From positions 1 through 46,463 of the forward strand of contig JAKZSX010000302.1 in the NCBI GenBank assembly GCA_047517405.1: a stretch of DNA of 46,463 nucleotides, given 5' to 3'. This stretch comes from Candidatus Poribacteria bacterium. GTDB taxonomy: Bacteria > Poribacteria > WGA-4E > PCPOR2b. The notes under the pieces are model-generated. The model searched no databases, was not told the origin of the DNA, and saw nothing but the letters and a program-made list of their open reading frames with translations. Within the stretch, counting starts at the first letter, position 1, and each line of letters begins with the position of its first letter. The translations under genes and the position numbers were made by a program. Below, piece by piece: positions 1 to 46,463 of the stretch.

Positions 1-1
1 A

Positions 2-733
2 ATGTATCAACTCACGCAGCACAAATTCTGGGGCGTATTAGCCCTCATAATATCTATCATGTTTGTTGCCTTCATGGTCACTGGTTGTGGTGGTGATGGC
101 AATAATGATGATGATGCAGCAGCAGCAAATGATGATGATGACGCAGCTGCCGAAGAAGAAGGTCCACCTTCTGCGACAATGGTCACGGTAGACCCAGCCG
201 CCGGTGCCACAGTTCCGTCAAATCAACAGTTCTCACTGGTGTTTGATCAGGGTGTCACCGCAGCGACGGTCAATGGCGCCGCAGCGACCGGATCAGGTCT
301 CAACTGGTCGGCATCTCCTGCCTTAGTGCAAGGGTCCGCAACACTGAACGTCGGATGGACAAACCGAGACGGCTCCACCGGTTCTCAAGCGGTCGGTCCT
401 TATACCATTGATGACCCAGATGTGGACGCACCGATGATCGCCAGTGGTACGGTGGCTGATGGGGACGCAGATGTTGACCCCGCGCCGGTCAATGCGGGTG
501 GTTTTCGGTTTGACTTCGACGAAGCCGTTACGGGAAGCATTAAGCTGACCGATGAAGCGGGTGCTGACCTCAATTGGATTGCAAACGTCGGTGGTCAGAC
601 AGCAACGTTGACTGCGGTTGCAGGACAGGAAATCGCCAACGAGACAACCTATAAGGTTGAAATTGATGTTCAAGATGGCGCTGGCAATGCAACTACAGCA
701 ACGATTACCTTCGTTACCAAACCGAAAGAGTAA
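2..733 (+). CDS. Secreted lipoprotein with acidic low-complexity linker and two bacterial Ig-like (SbsA/Big_5-type) segments
   Basis: ATG at 2. The N-terminal hydrophobic helix ends in lipobox VTGC and is followed by a D/A/N-rich linker. Two 'DPAxGAT.V...FD..V' Ig-like stretches are present. A terminator follows at 771-805. The start lies at the window edge, so an upstream start cannot be excluded. Confidence 0.6.
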   Translation: MYQLTQHKFWGVLALIISIMFVAFMVTGCGGDGNNDDDAAAANDDDDAAAEEEGPPSATMVTVDPAAGATVPSNQQFSLVFDQGVTAATVNGAAATGSGLNWSASPALVQGSATLNVGWTNRDGSTGSQAVGPYTIDDPDVDAPMIASGTVADGDADVDPAPVNAGGFRFDFDEAVTGSIKLTDEAGADLNWIANVGGQTATLTAVAGQEIANETTYKVEIDVQDGAGNATTATITFVTKPKE

Positions 734-770
734 ACAAACTGTTTTGGTTATAGCTGCAATGTTTGAAAAA

Positions 771-805
771 GGGCAACGTGTCATAGGCATGTTGCCCTTT
801 TTTTT
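771..805 (+). terminator. Rho-independent terminator
   Basis: Stem GGGCAAC (771-777) / GTTGCCC (791-797), followed by T8 (798-805). An A5 run precedes the stem. Confidence 0.8.
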
Positions 806-864
806 GGCTTGGAAATTTCCAATGAACTATATAAGTGTGTTAGCAAAAATCACCATCAAAAGGC

Positions 865-893
865 TTTACAAGACGCACAAAATCTGATAAAAT
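865..893 (+). promoter_or_regulatory. Candidate sigma70 promoter upstream of the ECF sigma operon
   Basis: TTTACA (865-870), 17-nt spacer, TAAAAT (888-893), with TG at -15/-14 (extended -10). It lies about 120 nt upstream of the GTG start at 1013. Confidence 0.4.
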
Positions 894-1012
894 AGCACCC
901 ATTCAATCCGGTTTTTTTAATAAAAGATCGAAATCTGTCAAAATTTTTGAACGATTCTTGAGGCTGAGTTGTCTAAAAGAGTTGAGGGCAGCAAAATCAG
1001 GGAGAAAGTGCT

Positions 1013-1600
1013 GTGGAACGAATCGAAACGTTGCTTATTGATGAACTCCGTGAAGGAGATATGGCAGCATTAGCGATTCTGGTTGAAAAGTACAAACGGC
1101 TCGTTTATCGGGTTGCAGTTCAGATTACAAAAAACCATGAAGACGCAAATGATGTCATGCAAGATACGTTTCTGAAAGTGTATGAATCTATTCACAGTTT
1201 TCGTAAGGATGCTGCCTTTGAAACATGGCTCTATCGTATTGTTGTTAACCATGCTACGAATCTCGTCAAGCACCGAGAGCGTCGTCGCGAATCCCCGCTT
1301 TCAGCCACCAGTGAAATGGAGATTCATCCAGATCTGAGGCGGACCGTAGATCTGGCAAATAATCCTCAATTGAACGCTGAAAGAAAAGAGCAGCAAAGAT
1401 GGGTTACCCAAGCGGTAAATAGTTTGCCCCTCAAGCAAAGAACTGTTGTTATTCTTCACGAGTTTGAAGGCTTGACACACTCAGAAATCGCTTCGATCCT
1501 CAACTGCTCCGAGGGAACGGTGCGTTCCCGGTTACATTACGCAAAACAAAAACTGAAAGATCTGTTAAAACCCTATATGGACGCAACAGACTTCCCCTAG
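1013..1600 (+). CDS. ECF-type RNA polymerase sigma factor (sigma-70 family, group 4)
   Basis: Region 2 motifs (DVMQDTFLKVY, FETWLYRIVVNHATN) and a region 4 HTH (LPLKQRTVVILHEFEGLTHSEIASILNCSEGTVRSRLHYAKQKL). GTG start with GGGAG 8 nt upstream. Confidence 0.92.
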   Translation: MERIETLLIDELREGDMAALAILVEKYKRLVYRVAVQITKNHEDANDVMQDTFLKVYESIHSFRKDAAFETWLYRIVVNHATNLVKHRERRRESPLSATSEMEIHPDLRRTVDLANNPQLNAERKEQQRWVTQAVNSLPLKQRTVVILHEFEGLTHSEIASILNCSEGTVRSRLHYAKQKLKDLLKPYMDATDFP

Positions 1601-1688
1601 CACAAAAAGTAACTGAAACCGTACAACAAGTATATCTAGGTTGTCGTGTGGTTTATCCTAGCAATGATAAAAACATAATGGGGAAAAC

Positions 1689-2660
1689 ATGAAACCTCAA
1701 TGTCGTTCAATTCAACGGTGCTTGTCTGATTATATAGATTATACACTTTCAGGTCGGCAAACCATGATCGTAGCTCAACATCTGCGATTTTGTCAGGATT
1801 GCCAACTCGAATTGGAATCTTTGAGGCGAATAAAGGTACTGCTTCATTTTCATGTCCCTTCACAACCCCCAGAAGGTTATTATGATCGATTTGGGGGGCA
1901 GCTGCAGCGGATAATCGAAGAGCGTCCTCGTCCTATATGGTGGGGTGCGACCGTGCTTGCGCAATCAGTCACGTGGAGATTCCAAGAGCTTCTACATCAG
2001 TCTGTTTGCGCTTTCAGCAAGCTAATTGGTTTTCCTATAAGTTGGGCTAAACAGCCTCCCGCCTATGCGTGGAGGCTACTCGCTGTGCTTGTCAGTTTGC
2101 TTGCCGTGCTTGTTAGTCTGTCTACGGATCAATTCTTCCAACCTCAAGAACAGGATCGCCTTGACCCTGCAAACTTGTCGCAGGTCCTGAAAGTCCAGCC
2201 GACCTCTCCCCTGAAGCAGGGCGGGAATAGAGAACTAGTCAGCAACCGAGAATGGTTTGTTGAAATCACACAGACGCTGCCTGAACATGTTGTTCAAGGG
2301 AAGCAAAATTCAGACAAAGAAATTGAGGTTGCTGAATCGCTTGCAGAACTGTCAAGGTGGGAGGGTTACCAGCCAAATCCTGTTAGTGACAGCAGTTCCA
2401 TTAATGATAGTGATGCGTTCAAAGCAATGGCAGTCCATGATGCTCCCCCCGACCTGATGACAGTTGCACAGTTATCAAGTCCTGAGTCGATTGCCGCGAA
2501 AGAGGATTTTTCGCGGCCCTTGGGCGTTGTGGCTATTCCGACTTCAGCGGAAATCGGTTGGGGAGGTAATCGCTCACTGAATGGTGTTGTTGAGATGTTG
2601 ATGAATGTACCGTTACCCAGCTTCTCAATTACGGAAGTTTATGATTCTGTCAAACTTTAG
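1689..2660 (+). CDS. Anti-sigma factor, zf-HC2 type, single-pass membrane protein
   Basis: N-terminal putative zinc finger (C..IQRCLSDY...H-x3-C-x2-C: HLRFCQDC), a central TM segment (LLAVLVSLLAVLVSL), and a position directly after the ECF sigma gene. Confidence 0.75.
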   Translation: MKPQCRSIQRCLSDYIDYTLSGRQTMIVAQHLRFCQDCQLELESLRRIKVLLHFHVPSQPPEGYYDRFGGQLQRIIEERPRPIWWGATVLAQSVTWRFQELLHQSVCAFSKLIGFPISWAKQPPAYAWRLLAVLVSLLAVLVSLSTDQFFQPQEQDRLDPANLSQVLKVQPTSPLKQGGNRELVSNREWFVEITQTLPEHVVQGKQNSDKEIEVAESLAELSRWEGYQPNPVSDSSSINDSDAFKAMAVHDAPPDLMTVAQLSSPESIAAKEDFSRPLGVVAIPTSAEIGWGGNRSLNGVVEMLMNVPLPSFSITEVYDSVKL

Positions 2661-2858
2661 CGATGCTAATTAAACAAAAACAAAATAGAAAACCAACTTC
2701 TGTCTGTATCTCAACAAAAAACTTGTGTTTCCTACGAAAATATGCTACGATGTCTGTGCAGAACGCACATCTGCGTTCCCTAACTTGAAACCCTACTGGG
2801 GTAAGGGGAGTATGTCAATTTAACAGCCTCCTCTAACCATTATCTGAAAGGAGATCTA

Positions 2859-5800
2859 ATGAATCCGAGACTTTTAGGCATCCTCGCCGGAGTCGCTTTA
2901 GCTGTCGTGCTGTTTTGGCCCGCAGGCAGCTCTAAAAAGGTCGAACGACTCTATAACGAGGCAGAACAGCTCTACAGTCAAAATGATTACGAAGGGGCAA
3001 TTGCAAAGTACGATGAAGGCCTTGAAGAATCCGTCAAATGGGGCGTAAAGACTGAGGTCATTGATAAAGACTTCACTACACTTGCAAATTACAAAATCGC
3101 CGTCAGCTACTCAAAATGGGCTGAGCAGAGCGGTGATATTACCTACTATGATAATGCAATCGAGCAGATTGAAAAGGTTGCACCGAATGCCACTGTACCG
3201 AAGCATCAGGAAGGATTAACCTACCTATGGGGACACGTCCTTTACAAACAAGAGAAATTTGAACTTGCTGAACCGAAGTTTCATACCGTGATTGAAAACT
3301 TCCCCAATAGCCTGTTCGTCGAAAATGCTTGGTACGCAATTGGGCAGCTCAATTATAAACTGCAAAAATATGATGCAGCGCGCCGGGCATACAAAGAAGT
3401 CCTAGACGGATTTCCAAATTCAGAGTTCAAAGATGATGCACAACACCTAATTGCACAATCCTTCCTCAATGAAAAGAATTACGAGCAGGCTTACCCAGAA
3501 TTTGATAAGCTTAGCACCGAAGAATTTAAGACTTTCGCAGATTTGCAGGCGGAGGCGAGTTACAAAGCCGCTTTCTGTTTGAATCAACTTGCCCGTGATG
3601 AAGAGGCGATTGGTCGATACACCCAATTTATCACGGAATACCCGACAAGTGGTTATGTAACCGCTGCTTATTTTGACACAGGTTCAATCTATTCAAAGCA
3701 GAAGGACTATGACAATGCGCGAGTCAACTATGAACTCGCTTTGCAGAATACAGACGACCGGGACCTGCAAGCAGAAATTCAGGTTACCATTGGGCGTACC
3801 TACTATGAGCAGCAAGACTTCCCCAACGCTGTAGAATCATACAACACACTGCTTGAGGAGTATCCGGAATGCGATTTTATTAGTGAAGCGAAGCTGGGTA
3901 TTGCCGATAGTTACTTCAAGTCAGATGTTTGGGTCGAAGCTGCTGCTGCGTACCAGCGGGTTCTGAACGAACATCCCGAAGAGACCGATTTTATCCCTTA
4001 TGTTACTTACCAAATGGGGGAATCGAACTATAAGCTAGCTTCTGACTTGAAAGATGATGGTCAAATGGATGTCGCAAACGCGTCCTATGAAGAAGCGCTT
4101 ATGTGGTATCAGAAAGCTGTCGATGAATTTCCGGCGGACCCAGTCGCGTCTCATGCGCTCTATGGTGCTATCTGGGCGTTGAATGCGCTCGAACGAAAGG
4201 ATGAACTGGAAACCGTCGCAAGGGAATTTATTGATAAAAACCGCATGGATAGTGAACTTGACCTGCTCGCTGCTGAAGTGCAGTTGAAGTTCGCGGACCT
4301 GAAATTTAATGACTTTAAGCAGTATGAGGATGCAGCCGCGGAATACGCCAAACTTTGGGAGTATCGTGATTTCCCGAAATTTCACTTAATTAAATTGATT
4401 GGAAAATTTCAGGAAGCGCGCTCATACTATGAAGCCTCCAAACCGGCGGGTTACCGTGAAGGCGATCCAGACGCAGTCTTTAACGAAGTACTGCTCCAAA
4501 ATGCTGTAAATGCTTACCAAGAAGCCGTAGATAAGTTCAAGGGACCAGAGATTATGGGCGGAGAAAGTGGTACCTTCCTCGGCGGTATCGAGCAGGGACG
4601 CTATGACGATTTCCCCCAACGTCCAATGCAAGTCGAAGCCTGTGTCATGAACCAAGCGCTATCCCACGAAAAATTGAATGCGTGGGGCAAAGCGCGTGAC
4701 CTTTACACAGCGATTCTCCCAGGCAGCGATAATTATCAACGTGCACAGTTGCTGATTGCACAAAGTCTTGTCAAAGAAGGCAACAATACCGGAGCTGTGG
4801 CGCATTATCAGTCTATAATGGACATTTTGGATACCGATAATCGCTCGCTTGCAGAAATTAAGCTGGCAGACCTCCTGCGTTCTGAAGAGCGATTTGCCGA
4901 AGCAGCAGTTGAGTATGAAAACGTCGTTGCAGGTAACCCGACTGGTGAATACGCCGACGACGCACAGTATCTTGTCGGACTTTGTTACTATAAAGCCGCT
5001 AAAGCCGCCCCCGATGATGCAGCTCACTTGGATAAATCTGTTGCCGCCTTCGAGAAAGCAATTGCGGATTATCCGGACAGCCCGAATGCGGTTGAGTCGT
5101 ATTATGGACTAGCACTCGCTTATCGCGACATGGCACTAGCTGGAAATGAAAGTGTGTGGCCAAAGGTGCTAGAAGTTGCTGATACTGCTTACGACAAACA
5201 TGGCGGTACCGATAACACCACAGTCCAAAAGACGTTGGGCCATATAGACTTGGTCAAGGCAACCGCCATTGAAAAGCAGGGACTCGAATCTGAAGAAGAG
5301 AAGGCTGAACTCATTGCGAGTCTGAGGCGAATTGTCCAGAATACCGGGGCCCCAGAAGATGCTCGCTCACGCGCACAGTTGAAAATCGGACACCTGTATT
5401 ATGGTGACGGTAAGCATGGAAAAGCGCTCGCTGAATATCAAGGATTCGTTCAGATGTTCCCTAATAATGAGCTCGTGACGAATGCGTTATATCAGGCATC
5501 CGTTTGCTACTATCAGATCGGTCAAAACAACACCGATGAAGGAGCCAAGCAGCTTGCATTCCAGAATGCTGTAAGTACTGCGACGCAAGTTACTGAAAGC
5601 AATCCCGATGTCGATGCGGCTATCAGTTCCTATTACACAATAGGGCTGGCAAAGTACGCGCTAAATGATAGTAATGGAGCGATTGCCGCGTTTCGCCAGA
5701 CCACCTCGTATGAGGGGCAAACGGAGGACAAACCCCGACAAGATCTAATTCGTCAAGCACATACCCGTCTCGCAGATTTGAATACTGCTGTCGGTGACCA

Positions 5801-7556
5801 TGAGTCAGCCGTGCGAGAGTATCAGTATGTGATTCAGTATACTGATGATGATGATCAGAAGGGACGTTCCTACTTCTCTATAGCGTATGCTCAGGACGAA
5901 CATCTCAAACAGTATGATGATTCGCTTCTCAACTATCAAAATGCGATTCAGCTTTCTAAAGATCCACTCATCCGAGCACAAGCATACTATCGAATGGGTT
6001 TGATTTACCAAGAAAGACTGAATGACCCTGAGAATGCACTGAAAGTATTCGAGACCCTGATTACTCAATTCGGTGGTGAATCTAATACCAGCATCCAATC
6101 CATGGCGGCGGACGGTGGTATTCGGCGGTCTGACCTCTACGTAAAGTTAGGTCGTATGGATGATGCAATCGCTCAAGCAATCGCTGCGCGTGATGCAGCG
6201 CAAACGACTGCACAGAAAGTTTCTGCACAATATAATCTCGGTTATCTCTATTTCGACCAAGCGCGGAAACTCTTCTCTGATAAACCTGGTACCGACTTAC
6301 AACCGTATATTGATGCGAGCCGGCAAGCCGCAACCGCTTATGTTGAATCGGCTAATACAGCAGCCGCCGATAAGATCGATGATACCGTAAGTCCATTTGT
6401 TCAGAACGCGCTCTTCTCAGCCGGGCAAATTTACTATTCGCTCGGTACAGGGATCAAGCTACCTGACGATCTCAATAGCGCAGTTCCGGTGCTGATGCAG
6501 TTCGTCGAATATGCGGACAAGGGGCTTTTCGCCGTTTCGTCCCAAGCGGATGTGTCGAAAAACGTCCAGACCGTATTGGGCTATCTCGCACCCACCTATT
6601 ATGAGTTGGGACGGATGCAGCTCGGTTTCGACGAAGGGTTTTCTGAAAAAACCGTTAGCTTCTTTGATCAGTCTGCAACCGTGTTCATGGACCTCGCTCG
6701 ACGATTCCCTAATGCGGCAGAGGCACCGTTCTGGCAGTATCAGGCAGGTGAGGCGTACTTTGCGGGTCAACAGCACCTGAAAGCCATTGAAGAATATGTG
6801 AAGGTTCGCAACATTAATCCGCTACATGCGCAGGCGGCTGAATCCCTCGCCGCGATTTCGACGTGCTATGCGTTGCTCGAGAAAAATACCGAGGACGAAG
6901 CGGAGAAGGAGAAATGGTTAGCACAGGTCTTTGAGATCAACGAGGTTCTCGCAAAGAACTATCCAACCAGTCCCTTTGCAGCCGAAGCGTTTCTCAACAT
7001 CGGCAACACCTACTATAACCAAGGGGTTTTCGACGATACGACAGAAGAAGACCGTATCCGCCTCTATACAATGGCTATCGAACAGTATGAGAAGGCATTG
7101 GCGGTTCCCAATATCAATGCAGAATCGAAAGAGAATGCCGATCTGTTCCTGCGTGAGACGAAAGGAGCCCTCTCGGCAGATGTGTATATTCAGGCAACTG
7201 CCAATTTCGATCGAGCAAGAGTGGCGCCTGAAGATCAACAGAGAGAAGCCGTTGAAAACGCTATCGCTGGGTTCCAAGACATCATCAAAGCGTATCCGAC
7301 TACCAAATACGCCGACCTTTCTTTGGTGCAAATTGGTGATGCGTATATGATACTAGCGGTTGAAAATGATGAGTATTATAACGACGCGCTTGACTCCTAT
7401 GATGCGTTGTGGGGTAAATACGCGACCGTCCCGCCTAGCGATACACAGGTCAACAAAGCGTTGACATACTCGCAAGGTAAGATTACCGAAATCACGGAGT
7501 ATATGAGAGCACAGAACCTTCCACGTCGTACCGGCGGCGGTGGTGGTGGCGAATAA
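2859..7556 (+). CDS. Very large (1565 aa) membrane-anchored tetratricopeptide (TPR) repeat protein
   Basis: AGGAG RBS and an N-terminal TM/signal anchor. Dozens of 34-aa TPR-like units occur (recurrent 'A...Y....YP.S..A..A.Y..G..Y'). C-terminal GGGGGGE tail. Confidence 0.9.
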   Translation: MNPRLLGILAGVALAVVLFWPAGSSKKVERLYNEAEQLYSQNDYEGAIAKYDEGLEESVKWGVKTEVIDKDFTTLANYKIAVSYSKWAEQSGDITYYDNAIEQIEKVAPNATVPKHQEGLTYLWGHVLYKQEKFELAEPKFHTVIENFPNSLFVENAWYAIGQLNYKLQKYDAARRAYKEVLDGFPNSEFKDDAQHLIAQSFLNEKNYEQAYPEFDKLSTEEFKTFADLQAEASYKAAFCLNQLARDEEAIGRYTQFITEYPTSGYVTAAYFDTGSIYSKQKDYDNARVNYELALQNTDDRDLQAEIQVTIGRTYYEQQDFPNAVESYNTLLEEYPECDFISEAKLGIADSYFKSDVWVEAAAAYQRVLNEHPEETDFIPYVTYQMGESNYKLASDLKDDGQMDVANASYEEALMWYQKAVDEFPADPVASHALYGAIWALNALERKDELETVAREFIDKNRMDSELDLLAAEVQLKFADLKFNDFKQYEDAAAEYAKLWEYRDFPKFHLIKLIGKFQEARSYYEASKPAGYREGDPDAVFNEVLLQNAVNAYQEAVDKFKGPEIMGGESGTFLGGIEQGRYDDFPQRPMQVEACVMNQALSHEKLNAWGKARDLYTAILPGSDNYQRAQLLIAQSLVKEGNNTGAVAHYQSIMDILDTDNRSLAEIKLADLLRSEERFAEAAVEYENVVAGNPTGEYADDAQYLVGLCYYKAAKAAPDDAAHLDKSVAAFEKAIADYPDSPNAVESYYGLALAYRDMALAGNESVWPKVLEVADTAYDKHGGTDNTTVQKTLGHIDLVKATAIEKQGLESEEEKAELIASLRRIVQNTGAPEDARSRAQLKIGHLYYGDGKHGKALAEYQGFVQMFPNNELVTNALYQASVCYYQIGQNNTDEGAKQLAFQNAVSTATQVTESNPDVDAAISSYYTIGLAKYALNDSNGAIAAFRQTTSYEGQTEDKPRQDLIRQAHTRLADLNTAVGDHESAVREYQYVIQYTDDDDQKGRSYFSIAYAQDEHLKQYDDSLLNYQNAIQLSKDPLIRAQAYYRMGLIYQERLNDPENALKVFETLITQFGGESNTSIQSMAADGGIRRSDLYVKLGRMDDAIAQAIAARDAAQTTAQKVSAQYNLGYLYFDQARKLFSDKPGTDLQPYIDASRQAATAYVESANTAAADKIDDTVSPFVQNALFSAGQIYYSLGTGIKLPDDLNSAVPVLMQFVEYADKGLFAVSSQADVSKNVQTVLGYLAPTYYELGRMQLGFDEGFSEKTVSFFDQSATVFMDLARRFPNAAEAPFWQYQAGEAYFAGQQHLKAIEEYVKVRNINPLHAQAAESLAAISTCYALLEKNTEDEAEKEKWLAQVFEINEVLAKNYPTSPFAAEAFLNIGNTYYNQGVFDDTTEEDRIRLYTMAIEQYEKALAVPNINAESKENADLFLRETKGALSADVYIQATANFDRARVAPEDQQREAVENAIAGFQDIIKAYPTTKYADLSLVQIGDAYMILAVENDEYYNDALDSYDALWGKYATVPPSDTQVNKALTYSQGKITEITEYMRAQNLPRRTGGGGGGE

Positions 7557-7599
7557 CGCACCGTGTATGTTTTGGATTCATCAACTCCATTTCAACAGA

Positions 7600-7634
7600 G
7601 GCGTTTGGGATATCCTTCCCAGACGCCTTTTTTT
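7600..7634 (+). terminator. Rho-independent terminator
   Basis: An 11-bp stem GGCGTTTGGGA / TCCCAGACGCC (one G:U pair), a 6-nt loop, then T7 (7628-7634). Confidence 0.8.
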
Positions 7635-7709
7635 ATTTTAGAAATATCTCTCAGCAAGTATAAATTAAGCAAGGAATTCCTTTTAGATTAGAGCAAAACA
7701 CGAAAAAAG

Positions 7710-8324
7710 ATGCAAAATACCCCAATTTCCAGTAGATCACAACCACGAAAAAATTACCGGCAATCCAAACGTCCAGATCAACACCGGCAATCTCCACACT
7801 ATAACAAACTAGTCCGTCGTCAGCTATCTCCAAAGCTGCTAACCCAAATTCGCGCCGAAAGCCATGGGCGCGCTTACGTTCAAAAGCAGATTCGAAGGAA
7901 AACGCCGATGGTTTTTGATCTTCACGGGGAACATATTGAAGGTATCATCAGTCGCCGCTTAACCTATATCCTTGTCGTCCTAGTCGATGGACAGCTGCAC
8001 CATCTTGAAAAACTCAACATCAAGTATATGTACAAACAAGACGAAGCGTCTCTAATTGTTCCGGATATTGAGGTGGATGCAGATTTAAAAGCACAAAACT
8101 TGGTCTCCATTGCTCACAAATCTGAGCGATTCGAAGTTGACGACCGTGTGCTTGCACGTTGCCGCAAGGAAAAAATTCCAGTGCGTTTAACCCTTAGAGG
8201 CGGGGAGATAATCACAGGGGTTATTAGTTGGTTCAGTCAGTATGAGATGAAGATGCTTCTAGCTCATGGAGGCAACGTTGTTGTATTCCGGCACGGATTA
8301 CATAGTTTTGAAATAAGCTCGTGA
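7710..8324 (+). CDS. Tandem Sm/Hfq-like domain protein with basic N-terminal tail
   Basis: Two segments fit the Hfq Sm1/Sm2 pattern. The first is 'PMVFDLHGEHIEGIISRRLTYILVVLVDGQLHHLEKLNIKYMY'. The second is 'PVRLTLRGGEIITGVISWFSQYEMKMLLAHGGNVVVFRHGLHSF' (compare Hfq '[25 protein letters not shown]...MVYKHAISTV'). There is no strong SD at 7710. An alternative start at Met67 (AGGA 8 nt upstream) would remove the basic tail. Confidence 0.55.
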   Translation: MQNTPISSRSQPRKNYRQSKRPDQHRQSPHYNKLVRRQLSPKLLTQIRAESHGRAYVQKQIRRKTPMVFDLHGEHIEGIISRRLTYILVVLVDGQLHHLEKLNIKYMYKQDEASLIVPDIEVDADLKAQNLVSIAHKSERFEVDDRVLARCRKEKIPVRLTLRGGEIITGVISWFSQYEMKMLLAHGGNVVVFRHGLHSFEISS

Positions 8325-8430
8325 TGGGCATAAAGGTGGGAAGTGTAGGTGCATAACGGTTTGTGGGGTTGCGATAGGTTTGGACTAAACAGACGGCTGC
8401 CTTGAATATCTGCTGCAACTGGATTTTTTA

Positions 8431-8829
8431 TTATATATCTTCGCGCTCATAGTTAGCACGGACGACGGTTTTCATGCCCCCACGGATGTGAAAATCCCCA
8501 ACAATCTCAACCCTCCGCGGGTTGCACGCCGTAACAAAATCCGCCAGAATTTTATTAACAACGTGCTCATGAAAAATTCCGACATCCCGGAAAAATAAAA
8601 AATACTCTTTCAGCGATTTGAGTTCGACACATTGCTCGTCAGGGATATAGGTAATCTGAATCGTTCCAAAGTCTGGCAACCCGGTTTTAGGACAAACCGC
8701 TGTAAATTCTGGGTTTGTTATTTCAATAGTGTAGTCGTTATTGCTATACTCATTTTTCCAAGTTTCGATGTTCGGCGTTTCCATTTCGCGGATGTTGTCC
8801 TGTAATCCACTATAAGATTGATGACCCAT
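8431..8829 (-). CDS. queF: NADPH-dependent 7-cyano-7-deazaguanine (preQ0) reductase, YkvM-type
   Basis: Catalytic Cys context 'AVCPKTGLPDFG', QueF motif 'ELKSLKEYF', and a length typical of unimodular QueF. RBS GGGAGG. Confidence 0.93.
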   Translation of the reverse strand: MGHQSYSGLQDNIREMETPNIETWKNEYSNNDYTIEITNPEFTAVCPKTGLPDFGTIQITYIPDEQCVELKSLKEYFLFFRDVGIFHEHVVNKILADFVTACNPRRVEIVGDFHIRGGMKTVVRANYEREDI

Positions 8830-8864
8830 AAATCAAAAGCCTCCCTTAAGTTCCTGTTTCAAAA

Positions 8865-8894
8865 ATAATAACACTGCGTGAGAAACATCGTCAA
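8865..8894 (-). promoter_or_regulatory. Candidate sigma70 promoter for queF
   Basis: On the minus strand: TTGACG (8894-8889), 18-nt spacer, TATTAT (8870-8865). Confidence 0.35.
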
Positions 8895-9001
8895 GCGGTA
8901 ATGTTTATCGAGCGTGCTAAGATTGATTGGGTAACTTCGTATAAGGCGTTCCCGTGAACGGACTTTTTTTGCTTGGGACTCGCCAATGACTTGCTTTTCT
9001 C

Positions 9002-9030
9002 TCGACGGTATCTATCCATCGTGATATAAT
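9002..9030 (+). promoter_or_regulatory. Candidate extended -10 promoter upstream of the VOC-family gene
   Basis: TCGACG (9002-9007), 17-nt spacer, TATAAT (9025-9030), preceded by TGa (TGnTATAAT). Confidence 0.35.
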
Positions 9031-9198
9031 CTCCTTATCGCTCAGAGGGGAAGAAAATGTCAACCAAATCGATAAACGATAATTATTTTTAATTCACCCA
9101 AAGCCTTCGAAGCGTGGTGGAAGTTTTACAGTGCCGATAAAATCCTACTAAATCTATTTTCTGGCAAAGTTTGGCATCGAAAGGAGAAATTGATTGCT

Positions 9199-9618
9199 AT
9201 GTTACAATTAACGCATCCCATCGTTGACATCGCTATTACGTGCAGTAATTTCGAGGAGTCACTGCATTTCTACCACGAATGCTTGGGCTTGGAGATTGTT
9301 CTGGACATCGAAATTCCCGAAGACGTAGCGAAAGGGGCACGGCTGGCACCGCGAGGATTTCGCCAAGTTCGCCTGCAAGCTGGGCAAACACTCATTAAGC
9401 TGATGAGCATCGAATCACCGCCACCAACGCCTACCTACGATTTCTCCGCCGGTGTACGCTGGCTCACCTTTTTTGTTGAGGACGTGTGGGGAACCGTCGA
9501 AGAATTGAAGCAGAAAGGCGTGGAATTTTTGTCCGATCCGGTCGGAGCACCGGATGCTGGAGGTGTGGTCTGCGCGAGGGACCCCGACGGTATTCTCATT
9601 GAACTTGTACAGCGATGA
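9199..9618 (+). CDS. VOC family protein (glyoxalase/bleomycin-resistance/dioxygenase fold)
   Basis: 'H..I.......S..FY...LG' at the N-terminus and a C-terminal 'EL...GV.F...P........V.ARDPDG..IEL' motif. The track ORF starts at TTG 9190. ATG 9199 is preferred, with AGGAG at 9182-9186. Confidence 0.85.
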   Translation: MLQLTHPIVDIAITCSNFEESLHFYHECLGLEIVLDIEIPEDVAKGARLAPRGFRQVRLQAGQTLIKLMSIESPPPTPTYDFSAGVRWLTFFVEDVWGTVEELKQKGVEFLSDPVGAPDAGGVVCARDPDGILIELVQR

Positions 9619-9793
9619 TACTGTAGATATAGGAAGCGTTTCTCCACTCTATCAACTTTTCTCTTCTATCTATTTTTTTTAAATTAAACACCTATCCGAA
9701 AACCTAACCTTCCACCCCTTCACAGGACAAAGGGAGGCAACTCTCTCCTTGTCGGCGAGGGTGAAGCTCCAGATAGACGCTAAGGAGAACTTT

Positions 9794-10543
9794 ATGGCTA
9801 CACAATTTGTTGCGGATTTTGAAGCCTACATGCCCGCTGAATTTAACGACCAGCCTTACGGTAAGGCTGGTCTGATAGCCGTTGCTGATAAGGCAGGAAT
9901 TGATGTCTGTGTTGTATTTCCCGGCGGATTACCACCCAATCCTGCAGAAATCAATGCCCATTTGCTAGAAGAAACCAAGGGCGAATCGCGCATCGTGCCG
10001 GGGTGTCTTATTAATCCCACAATGGGCTCCGATGCTTGCGATGACCTAAAGCGATGCGTTGATGCGGGTGCCCGGACAGTCAAACTGATGGCGGCGGCAC
10101 ATCGCTATCGCCTCGACGCGCCCTGCGTTGATCCAGTCATGGAACTCGCCAAGTCGGTTGGTATTCCCGCTACCATCCACTCCGGCTCACCAATGAGCGG
10201 ATGCTCACCCGAGTTCATTGGAACACTCGCGAAACGTCACCCAGATGTAACAATCATTATGGATCATATGGGGTATCGTGAATGGACGGGACTTGCTGTT
10301 CAAGCCGCAGTTGAGAATCCCAATATTTATCTCGGCACAACCCTCATCGCCGCTGTTGAGCCAATCACCGTCAAGGGCATTGCGCGTGGTGGGCGGATTG
10401 GTGCGGATCGAATCGTTTTTGGATCTAACTCGCCTAGTGGAGACGCTGTGAATGGTGTAAACGGTATCCGGAATATCGGATTTACCGACGAGGAAGCCGC
10501 AAGCATCCTTGGTGGAAATCTGAAGGCGATTTACGGTCTCTGA
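9794..10543 (+). CDS. Amidohydrolase-family (amidohydrolase_2 TIM-barrel) metal-dependent hydrolase
   Basis: Motifs 'IPATIHSG' and 'IIMDHMG', and the overall pattern of the family. ATG 9794 with AGGAG 6 nt upstream is preferred over the TTG at 9749. Confidence 0.8.
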   Translation: MATQFVADFEAYMPAEFNDQPYGKAGLIAVADKAGIDVCVVFPGGLPPNPAEINAHLLEETKGESRIVPGCLINPTMGSDACDDLKRCVDAGARTVKLMAAAHRYRLDAPCVDPVMELAKSVGIPATIHSGSPMSGCSPEFIGTLAKRHPDVTIIMDHMGYREWTGLAVQAAVENPNIYLGTTLIAAVEPITVKGIARGGRIGADRIVFGSNSPSGDAVNGVNGIRNIGFTDEEAASILGGNLKAIYGL

Positions 10544-10565
10544 ACCTTGGGTTGGCTTGCCGTGG

Positions 10566-11609
10566 CTATTTGACTTTGCCACGCCCGGCGATTTTCCAAA
10601 CCGTTTCTACCTGTTCATTTCTCACTGTAACCAACTCATCGTGCAGATTGCTTGTCATGCCTTGATGCAGCGGAATGACAGCCAATTGGTCGCCGACACG
10701 GAATTTATGCTGCGACTCACTCACATCAAGATGTCCGTGTTCGACCGACATTCCGTATATCTTTACATCCGGATGTCCGATGATGTGACCATAAGGTGTA
10801 GGGGGATAGCTGGTGAACGTCTTGGCACCGCCATCAATGATGAGTCGGTCAGCGGTTGGGGTGCTCACAACCGTCACAATCATCCGCAAGGCACATCGAT
10901 CCGGATTGAGTGTCGCCGTACCAGAAATGCGCGTCATGCCTTCGTAGACATACGAACCGCTGCGTGTTTCTGTGCAACCCATATCTTTTGATGCCTGTTC
11001 GGCACCTGTCCCGCCTCCGCTGATGATATTGATAGGGATACCTGCTCCCTCCAGAAGATTGACCGTTTCCTCAATAAAGGGCTTTGCGCGAATGTTGCTC
11101 GAATAGGTCATAATGCCCTGAAAATCAAGTCCGGACATCTGCGTCACCTTTTGGGCAAGTTCAAGTGTGGCTTGGGGAGATTGCACGCCGACCCGGCGTC
11201 CCCCTGTGTCCTGCTCAAGGAGCACGCGCACAGTGCAACCATCTGCCGCTGCCTGTCCAGAGATGCCTTCGGCGGTTATCTCCGAATCTAGAGCGACGGT
11301 AATCTTCGCCCGTTTGACGAGCTGTGTTAGCCGCTGCAGTTTCGGCTTGCCGACGATGTTGTAAGGAATCAGAATGTCATCAAGCCCGCCATCAACCATA
11401 GCCTCCGCTTCGCCGAGCTTTTGGGAGGTAATCCCCTTTGAACCGGCAGCAACCTGCATGGTGGCAATCTCGGGGACTTTGTGGGTTTTTGTGTGAACAC
11501 GCAAATCGATTTCAATCTCTCGGCAGAGGGCTGCCATATTATAGATATTGCGTTCAAGAACATCGAGGTCTACAGTAAGTGCGGGTGTATCCAATTCAGA
11601 AATGTGCAT
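10566..11609 (-). CDS. Alanine-racemase-fold PLP enzyme, D-threonine aldolase / D-serine dehydratase (DSD1)-like
   Basis: N-terminal 'DTPALTVDLDVLERNI' and a PLP-lysine context 'RVHTKTHKVPEIA'. C-terminal 'VEHG' metal/His region. GAGGAG RBS. Confidence 0.85.
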   Translation of the reverse strand: MHISELDTPALTVDLDVLERNIYNMAALCREIEIDLRVHTKTHKVPEIATMQVAAGSKGITSQKLGEAEAMVDGGLDDILIPYNIVGKPKLQRLTQLVKRAKITVALDSEITAEGISGQAAADGCTVRVLLEQDTGGRRVGVQSPQATLELAQKVTQMSGLDFQGIMTYSSNIRAKPFIEETVNLLEGAGIPINIISGGGTGAEQASKDMGCTETRSGSYVYEGMTRISGTATLNPDRCALRMIVTVVSTPTADRLIIDGGAKTFTSYPPTPYGHIIGHPDVKIYGMSVEHGHLDVSESQHKFRVGDQLAVIPLHQGMTSNLHDELVTVRNEQVETVWKIAGRGKVK

Positions 11610-11764
11610 ATCATTCTCCTCAATTAACTAATCAGTGAACAACTCAACCTTTTCAAGGTTAAATTGTACATATAAACTTGATTAATAAACTGAAGGGCTG
11701 GGAAACGCGAATCTGTATTCGCTGTATAACTCCCAACCCCCATACTCGTCGCTATATGCTATGT

Positions 11765-12511
11765 CTATTTGTCGGTGCCTTCAGATCTTTTTAGATATTC
11801 GGGCTCTCGCTTTGGGGTCTCCTCCGCTTCCTCTTTCATACTCGGTTCAACTAGATATTCAACCCGAAAGTCTCGGACCGATATAACCGGATAGACGCCA
11901 TCAAAACCTGCAATCTGTCCTTTGACCTCGACCCCTTGAGCACTTTGGCTCGCTTCTTGGATTAACTCATCAAATTTATCACCGCCGCTAAAAACGACCT
12001 TCTGGTCCGAACTAACAACCATTGCGTGATTGATTTCTGATGTGTCAGCGCGCCAGCGTCGCCAAAAAGGAACGTTGCGTATGTAGCTCCGTGAGAACCC
12101 CGGATGCGCGTAGAGATTGCCCGTGATTGTCACTTCGGATTTGGCAACCCAAGCACGACCACCGATTTGGCTGCCCCGAAAGCGTTGATCGTTCAGTTGA
12201 CGGGTGATGTCATAAATGTCAAAAGTACGAGCCTCGTTGTACGGATTCTTACCCCGTCGCGGGGTGACTTCAACGATAGTTGTAAAAAGGCGTTCGCGCC
12301 CGTTTTTATCGACAGGTGAGTGAAAACTCACATTTTCCGGATCCACCCAAGGTTTCAATAAACGTCTAATCTGTCGAGCGTCATCATCATTAACGAAACC
12401 GAAAAGGTGGATTTGAATATTTTCTACTTCCGAATAACTTGGACTGGTGAAGCTAGCAAAGAGAAACATGAAAACGATGAGGAGGCTGAGATGGAACTTG
12501 CGGGGTAACAT
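11765..12511 (-). CDS. Secreted hypothetical protein
   Basis: Clear signal peptide (LSLLIVFMFLFASFTSPSYS), AAGGAG RBS, and a charged C-terminal tail. I recognise no family. Confidence 0.6.
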   Translation of the reverse strand: MLPRKFHLSLLIVFMFLFASFTSPSYSEVENIQIHLFGFVNDDDARQIRRLLKPWVDPENVSFHSPVDKNGRERLFTTIVEVTPRRGKNPYNEARTFDIYDITRQLNDQRFRGSQIGGRAWVAKSEVTITGNLYAHPGFSRSYIRNVPFWRRWRADTSEINHAMVVSSDQKVVFSGGDKFDELIQEASQSAQGVEVKGQIAGFDGVYPVISVRDFRVEYLVEPSMKEEAEETPKREPEYLKRSEGTDK

Positions 12512-13034
12512 TTTTTGGCCACTCCTTTAATTGATATCGCTTGGTCCTGACAATTTTTTCGTCAAGATATTTAAAAACAATCTAAAGAATCCAGTGTGGA
12601 TCTGCACGATTCCTTGATTGGCACCCGAAAATCACAGCGATATTCTAGCAAATTCTGTGCCATAAATAAAAACGAAGAAGTACTCCCTCAAGATGACTTG
12701 CGAAAGCTCAATTGGTCAGCCATCGCAAATTAGCACTTCACATTCTACTCCGTATCATTTTGGTAACATAGTCGCTAGTCGGACACAATTAGCTACTGCT
12801 ACTGATTGACGCTTCGCAGTATAGCAAAGTTTACTCCAAAATCCAATCGCGATCTAACCATTTCGCCGATTTTTGCGTTTCGTTTAATCCGTGAAATCTC
12901 TTAATGCGTCCAATTTACAATAACGGATTATAAATCGTTTTACATCAACCGTACAATTCTAAGGAGTAGGGGCACATGGGCGAAACCCATCTGTCTCACT
13001 GCATGGAACTGTTCTCAATTGAGGGGAATATCTC

Positions 13035-14054
13035 GTGAGGTATCAACGAAACTTCATCATCGCGATGATTTCGCTGATCGTCCTTTTTGCCACCGGGGTG
13101 GTCGGATATTGGGTTATTGAAGGCGATAATCCACATCAGAAGTGGACAATATTCGACGCCGTTTTCATGACCGTTATTACATTGACAACGGTGGGGTACA
13201 GCGATGATAATATGTCCAGGATGGGCAGAGCTTTCACTGTTTTTCTCTTACTCGGTGGATTGGGCATCTTTGTATATAGTGTCAGTGTTGCGACTGCCTT
13301 TATTGTTGAAGGACAGTTCCGCGAGGTGTTTCGACGAAGAAAGATGAAAAAATCAACCAATAAACTTTCAAACCATTATATCGTCTGCGGCATAGGGGAT
13401 ACGGGTGTTCATGCACTCGAAGAAATGCTCCAAATGAACATTGATTTTGTTGTTGTTGAGTACGAGCAGGAACGGATCGATCATTTATTGGAAACGAAAG
13501 ATTTTCTGTTTGTTCAGGGCGATGCAACGGAAGACGAGATTTTGATTCGTGCGGGCATTGAACGCGCACGTGGACTGATCACCTCACTGTCACGTGACCA
13601 AGATAACCTCTTTGTTGTTCTCTCTGCAAAACAATTGAATCCGAAGTTGAAGATTGTCTCTAAAGCTGTTGAAGCCAATTCGCTATCCAAGCTGAAGCAG
13701 GCGGGAGCAGATGAAGTGGTCTTGTCAGACTATATCGGCGGCATGCGGTTGGCTTCGACAGTTACACGTCCCATTGTCGTTAACTTTCTGGACATTATGC
13801 TCAGGAGCCAAGTGACAACGCGCTTTGCTGAATCCGTTATACAGCCAGGGACACCACTGGTGGGACTCACTCTGGGCGAGGCGGGCATTCCAGATCGAAC
13901 GAACCTGATGGTTGTTGCAGTGCACAAGCGAGAAGGTGATTTTATATATAACCCTTCCGGTAGGTTGAGGCTGGAGGCTGGGGACGCATTGATCGTTATC
14001 GCAGATAATGAGCAGCTACAAAACCTAGACAAACTGACGGGCGATATGCCTTGA
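13035..14054 (+). CDS. 2TM potassium-channel-type protein with RCK (TrkA-N/TrkA-C) gating domain, MthK/Kch-like
   Basis: M1 helix, pore helix plus filter 'TLTTVGYSD', and M2 helix. A Rossmann 'IVCGIGDTG' RCK domain and a C-terminal TrkA-C segment are present. GTG start with GAGGGG upstream. Confidence 0.88.
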   Translation: MRYQRNFIIAMISLIVLFATGVVGYWVIEGDNPHQKWTIFDAVFMTVITLTTVGYSDDNMSRMGRAFTVFLLLGGLGIFVYSVSVATAFIVEGQFREVFRRRKMKKSTNKLSNHYIVCGIGDTGVHALEEMLQMNIDFVVVEYEQERIDHLLETKDFLFVQGDATEDEILIRAGIERARGLITSLSRDQDNLFVVLSAKQLNPKLKIVSKAVEANSLSKLKQAGADEVVLSDYIGGMRLASTVTRPIVVNFLDIMLRSQVTTRFAESVIQPGTPLVGLTLGEAGIPDRTNLMVVAVHKREGDFIYNPSGRLRLEAGDALIVIADNEQLQNLDKLTGDMP

Positions 14055-14058
14055 TGCT

Positions 14059-15222
14059 TCAATCGCCTTCAGGGGCTAGCTGTCCATATTGCTTCATCAC
14101 AGCTTGCAGTCGATTCAAAGGAATAGCGTGGATCGTGTTCCCATTTCTGCCGATGGTCGTCACTGCTGTGGTCATGGAGTTGAGGATTGCCTCCTCCGTC
14201 GCTTCAATGACAGCTTGATACAGCGCATCCATCCGATGATTAGCAAGCATCGTAATGGGAAAAGTTCCATCGTCCGTCCGACGTGGAATTGTGTTAGCCG
14301 TCGAAAAAGCAATTACAAATTCACCGCTGCTAACGGTACTTGGCGTCCCGGTGCGAGCAAGTCCGTGTGTTACCCGCTTGGCAAGTTGCGTCAGTTGACG
14401 ATGTACCAACGGGGCATCCGTTGCGACGACGATGATGAACGAACCATCTCGTCCCCGCTCCGGGGTGAGTTCCGTAATTTCTCTGCCAACAGGAACACCG
14501 TTGATTTGCAGTTGATGGCGCCGACCACCGTTGGAATTTACCAGCACACCGACCGTGTATCCCCCCCGATTTGCGGGCAACACCCTTGATGATGTTCCGA
14601 TGCCTGCCTTAAAACTGTAGCACCGCATTCCCGTGCCTGCACCAACACATCCCTCGGCAACGGGACCGTCCGTGGCATTTTCTATCGCCTGAACGGCGTG
14701 TTCTGCGGTAACATGCAGCCCGCTGATGTCATTCAACCCACCGTCATAGCATTCCGCAACGATTGGCAGAATGATGTGGTTATCCGGGTAACGTTTAATC
14801 ATGTATCGCACAACGCCATCGTGAACAGGTCCAACGCTGAGCGTATTCGTCAGCATAATTGGGGACTCGATCCACCCCGCTTCGTTTGCCCATGCCAGTC
14901 CTGTCACCTCACCGTTACCGTTGATCGCATAACCCGCACCAAACAGCTTATTTGTCCAAATATCATCGCGTGGGATGACAGCAGTAACGCCTGTCCGAAC
15001 ACTGTCACCGTTTTTCAGCGTGACATGCCCTACCTTCACCCCTGCGACATCCGTGATTGCATTGTGTTCGCCGGGCTCGTAAATGCCGATTTTGATACCG
15101 AGATCTCGTGCCCGTGCCCTGCCTTCGGGAACGCCATTACTCTGGTCGGAGTTGGCAGGTGTCCAACCCCATATCAAACACAAGCACAAGCAGAACCATA
15201 ATCTTATTTTTTCTTTCCGCAT
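14059..15222 (-). CDS. P1/DmpA family aminopeptidase (peptidase S58, Ntn-hydrolase)
   Basis: Signal peptide. Family motifs 'NAITDVAGVKVGHVT', 'TGVTAV', 'LPIVAECYDGGLNDI' and 'EGCVGAGTGM..YSFKAGIGTSS'. Confidence 0.88.
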   Translation of the reverse strand: MRKEKIRLWFCLCLCLIWGWTPANSDQSNGVPEGRARARDLGIKIGIYEPGEHNAITDVAGVKVGHVTLKNGDSVRTGVTAVIPRDDIWTNKLFGAGYAINGNGEVTGLAWANEAGWIESPIMLTNTLSVGPVHDGVVRYMIKRYPDNHIILPIVAECYDGGLNDISGLHVTAEHAVQAIENATDGPVAEGCVGAGTGMRCYSFKAGIGTSSRVLPANRGGYTVGVLVNSNGGRRHQLQINGVPVGREITELTPERGRDGSFIIVVATDAPLVHRQLTQLAKRVTHGLARTGTPSTVSSGEFVIAFSTANTIPRRTDDGTFPITMLANHRMDALYQAVIEATEEAILNSMTTAVTTIGRNGNTIHAIPLNRLQAVMKQYGQLAPEGD

Positions 15223-15246
15223 TTTTTCTTTCCTCGCTATTAAGCC

Positions 15247-16434
15247 TCATTTTAACTCTGGCTTTCCGGCGCGAAGCCACGCAGTATACCAGTAGCTTGC
15301 GGTTGCTGATGCCGCGCCACTCATTCGCTGCACCGCTATCCAACTACTGAATCGGAAGAACTTCTCCAGATACGACGTGCCGTACGTGTCTTCGCCTAAC
15401 TTTGCCCTGTGATCGGCATGGAGGAGGTTATCGGCGTATACATAGCTGTCCAGTACAATGTCAAAGGCAGCTTCCAGCGGGGCTTCAATCTGCGACGCCA
15501 TCTTCGGCGTGAGGCGGATCCGTTCTGCATAAGCATCCACCATATCGTCTTCAAAGCGTTGATGCACACCATGCTGGTTGGTCAATTGCCCATTGTAGTT
15601 TTTGACGACATGCAGCGGCATGTGGATATCTTCAACGTAGTGGGCGAGTGCACCAGCGGTCTGCACAATTTTTTGGGTATCTCCTGATTTCATTGCCTCA
15701 GATAGCAGCCGTGTGTAGTCAGCAATACGCCACGTCGCCAAACCACGTTTTGTAACAGTTTCCACACCAAATTTCGCAACAGCGTCATCATAGTTGTGGG
15801 GAAGTTCTACAAACGGATAGGAACCGTAGAGATCAATATCAAGAAAATGCCGGGGACCTTCAGCGGGATCGCCTGATTTGTAGACATTTAGGCTGGTCAA
15901 GGATAGTAGCTTCTCCTTTGTATCAAGAGCAAAACGGGTGCCTTTCTCAGACCCAAGCAGCACCGGCTCCGCACTTCGATTTTCAAAGATGTCTGTTTTA
16001 TTTCCCAATAAATATAGCTTATCTGCCTCCTTGCGAATCGGGTACTCTTGTTCACCTACTGTTATGAACCATCTACCATCTTTGCCGCGAAGCGAGACCG
16101 GTGCGTTTTGCGGAAAGTCAATCCCATACGTCTCAAACACCTGACGTAACTCCTCCGTAACCTGTCCACTGTTCAGATCTTTTTCATGCTTCAACCCAAT
16201 CCGAAACAGCAGCTCCCGTCTCCACCGATCCGGATCGTTCGAGTGATAGGCGAGTTCCCGGCGATGTTTAACAAAAAAAGAGGAAATTTCTGCAGGTAGA
16301 GAATCGCAAGCAGCGTCGGTTATGCGCTCGTGCGCATTACTTCCCCAAGGAAAGGCTTGAGGCACGTAACAAGTGACTAGAATCACAAAGACAAACGACC
16401 AAATAGAGGTTGCCCAGATTTTTGTTTTCATCAT
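15247..16434 (-). CDS. S1/P1 nuclease / zinc phospholipase C superfamily protein with a large internal insertion
   Basis: The signal peptide is predicted to be cleaved just before 'WGSNAHERI' (Trp1/His6 ligands). Other ligand contexts are 'SNDPD', 'RHFLDID', 'HYVEDIHMPLH' (compare P1 'HFIGD..QPLH') and 'HQRFEDD'. The start overlaps the upstream stop (TAATG). Confidence 0.7.
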   Translation of the reverse strand: MMKTKIWATSIWSFVFVILVTCYVPQAFPWGSNAHERITDAACDSLPAEISSFFVKHRRELAYHSNDPDRWRRELLFRIGLKHEKDLNSGQVTEELRQVFETYGIDFPQNAPVSLRGKDGRWFITVGEQEYPIRKEADKLYLLGNKTDIFENRSAEPVLLGSEKGTRFALDTKEKLLSLTSLNVYKSGDPAEGPRHFLDIDLYGSYPFVELPHNYDDAVAKFGVETVTKRGLATWRIADYTRLLSEAMKSGDTQKIVQTAGALAHYVEDIHMPLHVVKNYNGQLTNQHGVHQRFEDDMVDAYAERIRLTPKMASQIEAPLEAAFDIVLDSYVYADNLLHADHRAKLGEDTYGTSYLEKFFRFSSWIAVQRMSGAASATASYWYTAWLRAGKPELK

Positions 16435-16988
16435 TAAAACGGGTGAGGACTTAAACCGGCTGCCCTCAATTGCTCCATGTAGATATGACGGATATGGTTG
16501 AAGATGTCAATATAGGTGGATGTACGGTAATCGGGGTAAGTCCATTCCCAGGGCTGGAAAGTCTTACGGTAAAATTTGAGCGTAATCTCGGCATAAATGC
16601 CATCTTGGAGATAGATACGGTGTGCATGGTCTTTCGTCGAAGCGAGAACCAACTTTGCCGCCGAAATATAGCCCGGATCGAGATTGACTGGACGCGGAGC
16701 TGTATCACCCTTTGCAAACTCGCACTCAACTGCGTTAGAAAAGCACTTAGTGGACGCGAGTTCCTCGGCGGAGATCAGTTTCTCAAAACTCACGAACTGA
16801 CGTTTCAGATCCTTTCCCATCTCCGTCTCATAGTAAGTGGTGTAATCAAAAGGTAACAAATCGCTGGCAAAATCAACTCGTCCAAACCGCCCTCCGAGTC
16901 GCTGATGTACAACGGCAAGTAAATCTGGGACCGCTGCAATAATCCCAACAATCAGTTTAACGGGTGAGTGAGATCTGATTTGCCCCAT
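16434..16988 (-). CDS. DUF4416-like protein
   Basis: The pattern 'PVKLIVGII...FG.VDF.S...PFDYTTYYE.EMG..L.R.FVSFE.LI....L...K...N..E........R.VNLDPGY....KLVLASTKD..HRIYL..GIYAE.TL...R..F.PW.WTYPDYR' matches my recollection of DUF4416. Confidence 0.65.
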   Translation of the reverse strand: MGQIRSHSPVKLIVGIIAAVPDLLAVVHQRLGGRFGRVDFASDLLPFDYTTYYETEMGKDLKRQFVSFEKLISAEELASTKCFSNAVECEFAKGDTAPRPVNLDPGYISAAKLVLASTKDHAHRIYLQDGIYAEITLKFYRKTFQPWEWTYPDYRTSTYIDIFNHIRHIYMEQLRAAGLSPHPF

Positions 16989-17033
16989 ATTCGCGTGCCC
17001 TCATGAATTTAACCTATTAACATGAGGTGGAAG

Positions 17034-17882
17034 TCAAGACGTGACTGCCTCCTCTCCTAGGTGCTCTGCCAGCCACAACTTCAGCGGCACATCTTCGTCA
17101 GTCGGGGACGTATAGCCGTGCCAACTGGTGCTCGCTCCTAGTAATTGCCGTTGAATCGGACCGCAGTGGTCTATAAAACTCCCAACGGTCATGTCGTCCC
17201 TTGGGCGTAGCCACCGGTAGCTATAGCCATAGAACAGTACCTTGCGCGTAATATCCGATTCATTTGGGCTTCTGGAATGCCAGATACGCCGATCGAAAAT
17301 GACAGCTGTGCCGGGTGGGACACAAACCGGGGTTACCCCTTCCGGATCTGAAACGTCATCGGGAGGAAATTCCAGCTTGTTCTGGGTATGACTTCCCGGA
17401 ATGACGTAGAAATTCCCTCGACCTGTTTCCGTCGTATCGGTAAGGAAGTAGCCGACCTTGACCGAAATTCTTGGTCGAGGATCAGTTTCCAACTCGGCGT
17501 TCAAACGTCCACTGTCCTGATGCCATCCCAACCGTTTCTTCTCCTGTTCTGCATCAGGTAGCGGCGGCGGTGTGACATCCATGTGGGTGAGGTAGAGCTG
17601 AATGTTCCAACCAAGTATCCCCCACACTTTGGGGAATATCTTGTGCCAATCGAGCAATTCCAGAAAGACTTCATCCTGTCCCACGAAATCTATCTTGTGC
17701 AGCCATTCGTGGGCATCCATCTTCGCCTCCGCGCGATGTTGGGCGTCAATCCGGTCCACCACTGCCTCAATGTCAGATGTCAGCTGTGGTGTTAGCGCGT
17801 CAGGGATGACTAGGAAACCGTTGCGCTCGAATTTAAGGCGCTCATCTTCAGTCAGACAGTAATCCAAACATGCAGTGTCCAT
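17034..17882 (-). CDS. Phytanoyl-CoA dioxygenase (PhyH) family Fe(II)/2-oxoglutarate oxygenase
   Basis: 'F.RNGFLVIP.AL' at the N-terminus, an HxD motif in 'GWHQDSG', and a distal His in 'IWHSRSPN'. The track start is 17897. ATG 17882 has a better-placed GGGAGG. Confidence 0.85.
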   Translation of the reverse strand: MDTACLDYCLTEDERLKFERNGFLVIPDALTPQLTSDIEAVVDRIDAQHRAEAKMDAHEWLHKIDFVGQDEVFLELLDWHKIFPKVWGILGWNIQLYLTHMDVTPPPLPDAEQEKKRLGWHQDSGRLNAELETDPRPRISVKVGYFLTDTTETGRGNFYVIPGSHTQNKLEFPPDDVSDPEGVTPVCVPPGTAVIFDRRIWHSRSPNESDITRKVLFYGYSYRWLRPRDDMTVGSFIDHCGPIQRQLLGASTSWHGYTSPTDEDVPLKLWLAEHLGEEAVTS

Positions 17883-17967
17883 ATATGCCTCCCTCATCTA
17901 TTTCTTTTTTACTGTCCTCATACCATTCGTGTCTATCAAACAGATAATATATTAGGCACTGCCAAAC

Positions 17968-18942
17968 CTACTCAGTATAGACCGCCTCGATTAACCCTTT
18001 CATATAACCGATGGCAAAGAGCCGCTCCATACTATGTTCATCCGCGATGCTAGCATCACCCATTTTCGGGAAATGGTCTGGGCGTGCGACACCCGCATAA
18101 CCAACGTCACGGTAGGCACGTACGCATTCCGCCATATCAGCCTGCCCATCGTCATGGAACACTTCCACGAACTTCTCAGGTGTTCCTTGTACATCTCGGA
18201 AATGAACGAAGAAAATCTTCTCCTGTTTTCCGAAATGCCGAATCACCTCCGGTAGGTTGTCGGTCATCAGGGAGAAGTTGCCCTGACAGAGGCCAATCCC
18301 GTTGACAGGACTTGGCACCAGATCGATGAGCTTCTGATAATTTTCTACGCTGCTCATGATCCGCGCGACGCCTCGGATGGGGGATAGCGGTGGATCATCC
18401 GGATGCATCGCCAATTTGACGTTAGCTTTTTCCGCAACCGGAACCACACGCTCCAGAAAATATTTCAGGTTAGCCCATTGCTGCTCCTCGGTGACGATCC
18501 CATGATCGGTCAGAGGTGCGTTTTTCATGTAATCATGGTCATAGCCACTGACTTGGGAGCCGCCACGTGAAGGAATTGTGAAAGATGTTCGGAGTACAAA
18601 AAGAATCGGCATCCACGCAGGGCACCACACCGGAATCCCCAATGCACCCATGTTGCGGATAAATTCACAGATGACATCAATTTCTTCATCCCGTCCCGGT
18701 AAACCGAGTTTAATTTGTTCCATCGGGGGACGGCTCTCAATCACCTGTAGGTTAAATCCTCCGTCTTCGTATGCAGCCTTCACACGCGCCAGTGACACGT
18801 AACTCCAAGGCTGCTGCTCGGCACTGGCATTCGGTATCGGATTCAAGCTCATGCTGCCAACTGCATATTCAACACCCGCTTGCTTGGCTAATGTCCAGAC
18901 GGGGGTCGGTTCTGGCCCAAGGGCTAGAGCAATCTTTACCAT
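17968..18942 (-). CDS. Mannonate dehydratase (UxuA)-like xylose-isomerase-fold TIM-barrel enzyme
   Basis: 'FFVHFRDVQGTPEKFVEVFHDDGQADM...Y.DVGY.G..RPDH.P.M.GD' resembles the UxuA C-terminal signature. The track ORF starts at TTG 18963. ATG 18942 (AGGA 7 nt upstream) is preferred. Confidence 0.8.
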   Translation of the reverse strand: MVKIALALGPEPTPVWTLAKQAGVEYAVGSMSLNPIPNASAEQQPWSYVSLARVKAAYEDGGFNLQVIESRPPMEQIKLGLPGRDEEIDVICEFIRNMGALGIPVWCPAWMPILFVLRTSFTIPSRGGSQVSGYDHDYMKNAPLTDHGIVTEEQQWANLKYFLERVVPVAEKANVKLAMHPDDPPLSPIRGVARIMSSVENYQKLIDLVPSPVNGIGLCQGNFSLMTDNLPEVIRHFGKQEKIFFVHFRDVQGTPEKFVEVFHDDGQADMAECVRAYRDVGYAGVARPDHFPKMGDASIADEHSMERLFAIGYMKGLIEAVYTE

Positions 18943-19067
18943 TTTTGATTCCTTTCTGCTCAAGTGAAAAACCTGATTGCATGTTATCGCATTTCTATAG
19001 GTTGCAACAAATTATATCACAATCATCAACGGCTTCAACCGAAAAAGTGCTCTGACACCTACGAGAA

Positions 19068-19649
19068 TCAGCCTGACGAATCGGAATTCAAAAGTTTAAT
19101 GCAGAAGCTCTCGAAGCGAATCCAATGCTCCGCACTCGGTGGTCCGTTGTAACACTGGATGCTCACTTGATCATCGCCCGGTGGAGGCAGTTCTCCTGTC
19201 GCCGCCGTTTGGAACTCTGTGTCGCCTGAAGGGCAATACTGCGCTTCCCATGAATCAGCGGTAACCAACAAACGCAAACGGACACTCTTCGCTGACATTG
19301 CTGCTCTGCCAGGGATAATGTAAAGATCGCCGTCAATCAGTTCCTTGACCTCCTTAAACACCGGCTTACCGTTGTTATACCACGTAATCCCCGCCTGCTC
19401 GTACTGTTGGATGGGAAGGGTATGGTTAGTGATAGTTACCTCAATGGCATGAGTGCCATTACTGCGGTCTGGCGCGGTTCTCAACAACGCATTCCTAACC
19501 GTATCCGCCACGCCGGGCTGGACGCGAATCTCCAGTCCGCCGTCCCGGAGACGCCAATCGTCCGGATCCTCCCGCAGCCATGACCAGCCTGCATCAAGCT
19601 GACCGTCGAAGTTATCTTCAAAGATGATTTGTTCATTAGATGAGCTCAT
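19068..19649 (-). CDS. Concanavalin-A-like lectin/glucanase domain protein (GH43 C-terminal / DUF1349-like)
   Basis: 'FEDNFDG.LD.GWSWLREDPDDWRL.DGGLEIR' resembles the N-terminus of ConA-like accessory domains. No signal peptide. Confidence 0.65.
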   Translation of the reverse strand: MSSSNEQIIFEDNFDGQLDAGWSWLREDPDDWRLRDGGLEIRVQPGVADTVRNALLRTAPDRSNGTHAIEVTITNHTLPIQQYEQAGITWYNNGKPVFKEVKELIDGDLYIIPGRAAMSAKSVRLRLLVTADSWEAQYCPSGDTEFQTAATGELPPPGDDQVSIQCYNGPPSAEHWIRFESFCIKLLNSDSSG

Positions 19650-19855
19650 GCTAATACCTCCATTTAAGTGTGGGCGTCAGGTGCTCCCTCAGAGCGAGAT
19701 GTTAGATCTTAGCCAGACGCTTGGTTAGGTTAAAAAACTTTTGTAAGACGCTCTCCACAACTTATAGAATTACCAAAGTTCCCAAGAACAGTCCCTCCTT
19801 AACACCCGACACGGTTCCGCGCACTTACGGGCATTTTGGTAGAACGTTCAATGCT

Positions 19856-21127
19856 TCAGGTCTCAATCCCCAACTCTCGGTTCGCAACGTCCTGATAAGT
19901 GTTGAGTCTTCCACCCACCACCTCATCCATGCGGACAGCTCGACCCGCCTCAGAGGATTCATGGCATGCCATTACGAGAGCGACAGCGGTCAACCCTTCC
20001 TCTGCCCCAACTTCTACCGGCGTTCCATTGTCAATAGCGTCCAAAAGTTCCGCAAGCTCCATGGCGAGGATGTTTAAGTCGCCGCCACCACCCACACCTG
20101 ATTCAGATTGATCGTAACGCGTGAACCGTTCACCGCCGAAAAACCGAGCGGCACGGTCATCAAGCGCGAAGTCTGGGATAAGGGCCAGCACATCGTTGTC
20201 ATCAAGCACACCATCGCGATCATCCCGATAAAAGCGTAACGGCTGACCGGTACGCACCGACGGTAGGTCTATCTGACCGTCACTGCCAAAGATTGTGAAC
20301 CGACGAAATCTGGGACCATGCGCTGCTTGGTCATATAGCCACTGCCCCAACGCCTCGCTTTCAAATTCAAGGGTTGCCATCATAAGGTCAGGGGCATCCG
20401 CTGCCTGAACATCGGGATAGGTATGAGCGTAGTGATCGTGAAATCCCTTTACGCGCGTTCCTTTGAAAATCCGTTCGTGTTCCTGAAGCCGAACCTTGCC
20501 TGTCACCTGCCTGACAGGACCAGCCAAATATATCTGCATATCCGCGTTGTGGACGCCAGACTCCAGAATCGCCCCGCCCTGTTTGCGGAGATACTGCCAT
20601 CCGCCAGCGGTAGCACTCCGTCCACCACCAGCTGAGAAATCTAGGACCGTGCGGATGTCGCCGATAACACCTACTTCAAGTAACGCCTTCGCTAGACGGC
20701 TTATCGGGTCGCGCCGGTAGTTCTCCGCTATGGAGAGCACGGTGCCGTATTGTTGAGCATTAGCTTGCATCGACCGGCAGGCTGCCACAGTTGGTGCCAT
20801 CGGTTTCTCGCACAGGACGTGCAAACCATTTTCTGCTGCAACTTTGGCAATCGAGTGGTGTGCGGATGCCGCAGCAACGATGTCCAATACCTCCAGTTCG
20901 CTTGAACCTGCAATGGCGTCCTCAAGCGATCGGTACGCCTGCGGTCGATCACCAAAGAACTCCTCTACCTCGCCAGCGACGAATTCGGCGCGTTCCAATT
21001 CCGGATCAATCACGGCGACAACTTCAATTCGTCCGGACTCGAAATTCTCTAGGGTACGATATCCGCGCAGGTGTCGGCGACCCATGCCGCCGCAGCCCGC
21101 CAAGGCAAGCCGATGACGTTTGTACAT
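19856..21127 (-). CDS. Gfo/Idh/MocA family NAD(P)-dependent oxidoreductase
   Basis: N-terminal Rossmann 'LALAGCGGMGRRHLRGY', 'EKP' motif 'LCEKPMA', and a C-terminal alpha/beta oligomerisation domain. Confidence 0.9.
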   Translation of the reverse strand: MYKRHRLALAGCGGMGRRHLRGYRTLENFESGRIEVVAVIDPELERAEFVAGEVEEFFGDRPQAYRSLEDAIAGSSELEVLDIVAAASAHHSIAKVAAENGLHVLCEKPMAPTVAACRSMQANAQQYGTVLSIAENYRRDPISRLAKALLEVGVIGDIRTVLDFSAGGGRSATAGGWQYLRKQGGAILESGVHNADMQIYLAGPVRQVTGKVRLQEHERIFKGTRVKGFHDHYAHTYPDVQAADAPDLMMATLEFESEALGQWLYDQAAHGPRFRRFTIFGSDGQIDLPSVRTGQPLRFYRDDRDGVLDDNDVLALIPDFALDDRAARFFGGERFTRYDQSESGVGGGGDLNILAMELAELLDAIDNGTPVEVGAEEGLTAVALVMACHESSEAGRAVRMDEVVGGRLNTYQDVANRELGIET

Positions 21128-21235
21128 TTTTTTTCTCTCCTAATACCAGTTATCAACCCATCCGCTGCTGACCTGCTAGCTAATAAGCGGGGAACGTAAA
21201 TGGTCCCCACCGCTGCCACGTCGCATTCTATATTT

Positions 21236-23155
21236 TCACCACCGCTTAAATGCGTAGGTAGGTATACCAGTCACCAATCCGACGATCCCCCAGAGGCTAC
21301 CTATCGTAAACGCGCCCAAGACTAGCCCCAGAAAGAATGGGAACGACCGACGATACATCTGTATCCCGCCGTGCCTGAGAATTGCTCCCTTTACTACCCA
21401 ACTGATAAGAAACGGGAACCACAGGTGTTCAAAGGGTATATACCCCGTTATCGGATAAGCTAGCGGATGCAGGGGCCACCATAAGAACCGTAGCCGCATT
21501 ACCGTGTTGATAAACACAACCGAAGCGCCAATGCCGACAGCACTAAGCGATTGCGGATCCGGTTCTAGTGGACGTACAAGCCACCGCTCAATCACCGTAT
21601 AGGCACCAATACCGCGTCCTTCACTGATACCGCCCCATTTGTAGCTGAATTGCAAAAACGTCCAGAAGGTTATGATGATACCCACGATAACGGAGAGCAT
21701 AATGACTTTCCCAAGTTTGCGGGTATCCATACCCGACCGGTCTGCCAGTTTGAAACTTTCAAGCATATACGGCATCGGATGATTTCTGAACTGTTTCGTG
21801 AACGTCCAAAACGGGGCTGCTGCCGTCAATGTCTGACTTTCGAGTTTACGGCTGCCTACCATCGCTATAAAGAGTTGGAGCGGACCGTAGTGGAAAATCC
21901 CGTGAATCGGGGGACCAAGCTCCGCTCGTGTTCGTGTGTGTGCAAACGCAATGACAAAGTAAACACTGAAGAACGCCAATCCAAACTGAACCGTCGTTCC
22001 TGCTTGATATGAGAAGAACACTAGGAAGCTGATTCCCGCGATTATCCCAAGCACCGCCGTTCTGTACTTCATCGGTTCCCCAGAATCGTCCACCTCCGAT
22101 CTTGCCCCGACAGCTCTTTTTATTACCTGCCAAATCGGTTTCCGTCCCAGCCAGAAGGAGACGATAGCGATTCCCAGATATCCACCAAGGACCTGCTGCG
22201 CAACAAATGGATATCCGGGCATGTTAATCCCTGCCATACTGCCTACGACTCGCTGTGCTTTCCAAAGCAGAAAAAAGAACCAGCACGAAAAGAGGAGATC
22301 GAGCGGAATGGCGAAAGCAAGACCAATAGCGAAGGGATTAAACTGGACAGGGAAGTTGCCCATCGCGTTGAGGGGACGCTCTGTAAAATACACGTTCAGA
22401 TTGTATCCAAGGGGAATCTGGGGAAGCACGGGGTACAGGAAAGTTGTCCCATTAATCAGGTTGATACCAGCGGCTAACCCAAAACCCAGCCAGAGCAGCT
22501 TGTTTCTGAAAAACGGGTGATGTCCGTTGCTCTCACGGCTCATCTCATAAGGCAGGTGAACGAGTGGATAGGTCAATTTCTCCTTCTCAATCCACTGTCT
22601 CCTGATGATGATGCTCAGGCAGAACATCGTAAACGCAACCACCGAGAGAAAAAGCGTCCACCACACCATCGGTTCAAGCCAACCTTTGATGTGAGCTGCG
22701 GTGTAAAATGTCGATTCTCCTTTGTAAAATCCATAAAGTACATGATCGTCATTTACGGTAAGTCGTTGCGATAGATACTTCCAAAAGAGGTTGCTCCAAT
22801 CGTTCTCCGGCGTCGCAGACCAACGAGCGGTGCCTAGCGTGCAAAATATGGATTGGCTAAAATCGTGACCGCTGACACAGACCGCCAAGAGAAGCATTGT
22901 ATAAACGGTCAGCAGCTCCTGCTGGCTCAATGCAATCCGCGGCAACCATCGTTTCAGCAGCATGTTTACCAGGATCAAGGACAGGAAGGTGAAAACCGCG
23001 TTATAAAAGATCGTCATTGTGGTCGGGTACTGAGTATTCCAGACTGTTTCCCACTGCACGACGATGTAGACGTTGATTGGTACAAGTGCTAAGCCGATGA
23101 GCACCGCTCGTAAGGTAACGTCGCCTTTGCTATCATTTTTCGTCGGATGCGCCAT
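21236..23155 (-). CDS. Large polytopic membrane protein of unknown function (about 14 or more TM helices; possibly the DUF6785/DUF6784 type)
   Basis: About 640 aa, dominated by hydrophobic helices rich in W/F/Y. I recognise no transporter signature. The track ORF starts at TTG 23200. ATG 23155 has GAGGA 5 nt upstream. Confidence 0.8.
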   Translation of the reverse strand: MAHPTKNDSKGDVTLRAVLIGLALVPINVYIVVQWETVWNTQYPTTMTIFYNAVFTFLSLILVNMLLKRWLPRIALSQQELLTVYTMLLLAVCVSGHDFSQSIFCTLGTARWSATPENDWSNLFWKYLSQRLTVNDDHVLYGFYKGESTFYTAAHIKGWLEPMVWWTLFLSVVAFTMFCLSIIIRRQWIEKEKLTYPLVHLPYEMSRESNGHHPFFRNKLLWLGFGLAAGINLINGTTFLYPVLPQIPLGYNLNVYFTERPLNAMGNFPVQFNPFAIGLAFAIPLDLLFSCWFFFLLWKAQRVVGSMAGINMPGYPFVAQQVLGGYLGIAIVSFWLGRKPIWQVIKRAVGARSEVDDSGEPMKYRTAVLGIIAGISFLVFFSYQAGTTVQFGLAFFSVYFVIAFAHTRTRAELGPPIHGIFHYGPLQLFIAMVGSRKLESQTLTAAAPFWTFTKQFRNHPMPYMLESFKLADRSGMDTRKLGKVIMLSVIVGIIITFWTFLQFSYKWGGISEGRGIGAYTVIERWLVRPLEPDPQSLSAVGIGASVVFINTVMRLRFLWWPLHPLAYPITGYIPFEHLWFPFLISWVVKGAILRHGGIQMYRRSFPFFLGLVLGAFTIGSLWGIVGLVTGIPTYAFKRW

Positions 23156-23231
23156 GCTTTCCTCAATCCCGTGAACAGTCCGAAATCCAGCGAGAGCCAA
23201 ACCCCAGAATCCACTTGTCTCCGGCTACGCT

Positions 23232-23259
23232 ATTATATCCATTCCTCCCTGCATGTCAA
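23232..23259 (-). promoter_or_regulatory. Consensus sigma70 promoter for the minus-strand membrane-protein/oxidoreductase cluster
   Basis: On the minus strand: TTGACA (23259-23254), 16-nt spacer, TATAAT (23237-23232). Both hexamers are perfect. It lies about 75 nt upstream of ATG 23155. Confidence 0.6.
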
Positions 23260-23548
23260 TCGAAAAGTGTTAGTTACTGCCCCCTTTGCCCATTTGGATA
23301 TTTCCATGTTGACGGGTGGGGTCTTAATCTGCTAAACTTTAATCAGGATGGTAGGATTGGAGGTCGCTCGGTGATATGGGAGGGCTCGAAACCCTTTGAG
23401 GTGAGCGCATGTAAGTTCCGGCTTGGTGATTTCTTTGAGATCTCACCAAACCGTGAATACTCGATACTGCAATGTTTCAAGAAAACGACAACATTGAGAT
23501 TTGCTTGCCTAGTGAACCGCTTATACCATACGCCCACCTCGAAGAGGA

Positions 23549-24535
23549 ATGAACAACATGAGCAATTTTAGGGTTATCGATTTATTTGCTGGAATTGGTG
23601 GTATGCGTATTCCGTTTGAAAGGTTGGGTGGAGAGTGCGTTTTCAGTTCGGAATGGGACGAACATGCCCAGCGTACCTATTATCACAACTTCGGGGAAAT
23701 GCCAAAAGGAGACATCACCAAAATTGATGAACGGGATATTCCAGACCACGATGTCTTGCTTGCGGGTTTTCCTTGTCAACCGTTTAGCATCATAGGTGAG
23801 AAACAAGGTTTTGCAGACACGCGAGGAACGTTGTTTTTTGACATAGAACGGATTCTTGCAGAAAAAAAACCGGGTGCGTTTCTTCTTGAAAATGTGAAGC
23901 AACTTACCTCCCACGACAGAGGAAGAACCTTCGCCGTGATTCAATCTCGCCTTCTCAATCTTGGGTACACCATTTACCACGAAATTCTAAATGCTCTTGA
24001 TTTCGGCTTGCCCCAAAAGAGAGAACGGGTATTTATCGTTGGATTTCGCGAACCAATAGCTTTCGCTTTTCCTAGAGGAAACGGGGAGTATAAGTCTCTC
24101 TCAGGGATTCTTGAACCAGATGACAGGGTAGACCCTAGCTTATTTGCGTCGGAGAAAATTCGAAAATCTCGTCTTGAAAAATGCAAGGTGAATCCGTTTT
24201 ATCCCTCTATCTGGCATGAGAATAAAGGAGGGAATATATCGGTGTTGCCTTTTTCATGCGCTTTACGGGCAGGAGCATCTTATAACTATCTTTTGGTAAA
24301 CGGCACTAGGCGACCATCAGGGCAAGAGCTATTGCGTTTACAGGGTTTTCCAGAAGATTTTAAGATTGTTGTAAACACTGCGCAGCTTCGGAAACAGACA
24401 GGGAACAGCGTTGCTATTCCTGTTGTTACCGCAATAGCAAGAAAAATGTTGGCAGCACTCAAGGAACAAGAACCGGTGTGGCAGGCGATCGAGCAACTTA
24501 CCCTTTTTGAAAAAAAATCAAGGACTTATGCTTAA
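23549..24535 (+). CDS. DNA (cytosine-5)-methyltransferase, type II R-M
   Basis: All canonical C5-MTase motifs are present: I 'DLFAGIGG', IV 'GFPCQPFS', VI 'ENVKQL', VIII 'QKRERVFIVGF', X 'GNSVAIPV'. A second ATG at 23558 is better spaced from GAGGA. Confidence 0.95.
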   Translation: MNNMSNFRVIDLFAGIGGMRIPFERLGGECVFSSEWDEHAQRTYYHNFGEMPKGDITKIDERDIPDHDVLLAGFPCQPFSIIGEKQGFADTRGTLFFDIERILAEKKPGAFLLENVKQLTSHDRGRTFAVIQSRLLNLGYTIYHEILNALDFGLPQKRERVFIVGFREPIAFAFPRGNGEYKSLSGILEPDDRVDPSLFASEKIRKSRLEKCKVNPFYPSIWHENKGGNISVLPFSCALRAGASYNYLLVNGTRRPSGQELLRLQGFPEDFKIVVNTAQLRKQTGNSVAIPVVTAIARKMLAALKEQEPVWQAIEQLTLFEKKSRTYA

Positions 24536-25593
24536 TGGATAGCCGAACCGCTAAAAAACACTTGGACACTGTTATCAAAAAAGCCCGCATTCACCTTTAT
24601 AAACCTATACAGATTGCAGAAATACTCTACAGAGATAGAACAGTAGGTGACATAGACCTTGATGATTTGGAGACTTATCGAACATTCTCAAGACAATGGC
24701 GAGACAAAGTTTGTAGAAAGTTTCTGGGAAGAACCTCGACTTCAAGCGCACGATTCCAAGACAATCTTTTTGAGGCAAACGCGACACCCCCGCCCATCCT
24801 GAGGACATTAGGAGAGATAAATCATAGACATAAGGGTGCGGTAGAAGCCTACATTTATGAGGCTTTTAGGCAGCGACACGCTCAAATGTTGAGTGGACTG
24901 GCTTTGGTAAGCCGGTCGGACAAAACCAATTTTGTTTTGAAGAATTTTATTGCAGTCTTCAGCCGTGACCCTGGGTTGAAGCGAAGCGTTGATAAAATAT
25001 TTGAGATTGTGGTTTATGCTTTATTTTCAACGCTTTTGGAAGCCCTTGACATAAAAATCGGTATTAGGGTTGGGAATATTGAAAATACAATTTTTCGAGA
25101 GTTTTCGGACTTCACGGAAAAAGTCCTTGGTTTGAATGAAGAAACACCAGAGGCTTATCACACAGCGAAGGTCTATAGGGCTGGCGTAACGAACGCGGCT
25201 GATAGAGGGCTTGACATGTGGGCAAACTTTGGCGTTGCTATTCAGATAAAGCATTTGTCCTTGACTCCCACAATGGCGGAGTATATTGCCAGCGATATAA
25301 CAGCAGACAGAATTATCATTGTTTGCAAGGAATGCGAGAAAGACGTTCTCGTTTCGGTGTTACAGCAATTCGGTAGTTCAGGTAGGATTCAAAGTGTGAT
25401 CACAGAAAATGAACTTGAAACATGGTATGAAAAAGCCTTGAGAGGACAATCAGCGGAACTAATCGGAGATAAAGTGTTGCAAAGACTAGAGAACGAAATC
25501 AAGGTTGAATTTCCTTCAACTACCGAATTTGATGAGTTTTTTACGGATCGAGGCTACCACCAACTGTCGGTTGATGATATTTGGCTTTCTTGA
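24535..25593 (+). CDS. Type II restriction endonuclease partner of the C5-methyltransferase (family uncertain; possibly HaeII-like)
   Basis: The start overlaps the MTase stop by 1 nt (TAATG), and both genes share a lower-GC composition. The 352-aa size is typical of such enzymes. The family assignment comes from context and weak recollection only. Confidence 0.6.
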   Translation: MDSRTAKKHLDTVIKKARIHLYKPIQIAEILYRDRTVGDIDLDDLETYRTFSRQWRDKVCRKFLGRTSTSSARFQDNLFEANATPPPILRTLGEINHRHKGAVEAYIYEAFRQRHAQMLSGLALVSRSDKTNFVLKNFIAVFSRDPGLKRSVDKIFEIVVYALFSTLLEALDIKIGIRVGNIENTIFREFSDFTEKVLGLNEETPEAYHTAKVYRAGVTNAADRGLDMWANFGVAIQIKHLSLTPTMAEYIASDITADRIIIVCKECEKDVLVSVLQQFGSSGRIQSVITENELETWYEKALRGQSAELIGDKVLQRLENEIKVEFPSTTEFDEFFTDRGYHQLSVDDIWLS

Positions 25594-25758
25594 ACTTTTT
25601 CGGATTGGGTAAATTACCATGTAACTACTACAGTTTTCCGCCTGAAATCGTGTCAACTTTTGGAGACAATAGGCTTAGAGCAAAACTCGCATTAGACCCC
25701 ATTACTCAAAACTTGATTCAGAGTGGACTGAAAAGGTTGCTCGAGTCGGAGGTTAATC

Positions 25759-26607
25759 ATGATTATTGACGTACACACACATCTTTCTACCCGCGAGCAG
25801 TGGGGCAAGGTCTTTGTCGAAGCGTTCGACCGGGGATACACTAGTTACACCGGGATTGACTTGGAAGTTACGCCCGAAATACATTGGGAGGCAGTGGCGG
25901 CGGTTTCGCGGACGATTGTCTTCGGCATCAATTCTATTGCGCTAGGTATGCACACACCGAATGATGCCATTGCCGCGTACGCTAAGGCGCACCCGGAGAA
26001 AATCATCGGTTTCATGTCGGTTGACCCGAACAATCCCGGCGCATTGGAGGAGATTGATCGATGTGTCAACGATCTCGGGCTCAAAGGTATCAAGATGAGT
26101 CCGGTATACCAGCACTATGATCCAAACGGAGCTAGGGCACGACGGGTGCATCGCCGTGCGGAAGAACTGGGACTCCCCATCCTCACACATGCGGCGTACC
26201 ATGTCATCGCTAATACGCCGATGGAGTGGGCAAACCCGCTGCTCTATGACCCCGTGGCTCGTGAATTCCCAAACTTGAAGATTATCCTTGCCCACATCGG
26301 ACTGCCCTGGTACACCGATGCAATGGTGATGATCCGTAAGCATCCAAATGTGTTTGCCGATGTCTCCGGCGGTGTTCCCCTGCGACCTTGGTGGGGGTAT
26401 CAGGCATTGGCATTCTGTCATGAGAATCGTGTGACGGATAAACTTCTTTTTGGTAGCGATTTCCCAATCGCCACCGTCGAGGAAACTATTGGCGCGCTCC
26501 GCACCGCCAACCGGTTCGCCGAAGGCACCGGTATGCCACGAGTTCCAGCGGACGACATTGAGGCCCTCATCCATCGTGATTCTCTCTCCCTGCTGGGATT
26601 GGAGTAG
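25759..26607 (+). CDS. Amidohydrolase-family (amidohydrolase_2) metal-dependent hydrolase
   Basis: N-terminal 'IIDVHTHL' metal-binding HxH, 'ILTHA', 'ILAHIG' and 'GSDFP' motifs. GGAGG RBS. Confidence 0.85.
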   Translation: MIIDVHTHLSTREQWGKVFVEAFDRGYTSYTGIDLEVTPEIHWEAVAAVSRTIVFGINSIALGMHTPNDAIAAYAKAHPEKIIGFMSVDPNNPGALEEIDRCVNDLGLKGIKMSPVYQHYDPNGARARRVHRRAEELGLPILTHAAYHVIANTPMEWANPLLYDPVAREFPNLKIILAHIGLPWYTDAMVMIRKHPNVFADVSGGVPLRPWWGYQALAFCHENRVTDKLLFGSDFPIATVEETIGALRTANRFAEGTGMPRVPADDIEALIHRDSLSLLGLE

Positions 26608-26688
26608 TGAGATAGAACCCTGCGCAAACCGATGACGGCGCACGCCTGATTTGTTCATTCATATTGTTCAGGGAGACGGAGAAATATA

Positions 26689-28971
26689 ATGAGAAGACAG
26701 CATCACAGTAACAATCAACAAAACATGAGGATACTTCTATGCCTGCTTTTCTTGATACAGATCTGTATTCTCACTCCCCTAGCAACTTTCGCCCAAACGC
26801 CGCCCATTAAAGAAGACCGAACCGCTATTCAAAGTGCCCACGATTTCTACTATTCCCAAGAATATTCAGAGGCGGTTGAAGCGTATCAGGCTCTCTTAAA
26901 AACGCCGCTACACCAACACTCGAAAGATGCAATCCGTATGAATTTAGGGCAGTCCTACGCCAAACTTGGAGATGATGCTTTGGCACTCCAAAATTTCCAC
27001 GCTGTAATCGATGATGATCCCAACGGTTCCTATGCGAGCCAAGCAGTGCATCGAATTGGAACACTTTTTCGCGAGCGGTATCAGTACAAAGAGGCAATTA
27101 ACCGATGCCGACAGCTCGCTAACAAATATCCGAAAACGCAAACCGCAGCAATCGCACGTTATCTCATTGCCCAATATACTTTCGCAGAAGGGAGATATGA
27201 TGAGGCAATTGAAAATTATCGCAGCTTCCTAAATGATTTTTCGACCTCTCCATACCGTACTAGTGCGATCAATAGCCTTGTTCGGCTATACCGAATTCGC
27301 CATAAATATACTGACGCCGAGAATTTAATCCGGGATGAAATTCGCCGAAAACCGGATGATATCAACCTGATGGAACAGTTGGCGGACCTCTATAAAGCGC
27401 AAGGGAAATACGATGAGGCGTTATCCCTATACCATACTGCCCTTGACCAAAATCCGAAAAATACAGATATTCTGAAGAAACTTGGAGAGCTATACGCGGA
27501 GCGTGGTCAGCAAGATCTTGCAGCAGAGCAGTGGGCGAAGATTGTCCAAGATGATCCGGATCAAGCCTATCGATACCAACAACTGGGGTCAATATACACA
27601 TCTCACCAGATGTATGAAAGGGCTGTCGAAGCCTATGAAACAGCCATCGGTCTCAGTCCCAAATCTGCTCAGCTCTATAACCTGCTTGCAGATGTCTACA
27701 AAATTCAAGGACAGATTGGTATGGCGGTTAATACTTATCTGCGAGCATTGAGTGTGGTGGATATTGGCTACAGTGGACGCGATACGCTTGTCCAAAGTAT
27801 GGCGGAGATCTATGAAGGAGCTCAACTGGAACGTCTGTTTGAGGGGGTAATTGAAAAGCTCCAAGCGATGCTGAAAACGGATTCTCGAAATTCGAGTCTC
27901 GTTCTATCTTTGGCAGAGGTCTATTTCTACGGTGGGAATTTAGATCTGGCTCTCAAAAATTTTAAGCGGCTGCACCAGCTTTACTCCGCCGACCGTGGAC
28001 GCATCCTCGAAAAGTATGCACAAATTCTGGAGCGGAACAAAAATCCTAAAGCGGCAGATTTTTATCAGGCAATTGCTGAGCTCTTTCCAAATATGCATCT
28101 GGCTTGGACTGCACAGATGAAATTGGTACGATTCTATGAACGGTCGGGGCGATGGAACGATGCGTTGAAGGTTTTGACCAATATGACACAGCGGAGCTAC
28201 CAACCCGCTGCACAACTGCTCTTGGGGCATGTGTGGTTACGTGGCATACGCGATGCGGAGGCTGCACTACAAATATATCAAAACTTAGCCAACCAACCAC
28301 TGCCGACCGATCAAGCAACACAGGTTCAACTCGGTATGGCGACGTGTTACATCTTGCAGGGAAAATCTGACGCGGCAGAAAGTGCGCTTCGTCCGATCGC
28401 TGATGGGAATAGCAATTTCAAGGCGGAAGCCCAAAAACTAATCGGAGATGCACATCTGCTTCGGGGAGATATTGAAGCGGCGGTTACGGCATACAAGCGT
28501 GTGCTTGATATTGCGATGTCCAATCCGTTGAGCAATGACTCCCTAGACAGAATCGTCCTAGTCCAGTCCAACTCGGACTACAGCAACGAACCCCTCAAAC
28601 GTTACCTCGAAGCACTCCGAAGCGATTTGAGCGGAGAGACCGATGTAGCATTAAAGCTTTGCCAAGAAACGATGCAGGAATATCCGACAGCACTCATCGT
28701 TGATGATCTCTGGATGCTGGTCGGTAAAATTCATCAGCGTGGGACGCGATACCTCGACGCTATCACGGCATATCAGCAAGTTGCCGTCTTGGAGGGGAGC
28801 CCAATCGCAGCGGAGGCAGCAGCGAAAATCGCAGACATCTACCGTTGGCAACTCAATGAGCCCGACAAAGCACGGGAGACCTATTCCGCGCTCATTCAAG
28901 ATTATCCTGAGAGTGTGATTGTCGCCTACGCCCGACAGCAGCTTGATGCACTTGCGAAGGAGAGAAAGTGA
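26689..28971 (+). CDS. Secreted TPR repeat protein (760 aa)
   Basis: Signal peptide (LLCLLFLIQICILTPLATFAQ), then many TPR units (for example 'LADLYKAQGKYDEALSLYHTALDQNPKN'). GGAG RBS. Confidence 0.88.
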   Translation: MRRQHHSNNQQNMRILLCLLFLIQICILTPLATFAQTPPIKEDRTAIQSAHDFYYSQEYSEAVEAYQALLKTPLHQHSKDAIRMNLGQSYAKLGDDALALQNFHAVIDDDPNGSYASQAVHRIGTLFRERYQYKEAINRCRQLANKYPKTQTAAIARYLIAQYTFAEGRYDEAIENYRSFLNDFSTSPYRTSAINSLVRLYRIRHKYTDAENLIRDEIRRKPDDINLMEQLADLYKAQGKYDEALSLYHTALDQNPKNTDILKKLGELYAERGQQDLAAEQWAKIVQDDPDQAYRYQQLGSIYTSHQMYERAVEAYETAIGLSPKSAQLYNLLADVYKIQGQIGMAVNTYLRALSVVDIGYSGRDTLVQSMAEIYEGAQLERLFEGVIEKLQAMLKTDSRNSSLVLSLAEVYFYGGNLDLALKNFKRLHQLYSADRGRILEKYAQILERNKNPKAADFYQAIAELFPNMHLAWTAQMKLVRFYERSGRWNDALKVLTNMTQRSYQPAAQLLLGHVWLRGIRDAEAALQIYQNLANQPLPTDQATQVQLGMATCYILQGKSDAAESALRPIADGNSNFKAEAQKLIGDAHLLRGDIEAAVTAYKRVLDIAMSNPLSNDSLDRIVLVQSNSDYSNEPLKRYLEALRSDLSGETDVALKLCQETMQEYPTALIVDDLWMLVGKIHQRGTRYLDAITAYQQVAVLEGSPIAAEAAAKIADIYRWQLNEPDKARETYSALIQDYPESVIVAYARQQLDALAKERK

Positions 28972-28991
28972 GGAGTAACGAGAGTGAGCAC

Positions 28992-29027
28992 AAAAAAGGC
29001 AGGAAACCCAACCTGAATCTCCTGCCT
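28992..29027 (-). terminator. Rho-independent terminator of the iscU-like/iscA operon
   Basis: On the minus strand, an 8-bp stem AGGCAGGA / TCCTGCCT is followed by T6 (the plus-strand A-run at 28992-28997). Confidence 0.75.
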
Positions 29028-29051
29028 ATGCCTATGAAACACAAATCCGAT

Positions 29052-29393
29052 TTATACACTGAAAGATTCACCACAACCACATTCGGATCTCGCATTGGGG
29101 TTGGTAATCTTGAAGCCTGACTCCATCAAACCATCTTTATAGTCCAATGTTGAGCCGGCGAGATAGAGTGTACTACGTGAATCGATGAAGACTTTCAACC
29201 CATGCTGTTCAAAGACTTTATCTCCGCTCTGCTGTTCATCAAACCCAAGATTGTACTGAAAACCGGAGCACCCTCCACCGACAACCTGCATACGCAGACC
29301 CTGCTCCGCGCTAGCATCCACACTCTCTTCTCCCGTCGCGCCCTGTATTAACAGTTGTGCTTTTTTTGCTGCAGCTTCAGTGACTGTAATCAT
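29052..29393 (-). CDS. iscA: Iron-sulfur cluster insertion/A-type carrier protein (HesB/IscA/ErpA family)
   Basis: 'LR..V.GGGCSGFQY.L.FD' and the C-terminal 'CGCGESF' three-cysteine signature. The start overlaps the upstream stop (ATGA). Confidence 0.92.
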   Translation of the reverse strand: MITVTEAAAKKAQLLIQGATGEESVDASAEQGLRMQVVGGGCSGFQYNLGFDEQQSGDKVFEQHGLKVFIDSRSTLYLAGSTLDYKDGLMESGFKITNPNARSECGCGESFSV

Positions 29394-29776
29394 GTTGATT
29401 CCCCTTCTTCATTCAGATGTGAAATATAATTATGGATTGCGGCTTTTAATACCTTTTCAGCAAGTACAGCATAGCGGATTTTATCCGACGGTAATCCCCC
29501 AAGTGCCTCATCGACTTGCCGATTCGTAATGTTCAGTGCTTCTTGAATTGTGCGTTCCCTGATTAGTTCTGTGATGAGGGAACTGGCTGCGATTGCAGTT
29601 GGACATCCAAAGGTCTTAAACTTTGCATCAACAACCCGCTCTTGAGAAACCTTAATTGTAAGTTTCATCATCTCACCACTAGCGGGTGTGCCAACAATAC
29701 CTACTCCATCCGCATCTCTAATTGTACCAACATTCCGCGGATTCTCATAATGCTCGATAACCTGTGGAGTATGCAT
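29390..29776 (-). CDS. IscU/NifU-N-like protein with a degenerate cluster-ligand set
   Basis: 'VIEHYENPRNVG' and 'KFKTFGCPTAIAASS' are clearly IscU-like. The other two conserved Cys positions are Ser ('GTPASGEMMKL') and Tyr ('KIRYAVLAE'). ATG 29776 with GGAG 6 nt upstream is preferred over the TTG at 29788. Confidence 0.85.
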   Translation of the reverse strand: MHTPQVIEHYENPRNVGTIRDADGVGIVGTPASGEMMKLTIKVSQERVVDAKFKTFGCPTAIAASSLITELIRERTIQEALNITNRQVDEALGGLPSDKIRYAVLAEKVLKAAIHNYISHLNEEGEST

Positions 29777-29819
29777 ATCCGGCTCCAAACTTCATGGTGA
29801 TTCGAAAACACTAGTCTAT

Positions 29820-29848
29820 ATTATATTGCACAAGCACTGTAATGTCAA
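29820..29848 (-). promoter_or_regulatory. Consensus sigma70 promoter for the iscU-like/iscA operon
   Basis: On the minus strand: TTGACA (29848-29843), 17-nt spacer, TATAAT (29825-29820). Both hexamers are perfect. It lies about 45 nt upstream of ATG 29776. Confidence 0.65.
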
Positions 29849-29899
29849 ATTTACTTTCGACGACACCCAATCTCGCTATTTCTTGTGCGTACGGAATTC

Positions 29900-31300
29900 C
29901 TATAGGCGTGGAGGACAAGGTTCTCCACGTTTTACGTTTCGCGCTTCAGCACCGAGGACCGCATCCTGCAGCCGACGGAGCTTAAGTATAAAGGAGTCCT
30001 CGTCGAGGGTTACCATATCGTAGGTAATCGCTGTTCCTTTCGCTAAATCCGTCTTCAATTTAGCTCCCGGTGCCAAGCCCAAAGGAAGCAGATTTTCCGT
30101 GCGGGCAATCTCCGCTTTTTCAATCAGCCCATTGACTGTATATCCACCGCCACCATCTAAAATCTCTCCCTGCTTCAGATCTCGCTTTGCGACGGTAATT
30201 ACTTCTGCGGTCGGTGTGGTCAAGGGCGCACCGGTGGGCTGCCCGTAGAGTGCTGCCTTGACAATAGAGATAGGTGCTGCAACTGCTACGAGGTGATAGG
30301 GACGATAGAGTAGAAAGTTCTTGCCGTTACCGCCCGGATAGAGATGGTACCCGGTCAAATCCTCCTGAGTGAAGGGATGGTCGGTTCGGATGACCACAAA
30401 AACCCCCATCCGAAGCGGTGAATCCAAGGGGGTAACCCCATCCTCCGCCACGCTATTGGCTAACTCTACCACCCCATGCCGACTCAGAAGTCCTCCCTCT
30501 TCCCGTAGACTGAAAGCTTGAGGAATCTGAGAGAGATTGAGTGAAGGTTCGTGCATACCCCGCACATCCGGCGGTAGCCCGGTCATATTCGATAACGCAG
30601 TCATCTCAACCTGTGCCTTGGTGCCATCCCGGAACGAATTGAACATTTTTAAGTTAATCGTCCGGCGCTCGATTACCTCTTCGCTGAACCCAAAACGTTC
30701 TGGCACCGTATCCGGCGTTCCCTCTCTATCATCGCCGTAGAAAACTGTGCCACGACCGGCGGCGACAATTTCAAATCCAAGCGTCTGCGCCCAATCCACG
30801 ATGTTCATGGTCACGCCGGGCTGATCGCCGTCTACAAGGGTGTAGACTACGCCAGCGGTATCCGCTAGACGGCTTAGATAGGGTCCTACGGTTACATCGG
30901 CTTCCACGTTGACCATCACCAAATGTTTGTTATGGGTCAATGTATGATATGCCATGCGGGCACCGACTTCTGGAATCCCGGTGGCTTCCACCACCACATC
31001 TACCAAGTCAGATTGGGAGATGAGCAGACCATCTTCGGTAACTGCCCGTTTGCCGCTGTGGATAGCTCCGTTCAGTTCCTCAACATTGTGTACAACTTTT
31101 ATGGCGTCCGCTGGTACACAACTCGATGTGTAGGCGTGCTTCGCGTGAGCCAAGTTAATATCGGCAATGGCACAGGTTTCAACGCCCGGCATTTGAGAAA
31201 GTTGTGCTACCAGCCCCGCACCGAATTTACCAGTGCCAATGATGCCCACACGGATGGGGTTATTTTCCGATGCACGTTTCGCTAATAATGCACTGAACAT
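29900..31300 (-). CDS. NAD(P)-binding oxidoreductase with C-terminal SAF domain (COG4091 'predicted homoserine dehydrogenase' type)
   Basis: N-terminal Rossmann 'IRVGIIGTGKFGAG'. The length and the C-terminal 'VITVAKRDLKQGEILDG.GG' SAF-like segment fit this family. Confidence 0.8.
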   Translation of the reverse strand: MFSALLAKRASENNPIRVGIIGTGKFGAGLVAQLSQMPGVETCAIADINLAHAKHAYTSSCVPADAIKVVHNVEELNGAIHSGKRAVTEDGLLISQSDLVDVVVEATGIPEVGARMAYHTLTHNKHLVMVNVEADVTVGPYLSRLADTAGVVYTLVDGDQPGVTMNIVDWAQTLGFEIVAAGRGTVFYGDDREGTPDTVPERFGFSEEVIERRTINLKMFNSFRDGTKAQVEMTALSNMTGLPPDVRGMHEPSLNLSQIPQAFSLREEGGLLSRHGVVELANSVAEDGVTPLDSPLRMGVFVVIRTDHPFTQEDLTGYHLYPGGNGKNFLLYRPYHLVAVAAPISIVKAALYGQPTGAPLTTPTAEVITVAKRDLKQGEILDGGGGYTVNGLIEKAEIARTENLLPLGLAPGAKLKTDLAKGTAITYDMVTLDEDSFILKLRRLQDAVLGAEARNVKRGEPCPPRL

Positions 31301-31330
31301 TACAGTCTCCTTGCGTTACGCAGATATGAA

Positions 31331-31978
31331 TCAGTTGTCTCTCAGGCGGCGAATTTCATGCCACAGTCCATCCACCTTTTGTTCTAACTCCTCAAGCGTC
31401 CCATCATTTTCAATCACGAAGTCTGCGTATTTCACCTTTTCGGATAGTGGCATCTGCGAATCAATCCGCGCTTGCGCCTCTGCTTGATTTAGGGGACGAT
31501 TTTGTGCGATACCTCGCTCCAACAAACGCTGAAACTGAATATCGAGTGAAGCCGTGACCACGACGATAATATCCACCGTATCTTGTGAGTTCGCTTCAAT
31601 AAGCAACGGTGCATCAATCAGAACAACACAATTTGCATCCTCGGTGACAAGTCTGTTCGCTTCGGAGCGAGACTGTTCGACAATCAGCGGGTGCATTATT
31701 GCGTTCAAACGCTCACGTACAGCTTTGTCATTGAAGACAATTGCGCCGAGCTTTTGACGGCTGACATCACCGGATTTGTCAAGGATGTCAGCCCCAAATG
31801 TTTCAAGTAACGCTCCCATGACCGGACTTCCACGCTTGAGCAACTGATGCCCGATCTCATCCGAGTTGATTGGAATCGCACCCTTTTTTGAGAGCAGTTT
31901 GGATACAGTCGATTTGCCACAGGCGATGCCCCCCGTGACACCGACGATGATGCCGCGATTGGAAGTTATTGGTTTCAT
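31331..31978 (-). CDS. coaE: Dephospho-CoA kinase
   Basis: P-loop 'IVGVTGGIACGKSTV', 'D.D.I.H.LL', 'IMHPLI' and 'VLIDAPLLIE'. The track ORF begins at TTG 32005. ATG 31978 (MKPITS...) is preferred. Confidence 0.9.
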   Translation of the reverse strand: MKPITSNRGIIVGVTGGIACGKSTVSKLLSKKGAIPINSDEIGHQLLKRGSPVMGALLETFGADILDKSGDVSRQKLGAIVFNDKAVRERLNAIMHPLIVEQSRSEANRLVTEDANCVVLIDAPLLIEANSQDTVDIIVVVTASLDIQFQRLLERGIAQNRPLNQAEAQARIDSQMPLSEKVKYADFVIENDGTLEELEQKVDGLWHEIRRLRDN

Positions 31979-32024
31979 AGAACGGAAACTCTTAGTAAGA
32001 GACAATGACCATTGATCCCTGCGC

Positions 32025-32054
32025 TTGAAAATTTTAACGTTGCGCGCTTATTAT
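32025..32054 (+). promoter_or_regulatory. Candidate sigma70 promoter for the Dph6-like gene
   Basis: TTGAAA (32025-32030), 18-nt spacer, TATTAT (32049-32054). It lies 25 nt upstream of ATG 32079. Confidence 0.3.
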
Positions 32055-32078
32055 TATTTCAGTTACAATTTAGTTATC

Positions 32079-32863
32079 ATGACTAAACAAACAACACACA
32101 CTGCCCCTATCTCCCGTATTCCTGTTCTAGTCTCTTGGTCTTCAGGTAAGGATTCCGCTTGGACCTTTCATACCCTACGCCAACAGGGTGACCGCTACGA
32201 TGTGCGTGGCATCTTCACAACCGTGACCAAAATTTTGACCGTGTCTCCATCCACTCCACACCCTCTTGGATCCTGAAACTCCAATCCGAAAGACTCGGCG
32301 TGCCATTATACGAGATACCGATACCGTACCCCTGTTCCAACGCACAATACGAAGCCGCCATGCGACAGTTTCTGGATCGTGTGCGAGCATTGCCCGAACA
32401 TCTGACGGTATCGCATTTCGCATTCGGAGACCTATTCCTAGAGGACATCCGCCGCTATCGTGAAGATAAGCTTAGCGGAACCGGTTTTACGCCGCTCTTC
32501 CCTATATGGGGACAAGATACTCCTACACTCGCTGAGGAGATGATCGCCTCCGGAGTACGCGCTATCGTAACTGCCCTCAATCCTACCATGCTACCAGCCG
32601 AATTTGCAGGTAGGTGGTTCGATCGCAAATTCCTCGCCGACCTTCCCGCAGGGGTAGATCCGCTAGGCGAAAACGGCGAGTTTCACACATGCGTCACTGA
32701 TGGCCCAATGTTCACATCGCCCATAGAAGCGCAACCCGGCCGAATAGTCCAAAGAGGCATCGCTTCCGCCGATGATGACGACAGCGATGACACCATTCAC
32801 TCGAGAAACCCGTCTCCCACGTATATCTACGCCGATGTAGAGCCCACAAACTCACATCGTTGA
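32079..32863 (+). pseudogene. Dph6-related / MJ0570-family PP-loop ATP pyrophosphatase, interrupted by a single frameshift
   Basis: The N-terminal part in frame 0 ('VLVSWSSGKDSAW...VRGIFTTVT') stops at 32276. The family continuation 'NFDRVSIHSTP..L..QSERLGVPLYEIPIP...FAFGDLFLEDIRRYRE...PLFPIWG...GENGEFHT' is in the +2 frame from about 32231. The switch coincides with the A4T4 run at 32229-32236. Confidence 0.75.
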
Positions 32864-32875
32864 TGCCGCCCTTCA

Positions 32876-34789
32876 TCACGGTTGTCTAAAACGGCGATTC
32901 TGATGGTAGCCCCACCATTCCACGGTAAGCAGCAATAGCGCGAGAAAAGCCGCGTATGCCCATATCTCTCTATTCACTTCCGGCAAATCGGACTGCACCC
33001 GTCCAGTGTCCATACCTCTGCTGGGATCATCCGCTAATTGGGGCGGCGAAAGGTCAGATTCCTGTGGGTTGAGTAGATTAGCTGCAAACCTGCCAAGTGG
33101 GTCGTTGTTAACGAATACAGTGTAAACACCAACCTGCGTCGTATCCGTAAAAACGATTCGGGAATCCGGCATCTGTAGTTCTCGCATGGTGTCGTCAGGC
33201 ATTTGGAGGGTCACCCGTTCAGCCTCGCCGATATGGTCATGGCGAATCTTTACAGCCCCACCTGTTTTAACAAGGTCGGGTTGGATTGGGGAGGTCGCTA
33301 ACCCCAACCACTCCAAACACTGAGACATCAGAATAGGGGCTGAAGGGATGGATGCAGCAAAGATTGAAACGTCCAGATCGAACGGATCAAACGCAAAAAC
33401 AACCATTCTACCTTCGGGCTGCTCTCCGAGCCAGATTAGCGGTGTCCGGTTTGTTTCAACAAGCGGAATCCCCCAAAGTGGCAATTGGGCTTGCAGCGAG
33501 GTCTTGACCTCCAAATCAATCAACGACACATCGCGTATCACCTCATGCGTTGGGTGCTGATCAATGACCTGAGTCGGTTGCTTGTTTTCTTGGGTAGGGG
33601 TAAAAGGAAGACCACCAATCGGGTTCAGGAAAACGATATTTCCTTCGGGGAGCGGATCCGGGACAAACTGATCAAAGATTAAGATATCGTTGTCCCCTAG
33701 ACCGTGATAATCCGACGTTTGGATCTGATTCAAGTTGACATACGGATCCGTTTTGAGAATCGCATTCAGCGGTGGCTGATTTCGATCGCTAACAAGTAAA
33801 ACCTTCCATTTGGGCGGTGGGTGCAAAATCGCCGCAGCGACGTTATCAACGGACAGGTCATCATCAATATCAAGCCGAGCGGTGACGACCTGTCCATAAA
33901 ATCGTTCGTCGTCCTCAAGAGAAAATACAATTGATGCGCTCTCTTTCGGTGGCAGGGCTACGCTTTTGTCTTCAAAAAACGACTTCCCTTCAATTCCCAA
34001 CTGCACCTGAAATTCTTTAGAGGTGTCCGCAAAACTTTGTACGCCAACGAGTAACTGATAGCGATTCGGTGGAGCTAATGCACGGGTAACGCTAAACTGG
34101 ACAATTGCAACGTTCTCGCTCCGATCTCCCAAACCGATTTTTTGAATCTGAACTGGATTTGCGGAATCGGGGAGCATCCGAAAATTGTCGCTAATAAAAA
34201 CAACCCCAACCGCATCAGGATTCAGCGAAGCCTGTGCCCCCGGTACACTCGCGTAAACAGCTACAGAATCGAACACCGCCTTCAGCGTTGGAGCGGTATG
34301 CACCACAGACAGATTCTCAACAGCCTGGCGCAAGTTTTCCGTATCCGATGTAAACGCCTGACGGATGTTATGCGGTGGGCGAGATGTATCCATAATCATC
34401 ATCTGCCCATTTGCTCCCAGCTGATTAATCAGTTTTAGGGCTTCCGCTTTTGCTACATCAAGGCGAGTTTCTCCCAAATCGGTTGCCCCCATACTCGCCG
34501 ATGTATCAATAACGAGAATCGACTGCTCGCTCAAGCCTCCTAGCTGACGCAGTGCTGGACGGGCTACACCGCCCACCACAACTAACAAAAACAGAATCTG
34601 AAGTGGGAGTAAAAGTGAGTTTCGCAGACGTTGGAAGGGGACATTCGCTTTCATATCCTCAATAGCCTCAAGCCAAAGTGTTACGCTGGGAACAACATGG
34701 CGTTGGCGACGCAGTTTGAGGAAATGCAGCAGCACCACAACGGGAATGAATGCTAAGAGATAAAAGGCAGAAGGGTTCAGGAAGTGCAT
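32876..34789 (-). CDS. BatA-like membrane protein with aerotolerance-regulator N-terminal domain and von Willebrand factor A domain
   Basis: N-terminal 'F.NP.AF.LLAFIPVVVLLHFLKLRR....VPS..LW' (BatA_N). VWA MIDAS motif 'VIDTSASMGATD'. C-terminal TM helix. Confidence 0.85.
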   Translation of the reverse strand: MHFLNPSAFYLLAFIPVVVLLHFLKLRRQRHVVPSVTLWLEAIEDMKANVPFQRLRNSLLLPLQILFLLVVVGGVARPALRQLGGLSEQSILVIDTSASMGATDLGETRLDVAKAEALKLINQLGANGQMMIMDTSRPPHNIRQAFTSDTENLRQAVENLSVVHTAPTLKAVFDSVAVYASVPGAQASLNPDAVGVVFISDNFRMLPDSANPVQIQKIGLGDRSENVAIVQFSVTRALAPPNRYQLLVGVQSFADTSKEFQVQLGIEGKSFFEDKSVALPPKESASIVFSLEDDERFYGQVVTARLDIDDDLSVDNVAAAILHPPPKWKVLLVSDRNQPPLNAILKTDPYVNLNQIQTSDYHGLGDNDILIFDQFVPDPLPEGNIVFLNPIGGLPFTPTQENKQPTQVIDQHPTHEVIRDVSLIDLEVKTSLQAQLPLWGIPLVETNRTPLIWLGEQPEGRMVVFAFDPFDLDVSIFAASIPSAPILMSQCLEWLGLATSPIQPDLVKTGGAVKIRHDHIGEAERVTLQMPDDTMRELQMPDSRIVFTDTTQVGVYTVFVNNDPLGRFAANLLNPQESDLSPPQLADDPSRGMDTGRVQSDLPEVNREIWAYAAFLALLLLTVEWWGYHQNRRFRQP

Positions 34790-34792
34790 TGT

Positions 34793-35245
34793 TTACATTG
34801 TCGCAGCTGCCTCCTCCGCAGAGGAATCGTCTTTGCCGTTCTCTTGATCCGCGAATTTCTGCAAAACCTCCTCTGCGTCCAAACGCCCGGTTTCGCCGTA
34901 GTCTGTCTTTAGCTTGTCACACTCCGCATGGACTTTGTCATAGTCATGTAGCTCATAGTAGATATTTGCAAGGTTTTTGTGCATCTCCCTGAAAATCCCC
35001 GGCCAGTTGCGCGTGGACTCTAAGTTGATCAGTCGCGTTGCCCCTTGGATCGCCTTATTCACGATTTCATCGAGTTCTGCTTTCTCATCGGCGGGAAAAC
35101 GACTTACATCCTCACCGTTCTTTTGCATTTCCTCAATCCGTTCATTGTATGTCCCCAATCTACTTAGCGCTTTATCACAATCGTTGTAGGTCCTTTCAAT
35201 GCTGAGTGCACCTTCAAAAATCTTTGAGAGAAACCCCAATTTCAT
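34793..35245 (-). CDS. Small helical hypothetical protein with acidic tail
   Basis: The ORF lies between the DUF2851 and BatA-like genes. ATG 35245 has GGAGG 6 nt upstream, whereas the track start at 35302 would overlap the upstream gene by 29 nt. I recognise no family. Confidence 0.6.
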   Translation of the reverse strand: MKLGFLSKIFEGALSIERTYNDCDKALSRLGTYNERIEEMQKNGEDVSRFPADEKAELDEIVNKAIQGATRLINLESTRNWPGIFREMHKNLANIYYELHDYDKVHAECDKLKTDYGETGRLDAEEVLQKFADQENGKDDSSAEEAAATM

Positions 35246-35273
35246 AAATGACCTCCATCTAAACACTGGTATA

Positions 35274-36668
35274 TTAGTTTTTAATGACCCCACCTCCCTC
35301 AATAACAGGGCAGAGATCGCAGAGTTGGCTGCTACAGAAATTTCTGTGGAGATAAATTGCGCCCTGCTGTTTCTTGGCAGAAGGAGAGATGAGTTTAATC
35401 GGTTGCTCTTGGCTGAAAATTTGTGCCTCGATCCCTTGAATGATATGGTTCTCTTGCAGTTTTGGATAGCTATCGTACAATCGCTGTACCGCTTCTGTCA
35501 GCTTTAGACTTTCGGAGTGCTCAGCCCATACTAACGTTAGCGGCAACAAGATATTGACAATAATGTCGGAGGCACGAGCAGCACCAATGAGTGCCGCACC
35601 GCGTTGTGGGATGCCTTTTCCGAAATGGGAATGGTCCTCCCAGTAACCGGAAGGGGCAAGGGTCAACCTCTCTTGCAATCGATGCCGAATACGCGCCAAT
35701 GCTCTCTTATTCGCCGTTGCTGCCCCCTCAATTAGCGGCAGGAAATCCATCATCAGGGTATTTTGGCAGAGACTGATAATTTGGGCGATGGCAGGGATGC
35801 GGCGGGAGGGGTAATTGGCTGGACGCATCTTGGCAAAATGCCACTGCTCTGCCATCATACGTGTAGGGTTTTTATACTGTTCAGCAGATTCCCAAATCGA
35901 CTCCAATTGTTCAATAAACTTCCTATCCCCTTCGTCCCATTCGGTCTCCTGCTGAGATTGCGAAGGAAGCAACCCCGACATGCCAAACAGGATTGCTTGA
36001 ATCGTTTCATCGGACTTGCTAAGTAGTTCCGAAAGGGGCACCCGTTGCGCCAATTCCCGGAAGGGCTTACGGTTCTTGGCATAGCCCAACGCCTCCATGA
36101 TACCTTCGTACAGCAGCTGCTCAAAATCAACTCGAACTAGCAGGTTTCGCATCATACCCGCTTTTTCCAGTAACCGCTCCTGACCCAGATTGTCAAAGAC
36201 CGATTGGACACGCTCGATTTTGAGTCTATTGCCTGTTACCCGGCAAGCCCCAGGAGATTTCTGAGTTGACTCCCTTTCGTCGAACAGATCGCCAATCGGT
36301 GCATCGAGTCGGTCTAGGAGTTCAAGCGTTGGAATCCGCTTCCCACTCTGAAGTCGCGTCCGAAGGTTGATGTCATCGTTCAAGAAAACAACATGCAGGA
36401 TGACACGATTATACCTCGGATCGAGATGGTGCTCGTGATTATACCAGCTTGACGATCTGATATGAATCTCCACATCGCCAGCATACAGGTCTCCATCAAT
36501 CAAGATCTCCGCATGCACAAAATCTGGTCCTGCATCGCTATTCCAGAAGCCCGGCTTAAGCACCTGAATCGGTCGACCGTCTGTGGATTTGAGATCGAAA
36601 TCCAAGAACCGCTGATCGTTCCACACAGTTTGAACAAAATGCTCGTCAATATTCTTGAGGTCTACCAT
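35274..36668 (-). CDS. DUF2851 family protein
   Basis: The N-terminal pattern 'VW..QRF......T.DG..I.VL.PG.WN.D.GPDF..A.I.I......GDVEIH...S.W..H.H..D..YN.VILHVV' matches my recollection of DUF2851. Confidence 0.75.
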   Translation of the reverse strand: MVDLKNIDEHFVQTVWNDQRFLDFDLKSTDGRPIQVLKPGFWNSDAGPDFVHAEILIDGDLYAGDVEIHIRSSSWYNHEHHLDPRYNRVILHVVFLNDDINLRTRLQSGKRIPTLELLDRLDAPIGDLFDERESTQKSPGACRVTGNRLKIERVQSVFDNLGQERLLEKAGMMRNLLVRVDFEQLLYEGIMEALGYAKNRKPFRELAQRVPLSELLSKSDETIQAILFGMSGLLPSQSQQETEWDEGDRKFIEQLESIWESAEQYKNPTRMMAEQWHFAKMRPANYPSRRIPAIAQIISLCQNTLMMDFLPLIEGAATANKRALARIRHRLQERLTLAPSGYWEDHSHFGKGIPQRGAALIGAARASDIIVNILLPLTLVWAEHSESLKLTEAVQRLYDSYPKLQENHIIQGIEAQIFSQEQPIKLISPSAKKQQGAIYLHRNFCSSQLCDLCPVIEGGGVIKN

Positions 36669-36715
36669 TCAGTGCCTCAACCTGAAAATGGAGTCGTTGG
36701 CTATCTGAAAGGGGA

Positions 36716-37735
36716 TTACTGTCCAATTCCCATGATTATCCCCCATTCGCCAACCCCCCATCGGCGTGTTTTATCTAGGGCGTCGATAGCGTATAGCGGT
36801 GAGGAGCTTCCGGTTTCTTCGCGTGTCCATGTTTGTCCACCATCGGTAGTGTGCAAGATGGTCCCAAAATCGCCGACAGCCCAACCGGTTTGTGAATCGA
36901 CGAAGGCGATATCATATAAGCTATCGTAAGAATCGGTCTTCTGTTTTGCCCATGTGGCACCCCCATCTTGGGTGTGGAGGATTGCACCTTCTTGGCCCGA
37001 AATCCAGCCCGTGTTTTCATCGACAAAATCGATCCCTTTCAGATTATTGTCCACGCTAGCATCCTGATTTTCCCATGTTGCACCGCCATCGGTAGTCCTC
37101 ATAATCGTTCCGAACGAACCAACTATCCAACCGAGCGTCGGCGATACAAAATGGATCCTTTCATAATTAGTGCGTGAGTACCCAACAGCCACGCGCACCC
37201 CTGTGCCAAACCAGCTTTCGCCACCATCAGTGGTTTTAATGAAGGTGTCGTTTTCTCCAACTATATATCCAATCTGTTCATCCACCATCCATGTATCTGT
37301 CAAACGACGACGAAGGACGGCGGGATTCCCATCTCGACCTACGCTGCCTTCATTAATTGCTGTTTTGCTTTCCCAAGTTTGACCACCATCAGCTGTCTTG
37401 AGGATGACACCCCTCACCCCTGTGATAAAACCGACACTTTCATCTTTAAAGTAAACGTTCCAGAAATCAACCGGGCGTTCCATCTCGACGGTTTTCTGCA
37501 TCCATGTCTTTCCGCCATCGGTCGTCTGGAGAATCAATCCTTGAGATCCCACAGCCCAACCATTCATAGCATCAATAAAATCCACATCCTGAAGATGCCC
37601 TTCCACACCGTCATTACGCATAAAGTCGTCATTCCGCAAAACTGTCCATTTCCCAGTCCCATAGACGTGGGGGAGTATCAACAGCCCAGAGATCGTTAAA
37701 ATCAGCACTAATCTCAAAATTCTTGTTGATCGCAT
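36716..37735 (-). CDS. BNR/Asp-box repeat beta-propeller protein (Ycf48 / photosystem II stability factor-like)
   Basis: Signal peptide. Six or more repeats of '(T)TDGG.TW' (for example TTDGGKTW, TADGGQTW, TTDGGESW, TTDGGATW, TQDGGATW, TTDGGQTW). GGAGG RBS. Confidence 0.85.
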   Translation of the reverse strand: MRSTRILRLVLILTISGLLILPHVYGTGKWTVLRNDDFMRNDGVEGHLQDVDFIDAMNGWAVGSQGLILQTTDGGKTWMQKTVEMERPVDFWNVYFKDESVGFITGVRGVILKTADGGQTWESKTAINEGSVGRDGNPAVLRRRLTDTWMVDEQIGYIVGENDTFIKTTDGGESWFGTGVRVAVGYSRTNYERIHFVSPTLGWIVGSFGTIMRTTDGGATWENQDASVDNNLKGIDFVDENTGWISGQEGAILHTQDGGATWAKQKTDSYDSLYDIAFVDSQTGWAVGDFGTILHTTDGGQTWTREETGSSSPLYAIDALDKTRRWGVGEWGIIMGIGQ

Positions 37736-37755
37736 TGTGCCCTCCTTGCTATAAT
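37726..37755 (+). promoter_or_regulatory. Candidate extended -10 promoter for the second ECF sigma operon
   Basis: TTGATC (37726-37731), 18-nt spacer, TGcTATAAT (-10 at 37750-37755). Confidence 0.4.
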
Positions 37756-38035
37756 CGTTTAATGCGAGTCTATTCAGCGACTTATTTCGATATAGATGGG
37801 AACTAGCACCAGCTTACCTCTTTCCCCAAAACATCGGCCAACAAAATTCATTGTACCCCTTTTTTCGTATTACGTCAACAAAAATTTCCCTTTAGACATT
37901 TCTACCTGTGAACCCAGCAGGAACGTGGGAGATTTCTACAAAATCAATAGGGTATCCATCAAATTTATAGACAAAGGTTGCAACTTACTGGATCGATCGG
38001 TGTGTTTCTAAGCAAGCACCCGCGGAGGACCGATT

Positions 38036-38641
38036 ATGCCAGATCTGGACCATGAATTGATGAAACAATGTCAACAAGGGAATATAGAGGCGTTTGATCT
38101 GATCGTGCGCCGAAATCAAGTGCCTCTAGTCAATTTTATCGCCCGGTTCTTAGGCGATCCGGACGCCGCTGAGGACTTGGCACAGGAGACATTTGTTCGT
38201 ATGTTCAAAGCAATCAAACGATACAAATCCGGAGTGGCAAAGTTCAGCACCTGGATGTATCATATTGCTTCCAATCTGTGCAAAAATGAACTGCGAAATC
38301 GGGGACGGCGGGGTCGGTTCTTCGTTGATAGTGTGGCCACCGAACCCTCCTCCGGTTCCGAATCAACTGAAGAGGATCTGATCGCGACCGCTCCCGCGCA
38401 TGTCTCCCTCCAACCCGGGAACCAACTTGAACGGAAAGAACGTGAACATGCTGTGCAAAGTGCGATTTCGGAACTCCCCGAGCGATATCGATTGCCGCTG
38501 ATTCTCCGGGACCTGCGAGAGCTGAGCTATGAGGAAATCAGTAACACCTTAGCTCTACCGCTCGGAACGACGAAATCGCGCATCAACCGCGCACGGCTCA
38601 TGTTAAAAGATAAATTGAGAAGTTTTGTGGAGTCATCATGA
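38036..38641 (+). CDS. ECF-type RNA polymerase sigma factor (RpoE-like)
   Basis: Region 2 ('AEDLAQETFVRMF', 'FSTWMYHIASNLCKNE') and region 4 ('LPERYRLPLILRDLRELSYEEISNTLALPLGTTKSRINRARLMLK'). GGAGG RBS. Confidence 0.92.
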   Translation: MPDLDHELMKQCQQGNIEAFDLIVRRNQVPLVNFIARFLGDPDAAEDLAQETFVRMFKAIKRYKSGVAKFSTWMYHIASNLCKNELRNRGRRGRFFVDSVATEPSSGSESTEEDLIATAPAHVSLQPGNQLERKEREHAVQSAISELPERYRLPLILRDLRELSYEEISNTLALPLGTTKSRINRARLMLKDKLRSFVESS

Positions 38642-39252
38642 ACTGCTTAAAAGCTGAAGAACAGTTTTCCGCGTATATAGAAGATGAATTAGATTATCAG
38701 GCGGTTAGGGCATTTGAAGACCATTTGAGTACCTGTCATGCGTGTCGTCGAGAGTTTACCCTATTCCGTGAATCACTCAATTTGCTGCATCAGTTGCCAC
38801 AGATTGAACCATCGAGGGAATTCGATATCGCCTTACAAGTCCGCCTTGCGGATACCCCGATCGAATCAATCCCGTTTTGGCAACGTGTGTTGCGTCCCTT
38901 ATACGGTCAAACCGGTTTGGCATTGAGTGGGATCACAGTGCTGCTTGTCATGATCGCAGGTGTTTATTTTTATCAAAAAACGCTGATCAAACCGCCGTCG
39001 GTTGAAATCGTTGCAGCACCAGAGCCGTCAAGGCGTGTACCGCTTGCTGAGGAGCGTAGGGTCGAATGGCAGGGGCAGCAACTTCCTTTAGCTATACCCA
39101 GCCGAGAGCTGCAGTCCCTAGTTAATTTCCCAGAATCGCCGACATTTAATCTGCAACCGCGGCGTAGAAGTCAACAACCACAACGGCTAGAACAGAACTA
39201 TATTTTGCAGACGGTTAACTACACAGAAGCCCCTACAGGTGGAGGCTTGTAA
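38638..39252 (+). CDS. Anti-sigma factor, zf-HC2 type, single-pass membrane protein
   Basis: 'HLSTCHACRREF' zinc-finger motif and a central TM helix (LALSGITVLLVMIAGVYFY). The start overlaps the sigma stop (ATGA). Confidence 0.8.
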   Translation: MNCLKAEEQFSAYIEDELDYQAVRAFEDHLSTCHACRREFTLFRESLNLLHQLPQIEPSREFDIALQVRLADTPIESIPFWQRVLRPLYGQTGLALSGITVLLVMIAGVYFYQKTLIKPPSVEIVAAPEPSRRVPLAEERRVEWQGQQLPLAIPSRELQSLVNFPESPTFNLQPRRRSQQPQRLEQNYILQTVNYTEAPTGGGL

Positions 39253-39253
39253 A

Positions 39254-40441
39254 ATGTCCAAAACAATTCAGATACAAAATAAGAGATGCAACGCGCCTGT
39301 CAACGGCTACTCAATTCACCTCTATCATAAGTCACTCGTCCTCGCTATCGCGTTGTTTTTAACTTGTCTCCGCTCTACGATTGCCGAAGAAAGTGTGCTA
39401 CAATCCATGGAGCGTGAGTTTCAGGCCATAGTAAAATCTGTGCAACCATCTGTCGTTGAGGTTGTAGCAACGTGCACAGTTACCGCCCAAAAAATTTCAG
39501 GGAGACAGGGAGCATCGCTAGCTGACGATTCAGAGACAGTCTTCTGCTACCAGAACATCGGATCCGGCATTATCATTGATTCCGCCGGACACATTGTAAC
39601 TACCGCAGGGGTCGTTGAAAATGCAGATGGAATTGAAGTCGTATTTGCAAATGGGGACCGCACACCGGGAACACTCCTCGGCGTTGATGCCCTAACGGAT
39701 ATCGCTGTCCTCTCTGTTGAGAGCGATAATCTGCCCCAGACGAGAATTGGCGACTCTAATCAGATCGATACGGGAGCGTGGGTCATCACCGTCGCTAGCT
39801 CTTATGGACATTCTCCAACGATCTCCTTTGGGACGGTCAGCGGCTTAGAGATTTTACCCACACGACCATTTTACGATGCAATCCGAATCAATGCCTCTGT
39901 CAATCCGGGCAATAGTGGAGGTGCTGTTGTCAATACGTCAGGGGAGATCGTTGGTGTCATCGCAGCGAAGCTGGAAGATCCGTATCTCAAACAGATATCG
40001 CATCTGCTCGATTTAACGTTTCCAGAATTGTCCCAAGGACAAGCCGCGGTGTTAAGAGCCGGAATCCCTCTCGGACCGGCCTGGACCAGAAGCGAAATAG
40101 GCTTTGCCATTCCAATTAACACAGTCAAACATATCGCCGAACAACTGACTCAATACGGTAAAGTCCCTCGCGGTTGGCTTGGAGTTCGGCTTGAACAGGA
40201 ACGTGAACGAACCACTGCTGTTGGGGTCCGTGTTACAGAAGTTTCACAAGGTAGCCCTGCTCATAAGTCCGGCATCAAACACCAAGACGTTATCGTTGAA
40301 TTTAAAGGGAAACCTGTTCGTACATTCCTTGAACTCAAAAAACGGGTTGCAAGTTCCCCACCCAATACTCGTGCTGCCATTAAAATTTACCGAGATGGAC
40401 AATTCCTTCTGCGCGAAGTCGTGCTTGGAAACAGAGAGTAG
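39254..40441 (+). CDS. HtrA/DegP/DegS-like trypsin-fold serine protease with one PDZ domain
   Basis: Catalytic 'NPGNSGGAVVN', His/Asp regions ('GSGIIIDSAGHIVTTAGV', 'DALTDIAVL'), and PDZ 'GVRVTEVSQGSPAHKSGIKHQDVIVEFKGKPV'. ATG 39254 (GGAGG 8 nt upstream) is preferred over 39239. Confidence 0.9.
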   Translation: MSKTIQIQNKRCNAPVNGYSIHLYHKSLVLAIALFLTCLRSTIAEESVLQSMEREFQAIVKSVQPSVVEVVATCTVTAQKISGRQGASLADDSETVFCYQNIGSGIIIDSAGHIVTTAGVVENADGIEVVFANGDRTPGTLLGVDALTDIAVLSVESDNLPQTRIGDSNQIDTGAWVITVASSYGHSPTISFGTVSGLEILPTRPFYDAIRINASVNPGNSGGAVVNTSGEIVGVIAAKLEDPYLKQISHLLDLTFPELSQGQAAVLRAGIPLGPAWTRSEIGFAIPINTVKHIAEQLTQYGKVPRGWLGVRLEQERERTTAVGVRVTEVSQGSPAHKSGIKHQDVIVEFKGKPVRTFLELKKRVASSPPNTRAAIKIYRDGQFLLREVVLGNRE

Positions 40442-40549
40442 CAGATTTTCCTTACGTCGTTTCTTGTGCATCTCATTGGTCGCTCGACAACCTTTCAATT
40501 TCCCGCCACCGTTTGATCTTCCTTCTGTTTTATCACTGCATAAATCTCT

Positions 40550-40578
40550 TTGACAATTTTTCAATAATCTGTTATAAT
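40550..40578 (+). promoter_or_regulatory. Consensus sigma70 promoter driving the cobalamin riboswitch leader
   Basis: TTGACA (40550-40555), exactly 17 nt, TATAAT (40573-40578). Both hexamers are perfect. Confidence 0.7.
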
Positions 40579-40630
40579 CAGTAACGCTTCAAACAGAATC
40601 AAAGAAACATTTTAAAACTGCATATTTGTT

Positions 40631-40805
40631 GATTCAGGTGCCGGCAATCAATGAAAATTGCCGGAGAATAGGGAAGCGCGGTGAAAATCCGCCACGGCCC
40701 CGCCACTGTAAAACGACGCAAAACCGTGTCCAAAAAGCCACTATCCCAAATCAGGATGGGAAGGCGGACAATGTGTTGTCGTAAGCCAGGAGACCTACCT
40801 GAATC
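40631..40805 (+). promoter_or_regulatory. Cobalamin (AdoCbl/B12) riboswitch aptamer
   Basis: P1 is GATTCAGGT (40631-40639) / ACCTGAATC (40797-40805). Conserved core elements are 'GGTGCC', 'AATAGGGAAGCGCGGTGAAAATCCGCCACGGCCCCGCCACTGTAA', 'GCCACT...GGGAAGGCG', and the B12 box 'AAGCCAGGAGACCTACC'. Confidence 0.93.
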
Positions 40806-40904
40806 TGATTTCACAGGGTAGCTTTCGCGGGAAGGCTGTGAAACGGGGTTCTTTGCCGATTCATCGTGCTTGAGGATATTATTAGGTGTGAATGGCCAAC
40901 CATA

Positions 40905-40938
40905 CCCCAGCTTTCAGCGTGAAAGCTGGGGTTTTTTT
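40905..40938 (+). terminator. Intrinsic terminator, the likely expression platform of the cobalamin riboswitch
   Basis: An 11-bp perfect stem CCCCAGCTTTC (40905-40915) / GAAAGCTGGGG (40921-40931), a 5-nt loop, then T7 (40932-40938). It lies between the aptamer and the first gene's RBS. Confidence 0.85.
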
Positions 40939-41001
40939 ATTTTTAGGTTGTAAAACCTACAGCTGACACCACTATATCATTGATGAAAGGAAGGTTCAGT
41001 T

Positions 41002-42279
41002 ATGATACGCAGGTTCACATTCACATCTGTACTCACAATTTTAATTTTTGCCGTCCTGAGTGTTTACGCCCAAGAAGACGTGCAAAATCTAGCAATCGTC
41101 GCCAACACTTTGCGGAAACCAGAAGCCGGTATTTCCCCGTCGCTCTCAATTGTCAATCTTGATGAGCCTAATCTCAGAAAGGCGGTCGAGAATGAGATTA
41201 TTCCACTTGGGTTGGTCATACCAAGCGATTTGGAGGTTCAAGGGAATCTCCTCTACGCTCTCAACCAAGAACCAGACCCATTTTTTGATCCGCGCGGTGG
41301 GTCTATCGAAATTATCAATCTGTTGACCCGCTCAAATGTCGGAAGTATCCCAATTGATGCCGATACCACGCCAAAGCAGATTGCCCTTATCCCTCCCTCC
41401 AAAGCATATGTTACCGGCCTATACGGCAATGCAATCCATGTGGTAGATCTGAACCAGAAAAGCGTTGTTAAGCGCATCCCTTGCGGTCCAATGCCCGATG
41501 GAATAACTATTCTTAACGGAAAGGCTTATGTCGCCAATTCGGCGTATGTTAAGGAGCCTGGCACCTGGAACGTCAGCTATGATGATAAGAGCAACGTCAC
41601 AATCATTGATATAGAGACCGACACAGTCTTAAAAACCATACCGATGCCAATAAACACAAACGGTATTGTAAGCGATGGTGAATCTAGGGTGATCGCGGTG
41701 TCAGCCGGTGTTGGCGAGTGGATCGTCCCCGGCGGCATCCCAGGAACCGTTGTGTTTATCGACGCAGTTACCGACGAAATCGAAAAAACAATCGAACTCG
41801 AAGGTAGAGCGGGGGGACCTGATATTGACAGCATGAAGCGCGTCTTTGTCAGTTCAGGTGGATTGCTCGTATACGATCTGTTCAGCGAACAATGGACACA
41901 CGATGCTGACAATCCATTCACAGATTTGGGCGGCGTGGGGGCAATCGATCAGAATGATAACCTCTATATCACAAGGGCGGATTGGACAGGTGGCAGAATG
42001 GACGAGCTATATGTAGTTGCCTCCGATGGGACGCTGCTTAATACCTACGGCATTGGTCCGGGAGGCTCTCTTGTTACTGTTGCACAGGTCCAATCGATAG
42101 GAGTTGTGGCTGCCAATGTGAACCACGATGGGGTGGTCAATATCCTCGATCTGGTTATCGTTGCGAGCAACTTTGGACAAACAGGTGCAAATCTCCAGGG
42201 CGATGTCAATCGGGATGGAATTATTGACGTCTTCGATCTTGTTCGCATTGCGAAGTATTTCGGACAAAATGTCAACTGA
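41002..42279 (+). CDS. Secreted YVTN-type beta-propeller repeat protein with C-terminal dockerin-like domain
   Basis: Signal peptide (FTSVLTILIFAVLSVYAQ). Repeats such as 'AYVTGLYGNAIHVVDLNQKSVVKRIPCGPMPDGI' and 'NVTIIDIETDTVLKTIPMP'. The C-terminus has a duplicated Ca-binding dockerin motif 'NVNHDGVVNILDLVIVASNFGQ' / 'DVNRDGIIDVFDLVRIAKYFGQ'. AAGGAAGG RBS. Confidence 0.85.
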   Translation: MIRRFTFTSVLTILIFAVLSVYAQEDVQNLAIVANTLRKPEAGISPSLSIVNLDEPNLRKAVENEIIPLGLVIPSDLEVQGNLLYALNQEPDPFFDPRGGSIEIINLLTRSNVGSIPIDADTTPKQIALIPPSKAYVTGLYGNAIHVVDLNQKSVVKRIPCGPMPDGITILNGKAYVANSAYVKEPGTWNVSYDDKSNVTIIDIETDTVLKTIPMPINTNGIVSDGESRVIAVSAGVGEWIVPGGIPGTVVFIDAVTDEIEKTIELEGRAGGPDIDSMKRVFVSSGGLLVYDLFSEQWTHDADNPFTDLGGVGAIDQNDNLYITRADWTGGRMDELYVVASDGTLLNTYGIGPGGSLVTVAQVQSIGVVAANVNHDGVVNILDLVIVASNFGQTGANLQGDVNRDGIIDVFDLVRIAKYFGQNVN

Positions 42280-42297
42280 TGGAGATGTACAAAACGT

Positions 42298-42325
42298 GTA
42301 GGGAACGTAGGTCTACGTTCCCTAC
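42298..42325. repeat. Perfect 13-nt-arm palindrome in the intergenic spacer of the riboswitch-controlled operon
   Basis: GTAGGGAACGTAG-gt-CTACGTTCCCTAC. There is no T-run afterwards, so it is not a canonical terminator. Confidence 0.8.
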
Positions 42326-42378
42326 AAAAGTTTACTTCCCGGATCACTTAACCTTTAATCCCTATCCTTCGAGGCACC

Positions 42379-44373
42379 TTGAATCCTCATATCTGTTACG
42401 TCCCACGCCTGCTATTCTTGTCCTGCTGCCTCCTTTATCTCGCTTGTACGCCGAAAACCGGTGAACAATCCCCGATTTCATGGGGAGTCACCTTTTTTCC
42501 GCTCGGTGCAAAAATTGAATTTGACGCTGCGGTTCGGGAGAATGTCCAGAAAGTCACCGCACTTGATTCGGAAGGCAGGTTAGCGGCTCAACTCGATCTC
42601 GGAGGGTATTCGCGCGGTACCGAATCGCTATACTTTCGATGGGAAAAGGGGGATGCTTATCGGTTTGAAGTAATGTTCCAGAACGGTGAATCAGCAGCCC
42701 AAACGGTGCAGGCACCCCAGACCGATCCGCGAGGGACGATTGAGATTGCCATCCCTTACGGCACGATCGAGGTGGAGAAGACCGCTGATGCTAGTGTTGG
42801 TACGCAACCGGCGCCATCTCAGAAGGCATCACTAGTCTTACAAGGTATCGAGATGACCGCAACCGTGCTAATCCGAAATGGTTTGGAGGCACCTGTCAAC
42901 TTTGACGTTGTGCTTCAGGTGCCGGCATCATTTCAGGTGTTGCCGCACCGCCCAGTATGGGATAGTAAGGTGAAGGGAGTTGCTCTGAATCCTGGTGTAA
43001 TCGGAGAAGATATCCTCTCCTACCGCTCATCAGGAAAATTCACAGTCGAATCAGAGGTTTGGTACAGCCAATTGACCTTAAAAATGCCAGATGAACTGCT
43101 CCCCAGTGACACACAGATTCGTGGGCACGTTTTCTTTGAAAATGTGTTGGGAGATCGGTGGGAACGGAGTGTGACCACCCCATTGCGTTCCGCATCTCTC
43201 GATGAGATTGCAGGGCAACTCCGGATTGAGGGCATTACCATGCCGACAGGTCCAAGCGGTGTATCCGATCCGCGCCAACAACCGGACGCGATTTCCTCTC
43301 CGCGTTCCCTCTTGGGAGGATTCGGCAGATGGCTCGGTGCAAAAGCAGCCTCAATGGACCAGTTCGAACCTATCGCATATCAAACAGTGCACATCCACAA
43401 TGGAAGACAGGAGACTATTCACGCGATTGTGGCATCAATGAACCGCGATACAATGGACGGAGAGCCGGTTCCTTTCTTATCTCCCCCGGACGCGGTCAAC
43501 GCCGGCACGAATCGCAGCCTTGCCTTTGTCAGTTTGACGGGAGAAAGCACTACCCCCGTTCCCCTGCCAATCTATTTCAACCCACTGTCCGAATTATATC
43601 GGGATTTCACCGGGGCAGGGCGTTATGAGCGTGCAATCGAAGTGAAAATTTGGGGAAGTGACGCCACGGTTCTACGCGCCACACGACCCCTGCTGATTGT
43701 AACACCTAATTTCCACGCGATGCTTGTTACGGGCATTGTGCTCGTTGTGACAGGACTGGGGATTGCATTGCTACTCTGCTTTCACCAACAACTATTTAGC
43801 TGCTTTTCAACCAAGCAGCTGATCCTTATCTCTCTGTTTGGCACAACGATATTCATTGCCGTCAACGTCCCATCAACCCTGCTGACCAACCTGATCTCTG
43901 CGTTACTCGGTCCCATCTCATCTCTGGTCACCGGCCTCATCAATGAGATGCTATACTACGCCTTGCTGACATCGCTGCTGGTCCTCCTCCCCAAATTCGG
44001 GGTAATCGCCCTAGTTTCCGCGGTCCGGCTCCTGCTGGGAGGCGTCACGCTAGGGTTGCTCACGCCCACTATACTGCTTCACGTTGTAACCGCTGTACTG
44101 CTGCTCGAAGTCGGTTTCCAGATAGCCCGGAAAATTACTTTGGATTCCGGTGCAATTGGAGGCGCGAATCTGCTGATCTTAGCATTCATATTTGGCTTAT
44201 GTGACGCGCTAACTGTCTACGTTGAATTCCAACTGAGCATGACGCTCTACCGTCTGTTCTACGCAGATTGGTATATTCTGACGCGAATCTTAGTCGATGG
44301 TTTTACTTATACATTTATCGGCGTCCTTCTGGGAAAGCGATTAGGTGCGGGGTTGTGGCGGGTTGCAGAATGA
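42379..44373 (+). CDS. Fusion protein of unknown family: lipobox signal, ~430-aa extracytoplasmic domain, and a C-terminal polytopic (~7 TM) membrane domain
   Basis: TTG start with GAGG 4 nt upstream. N-terminal 'LLFLSCCLLYLAC' has a lipobox. A long soluble region follows. From about residue 440 there are consecutive hydrophobic helices ('MLVTGIVLVVTGLGIALLLCF', 'LILISLFGTTIFIAVNV', 'LLTSLLVLLPKFGVIALVSAV', 'ILLHVVTAVLLLEVGF', 'LLILAFIFGLCDALTVYV', 'ILVDGFTYTFIGVLLG'). Confidence 0.8.
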   Translation: MNPHICYVPRLLFLSCCLLYLACTPKTGEQSPISWGVTFFPLGAKIEFDAAVRENVQKVTALDSEGRLAAQLDLGGYSRGTESLYFRWEKGDAYRFEVMFQNGESAAQTVQAPQTDPRGTIEIAIPYGTIEVEKTADASVGTQPAPSQKASLVLQGIEMTATVLIRNGLEAPVNFDVVLQVPASFQVLPHRPVWDSKVKGVALNPGVIGEDILSYRSSGKFTVESEVWYSQLTLKMPDELLPSDTQIRGHVFFENVLGDRWERSVTTPLRSASLDEIAGQLRIEGITMPTGPSGVSDPRQQPDAISSPRSLLGGFGRWLGAKAASMDQFEPIAYQTVHIHNGRQETIHAIVASMNRDTMDGEPVPFLSPPDAVNAGTNRSLAFVSLTGESTTPVPLPIYFNPLSELYRDFTGAGRYERAIEVKIWGSDATVLRATRPLLIVTPNFHAMLVTGIVLVVTGLGIALLLCFHQQLFSCFSTKQLILISLFGTTIFIAVNVPSTLLTNLISALLGPISSLVTGLINEMLYYALLTSLLVLLPKFGVIALVSAVRLLLGGVTLGLLTPTILLHVVTAVLLLEVGFQIARKITLDSGAIGGANLLILAFIFGLCDALTVYVEFQLSMTLYRLFYADWYILTRILVDGFTYTFIGVLLGKRLGAGLWRVAE

Positions 44374-44445
44374 TATCGGGATTTGCTCGATTCCCTCAAT
44401 CGAAACCTCCTTATCGAGAGGAGAATAACCCATGAAAAAGGCTTT

Positions 44446-44473
44446 TTGACTTACCTAATAGTATGGTTAATAT
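44446..44473 (+). promoter_or_regulatory. Candidate sigma70 promoter ahead of the structured leader of the 44821 gene
   Basis: TTGACT (44446-44451), 16-nt spacer, TAATAT (44468-44473). Confidence 0.3.
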
Positions 44474-44516
44474 TTCTATTTTTTCTTGCGAAGCTTACTT
44501 TTCTTGTGCAGTAGTA

Positions 44517-44678
44517 CGTAGGTTGGGTTGAACGAGTCAAACCGAATTGGTATCAATGCCGATAGCGGTTCAGTTTTTCAACAACACTGTATTTGTGAGA
44601 TTTCACGCTGAATGGAGCGTCGTAGTCAAAGAGGAGCGACTTGGTATGTTTTGTGAGTACCGTTCAACCCAACCTACG
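44517..44678. repeat. 162-nt element bounded by a perfect 18-bp inverted repeat (structured RNA or MITE-like element)
   Basis: CGTAGGTTGGGTTGAACG (44517-44534) is the exact reverse complement of CGTTCAACCCAACCTACG (44661-44678). The arms are separated by 126 nt. The element lies in a 447-nt ORF-free spacer. Confidence 0.85.
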
Positions 44679-44820
44679 GTCTGTCTGGTTACGGCATACA
44701 GAGTATACCTACTACTAGTAACTTAGGTTATTTTTATCTGCGAAAATCAGCGAAATCTGCATCCGTATCTACTTTTAGAACTGAAGCACGAAAGTCCTAA
44801 CACTTTTTTGGAGGTCCTGC

Positions 44821-46463
44821 ATGAAAACACAAAATTTACGATGGAGCATATTTCTTGGTCTACTGATTTACCTTTTCGTTCCAACTCACACAGTAGCGAA
44901 GCCCCTTAAAGGGACTGTTATCTTTACACGGGGTGGTATTGTCATTGAACTGGAAGAACGTCTCAAGAGGACCAATCAACCGGATAGATTACACCCTCTA
45001 CCAAGTTTAGTTATACACGAGGCATCCAAACCTCTGGAGGAAATTTTCCCTGCTTGGATCGATGACCAACGCGCCCTCGCAACGTATGATTGGAAACCTC
45101 AAACGCATTACCACATCGCGTTCCCATGGACTGATGGCAGTCTATTTGAGATAAGCACTACTGCGCCGCTCAAACCCCTCCCTTATCGTATCCGTACCGT
45201 CGAATTAGAATACTCATTGTCGCTGCTGGCGAACCTGCAACGTCCAGCAAAACCGACGACGATTACCTTTTCCCCCGATGGTGAACAACTCGCGATTGGA
45301 ACAAATGCCGGACATCTCGCAATCATCAACCCACTCACGGGGGATCGAATCTGGAAGACACACATCTCCGAAGGTTACGCCAAACACGCAGCCTTCAGTT
45401 CAGATGGAAAGCGTTTCTACATCGGCGAGCAATCCGCTGACGGTTTCATCTATGCCTACGACCTATCAGCCACAAAACCCACACTGTTATGGAGATATCG
45501 CATGGCAGATGACATTGACACCTCAACCTCACAGAATCCGGACGATGTGTACGCATGGGTGCAGTATCCGGGACCCTATCGGATCTCGACAACGGAGGGA
45601 GGAGATCTGCTTGTGGTCGGAAATCACTCGTGGACAAAGGATGGCGTAGGCTTAAAAAAGGCGCAACTCTACCGTTTCGATGGAGAAACAGGAACGCTCA
45701 AATGGAAATGGCCTCCCAATCAGACCCTTCCAATGACCATCAGCTGGTTCGATTATAGCCGTGACGCGAAAACAGTCGCACTGCTCACTTATATAAGGGG
45801 CAGTGGGGAGGCAGGGGGTTTCAAATCCGGCACGTTGTACGTCATCAACGGTGAGACGGGCGAAGCAGCATGGGAATATACCTTCGACCCGCTCAAGCCA
45901 TATTTCGAGGAAGTGACGTTCTGGCGCGGCGTGAGTGCCGCACCCGATGGTGGGTTCATCGATGTCACAACAGATGACGGGCGGGCATTCATTTTCAATA
46001 CGACGCCGGAGCCAGAAGGAATTAAGCCGCTGTGGAATACAAACCTCACAACACCGCTTGAAGTCAGCGGCATCCCAATTATCGCTACCAACGGAACAAT
46101 TGGTGCCACCAACGACTTCGCGCTCTTTGTTACGGGCGACACTTTTATCCCATATCACTTGCAGCAAGGCGCGCAACGGCCACCCTCCGCCCACCCAAAT
46201 GGGATGACCCTCTTTGCTTACGCATGGTCAGGAGAGAAGGTGTGGCAGTGGACGTTGGAAAGTATGCCGCAGGGTTTGCAAGTTGATGGGACCGGACGGT
46301 ATGCCGTTGTCAGCGTGTCCAAGCGCGGAGGAAACGTTGAGGAGCAGTTTCACGGCGTCTCTGTCTTTGATCTCACCGCGAAGGGAGGCGGTCTTTCTAA
46401 GTATCTCTACACTTATCGCACAGAGGGACAGCTCCCCTACGATACCATCAGCATCAGCGCGGA
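44821..46463 (+). CDS. Secreted beta-propeller-like (WD40/PQQ-like repeat) protein, 3'-partial; absent from the supplied ORF track
   Basis: ATG 44821 has GGAGG 6 nt upstream. I translated 547 codons by hand with no stop up to the window end. Signal peptide (WSIFLGLLIYLFVPTHTVA). Repeats such as 'ITFSPDGEQLAIGTNAGHLAIINPLTGDRIWK' and 'AAFSSDGKRFYIGEQSADGFIYAYDL'. Confidence 0.8.
   Translation, partial: MKTQNLRWSIFLGLLIYLFVPTHTVAKPLKGTVIFTRGGIVIELEERLKRTNQPDRLHPLPSLVIHEASKPLEEIFPAWIDDQRALATYDWKPQTHYHIAFPWTDGSLFEISTTAPLKPLPYRIRTVELEYSLSLLANLQRPAKPTTITFSPDGEQLAIGTNAGHLAIINPLTGDRIWKTHISEGYAKHAAFSSDGKRFYIGEQSADGFIYAYDLSATKPTLLWRYRMADDIDTSTSQNPDDVYAWVQYPGPYRISTTEGGDLLVVGNHSWTKDGVGLKKAQLYRFDGETGTLKWKWPPNQTLPMTISWFDYSRDAKTVALLTYIRGSGEAGGFKSGTLYVINGETGEAAWEYTFDPLKPYFEEVTFWRGVSAAPDGGFIDVTTDDGRAFIFNTTPEPEGIKPLWNTNLTTPLEVSGIPIIATNGTIGATNDFALFVTGDTFIPYHLQQGAQRPPSAHPNGMTLFAYAWSGEKVWQWTLESMPQGLQVDGTGRYAVVSVSKRGGNVEEQFHGVSVFDLTAKGGGLSKYLYTYRTEGQLPYDTISISA

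Follow-up and report, generated by a model that had tools for sequence, protein, structure and literature searches.

We identified in a genome of Candidatus Poribacteria (assembly GCA_047517405.1, contig JAKZSX010000302.1) a three-gene operon (ORF1 to ORF3) which is controlled by a cobalamin riboswitch and which probably serves the B12-repressed scavenging and import of corrinoids. The window that was analyzed is a stretch of 46,463 nucleotides, and promoter, riboswitch, terminator and ORF1 to ORF3 are all located on its forward strand. Corrinoid capture and import is the best reading because the riboswitch is genuine, the three genes form a conserved unit, and homologues of the central gene are linked to cobalamin riboswitches in unrelated lineages. 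The first-pass annotation of this DNA had already proposed a corrinoid capture and import module, which the riboswitch linkage supports. It had also placed the module outside all known families of B12 transport, and this part has to be given up in view of the BtuG-like and ECF-type parts described below.

The leader starts with a sigma-70-type promoter (TTGACA-17-TATAAT with an extended -10 TG; 40550..40578) that matches the consensus at 12 of 12 positions, as annotated before; no second perfect site occurs in 40000-46463. An Rfam scan of the window gave a single match, the cobalamin riboswitch aptamer RF00174 at 40619..40816 (E = 1.4e-28), which is aligned over the full length of the model (positions 1-189 of 189). 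The aptamer boundaries given earlier (40631-40805) fall inside this match, and in the comparison with RF00174 that had been proposed as a check the leader scores 116.2 bits (gathering score 31.5). This RNA is a true cobalamin riboswitch. The expression-platform linker (40817..40903) is predicted to contain a P13-like hairpin (~40809-40845) and a candidate anti-terminator strand, UGAAACGGGGU, at ~40841-40851. It is followed by a strong intrinsic terminator (40904..40939; the hairpin itself 40904-40932) with a 3-nt loop and a T7 tract; hairpin and T7 are as described in the first-pass annotation, and the stem is 13 bp long instead of the 11 bp given there. The terminator helix dominates the minimum-free-energy structure predicted for 40800-40945 (-55.5 kcal/mol, z = -5.2). 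When the hairpin 5' strand is omitted and the terminator 3' arm is taken as not yet transcribed, UGAAACGGGGU is predicted to pair with the terminator 5' arm, ACCCCAGCUUUCA, at -23.6 kcal/mol. From these elements we infer a switching logic in which ligand binding at high cobalamin would stabilize the aptamer and the adjoining P13-like hairpin, so that the 13-bp terminator would form and transcription would stop ahead of ORF1. At low cobalamin, UGAAACGGGGU would pair with the terminator 5' arm and allow read-through.

The first gene, ORF1 (41002..42279, 425 aa), encodes a secreted BtuG-like YVTN beta-propeller, as indicated by comparison of a profile of its orthologues with the PDB. The protein has a signal peptide (~41002-41070), a C-terminal dockerin (~42103-42276; Dockerin_1, 23.3 bits at a cutoff of 22.9) and weak domain matches to YVTN, PQQ_ABC_repeats and YncE-type propellers. 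The best full-length PDB relative of the ortholog profile is BtuG1 (8BLW_B, 8PTD, 8PTF; E = 3.5e-15 in a single alignment of 250 residues). BtuG3 (E ~8e-9) and BtuG2 including 3DSM (E ~3e-7) were also matched, and the top PDB relatives include each of the three BtuG paralogues solved with bound corrinoid. The view that no known B12 family is recognizable here, which had explicitly excluded BtuG, is therefore not tenable for ORF1, whose closest full-length solved relative is BtuG. Against a BtuG-type reading counts the membership of ORF1 in the broad YVTN/YncE propeller superfamily; the Methanosarcina S-layer propeller 1L0Q scores above BtuG via repeat-level matches. In the alignment, the position of BtuG1 Arg141 is occupied by Lys in ORF1 of the window and by Gln or Glu in its orthologues. 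ORF1 shares with BtuG of Bacteroides (PDB 8PTD, 8BLW, 8OKV, 8BAI, 3DSM) that it is an exported YVTN/YncE-type propeller and, like btuG, belongs to the first gene class of a cobalamin-riboswitch-controlled (putative) uptake locus. Two hallmarks of BtuG are missing from ORF1: the N-terminal lipid anchor, in whose place it has a plain signal peptide and a dockerin at the C-terminus, and the BtuB partner, as no TonB-dependent transporter of the BtuB type adjoins it; its counterparts in two loci (L016 and L018) end in a T9SS-like sorting domain. The host differs as well, ORF1 being from Poribacteria whereas BtuG homologues are said to have been reported by Wexler and colleagues in 2018 from Bacteroidetes only.

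ORF2 (42379..44373, 664 aa) consists of a hydrophobic N-terminal segment, a beta-rich ectodomain and seven TM helices. Its N-terminal part (42379..43707) contains a signal peptide with a cysteine (C23, which ends the hydrophobic segment and is conserved in at least 90% of the aligned sequences) and an Ig-like beta-sandwich ectodomain of ~420 aa. The C-terminal part (43708..44373) is predicted to comprise a linker TM helix and a six-helix ECF-type S-component core. The lipobox-type cysteine, the ectodomain and the seven helices had been annotated correctly, but what was called a ~7-TM domain is the linker helix plus this core. The full-length AF2 model is of moderate confidence (pLDDT 65) and shows strands throughout residues 35-441. 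Foldseek matches of the ectodomain were limited to integrin legs, RbmA and FN3, and its membrane-proximal region (profile positions ~270-440) is conserved family-wide. Residues 436-664 were modelled confidently by AF2 (pLDDT 93.3, pTM 0.89), and Foldseek matched this model significantly to a single PDB entry, 5EDL ("S-component of ECF transporter"; E = 6.7e-3, probability 1.00, TM 0.54/0.61, 197 of 197 target residues), which we take to be the thiamine-binding YkoE of Bacillus subtilis. The ORF2 family is not represented by any model in Pfam or NCBIfam; among 35 members, the sole recurring Pfam match is a weak one to PF09819 ("ABC-type cobalt transport system, permease component"), seen in five. 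On the basis of the modelled fold, the core is an ECF-type S-component, and this fold together with the near-constant ABC ATPase/CbiQ neighbours (see below) indicates that the ORF2 family is a transporter subunit.

ORF2 thus resembles ECF-type vitamin transporters in its core (probability 1.00, TM 0.54-0.61), and its family resembles group I ECF transporters in that members adjoin a double ABC ATPase and a CbiQ/EcfT gene. B12-riboswitch control is a further resemblance, such control being predicted for the CbrTUV-type B12 ECF systems. S-components are normally ~20 kDa in size and have no extracytoplasmic domain, whereas ORF2 with its 664 aa carries a signal peptide, the ~420-aa Ig-like ectodomain and the extra linker helix. 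A further difference from ECF systems is that the ORF2 family has a propeller as its dedicated partner and, in many cases, a TonB-dependent receptor. No sequence similarity was detected between ORF2 and CbrT, BtuM or any other PDB chain, S-components included. ORF2 of Poribacteria, which has no ECF ATPase or CbiQ gene within 6 kb, may act alone like BtuM, the solitary S-component-like B12 transporter of Thiobacillus denitrificans, but the large ectodomain and the two partner proteins are without counterpart in BtuM. A cysteine in TM5 (FG-C-DA) is invariant within Poribacteria only. Most distant homologues have Ala at this position, and the ORF2 family therefore does not share a Cys-cobalt ligand of the BtuM kind.

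ORF3 (44821..46463) encodes an exported PQQ_2/BamB-like beta-propeller with a signal peptide and a PF13360 match of 38.6 bits. The window holds 547 aa of the protein, and its full length of 576 aa was read from further sequence of the same genome (L085), in which the operon ends after ORF3 and convergent genes lie beyond. ORF3 is similar to propellers in the ECF operons of L083 and L081 (BLASTP 1e-36 and 1e-42 over 430-480 aa). Past generic propeller matches, neither ORF2 nor ORF3 is assigned to a Pfam/NCBIfam family, and none of the sources gives them a functional name. All three genes for exported proteins are thus present as first described, i.e., a signal-peptide propeller with dockerin, an ectodomain-TM protein and a second propeller. 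An ECF-sigma/anti-sigma/HtrA envelope-stress operon is located directly upstream of the riboswitch operon.

The arrangement was compared in 80 species-representative loci of Poribacteria, which are sponge symbionts. A riboswitch was found by nhmmer upstream of ORF2 on the same strand in 74 of the 80 loci, and at least two of the other six have too little upstream DNA to judge. An Rfam scan of ten loci detected the orthologous aptamer in nine (95-114 bits). ORF2 identity across the loci ranges from 44 to 94%, and ORF1 and ORF3 accompany ORF2 in nearly all of the 74 loci with a riboswitch (ORF1 was found in 74 and an ORF3-type propeller in 78 of the 80). A hairpin of at least -10 kcal/mol strength followed by T5 lies 97-181 nt past the aptamer in 46 of the 74. 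The genes upstream of the riboswitch vary, e.g., tRNA and SRP RNA genes in L032. Riboswitch and ORF1-3 are one conserved unit across Poribacteria, an arrangement far beyond chance, and the Poribacteria operon is B12-linked. No CbiQ, ECF ATPase, TonB-dependent receptor or CobN genes were found within 6 kb in the 80 loci, with the single exception of an unrelated-looking ABC ATPase match in L045.

Outside Poribacteria, the ORF2 family (434 clusters in total, all named "hypothetical") has a double ABC ATPase or CbiQ gene within 400 nt after the ORF2-family gene in 62 of 70 loci. Among 78 other loci, an ORF3-like propeller is found near the ORF2-family gene in 45, a TonB-dependent receptor in 38 and a CobN-like gene in 15. 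The cobinamide salvage gene CbiZ is nearby in two loci, and CobS is located nearby in L087. At least 18 of the 42 metagenomic loci whose sequence includes the region upstream of the inferred operon start have RF00174 or RF01482 within 700 nt upstream of that start. Thirteen of these 18 are outside the Poribacteria-type arrangement and include Phascolarctobacterium-like gut bacteria. A cobalamin riboswitch precedes homologues of the central gene in several unrelated lineages (L083, L088, L093, L103, L140, L144 and the Phascolarctobacterium-like L160 group), a linkage asked about in the comparative-genomics check proposed with the first-pass annotation. No riboswitch was found near the inferred operon start in at least 24 of the 42 distant loci, and B12 specificity may not extend to the whole ORF2 family.

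It is quite unlikely that the operon imports cobalt or another metal for corrinoid synthesis, with ORF2 as a CbiM/NikM-type S-component and with the propellers and ectodomains serving to receive the metal or a metallophore. Cobalamin riboswitches classically control cobalt transporters, PF09819 carries cobalt transport in its name, and CobN-like chelatase genes adjoin 15 of the 78 distant loci; however, 5EDL, the solved PF09819 member, is presumably a thiamine-binding protein, and "cobalt" in the family name is historical. The free N-terminus of CbiM-type proteins binds the metal, and ORF2 has a 420-aa ectodomain in its place. The closest full-length solved relatives of ORF1 are corrinoid binders, and a large organic ligand is suggested by the presence of TonB-dependent receptors and CbiZ at related loci. 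A role that has nothing to do with B12, for instance in surface adhesion, matrix binding or the assembly of the envelope, with the riboswitch only coupling expression as for B12-independent isozymes, is highly improbable. Dockerin, Ig-like and WD40/BamB-like domains serve generically as modules of surfaces or scaffolds and the neighbouring upstream operon is concerned with envelope stress, but the riboswitch travels with ORF1-3 while the upstream genes differ among loci, its association recurs in unrelated lineages, and S-component fold and ABC ATPase/CbiQ neighbours mark the ORF2 family as a transporter subunit.

Extracytoplasmic capture or processing of corrinoids or metallo-tetrapyrroles, in which the S-component would import a product only and not the intact cofactor, is also unlikely. 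The module might sequester these compounds from competitors or the host, remodel them, or remove their metal by analogy with HmuS, a periplasmic CobN-like de-chelatase. CobN-like genes (1240-1324 aa) lie directly upstream in several loci, the one in L083 behind a riboswitch, and the lack of a riboswitch in about half of the distant loci suggests a wider substrate range. That CobN-like proteins can be de-chelatases is shown by HmuS of the hmuYRSTUV haem uptake system of Porphyromonas/Bacteroides (PMC12583661), to which distant ORF2-family loci are similar in joining a TonB-dependent receptor and a large CobN-like protein. The inner-membrane parts of hmu, however, are an ATPase (HmuT) and a MotA/ExbB-type protein (HmuU) and not ECF parts (PMC12094164). 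A cobalamin riboswitch is absent from hmu, CobN-like genes are absent within 6 kb of the Poribacteria operon, and repression at high B12 most simply fits acquisition of the cofactor.

For corrinoid scavenging and import, homology and context suggest that ORF1, a seven-blade-type secreted propeller, would capture corrinoids at the cell surface, where it may be retained via its dockerin and not by a lipid anchor. The ligand would be handed over to ORF3, a type of propeller which goes with the ORF2 family in different phyla, and to the Ig-like ectodomains of ORF2 at the cytoplasmic membrane, and the S-component core of ORF2, as modelled, would move it across. Either an ECF ATPase/CbiQ module from another part of the genome would drive this translocation, or ORF2 would work by itself in the manner of BtuM. 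Import of B12 by Poribacteria has been proposed, with no transporter named (PMC5087111, PMC8546597). As ORF1 matches BtuG and ORF2 has an ECF S-component core, the operon would be a new variant built from known kinds of parts, most likely an ECF/BtuG-type variant of the B12 uptake machinery that differs from the described systems.

The leader of the operon carries a cobalamin riboswitch with its own promoter and terminator. The aptamer read there in the first-pass annotation was confirmed by the Rfam covariance model RF00174, which scored 116.2 bits (gathering score 31.5, E 1.4e-28) at positions 40619-40816 on the + strand, covered the full model (1-189 of 189) and was the single Rfam match in the whole window. 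Both flanking elements of that annotation were also recovered on the + strand. The promoter (40550-40578, TTGACA-17-TATAAT with an extended -10 TG) agrees with the consensus hexamers at 12 of 12 positions and lies 41 nt 5' of the aptamer. The terminator (40904-40939), a 13-bp hairpin followed by T7, lies 88 nt 3' of it, with the start codon of the first gene about 60 nt further. When 40800-40945 is folded, the terminator hairpin is the dominant helix of the minimum-free-energy structure (-55.5 kcal/mol, z = -5.2). In a computed fold from which the 5' strand of the hairpin adjoining the aptamer (about 40809-40845) was omitted, the segment UGAAACGGGGU paired with the 5' arm of the terminator at -23.6 kcal/mol. 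Binding of B12 would stabilise the aptamer and the adjoining hairpin, and without B12 UGAAACGGGGU would pair with the terminator arm. Given that pairing, the switch is predicted to be OFF at high B12, and we infer ligand-dependent switching of this polarity from the modelled folds.

Three genes for exported proteins follow on the + strand: ORF1 (41002-42279, 425 aa), ORF2 (42379-44373, 664 aa) and ORF3, which starts at 44821 and runs beyond the window end. Reading further into the same genome (L085) gave the full ORF3 of 576 aa and showed that the next genes are convergent, so the operon ends after ORF3. Homologues of ORF2 with a source name are labelled Candidatus Poribacteria. A species-level scan with one genome per GTDB species yielded 148 relatives, of which the best 80 loci (44-94% identity; titled Poribacteria, a few 'uncultured bacterium') were used. 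Rfam found RF00174 upstream on the same strand in nine of ten loci taken across this identity range (95-114 bits). With an nhmmer profile built from the Rfam-found aptamers, the aptamer was detected in 74 of the 80 loci; among the six negative ones, two or more contain too little upstream DNA to judge. ORF1 was present in 74 and ORF3 in 78 of the 80 loci, in the order riboswitch, ORF1, ORF2, ORF3; in L020-L022 the riboswitch lies immediately 5' of ORF2. A terminator-like hairpin with T5 was found 3' of the aptamer in 46 of the 74 aptamer-bearing loci. The genes 5' of the riboswitch vary among loci (tRNAs and the SRP RNA in L032), and the RNA therefore belongs to the ORF1-3 operon.

Several loci depart from this layout. 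In L010 an insertion of about 4.3 kb separates ORF1 from ORF2 (features at 1-151, 344-1642 and 6001-7998) and places the riboswitch 6 kb 5' of ORF2. Neither ORF1 nor the riboswitch was found in the fetched flank of L012 and L013, possibly from the same cause; L012 also has two ORF3 copies in tandem. The 447-nt spacer between ORF2 and ORF3 of the window contains a MITE-like element (44517-44678) with 18-nt perfect terminal inverted repeats, CGTAGGTTGGGTTGAACG and CGTTCAACCCAACCTACG, 126 nt apart, and in a sister strain (L086) the same spacer is occupied by an IS element that encodes a DDE_Tnp_1 transposase. This spacer may be an insertion hotspot able to uncouple ORF3 from the riboswitch. Directly 5' of the promoter, on the same strand (38036-40441), lies an operon of an ECF sigma factor (Sigma70_r2/r4), a zf-HC2 anti-sigma factor and an HtrA-like protease (Trypsin_2 and PDZ), an arrangement that is not kept beside the riboswitch elsewhere, L032 with its tRNAs being one example. 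Other genes of the window include a HaeII-type restriction endonuclease (24535-25593, PF09554, E 1e-133) and a 328-aa ORF that runs up to the endonuclease start codon (region 23549-25593), which may encode the cognate methylase. They further include a 653-aa protein on the - strand with DUF6785 (E 6e-156) and DUF6784 (E 4e-31) domains (21236-23200), and, at 2859-7556 and 26689-28971, two TPR-repeat proteins of very large size (1565 and 760 aa).

Scans with the single ORF1 sequence gave weak matches to YVTN, PQQ_ABC_repeats and YncE models and a C-terminal dockerin. A profile from 11 ORF1 orthologues was searched against all PDB sequences. It matched the Methanosarcina YVTN S-layer propeller 1L0Q, a member of the wider YVTN family, in three repeat-level stretches (E 1.2e-21), and the BtuG1 structures 8BLW_B, 8PTD and 8PTF in a single 250-residue alignment (E 3.5e-15; residues 89-339 of 8BLW_B). 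Further matches were to one 100-residue stretch of the hydrazine synthase beta subunit 5C2V_B (E 5.6e-11), to BtuG3 (8PUJ, 8OKV, 8P97; E about 8e-9), to BtuG2 (8BAI, 8BAZ, 3DSM, 8BMX, 8BMY, 8BN0; E about 3e-7) and to E. coli YncE (E 1e-3). The assignment of these groups to BtuG1, BtuG3 and BtuG2, the corrinoid-binding surface propellers of Bacteroides, follows the deposition statements, and most of the structures were determined in complex with cobalamin or cobinamide (PMC10404256; bioRxiv 10.1101/2024.02.16.580637). By profile comparison, then, ORF1 is homologous to BtuG across the propeller, and the first-pass view that BtuG is not recognisable in this operon has to be given up in the light of the matches to all three BtuG proteins.

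ORF1 differs from BtuG in three respects. BtuG has an N-terminal lipoprotein anchor, whereas ORF1 has a plain signal peptide ending ...VYA/QED with neither Cys nor lipobox; ORF1, unlike BtuG, terminates in a dockerin; and BtuG has an adjacent BtuB partner, whereas a TonB-dependent receptor was absent within 6 kb in 80 of 80 Poribacteria loci. Arg141 of BtuG1, the sole contact residue that could be mapped, aligns to Lys in ORF1 of the window and to Gln or Glu in its orthologues. A search for ORF1 homologues returned only near-identical Poribacteria proteins, and a dockerin-anchored BtuG relative outside Bacteroidota appears to be undescribed. In two loci (L016, 4132-5841; L018, 3973-5832) the ORF1 orthologue is extended by about 180 aa C-terminal to the dockerin, ending in a sequence like a T9SS-type sorting domain (...FANYPNPFNPETW...VYFYQL...KMVILK).

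An alignment of 18 homologues shows ORF2 to begin with a hydrophobic segment, followed by a Cys that at least 90% of the sequences share and by about 420 residues rich in beta structure, and to end in a membrane domain of very high conservation. No match to ORF2 was found in Pfam or NCBIfam, nor among all PDB chain sequences at E up to 10, whether the query was the single sequence (phmmer), a Poribacteria TM profile or a diverse TM profile. Among 35-40 family members compared with Pfam, the one match was a weak one to PF09819, the sole Pfam family matched by more than one member (5 of 35; best E 0.001). A model of full-length ORF2 (pLDDT 65) contained four to five beta-sandwich domains and seven helices, and its fold search returned only functionally uninformative Ig-like/FN3 matches (integrin legs, RbmA). 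The S-component fold became visible only through structure prediction on a TM-only alignment. The model of the membrane domain, built from 35 diverse sequences, reached a pLDDT of 93.3 and a pTM of 0.89, and its sole significant fold match in the PDB was 5EDL, entitled 'S-component of ECF transporter' (E 6.7e-3, probability 1.00, TM 0.54/0.61), spanning 197 of 197 target residues. The topology places the ectodomain outside, followed by a linker helix running inward and a six-helix core with both ends cytoplasmic. Judged from this predicted structure, the C-terminal part of ORF2 is an ECF-type S-component fold.

S-components are normally small proteins of about 20 kDa without an extracytoplasmic domain. 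ORF2, with its 664 aa, has in contrast an ectodomain of about 420 aa and one extra TM helix. The comparison with BtuM and CbrT, pointed to in the first-pass annotation, gave no sequence similarity in the PDB chain searches (E up to 10), and CbrT and BtuM chains were absent from the Foldseek top 50 for the membrane domain; the fold was recovered through 5EDL instead. A conserved BtuM-like cysteine was considered as a feature of the family and rejected, since the Cys in TM5 is confined to Poribacteria. Of the BtuB/BtuFCD domains (Plug, TonB_dep_Rec, FecCD permease, periplasmic binding protein), Pfam and NCBIfam detected none in ORF1-3.

An exhaustive profile search (E up to 1e-3) placed at least 434 clusters at 50% identity in the ORF2 family, most of them aligning over the last beta domain and the membrane domain. 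Members come from sponge symbionts, varied metagenomes, a metagenome-assembled genome of Euryarchaeota and the human gut genus Phascolarctobacterium; they are always annotated 'hypothetical', no Pfam or NCBIfam model covers them, and none of the sources gives them a functional name. Scanning metagenomes with the membrane-domain profile yielded 291 relatives and 80 loci; from these and six looked-up loci, 78 loci without ORF1 were obtained, and their neighbours were mapped by tblastn. In 62 of the 70 loci having downstream DNA, an ABC ATPase or CbiQ gene starts at most 400 nt 3' of the ORF2 homologue. An ORF3-like propeller was present in 45 of the 78 loci, a TonB-dependent receptor in 38, a CobN-like gene in 15 and CbiZ in 2. 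L081 and L083, for example, combine, in varying order, a TonB-dependent receptor, a CobN-like protein, an ORF3-like propeller, an ORF2 homologue, a double ABC ATPase and CbiQ. L088 has a receptor, an ORF2 homologue, a double ABC ATPase and CbiQ, and L087 has an ORF2 homologue, CbiQ and CbiZ with CobS nearby. CbiZ (adenosylcobinamide amidohydrolase) of L087 is split into two adjacent ORFs directly 3' of CbiQ (3414-4108), which may be a pseudogene or the result of a frameshift. For L160 the gene order was confirmed with Pfam; the nearest named relatives of the L160 protein are 'hypothetical protein' entries from Phascolarctobacterium. ORF3 matched propellers of these ECF operons over nearly their full length (1e-36 and 1e-42), and the ORF2/ORF3 partnership recurs across phyla; against the PDB, the ORF3 profile gave generic WD40/BamB matches, with BtuG absent. 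EcfA/EcfT-type neighbours, present in most loci of the family elsewhere, are absent within 6 kb in the window and the Poribacteria loci, and CbiQ, CobN, TonB-dependent receptor and CbiZ genes were found within 6 kb in 0 of the 80 Poribacteria loci. An S-component family whose members are fused to an ectodomain and have a dedicated propeller partner appears to be undescribed.

Cobalamin riboswitches also precede operons of the family outside Poribacteria. With Rfam, RF00174 was located 5' of the operon in L083, L088, L093, L140 and the L160 group, and the AdoCbl variant RF01482 in L144. In L103 a riboswitch was detected by nhmmer alone, and nhmmer also detected them in further metagenomic loci of the Poribacteria type. 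A cobalamin riboswitch lies within 700 nt of the inferred operon start in 18 of the 42 loci with at least 500 nt upstream, 5 of these 18 being Poribacteria-type. Rfam found none in 22 distant loci, several of which do not reach the operon 5' end. With these counts, riboswitch control of the whole family was not borne out, and the association is therefore recurrent and independent, not universal. To the first-pass question whether homologues sit behind cobalamin riboswitches in other genomes, the answer is yes for loci in unrelated lineages, and not family-wide. In the gut-metagenome lineage of L144 (3775-3910; identical in L146) RF01482 (54.3 bits) replaces RF00174 and sits 5' of the TonB-dependent receptor of the operon. 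L160 has a second RF00174 (15909-16079, 88 bits) 3' of its Phascolarctobacterium-like ECF operon, past ABC exporter-type genes, which presumably controls another B12-related operon past the fetched DNA.

Each part of the operon is of a known type: the leader holds a cobalamin riboswitch, ORF1 is a BtuG-type propeller and ORF2 an ECF S-component. We regard it as probable, with some reserve, that together they form a corrinoid uptake system. ORF1 would capture corrinoids at the cell surface, ORF3 and the ORF2 ectodomain would hand them to the S-component core, and the core would import them, energised by an ECF module whose genes lie elsewhere or, like BtuM, without one. One rival reading is that the system imports cobalt. 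Another, by analogy with HmuS (PMC12583661), is that it would serve extracytoplasmic processing or de-chelation. Since CobN-like genes adjoin distant homologues, equivalence to the hmuYRSTUV haem operon was also considered; it was dropped, as neither HmuT nor HmuU is an ECF component. A third rival is a function without relation to B12.

Corrinoid uptake remains our preferred reading, and a wider proposal, advanced more tentatively and as a possibility short of probable, extends it to the family. The ORF2 family may be a new class of ECF-type importer in bacteria and archaea that takes up corrinoids, with two unusual features: an S-component that has extracytoplasmic receptor domains of its own, and cooperation with a dedicated beta-propeller and, in diderms, a TonB-dependent receptor; Poribacteria would have shed the adjacent ATPase and CbiQ and recruited a dockerin-anchored, BtuG-like 'corrinophore'. 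The literature searched on ECF, CobN, propeller plus riboswitch systems and CbrTUV contained no account of the family. Transporters of B12 and its precursors are unresolved in many microbes, as stated for gut genomes (PMC6593275), and the sole published link found is a proposal of B12 import by Poribacteria, made without naming a transporter (PMC5087111, PMC8546597).

If corrinoid transport is true, the system would be a third B12 uptake architecture beside BtuBFCD(+BtuG/H) and ECF-CbrT/BtuM, and it would challenge the textbook view of ECF S-components as lacking extracytoplasmic binding domains. The Phascolarctobacterium orthologues (P. succinatutens) could allow testing in a cultured organism, if strains are culturable and available. 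With the 'corrinophore' of Poribacteria, a BtuG-type B12 binder would be known for the first time outside Bacteroidota, and the operon would provide a concrete candidate for the B12 import proposed in Poribacteria of the sponge holobiont.

Follow-up and report, generated by a model that had tools for sequence, protein, structure and literature searches.

The first gene of the only B12-regulated operon in a B12-auxotrophic Candidatus Poribacteria sponge symbiont, gene 1, probably encodes the corrinoid-capturing component of that operon, a propeller protein tethered by its dockerin. BtuG of Bacteroides is a surface-exposed beta-propeller that binds B12 extremely tightly and is encoded in riboswitch-controlled loci. 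The original prediction saw in gene 1 a possible functional analogue of BtuG. As far as sequence analysis reaches, this likeness is borne out and is stronger than proposed, because profile and structure comparisons support homology. No paper connecting BtuG with Poribacteria, sponges or dockerins was found in the literature searched. The window is the whole stretch of DNA that was analysed (46,463 nucleotides, contig JAKZSX010000302.1), and the features of the operon are collected in Table 1.

Table 1. Features of the gene 1 operon and its regulatory region, in coordinates of the window.
Feature	Position	Strand	Details and basis
Sigma-70-type promoter, TTGACA-17-TATAAT	40550..40578	+	12/12 consensus matches, TG ahead of the -10 hexamer
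Cobalamin riboswitch aptamer, RF00174	40619..40816	+	116.2 bits, E 1.4e-28, full model 1-189
Intrinsic terminator of the expression platform	40904..40942	+	13-bp stem at 40904-40932, 3-nt loop, T-run; sequence and fold
Gene 1, open reading frame	41002..42279	+	425 aa; start codon preceded by GGAAGG ribosome-binding site
Sec-type signal peptide, aa 1-23, ...SVYA/QE	41002..41070	+	Sequence; Ala23 invariant in alignment A2; modelled helix 3-22
Seven-bladed beta-propeller homologous to BtuG, aa 24-366	41071..42099	+	Profile vs PDB, model, Foldseek
Dockerin module, two calcium-binding repeats, aa 367-425, and stop codon	42100..42279	+	Pfam, phmmer
Perfect 13-bp hairpin in the 99-nt spacer between genes 1 and 2, without T-run on the + strand	42297..42326		Sequence
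Gene 2, 664 aa: lipobox Cys23, Ig-like beta-sandwich ectodomain of ~420 aa, 1 + 6 TM helices	42379..44373	+	Model, alignment
Gene 3, secreted PQQ_2/BamB-like propeller, truncated here by the end of the contig (full-length relatives 576 aa)	44821..46461	+	Pfam, synteny

The B12-sensing locus, its genes and its relatives

The riboswitch that had been predicted close to gene 1 is a cobalamin aptamer of family RF00174 and the sole cobalamin riboswitch found in the genome. Its end lies 186 nt ahead of gene 1, and promoter, aptamer, terminator and gene 1 start codon follow each other in 5' to 3' direction. The terminator region folds with a z of -3.7 and the hairpin is part of the MFE structure. Related loci were collected with alignment A2, a narrow profile whose members are at least 43% identical. 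A riboswitch lies upstream of the gene 1 orthologue in 32 of the 33 Poribacteria species loci scanned (39-91% identity), hence the juxtaposition of riboswitch and gene 1 is not due to chance. Exactly one cobalamin riboswitch is present in each of 21 Poribacteria genomes, and it is the one ahead of the gene 1 orthologue wherever its coordinates were compared with the scanned loci. Thus, gene 1 shares the cobalamin-riboswitch control that is a feature of BtuG. At high intracellular cobalamin the aptamer would let the terminator form and the operon would be silent, while scarce B12 would lead to its transcription.

CobS was found in none of the 21 genomes from the sampled Poribacteria order of sponge symbionts, and the present genome yielded neither CobD/CbiB nor CbiC, yet it keeps B12-dependent enzymes and contains four ORFs with a B12-binding domain. 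Being the only B12-sensing locus, the operon is the prime candidate for B12 acquisition inside the sponge. In earlier work on B12 in sponge Poribacteria a TonB route had only been guessed. A BtuB-like receptor neither adjoins gene 1 nor was detected in the 91%-complete genome; five Plug-domain ORFs located elsewhere resemble the BtuB-like receptors that accompany relatives of gene 1 at plug level only.

Gene 2 follows gene 1 in 61 of the 71 species loci, and the hairpin between them may have a part in mRNA stability or processing. The TM helices of gene 2 are highly conserved and the model places them in a 1 + 6 topology. A profile of the TM domain found nothing in PDB, Pfam and NCBIfam, and Foldseek with the whole model returned only matches to the Ig-like ectodomain (integrin, RbmA), a result dominated by the ectodomain and uninformative on the membrane part. 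One gene 2 orthologue (G017) gave a weak, sub-threshold match to PF09819 (19.4 bits, E 0.004, model positions 3-119 of 121). The genome encodes one EcfT and one fused EcfAA' on contig C242, with no S-component gene beside them. Gene 2 is possibly an inner-membrane corrinoid importer similar to an ECF S-component. Gene 3 is syntenic with genes 1 and 2. It was considered as a BtuK homologue and rejected as such, phmmer against PDB giving generic WD40/PQQ matches only and neither 4R5O nor 9S6C, so that the analogy is unproven. An N-terminal module common to genes 2 and 3 was likewise dismissed, as BLASTP found none.

Outside Poribacteria, lipoprotein-type relatives of gene 1 (about 31-33% identical in our alignment; a lipobox is present, for example, in P0129 and P0131) are encoded directly behind BtuB-like TonB receptors, accompanied by B12 riboswitches and cob genes for salvage. 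The order is riboswitch, BtuB-like receptor and propeller at locus L089, riboswitch, CobA/BtuR, receptor and propeller at L087, and CobU, CobT, CobS, receptor and propeller at L088, while in a member of the Treponemataceae (L090) receptor and propeller adjoin a riboswitch-TonB unit. For all four receptors (L087-L090) the best NCBIfam match is TonB-B12 (TIGR01779). According to earlier descriptions, BtuG is restricted to Bacteroidetes and functions exclusively as a lipid-anchored lid of BtuB. We show here that BtuB-BtuG-like pairs under B12 riboswitches occur in phyla beyond the Bacteroidetes.

The gene neighbourhood also bears on a reading in which gene 1, displayed in the sponge matrix by a cohesin scaffold, binds corrinoids in order to sequester or store them, or to compete for them, with no obligatory uptake step and with gene 2 importing B12 alone. 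Helper proteins are not needed by ECF S-components, which bind their substrates themselves. The clade comprising L036-L039 and L044 keeps riboswitch and propeller, and no gene 2 was found there within the 3 kb of sequence examined. Furthermore, Bacteroides possess several B12 binders on their surface that are not essential, and others borne by vesicles. We nevertheless consider such a role unlikely, because genes 1 and 2 stay adjacent in most species, gene 1 is predicted to be repressed by B12 via riboswitch and terminator like an uptake gene, and the TBDT-linked relatives take the lid position beside a transporter.

Relationship of the propeller to BtuG

Gene 1 begins with the signal peptide that had been predicted for it. 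Read by eye, the N-terminus MIRRFTFTSVLTILIFAVLSVYA, followed by QE, is composed of a basic n-region, a hydrophobic core and a VYA/Q cleavage motif. Inspection of the sequence revealed no lipobox: the signal ends in ...LSVYA/QEDV and the first 60 residues are free of cysteine. The AlphaFold2 model (pLDDT 86, pTM 0.78) has residues 3-22 as a helix at low pLDDT and is all-beta over residues 27-364. The YVTN-style repeats of the original prediction stand for the fold and superfamily, the YVTN propeller 1L0Q being the strongest single-sequence match in PDB (phmmer, E 6.4e-11). The label is not valid for the repeat model itself, as TIGR02276 scores 16.8 bits and remains below its cut-off of 27.85. 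No paralogue of gene 1 was found in its own genome.

When the family profile (A1) was compared with PDB, chains of BtuG1, BtuG2 and BtuG3 were matched over one full-length stretch with E values from 2.8e-28 to 1.1e-23, among them 8BLW_B, 8PTF, 8BMX_D, 8OKV and 3DSM, and the narrow profile A2 still matched BtuG1 at E 2.8e-9. The structural comparison with BtuG that had been suggested gave the same picture, Foldseek ranks 1-16 being occupied by BtuG1/2/3 chains throughout (TM 0.73-0.82, best E 2.7e-17, to ~1e-14), followed by 1L0Q with a TM of 0.63 and YncE with 0.65. Identity between gene 1 and BtuG is only about 17% in the Foldseek alignment. Pfam DUF5074 (PF16819) gave no match on gene 1 at E <= 0.1; close relatives of gene 1 reach 20-28 bits and the lipoprotein relative P0135 reaches 36.8 bits, at a cut-off of 27.2 bits. 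Judged by these scores, gene 1 is a predicted BtuG homologue lying beyond the curated boundary of the DUF5074 family. Thus, the full-length A1 matches, the top 16 Foldseek ranks and the relatives in operons of riboswitch, BtuB-like receptor and propeller support that the gene 1 propeller is a homologue of BtuG and not a mere analogue.

BtuG binds cobalamin or cobinamide with high affinity in its central pocket, by hydrogen bonds to the amides of the corrin. In the alignment with BtuG2, the contact residue Gln219 corresponds to Asn218 of gene 1, and this position is Asn in 70 of the 71 orthologues, in all 14 lipoprotein relatives and in BtuG1. The contact Tyr335 corresponds to Trp328, a Trp in 70 of the 71 orthologues. 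Conservative replacements from BtuG2 to gene 1 are seen at Gln93 (Ser75), Arg133 (Lys125), Trp149 (Tyr141) and Ser131 (Thr123). The contacts Trp272, Tyr316, Glu55 and Phe58 are lost in the alignment, in which the BtuG2 N-terminal loop with Glu55, Gly56 and Phe58 has no confident counterpart in gene 1.

That several BtuG2 contact residues are unconserved, and that neither a BtuB partner nor a lipid anchor is left, would also fit a generic YVTN/YncE-type envelope propeller of structural, adhesive or host-interacting function. Corrinoid binding would then have been lost, and the riboswitch would be inherited from a BtuG-like ancestor or serve gene 2 only. The best single-sequence match to an archaeal S-layer YVTN propeller is in line with such a protein, and at least 19 dockerin matches in the genome would make the dockerin tail a general envelope-display module. 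However, 1L0Q is matched in repeated stretches at the level of the blades, while each BtuG match is a single one over the full length, and every BtuG chain stands above 1L0Q in the Foldseek ranking. Gene 1 is still the first gene behind the only B12 riboswitch of the genome down to 39% identity, and Asn218 and Trp328, both aligned with BtuG2 contacts, are kept in almost every orthologue. We hold a generic propeller to be quite improbable. Import of cobalt or another metal in place of cobalamin, with the propeller as an AztD-type periplasmic metallochaperone and gene 2 as a CbiM/YkoE-like importer of metal or precursor, is very improbable indeed: cobalamin riboswitches often control cobalt transporters, AztD zinc-chaperone propellers are among the Foldseek matches (TM about 0.5) and PF09819, the sole family hint for gene 2, is named 'ABC_cobalt', but the AztD matches are far weaker than those to BtuG, the relatives are coupled to BtuB-like receptors and to genes for the salvage and adenosylation of corrinoids, and cobalt import for B12 synthesis would be purposeless where CobS, CobD/CbiB and CbiC are not found. 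A cobalt-chaperone function was rejected, since no B12-synthesis markers were found.

Dockerin tail, cohesin candidates and a proposed capture route

The duplicated dockerin motif noticed in the original prediction consists of two calcium-loop repeats, NVNHDGVVNILD and DVNRDGIIDVFD. Pfam Dockerin_1 (PF00404) scores 23.3 bits on gene 1, a narrow margin above the cut-off of 22.9, and the cellulosomal dockerin 2Y3N_B matches residues 371-423 including both repeats (phmmer, E 1.9e-7). A dockerin is found in 61 of the 71 Poribacteria orthologues, with both DxNxDG loops in 60 and a single intact loop in one more. The ten orthologues without dockerin end in GKLATSWGKLK instead, a tag that is also C-terminal in the cohesin proteins of C296, L036 and L044.

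That the window contains no cohesin gene was confirmed, and the operon of the present genome has none either. A search of the whole genome, as had been advised, recovered four cohesin ORFs above cut-off (C296, with the cohesin at aa 52-172, C324, C446 and C251), all of them on contigs other than that of gene 1. The same organism therefore encodes cohesins, as is typical of dockerin systems, with the actual dockerin-cohesin pairing being a prediction. In 10 of the 71 sister species the operon has a cohesin gene immediately behind the orthologue, and at L018 this gene, with its cohesin at aa 38-147, is placed between gene 1 and gene 2. The proposed tether to a partner outside the window thus holds on the level of sequence comparison, and a cohesin partner for the gene 1 dockerin is plausible. 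The gene 2 ectodomain is unlikely to be the cohesin, since it has no Pfam cohesin signal and since dockerin and gene 2 do not go together: orthologues without dockerin keep gene 2, and the L036 clade has the dockerin without an adjacent gene 2. The protein of C444, whose middle and C-terminal domains share 87% identity with the operon-embedded cohesin scaffold, was considered as the present genome's copy of that scaffold. It was discarded because it has a different, non-cohesin domain at the N-terminus, where the contig stops.

For gene 1 as the corrinoid-capturing component, we propose the following route. The protein would be exported by Sec, and its propeller, of the same family descent as Bacteroides BtuG, would take up the corrin ring in the funnel at the centre of one face. 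Its dockerin would plug in a calcium-dependent manner into a cohesin on a cell-envelope protein. Candidates are the cohesin-PKD protein of C296 or one of the three other cohesin ORFs in the present genome, and in sister species the operon-encoded cohesin scaffold with a T9SS-like C-terminal domain. The captured corrinoid may be handed towards gene 2, which may act as an ECF-type S-component using the single EcfAA'-EcfT module of the genome, and gene 3, the second propeller, may serve as a relay. A location of the gene 1 protein in the periplasm rather than on the surface is equally possible, since gene 1 is without a secretion domain for crossing the outer membrane.

A more far-reaching proposal, which we put forward tentatively and regard as somewhat doubtful, is a B12 complex held together by cohesin and dockerin. 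In this complex a BtuG-derived trap on a T9SS-displayed scaffold would deliver to an ectodomain-bearing ECF-type importer, bypassing the TonB-dependent BtuB, and the scaffold would be co-regulated by the same riboswitch in some species. If true, this would be the first cohesin-dockerin assembly for vitamin capture and a new B12-uptake architecture in diderm bacteria. Gene 1 itself appears to be a derived form of BtuG with a dockerin as anchor and a changed transporter partner, and cohesin-dockerin modules would gain a role beyond polysaccharide degradation. The orthologues offer three natural anchoring variants of one protein for comparison, namely dockerin, dockerin plus T9SS-like domain, and TSWGxLK tail.

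Comparison with known systems

BtuG of B. thetaiotaomicron (BtuG1/2/3; PF16819; 3DSM, 8BMX, 8OKV, 8PTD) has the seven-bladed fold that is the best structural match of gene 1, and the two have full-length profile homology and cobalamin riboswitch control in common. Both contain blocks such as NGK-YV-NS, then an inserted loop and SV-VID, and the contacts Gln219 and Tyr335 have conserved equivalents in gene 1. Relatives of gene 1 with about 31-33% identity are placed behind BtuB-like receptors exactly as btuG. Obvious differences are that gene 1 belongs to Poribacteria and BtuG to Bacteroidota, and that gene 1 has a Sec signal where BtuG has a lipobox and the Bacteroidota lipoprotein export signal. 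The C-terminal dockerin of gene 1 is reported for no BtuG. Gene 1 is without an adjacent or detectable BtuB and has instead a protein with ectodomain and six TM helices and a second propeller next to it. At ~17% identity the pocket aromatics Trp272, Tyr316 and Phe58 are lost, and binding by gene 1 is only predicted. The Methanosarcina mazei surface-layer protein 1L0Q and E. coli YncE share the propeller superfamily and the repeat signature with gene 1, however their matches are blade-repeat matches that are not collinear over the full length, with TM values of 0.63-0.65, and to our knowledge neither protein is linked to B12. For gene 3, BtuK1 and BtuK2 of B. thetaiotaomicron, B12 relay lipoproteins composed of PKD and propeller domains (9S6C, 4R5O), are the nearest parallel. 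A phmmer search of PDB with gene 3 showed no sequence similarity to the BtuK chains, but in both cases a second propeller is encoded in a riboswitch-controlled B12 locus. The deposited name of BtuK2 is 'quinoprotein alcohol dehydrogenase-like', and gene 3 has a match to PQQ_2.

Compared to the cellulosomal type I dockerin-cohesin system (PF00404/PF00963; 2Y3N), gene 1 stands in a different setting. Its host is a diderm sponge symbiont and its expression is under B12 riboswitch control. The cohesin carriers of Poribacteria end in T9SS-like FlgD_ig C-terminal domains or a TSWGxLK tail, whereas cellulosomes use SLH or sortase anchors, and the cargo is a putative vitamin-binding propeller where cellulosomes carry carbohydrate-active enzymes. 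Despite these differences, the dockerin itself is of the same kind, a C-terminal duplication of the calcium-binding F-hand repeat of ~22 residues, and cohesin proteins are encoded in the same genome, and in sister species by a gene adjoining that of the dockerin protein.

The propeller of gene 1 and its relation to BtuG

The gene 1 product carries a Sec-type signal peptide (…LSVYA/QE) without lipobox cysteine, a propeller at about residues 27-364 (AlphaFold2 model, pLDDT 86, pTM 0.78) and a dockerin with two calcium loops, NVNHDGVVNILD and DVNRDGIIDVFD. The dockerin matches Pfam Dockerin_1 (23.3 bits, cut-off 22.9), and residues 371-423 align with the cellulosomal dockerin 2Y3N_B (E 1.9e-7). 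Signal peptide and duplicated dockerin motif had both been part of the original prediction and are borne out. The YVTN-style propeller, also predicted, holds at the superfamily level, where the archaeal YVTN protein 1L0Q matches in a single-sequence PDB search (E 6.4e-11), but not at the level of the repeat model TIGR02276, which stays below its cut-off. The propeller has no paralogue in its genome.

The same single-sequence PDB search returned a block of Bacteroides entries (E 0.007-0.04) that are identified in the literature as the B12-binding surface propellers BtuG2, BtuG3 and BtuG1. A broad profile, built from gene 1 and 16 relatives reached by phmmer, matches all BtuG chains in one collinear stretch over nearly the whole propeller (E 2.8e-28 to 1.1e-23); in BtuG2, for instance, residues 16-362 pair with positions 6-339 of the profile. 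When the profile was restricted to members sharing 43% identity or more with gene 1, BtuG1 was still recovered (E 2.8e-9), as were BtuG2/3 (E about 1e-5 to 1e-6). In the profile search 1L0Q outscores BtuG, through several overlapping blade-level stretches and hence because of a repeat effect. The structure comparison with BtuG suggested at the outset agrees: Foldseek places BtuG chains at each of the first 16 ranks (TM 0.73-0.82, normalised to target), followed by 1L0Q (TM 0.63) and YncE (TM 0.65). Pfam DUF5074, the BtuG family, scores 20-28 bits on close relatives of gene 1 and 36.8 bits on the lipoprotein relative P0135 (cut-off 27.2), and gives nothing on gene 1 itself at E <= 0.1. Together with the profile and Foldseek matches, these scores indicate a true yet distant BtuG relative outside the curated family boundary. 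Judged by profiles and predicted fold, the propeller is homologous to BtuG. The proposed functional analogue of BtuG thus keeps its relation to BtuG, but is more than a mere analogue, since profile and Foldseek point to a homologue.

Next in closeness come lipoproteins of about 344 aa (approximately 31-33% identical in our own alignment), many labelled Candidatus Poribacteria and one from Treponemataceae. Among five of their loci examined, one lipoprotein gene (P0457) is directly preceded by nrdD-nrdG, genes of the B12-independent anaerobic ribonucleotide reductase, in place of a TonB receptor, and a protein with a faint DUF5074 match plus LVIVD and FlgD_ig domains is encoded further downstream. 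The other four are immediately downstream of a TonB-dependent receptor, in the orders riboswitch, receptor, propeller (L089), riboswitch, CobA/BtuR, receptor, propeller (L087), CobU, CobT, CobS, receptor, propeller (L088), and receptor, propeller, adjoining a riboswitch-controlled TonB gene (L090). The homology among these receptors spans their full length, and the best NCBIfam match of all four is TonB-B12 (TIGR01779), under its equivalog cut-off. Such loci imply that BtuB-BtuG-type pairs, of TonB-dependent B12 receptor and propeller, exist outside Bacteroidota; BtuG was earlier described as exclusive to Bacteroidota, on BlastP criteria. An orthologue of the relatives' BtuB-like receptor was not found in the genome of gene 1.

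B12 linkage of the locus and a candidate importer

The window makes up the entire contig C302 of an incomplete MAG (4.29 Mb, 518 contigs, 91% complete), whose picture agrees with that of closed relatives. Judged by its named homologues, the genome belongs to the sponge-symbiont phylum Candidatus Poribacteria. Promoter, full-length aptamer, stem with T-run and ribosome-binding site precede gene 1 in this order (Table), as in an OFF switch that works by terminating transcription. Upstream, a tight operon of ECF sigma factor, zf-HC2 anti-sigma factor and HtrA-like Trypsin_2-PDZ protease adjoins the riboswitch promoter and is kept in near-identical genomes.

Coordinates of features in the window and in related contigs and loci
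Feature	Position	Strand	Remarks
ECF sigma/anti-sigma/protease operon	window 38036-40441		
Sigma-70-type promoter	40550-40578	+	12/12 consensus
Cobalamin riboswitch aptamer	40619-40816	+	RF00174, 116.2 bits, E 1.4e-28
Stem and T-run (terminator)	40904-40932	+	13-bp stem, between aptamer and gene 1 start
Ribosome-binding site	before gene 1 start 41002	+	GGAAGG, then ATG
Gene 1	41002-42279	+	425 aa
Spacer hairpin	window 42297-42326		13 bp, perfect
Gene 2	42379-44373	+	664 aa
Weak promoter-like site	window 44446-44473		
EcfT/EcfAA' module	C242:4683-9295	-	locus L086
SprA_N match	C366:9570-9881	-	29.6 bits, in 2163-aa frame
Scaffold-like frame	C444:2133-3638	-	contig ends there
Scaffoldin-like cohesin ORF, sister species	L018:4417-5934; L015:4394-5905		
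Cohesin ORF of L036	L036:4817-5866		
Locus of lipoprotein relative P0457	L091:67-5035		behind nrdD-nrdG
DDE transposase	L005:13732-14511; L006:13805-14575		DDE_Tnp_1

Scanning one genome per species, we found 71 Poribacteria loci with a gene 1 orthologue (39-91% identity). Rfam placed a cobalamin riboswitch directly upstream of the orthologue in 19/20 and then 13/13 loci; the sole exception among these 33, L034 (MAG SRP119689_co1_304), has none in the 3 kb preceding the orthologue, even when E <= 1 is admitted. Each of 21 genomes (five genera, mostly 94-99% complete) holds exactly one cobalamin riboswitch, the one before the gene 1 orthologue wherever coordinates were compared with the scanned loci, which makes the gene 1 locus the single B12-sensing locus. 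CobS was found in 0/21 genomes. The genome of gene 1 yielded neither CobD/CbiB nor CbiC; it contains four ORFs with a B12-binding domain and only two weak FecCD matches (about 33 bits). With one riboswitch, B12-binding ORFs and no synthesis markers found, these bacteria use B12 and apparently cannot make it. Earlier Poribacteria literature had suggested TonB-driven B12 import in general terms only.

Gene 2 follows gene 1 in 61/71 loci and gene 3 is present in 46/71, many of the remaining loci being cut by the 3-kb flank. In the gene 2 protein the lipobox cysteine is invariant, Ig-like sandwiches make up an ectodomain of some 420 aa, and the membrane part consists of one linking helix and six highly conserved helices, with motifs including GLINEMLYY, LLLE-GF, FG-CD and FQLSMTLYRLFYA. 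Pfam, NCBIfam and PDB sequence searches returned nothing for gene 2; its orthologue in genome G017 matches PF09819 full-length at a sub-threshold 19.4 bits (E 0.004). On contig C242, a 672-aa B12-binding radical-SAM gene is immediately followed by the genome's only EcfT (284 aa) and its single fused double-ATPase EcfAA' (592 aa), with no S-component gene beside them. Gene 2 may well encode an ECF S-component, and the C242 module is the candidate energiser for it. Gene 3 encodes a secreted PQQ_2-like propeller, for which a role like that of BtuK is conceivable by analogy; phmmer against the PDB gave no sequence support for BtuK.

The 99-nt spacer between genes 1 and 2 contains a perfect hairpin with no T-run on the coding strand, through which the two genes may come to differ in stability or expression; the same spacer is the site of a cohesin gene in sister species. 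In some strains (L005 and L006, near-identical genomes) a transposase occupies the 447-nt spacer between genes 2 and 3, so expression of gene 3 need not depend on read-through from gene 2, or else gene 3 is dispensable. The Table also lists a weak promoter-like site.

Dockerin, cohesins and putative anchoring tails

The genome contains at least 19 dockerin matches, and the search for cohesin-like partners that the original prediction had proposed retrieved four cohesin-domain ORFs. Their architectures are signal or anchor, cohesin and PKD domain with the end …TSWGQLKITR (C296), LamG, cohesin, dockerin and FlgD_ig C-terminal domain (C324), LamG, cohesin and CarboxypepD_reg domain (C446), and cytochrome c, cohesin and dockerin (C251). 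In 10/71 species a cohesin gene stands directly behind a dockerin-bearing gene 1 orthologue on the same strand. At L011, L015-L019 and L021 gene 1 is 84-86% identical; the full reading of two of these loci, L015 and L018, shows a cohesin protein of about 505 aa, with signal peptide, cohesin, Pro/Glu-rich linker, middle domain and FlgD_ig/Por_Secre_tail-like C-terminal domain. The L018 gene lies between genes 1 and 2, separated from them by 124 and 69 nt. At L036, L037 and L044 (gene 1 45-49% identical) the cohesin protein has 349 aa and ends …TSWGHLKATR. A frame on C444 has middle and C-terminal domains 87% identical to the sister-species scaffold; its N-terminal domain is different and not a cohesin, and it was rejected as a scaffold copy.

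Dockerin alone ends 54/71 gene 1 orthologues, among them L049, where just one calcium loop is intact; in 7/71 the dockerin is accompanied by a FlgD_ig-type C-terminal domain, and 10/71 lack the dockerin and end …GKLATSWGKLK; by sequence, the C-terminal module is interchangeable. The consensus of this tag is ...G(K/R)L(A/T)T(T/S)WGx(I/L)K, with 2-4 residues to the protein end. It ends 6/3966 long frames in the genome of gene 1 (C49, C120, C230, C296, C314, C343), and is found on the gene 1 orthologues of L023-L032 and L040 and the cohesin ORFs of L036 and L044. Because the dockerin-less tail is also the tail of cohesin proteins and of the six ORFs, it would be an anchoring device, and it resembles an undescribed sorting or anchoring signal able to replace the dockerin. 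In one clade, the propeller itself would bear the tag that other clades would reach via cohesin.

FlgD_ig-type C-terminal domains occur on >30 contigs (ends of the NPFNPETWIPY...VYFY...K type, many with dockerin also). Together with the SprA_N frame they point to export of the scaffolds by a T9SS-like route, which argues for surface display; the gene 1 propeller itself lacks such an export domain. This suggests that Poribacteria combine a T9SS-like display system with a cohesin-dockerin network (e.g. C324, C251).

Predicted corrinoid pocket, proposed route and comparison with BtuG

Published BtuG2 contacts were mapped onto the gene 1 family via a HMMER alignment of low identity, whose BtuG2 numbering is that of the papers at Cys32, Glu55, Gln93, Trp149, Gln219, Trp272, Tyr316 and Tyr335. 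Gln219 corresponds to Asn218 (Asn in 70/71 orthologues, 14/14 lipoprotein relatives and BtuG1), Tyr335 to Trp328 (Trp in 70/71 orthologues), Gln93 to Ser75 (Ser, Thr or Asn across the family) and Arg133 to Lys125 (Arg in BtuG1), while Trp149 to Tyr141 and Ser131 to Thr123 are conservative replacements. Trp272 and Tyr316 are not kept and have no counterpart, and Glu55, Gly56 and Phe58 find no placement because loop length differs. BtuG1 and BtuG2 themselves are 24% identical and have only about 60% of contacts in common. The predicted pocket is compatible with corrinoid binding, short of proof.

We consider gene 1 to be probably a BtuG-derived corrinoid binder acting in B12 acquisition. At low B12, the terminator would be read through and the propeller secreted, to be held via its dockerin on a cohesin-bearing envelope protein, where it would trap corrinoids in the manner of BtuG. 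The importer with its ectodomain, encoded by gene 2 and energised by the ECF module, would then receive the corrinoid, either straight from the propeller or by way of gene 3; the detailed route of this hand-off is less certain. A sequestration or depot role, in which the propeller would bind corrinoid and take no part in uptake, seems improbable beside the conserved gene 2. Marginally less probable is a propeller that has lost corrinoid binding, to be read beside the two missing aromatic contacts and the nearly invariant Asn218 and Trp328. A metal chaperone is very improbable.

As a putative corrinoid binder, the gene 1 protein invites comparison with BtuG; our literature search found no paper connecting BtuG with Poribacteria, sponges or dockerins. 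Canonical BtuG is defined by a lipoprotein anchor and by partnership with BtuB, whereas the gene 1 protein is without both and has the dockerin as an addition, and therefore we do not class it as BtuG. The likeness reflects common family descent, and the gene 1 protein putatively works alike.

Follow-up and report, generated by a model that had tools for sequence, protein, structure and literature searches.

The open reading frame at positions 42379 to 44373 of the window (the whole 46,463-nucleotide stretch of Poribacteria DNA analysed here) probably encodes the S-component of an ECF-type importer, most likely one for corrinoid uptake that carries a large fused ectodomain and has propeller proteins as partners.

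A riboswitch-controlled operon of three genes

The reading frame is the middle gene of an operon that also encodes a BtuG-like propeller with a dockerin and a PQQ/BamB-like propeller. The elements of this locus are the following.

40550–40578, + strand: promoter-like site of the sigma-70 type (TTGACA-17-TATAAT with a TG extension, 12/12 matches)
40619–40816, + strand: cobalamin riboswitch aptamer (RF00174; 116.2 bits, E = 1.4e-28)
40904–40942, + strand: intrinsic terminator (hairpin at 40904–40932 with a 13-bp stem, then a T-run), likely expression platform
41002–42279, + strand: first operon gene, 425 aa (signal peptide, BtuG-like (YVTN/YncE-type) beta-propeller, C-terminal dockerin)
42297–42326, unstranded: perfect 14-bp hairpin between genes 1 and 2
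42379–44373, + strand: S-component-like gene, second of the operon, 664 aa, TTG start
44517–44678, unstranded: 18-nt perfect inverted repeat (arms 44517–44534 and 44661–44678) in the spacer between genes 2 and 3
44821–46463, + strand: third operon gene, at least 547 aa, leaving the window (signal peptide, small N-terminal domain, PQQ_2/BamB/WD40-like beta-propeller)

The aptamer scores above the RF00174 gathering score and lies upstream of the operon on the same strand, and the terminator that follows it likely serves as the expression platform in an OFF switch that acts on transcription. Since the operon is headed by a promoter, followed by an AdoCbl riboswitch and a terminator, we infer that its genes are turned on when B12 is scarce. 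An earlier sequence-only reading of this DNA had placed the second gene directly behind the B12 riboswitch. The riboswitch is real, but it lies 1.56 kb upstream of that gene, and the 425-aa gene intervenes.

The same reading depended on homologues being linked to B12, and for the gene family this link is strong. A homologous riboswitch occupies the same position in 74 of 80 Poribacteria loci, which are the best 80 of a scan of genome contigs and all come from Poribacteria. In unrelated lineages, a cobalamin riboswitch heads the operon in 17 ECF-type metagenome loci, including Phascolarctobacterium-type gut contigs. The three-gene order itself is kept in ∼78 of the 80 Poribacteria genomes. The spacer between genes 2 and 3 is unusually long in the window, at 448 nt compared with ∼60–300 nt in most other loci.

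Since the protein has 290 homologues and its coding sequence is conserved among 80 Poribacteria species genomes (44–94% identity), the reading frame is a real gene. A GAGG lies 5 nt 5′ of the TTG start.

Layout of the protein and its N-terminus

The 664-residue product divides into four parts.

42379–42447, + strand: signal peptide with lipobox-like LYLAC (residues 1–23; Cys23 invariant in the clade)
42448–43710, + strand: extracytoplasmic domain (residues 24–444), predicted by AlphaFold2 (AF2) to form three beta-sandwich domains
43711–43779, + strand: extra helix TM0 (residues 445–467), taking the chain inward from the outside, to the S-core N-terminus in the cytoplasm
43810–44370, + strand: six-helix core resembling ECF S-components (residues 478–664), as suggested by Foldseek, by PF09819 in relatives and by ECF context

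The N-terminus reads MNPHICYVPRLLFLSCCLLYLAC|T. The LYLAC motif had been taken for a lipobox, a reading that is borne out in part: Cys23 is kept in 37 of 37 aligned homologues, all of the same clade, but Tyr at position −3 makes the window protein fail the PROSITE-type pattern [LVI][ASTVI][GAS]C. Just 9 of the 37 clade members pass this pattern, and several carry Asn at −1. Given these departures, lipidation is plausible but would be non-canonical.

A membrane domain resembling ECF S-components

Hydropathy and two AF2 models agree on one helix plus six, the arrangement anticipated from the sequence. The core helices span residues 478–510, 512–536, 542–558, 563–587, 595–623 and 630–663, and an N-out/C-in topology for the whole domain is consistent with the TM0/TM1 loop and the C-terminal tail both containing basic residues. 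The core thereby has the form of an S-component, a six-helix membrane unit of ∼180–200 residues with both ends cytoplasmic (N-in/C-in). The membrane domain is the best-conserved part of the protein. Within the core, E577, R625, W631 and Y632 are invariant across the family, with E577 and R625 standing as invariant polar residues inside helices.

A Foldseek search with the full-length model returned solely generic tandem Ig/FN3 matches (integrin legs, RbmA, WxLIP). As this result was uninformative on the membrane domain, we predicted that domain again on its own (pLDDT 77, pTM 0.71). The sole significant PDB match of the new model is YkoE 5edl (E = 6e-3, probability 1.0; TM-score 0.57 by query and 0.65 by target, rmsd 3.9 Å, 195/197 columns), and the fold evidence thus consists of one predicted model and one match with a TM-score of ∼0.6. 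Structure 5EDL is that of the S-component YkoE (PMC5037267). Other S-components (CbiM, PanT) gave weak fold matches, with CbiM 5x3x_m at E = 1.1 and a TM-score of 0.34.

At the level of sequence, 7 of 86 diverse relatives match the YkoE-type model PF09819 weakly, below its gathering score (best E = 2.2e-4). The window protein itself gave no PF09819 score and matched no curated S-component model in Pfam or NCBIfam, and three family profiles run against PDB sequences with hmmsearch produced no useful match. The fold match, the PF09819 matches and the adjacency or fusion to EcfAA′/EcfT in relatives (see below) suggest that the C-terminal domain is an ECF S-component-like core, in line with the earlier proposal. 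Identification of the domain as a sensor, protease or flippase found no support in Pfam, NCBIfam or Foldseek.

YkoEDC, the group-I ECF thiamine-precursor transporter to which YkoE (5EDL, PF09819) belongs, resembles the relatives of the window protein in combining an S gene, a fused double ATPase and a T gene under riboswitch control (PMC5037267). In contrast, YkoE is a bare protein of ∼200 aa that has neither an ectodomain nor an extra helix nor propeller partners, and its THI box and thiamine-related substrate differ from the cobalamin riboswitch of the window operon.

ECF modules accompany most relatives

The ECF context of the family came to light because a word-index-limited protein search with a profile of the bare membrane domain (A4) retrieved the proteins P0271 and P0272 among its 8 matches. 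EcfAA′ and/or EcfT (CbiQ) adjoin the gene in 70 of 80 metagenomic loci, with EcfAA′ no more than 400 nt downstream in 65; these 80 loci are not independent, many being near-identical gut contigs. One SAR324 relative (P0262/P0284) is a single chain of ectodomain, S-core and two ABC_tran domains, with ECF_ATPase_1 and ECF_ATPase_2 near the top of its NCBIfam matches. The operons of most relatives encode a complete group-I ECF system.

Poribacteria depart from this pattern, as EcfT and EcfAA′ are absent within ±8 kb in the 80 Poribacteria loci and within the 46-kb window. The protein might therefore be a solitary, ECF-independent corrinoid transporter in Poribacteria, with the propellers and the ectodomain supplying capture and directionality. 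BtuM and solitary BioY are examples that work without EcfAA′T. The compact and conserved three-gene operon favors such a transporter, as do about eight Poribacteria-type or related metagenome loci that have room for a module and likewise carry none; BtuM, from an organism without EcfT, offers a precedent (PMC6072759). We nonetheless regard a solitary transporter as unlikely. Group-II S-components are normally encoded apart from their module, and the membrane domain is 35–45% identical to that of ECF-linked relatives, cytoplasmic C-terminal motif included. Moreover, CbrT on its own is inactive (PMC5997447), and similarity to BtuM and conserved Cys/His are both absent (Foldseek, 86 relatives).

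The last point bears on the proposal that the protein is of the BtuM type and that homologues would share Cys or His residues for cobalamin ligation, neither of which held up. C608 in TM5 is the only conserved Cys of the membrane domain, and it is specific to Poribacteria, with Ala in its place in 58 of the 86 relatives; no Cys or His conserved family-wide was found among them. A BtuM-like ligand is rejected because the residue is confined to one clade. BtuM and CbrT (6FNP chains) gave no PDB sequence match to the family profiles at E ≤ 10. The suggested Foldseek comparison did return an S-component in YkoE, but BtuM and CbrT are absent from the top 50 fold matches.

Both transporters are instructive for comparison. 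BtuM is similarly S-component-like, B12-related and without an adjacent ECF module. It differs in its Cys80 ligand (loop L3), for which the window family has no family-wide equivalent, in lacking an ectodomain, and in that relatives of the window protein occur in full ECF operons. ECF-CbrT (group-II, cobalamin/cobinamide; 6FNP) is likewise an ECF-type corrinoid route, but CbrT is a bare protein of ∼20 kDa that has no ectodomain and no propeller partners. A predicted group-I version, CbrUVT (CbrTUV), is linked to B12 metabolism. Operon-2 of Dehalobacter was also considered as a match and set aside as a different system.

The ectodomain and the propeller partners

The soluble sequence, put at about 430 residues and described as free of recognisable motifs, indeed comprises ∼420 residues (∼24–444) that match no sequence in Pfam, NCBIfam or PDB. 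AlphaFold2 places its beta-sandwich domains at residues 35–111, 151–272 and 281–441. Two ectodomain motifs, IPYG (P126) and MPxDxxG (P289, G294), are near-invariant across the family. The fused ectodomain-plus-permease layout, seen beforehand as a plausible architecture, is the norm in the family, and our literature search found no description of an ECF S-component with an extracytoplasmic domain.

The first gene of the operon carries Pfam Dockerin_1 (about residues 367–423) and NCBIfam YVTN/YncE matches. Its family profile matches BtuG1 in PDB (8PTD, 8PTF, 8BLW_B) over 250 residues at E = 3e-17, BtuG3 at 6e-11 and BtuG2 at 6e-10, the BtuG identifiers having been checked against the BtuG papers; its propeller is thus homologous to BtuG1–3. 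The top PDB match is a generic YVTN S-layer propeller (1l0q, 1e-23), and B12 binding by the BtuG-like protein can for this reason only be presumed from its sequence. On the same footing, this neighboring propeller would be a better candidate for the substrate binder than the ectodomain, to which capture had been assigned earlier.

BtuG and BtuH are surface B12-capture lipoproteins of Bacteroides. In the BtuG-BtuB pair, corrinoids are relayed outside the cytoplasm to a membrane transporter (PMC10404256, PMC6143338), similar to what we propose here. BtuG, a lipoprotein, sits as a lid on a TonB-dependent transporter of the outer membrane, whereas the partner of the window propeller is an inner-membrane ECF-type protein. 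The signal peptide of the window propeller contains no Cys, and a dockerin takes the place of the lipobox.

Across phyla, the S gene has a near-constant partner in the third-gene propeller, which matches Pfam PQQ_2 and occurs in 78 of 80 Poribacteria loci and in 56 of the 80 metagenome loci. This propeller is ∼30% identical to that of one ECF-type operon. Searched against PDB, the profile of the downstream propeller yielded generic WD40/PQQ/BamB matches alone, and no BtuG. An N-terminal module common to this propeller and the S-protein is tentative: hhalign of the S-protein's N-terminal domain with the propeller N-terminus gave a weak signal (probability 55%, E = 1e-4), and BLASTP found no match to the N-terminus of the downstream propeller and at most a 29-residue match to the propeller of locus L086.

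Generic Ig/FN3-like fold matches of the ectodomain are typical of scaffolds and adhesins. Together with the dockerin on the first gene and the lack of a nearby ECF module in Poribacteria (±8 kb, 80 loci), they would also fit a protein that transports nothing, in which the seven-helix domain is a mere membrane anchor or signaling module of a periplasmic beta-sandwich scaffold that organizes the propellers. This explanation appears highly improbable, since the membrane domain is the part under strongest conservation, E577 and R625 lie within its helices as invariant polar residues, most lineages fuse or adjoin it with ECF ATPase and T genes, and no sensor or output domain is recognized by Pfam or NCBIfam.

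Substrate and proposed mechanism

B12 riboswitches also govern cobalt transporters, and the neighbors of some relatives raise the question of what is imported. In 22 of 80 metagenomic loci, CobN-ChlI-ChlD genes lie close to the gene, and locus L124 encodes CbiD, CbiG and methylases with cbi genes downstream. The CobN neighbors could indicate cobalt or metal-free corrinoids as substrate. More broadly, the system might import no finished corrinoid but ions of cobalt or nickel, a corrinoid precursor that is early or still metal-free, or some other tetrapyrrole, and so feed a chelatase or B12 biosynthesis. The weakly matched Pfam model is named ABC_cobalt, and metal ECF systems carry extra extracytoplasmic parts, namely CbiN, NikK and NikL. 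In the group-I systems CbiMN and NikMN(KL), the S unit needs these membrane-anchored extracytoplasmic components, which are sometimes fused to it; what sets these systems apart from the window protein is the small size of the extra components (CbiN) and the transport of metal ions. CbiMNQO-type cobalt ECF systems are, in addition, commonly under B12 riboswitches (PMC13119186).

Such substrates nevertheless seem improbable. The Poribacteria operon includes a BtuG-like propeller and the Poribacteria loci contain no CobN, while in locus L131 a BtuB-like TonB-dependent receptor stands with TonB and ExbB behind the riboswitch. Furthermore, the fold match is to the vitamin S-component YkoE, CbiM being a poor match. 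Together with CbiD, CbiG and the methylases of L124 and the 22 loci with CobN-ChlID, the BtuG-like propeller and the L131 receptor also give the family corrinoid-related neighbors, which speaks for corrinoid import. The literature we searched holds no description of a CobN/propeller/ECF association or of B12 transport in Poribacteria.

For the favored corrinoid importer, we envisage the following mechanism. TM0 would tether a ∼420-residue periplasmic stalk of three beta-sandwich domains to the YkoE-like six-helix core. Outside the cytoplasmic membrane, the propeller protein or proteins may capture a corrinoid, which could be cobalamin, a different cobamide or a precursor, for instance cobinamide. 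From them it would pass into the S-core pocket, either by way of the ectodomain or along its side. The core would then carry the corrinoid across the membrane by toppling, a motion typical of S-components. Energy in most other lineages would be supplied by the dedicated fused EcfAA′ ATPase and EcfT encoded immediately downstream (group-I), whereas the Poribacteria protein might either use an ECF module encoded elsewhere or act alone.

By the textbook rule, ECF transporters operate without solute-binding proteins. A bolder version of the corrinoid importer is an ECF-type system with capture proteins of its own (the fused ectodomain and one or two propellers, one of them BtuG-like), of which the Poribacteria form has been uncoupled from the ATPase to leave a three-protein corrinoid relay. 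We offer this version tentatively, as somewhat more doubtful than not; if true, an ECF importer with capture proteins would contradict the rule.

Distribution and significance

The family comprises 405 clusters at 50% identity, drawn from Poribacteria, Negativicutes, other Firmicutes, SAR324, Euryarchaeota and a Candidatus Oleimmundimicrobium species. Neither Pfam nor NCBIfam has a model for it, and its members are annotated as “hypothetical” everywhere. Human gut metagenomes contain the family in abundance, with 5071 member sequences in a single Phascolarctobacterium-type cluster.

The B12 uptake routes of many prokaryotes still await identification. The known importers are BtuBFCD, ECF-CbrT, BtuM and those of the BacA type, and if corrinoid import is true, the family would add one more type of bacterial B12 importer to them. 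Phascolarctobacterium produces propionate from succinate through a B12-dependent mutase, and the family would give this genus a concrete candidate B12 route. A survey of the gut microbiome describes the identification of transporters for B12 and its precursors as an open problem (PMC6593275). Under the same condition, the window protein and its relatives would be the first ECF S-components known to carry a large external domain and to have soluble partners of their own, and the question of hand-off would become directly testable. For sponge symbionts, the family suggests that cobamides from the host or the community are actively competed for.

A riboswitch-controlled operon in Candidatus Poribacteria

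The gene examined here (the S gene) lies near the end of the window, in an arrangement that comprises the following features:

40550-40578, promoter, perfect TTGACA-17-TATAAT
40619-40816, cobalamin riboswitch aptamer (RF00174, 116.2 bits)
40904-40942, terminator, 13-bp stem and T-run
41002-42279, gene 1, 425 aa, plain signal peptide, dockerin at the C-terminus
42379-44373, plus strand, S gene, 664 aa, TTG start with GAGG 5 nt upstream
44517-44534 and 44661-44678, 18-nt perfect inverted repeat, arms 126 nt apart, in the spacer between the S gene and gene 3, with further nested repeats
44821 to past the window end, gene 3, PQQ_2/BamB/WD40-like propeller

Promoter, aptamer and terminator follow one another as in an OFF switch acting on transcription. 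A sequence-only reading had placed the S gene directly behind the riboswitch, which is inexact because gene 1 intervenes, followed by a spacer of 99 nt that holds a perfect hairpin. The open reading frame itself is present as that reading described it. It is a real gene, as its 290 homologues in the protein collection and its conservation in Poribacteria indicate, with 44-94% identity of the coding sequence across 80 species-level genomes (the best 80 matches of the contig search).

Using an HMM built from three riboswitches and checked with Rfam, we find a same-strand riboswitch 1.5-2 kb ahead of the S gene in 74 of these 80 loci. Of the six exceptions, four are due to insertions (L018, L017) or to contigs that end before the site (L045, L080). 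In two related loci, L022 and L023, the BtuG-like gene and the S gene are retained, with no riboswitch detected upstream by Rfam, over 8 kb of sequence in the case of L022. Genes 1 and 3 are each present in 78/80 loci, and the order riboswitch, gene 1, S gene, gene 3 is conserved. The operon combines two propellers, the first of them BtuG-like, with an S-component that bears a tethered periplasmic stalk.

Several local variations were seen. The hairpin between gene 1 and the S gene (42297-42326) has a perfect 14-bp stem and a 2-nt loop, and its minus strand scores as terminator-like; it may act in mRNA processing, in stability or in partial termination. The spacer preceding gene 3 (44374-44820) measures 448 nt, versus roughly 60-300 nt in most related loci, and may be a small inserted, MITE-like element or a structured RNA. 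L018 and L015 have 4-7 kb inserted between the BtuG-like gene and the S gene, so the operon is broken up in some cases, and L017 (5844-9412) has a tandem duplication of the downstream propeller gene.

Propeller partners

The gene 1 profile matches the Bacteroides B12-binding propellers BtuG1 (8PTD, 8PTF and 8BLW_B; E 3e-17 over 250 residues), BtuG3 (6e-11) and BtuG2 (6e-10), whose PDB identifiers were verified against the BtuG papers. However, a generic YVTN S-layer propeller gives a stronger match (1e-23), and "BtuG-like" is therefore the safe wording. Gene 1 encodes a YVTN/YncE-type beta-propeller with a dockerin in place of a lipid anchor, and its product possibly scavenges corrinoids for a sponge symbiont, either secreted or docked to a cohesin. 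Gene 3 is about 30% identical (E about 1e-80) to the propeller of an ECF-type operon, L086, and propellers of its type accompany the S gene across phyla.

The N-terminus and ectodomain

A signal-like segment ends in LYLAC, the proposed lipobox, and Cys23 is invariant in 37/37 aligned homologues. The motif is nevertheless non-canonical, with Tyr at -3; only 9/37 in the clade fit a PROSITE-type lipobox, and Asn occupies -1 in several. As had been anticipated for the soluble stretch, residues ~24-444 have no match in Pfam, NCBIfam or PDB sequences. An AlphaFold2 model from a 37-sequence alignment (mean pLDDT 74.8) contains three beta-sandwich domains, for which Foldseek returns generic Ig/FN3-like stalks. 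A small N-terminal beta-sandwich is possibly common to this protein and gene 3, although hhalign supports this weakly (probability 55%, E 1e-4).

The seven-helix domain is an ECF S-component

Hydropathy and two AF2 runs agree on seven helices (445-467, 478-510, 512-536, 542-558, 563-587, 595-623 and 630-663), matching the one plus roughly six read from sequence. With the ectodomain outside and the extra helix leading to the cytoplasm, the six following helices (the S-core) start and finish on the inner side, the arrangement known from S-components; the basic residues of the TM0/TM1 loop and the C-terminal tail are consistent with this orientation. The AlphaFold and fold search that the sequence-only reading had proposed, performed on the separately modelled TM domain (pLDDT 77, pTM 0.71), gave a single significant PDB match, 5edl, "S-component of ECF transporter" (E 6e-3, probability 1.0; TM-score 0.57/0.65, rmsd 3.9 A, 195/197 target columns); all remaining matches have TM ≤ 0.37. 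5EDL is the structure of YkoE, which serves as S-component in YkoEDC, a group-I transporter under riboswitch control (PMC5037267).

A TM-domain profile recovers 405 clusters (50% identity) at E ≤ 1e-3. Nearly all are 500-700 aa long with the TM domain C-terminal, and the fusion is therefore the family norm. PF09819, the YkoE-type family, matches 7/86 diverse members weakly (best E 2.2e-4); NCBIfam has no model for the family, whose named members are all annotated "hypothetical protein". PDB sequence and fold searches detect no relation to BtuM or CbrT, and sequence tests do not place the protein in PF09819, BtuM or CbrT. A BtuM-like ligand Cys is absent family-wide, C608 being Ala in 58/86 members. 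The "solitary, BtuM-type" assignment is not established.

Genomic context is decisive. Non-Poribacteria TM domains were used to retrieve 80 metagenomic loci, which are not all independent, many of the 80 being near-identical human-gut contigs. EcfAA' (a fused double ATPase) and/or EcfT adjoin the S gene in 70, and EcfAA' starts no more than 400 nt downstream in 65 of the 70. A propeller is present in 56/80 and CobN in 22/80. L086 reads lipoprotein propeller, CobN, ectodomain-S, 586-aa double ATPase and 297-aa CbiQ/EcfT. In a SAR324 cluster bacterium (P0262/P0284, 1204 aa), ectodomain and S-core are followed by two ABC_tran domains in a single polypeptide, with ECF_ATPase_1 and ECF_ATPase_2 near the top of its NCBIfam matches; such an S-AA' fusion is itself unusual for an ECF transporter. 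In most lineages this S-protein is accompanied by its own EcfAA'T. We conclude that the seven-helix domain is an ECF S-component of a family so far unmodelled, nearest to YkoE in fold and operon logic, and resembling a group-I, YkoE-type S-component in how it works.

In Poribacteria, the ±8 kb around the S gene contain neither EcfT nor EcfAA' in the 80 loci, and the rest of the 46-kb window holds no further B12, ABC or ECF transport gene. A truly solitary transporter would fit this absence, a reading we consider doubtful; S-components of group II, however, usually have genes at a distance from those of their module.

Probable corrinoid uptake

The B12 linkage seen in the window extends beyond Poribacteria, as 17 ECF-type metagenomic loci have a cobalamin riboswitch upstream on the same strand (Rfam and a purpose-built covariance model). 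The gut contigs derive from Phascolarctobacterium and other Acidaminococcaceae. L124 has the riboswitch directly in front of S, EcfAA', EcfT, propeller, ABC exporter-type gene, CbiD, two corrin methylases and CbiG; the order in L131 is CobN-ChlI-ChlD, riboswitch, TonB-dependent receptor, S, EcfAA', EcfT, propeller, ABC gene, ExbB and TonB. By regulation and neighbours the system resembles the cobalamin uptake systems ECF-CbrT, BtuM and BtuG-BtuB.

The substrate is probably a corrinoid, which the propeller(s) would capture and pass via or alongside the ectodomain into the S-core pocket, the S-core then translocating it by toppling. E577, R625, W631 and Y632, invariant family-wide in the S-core, are candidate pocket residues. 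CobN neighbours, and the habitual control of cobalt ECF systems by B12 riboswitches, would also suit a metal ion or precursor as the substrate, which we judge improbable, and a non-transport scaffold is very unlikely.

The central idea of an S-component-like, B12-linked, fused and undescribed architecture is right, and we found no description of it in the searchable literature. New are the ~420-residue N-terminal extracytoplasmic module and extra helix fused to the S-core, the obligatory partnership with one or more propellers, and the fact that Poribacteria have lost the ECF module next to the gene.

Additional observations

An ABC exporter-type gene (ABC_membrane + ABC_tran, 572-585 aa) immediately after the propeller (L124 14469-16187, L131 14440-16197) is conserved in Phascolarctobacterium-type operons and may recall BacA-type cobalamin transporters. 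In gut diderm contigs, CobN-ChlI-ChlD (L131 48-6528) lies just upstream of the riboswitch, which controls TonB-dependent receptor, ECF system, ExbB and TonB, a full envelope-spanning uptake locus. A marine variant (L104 3831-7116, also L103 and L105), its TM domain 54% identical, lacks propeller and EcfT and has no detected riboswitch. In front of it are genes for an ABC ATPase with one domain and for a 4-TM protein bearing three haem-binding CxxCH motifs.

Elsewhere in the window, an ECF sigma factor, a zf-HC2 anti-sigma factor and a DegP-like trypsin/PDZ protease (38036-40441) lie immediately upstream of the riboswitch promoter, and a second ECF sigma factor is found at 1013-1600. A 654-aa protein (21236-23200) is matched almost end to end by DUF6785 and DUF6784 (E 6e-156), and at 23549-25593 an m5C DNA methylase gene and, behind it, one for a HaeII-family endonuclease make up a complete type II restriction-modification pair.
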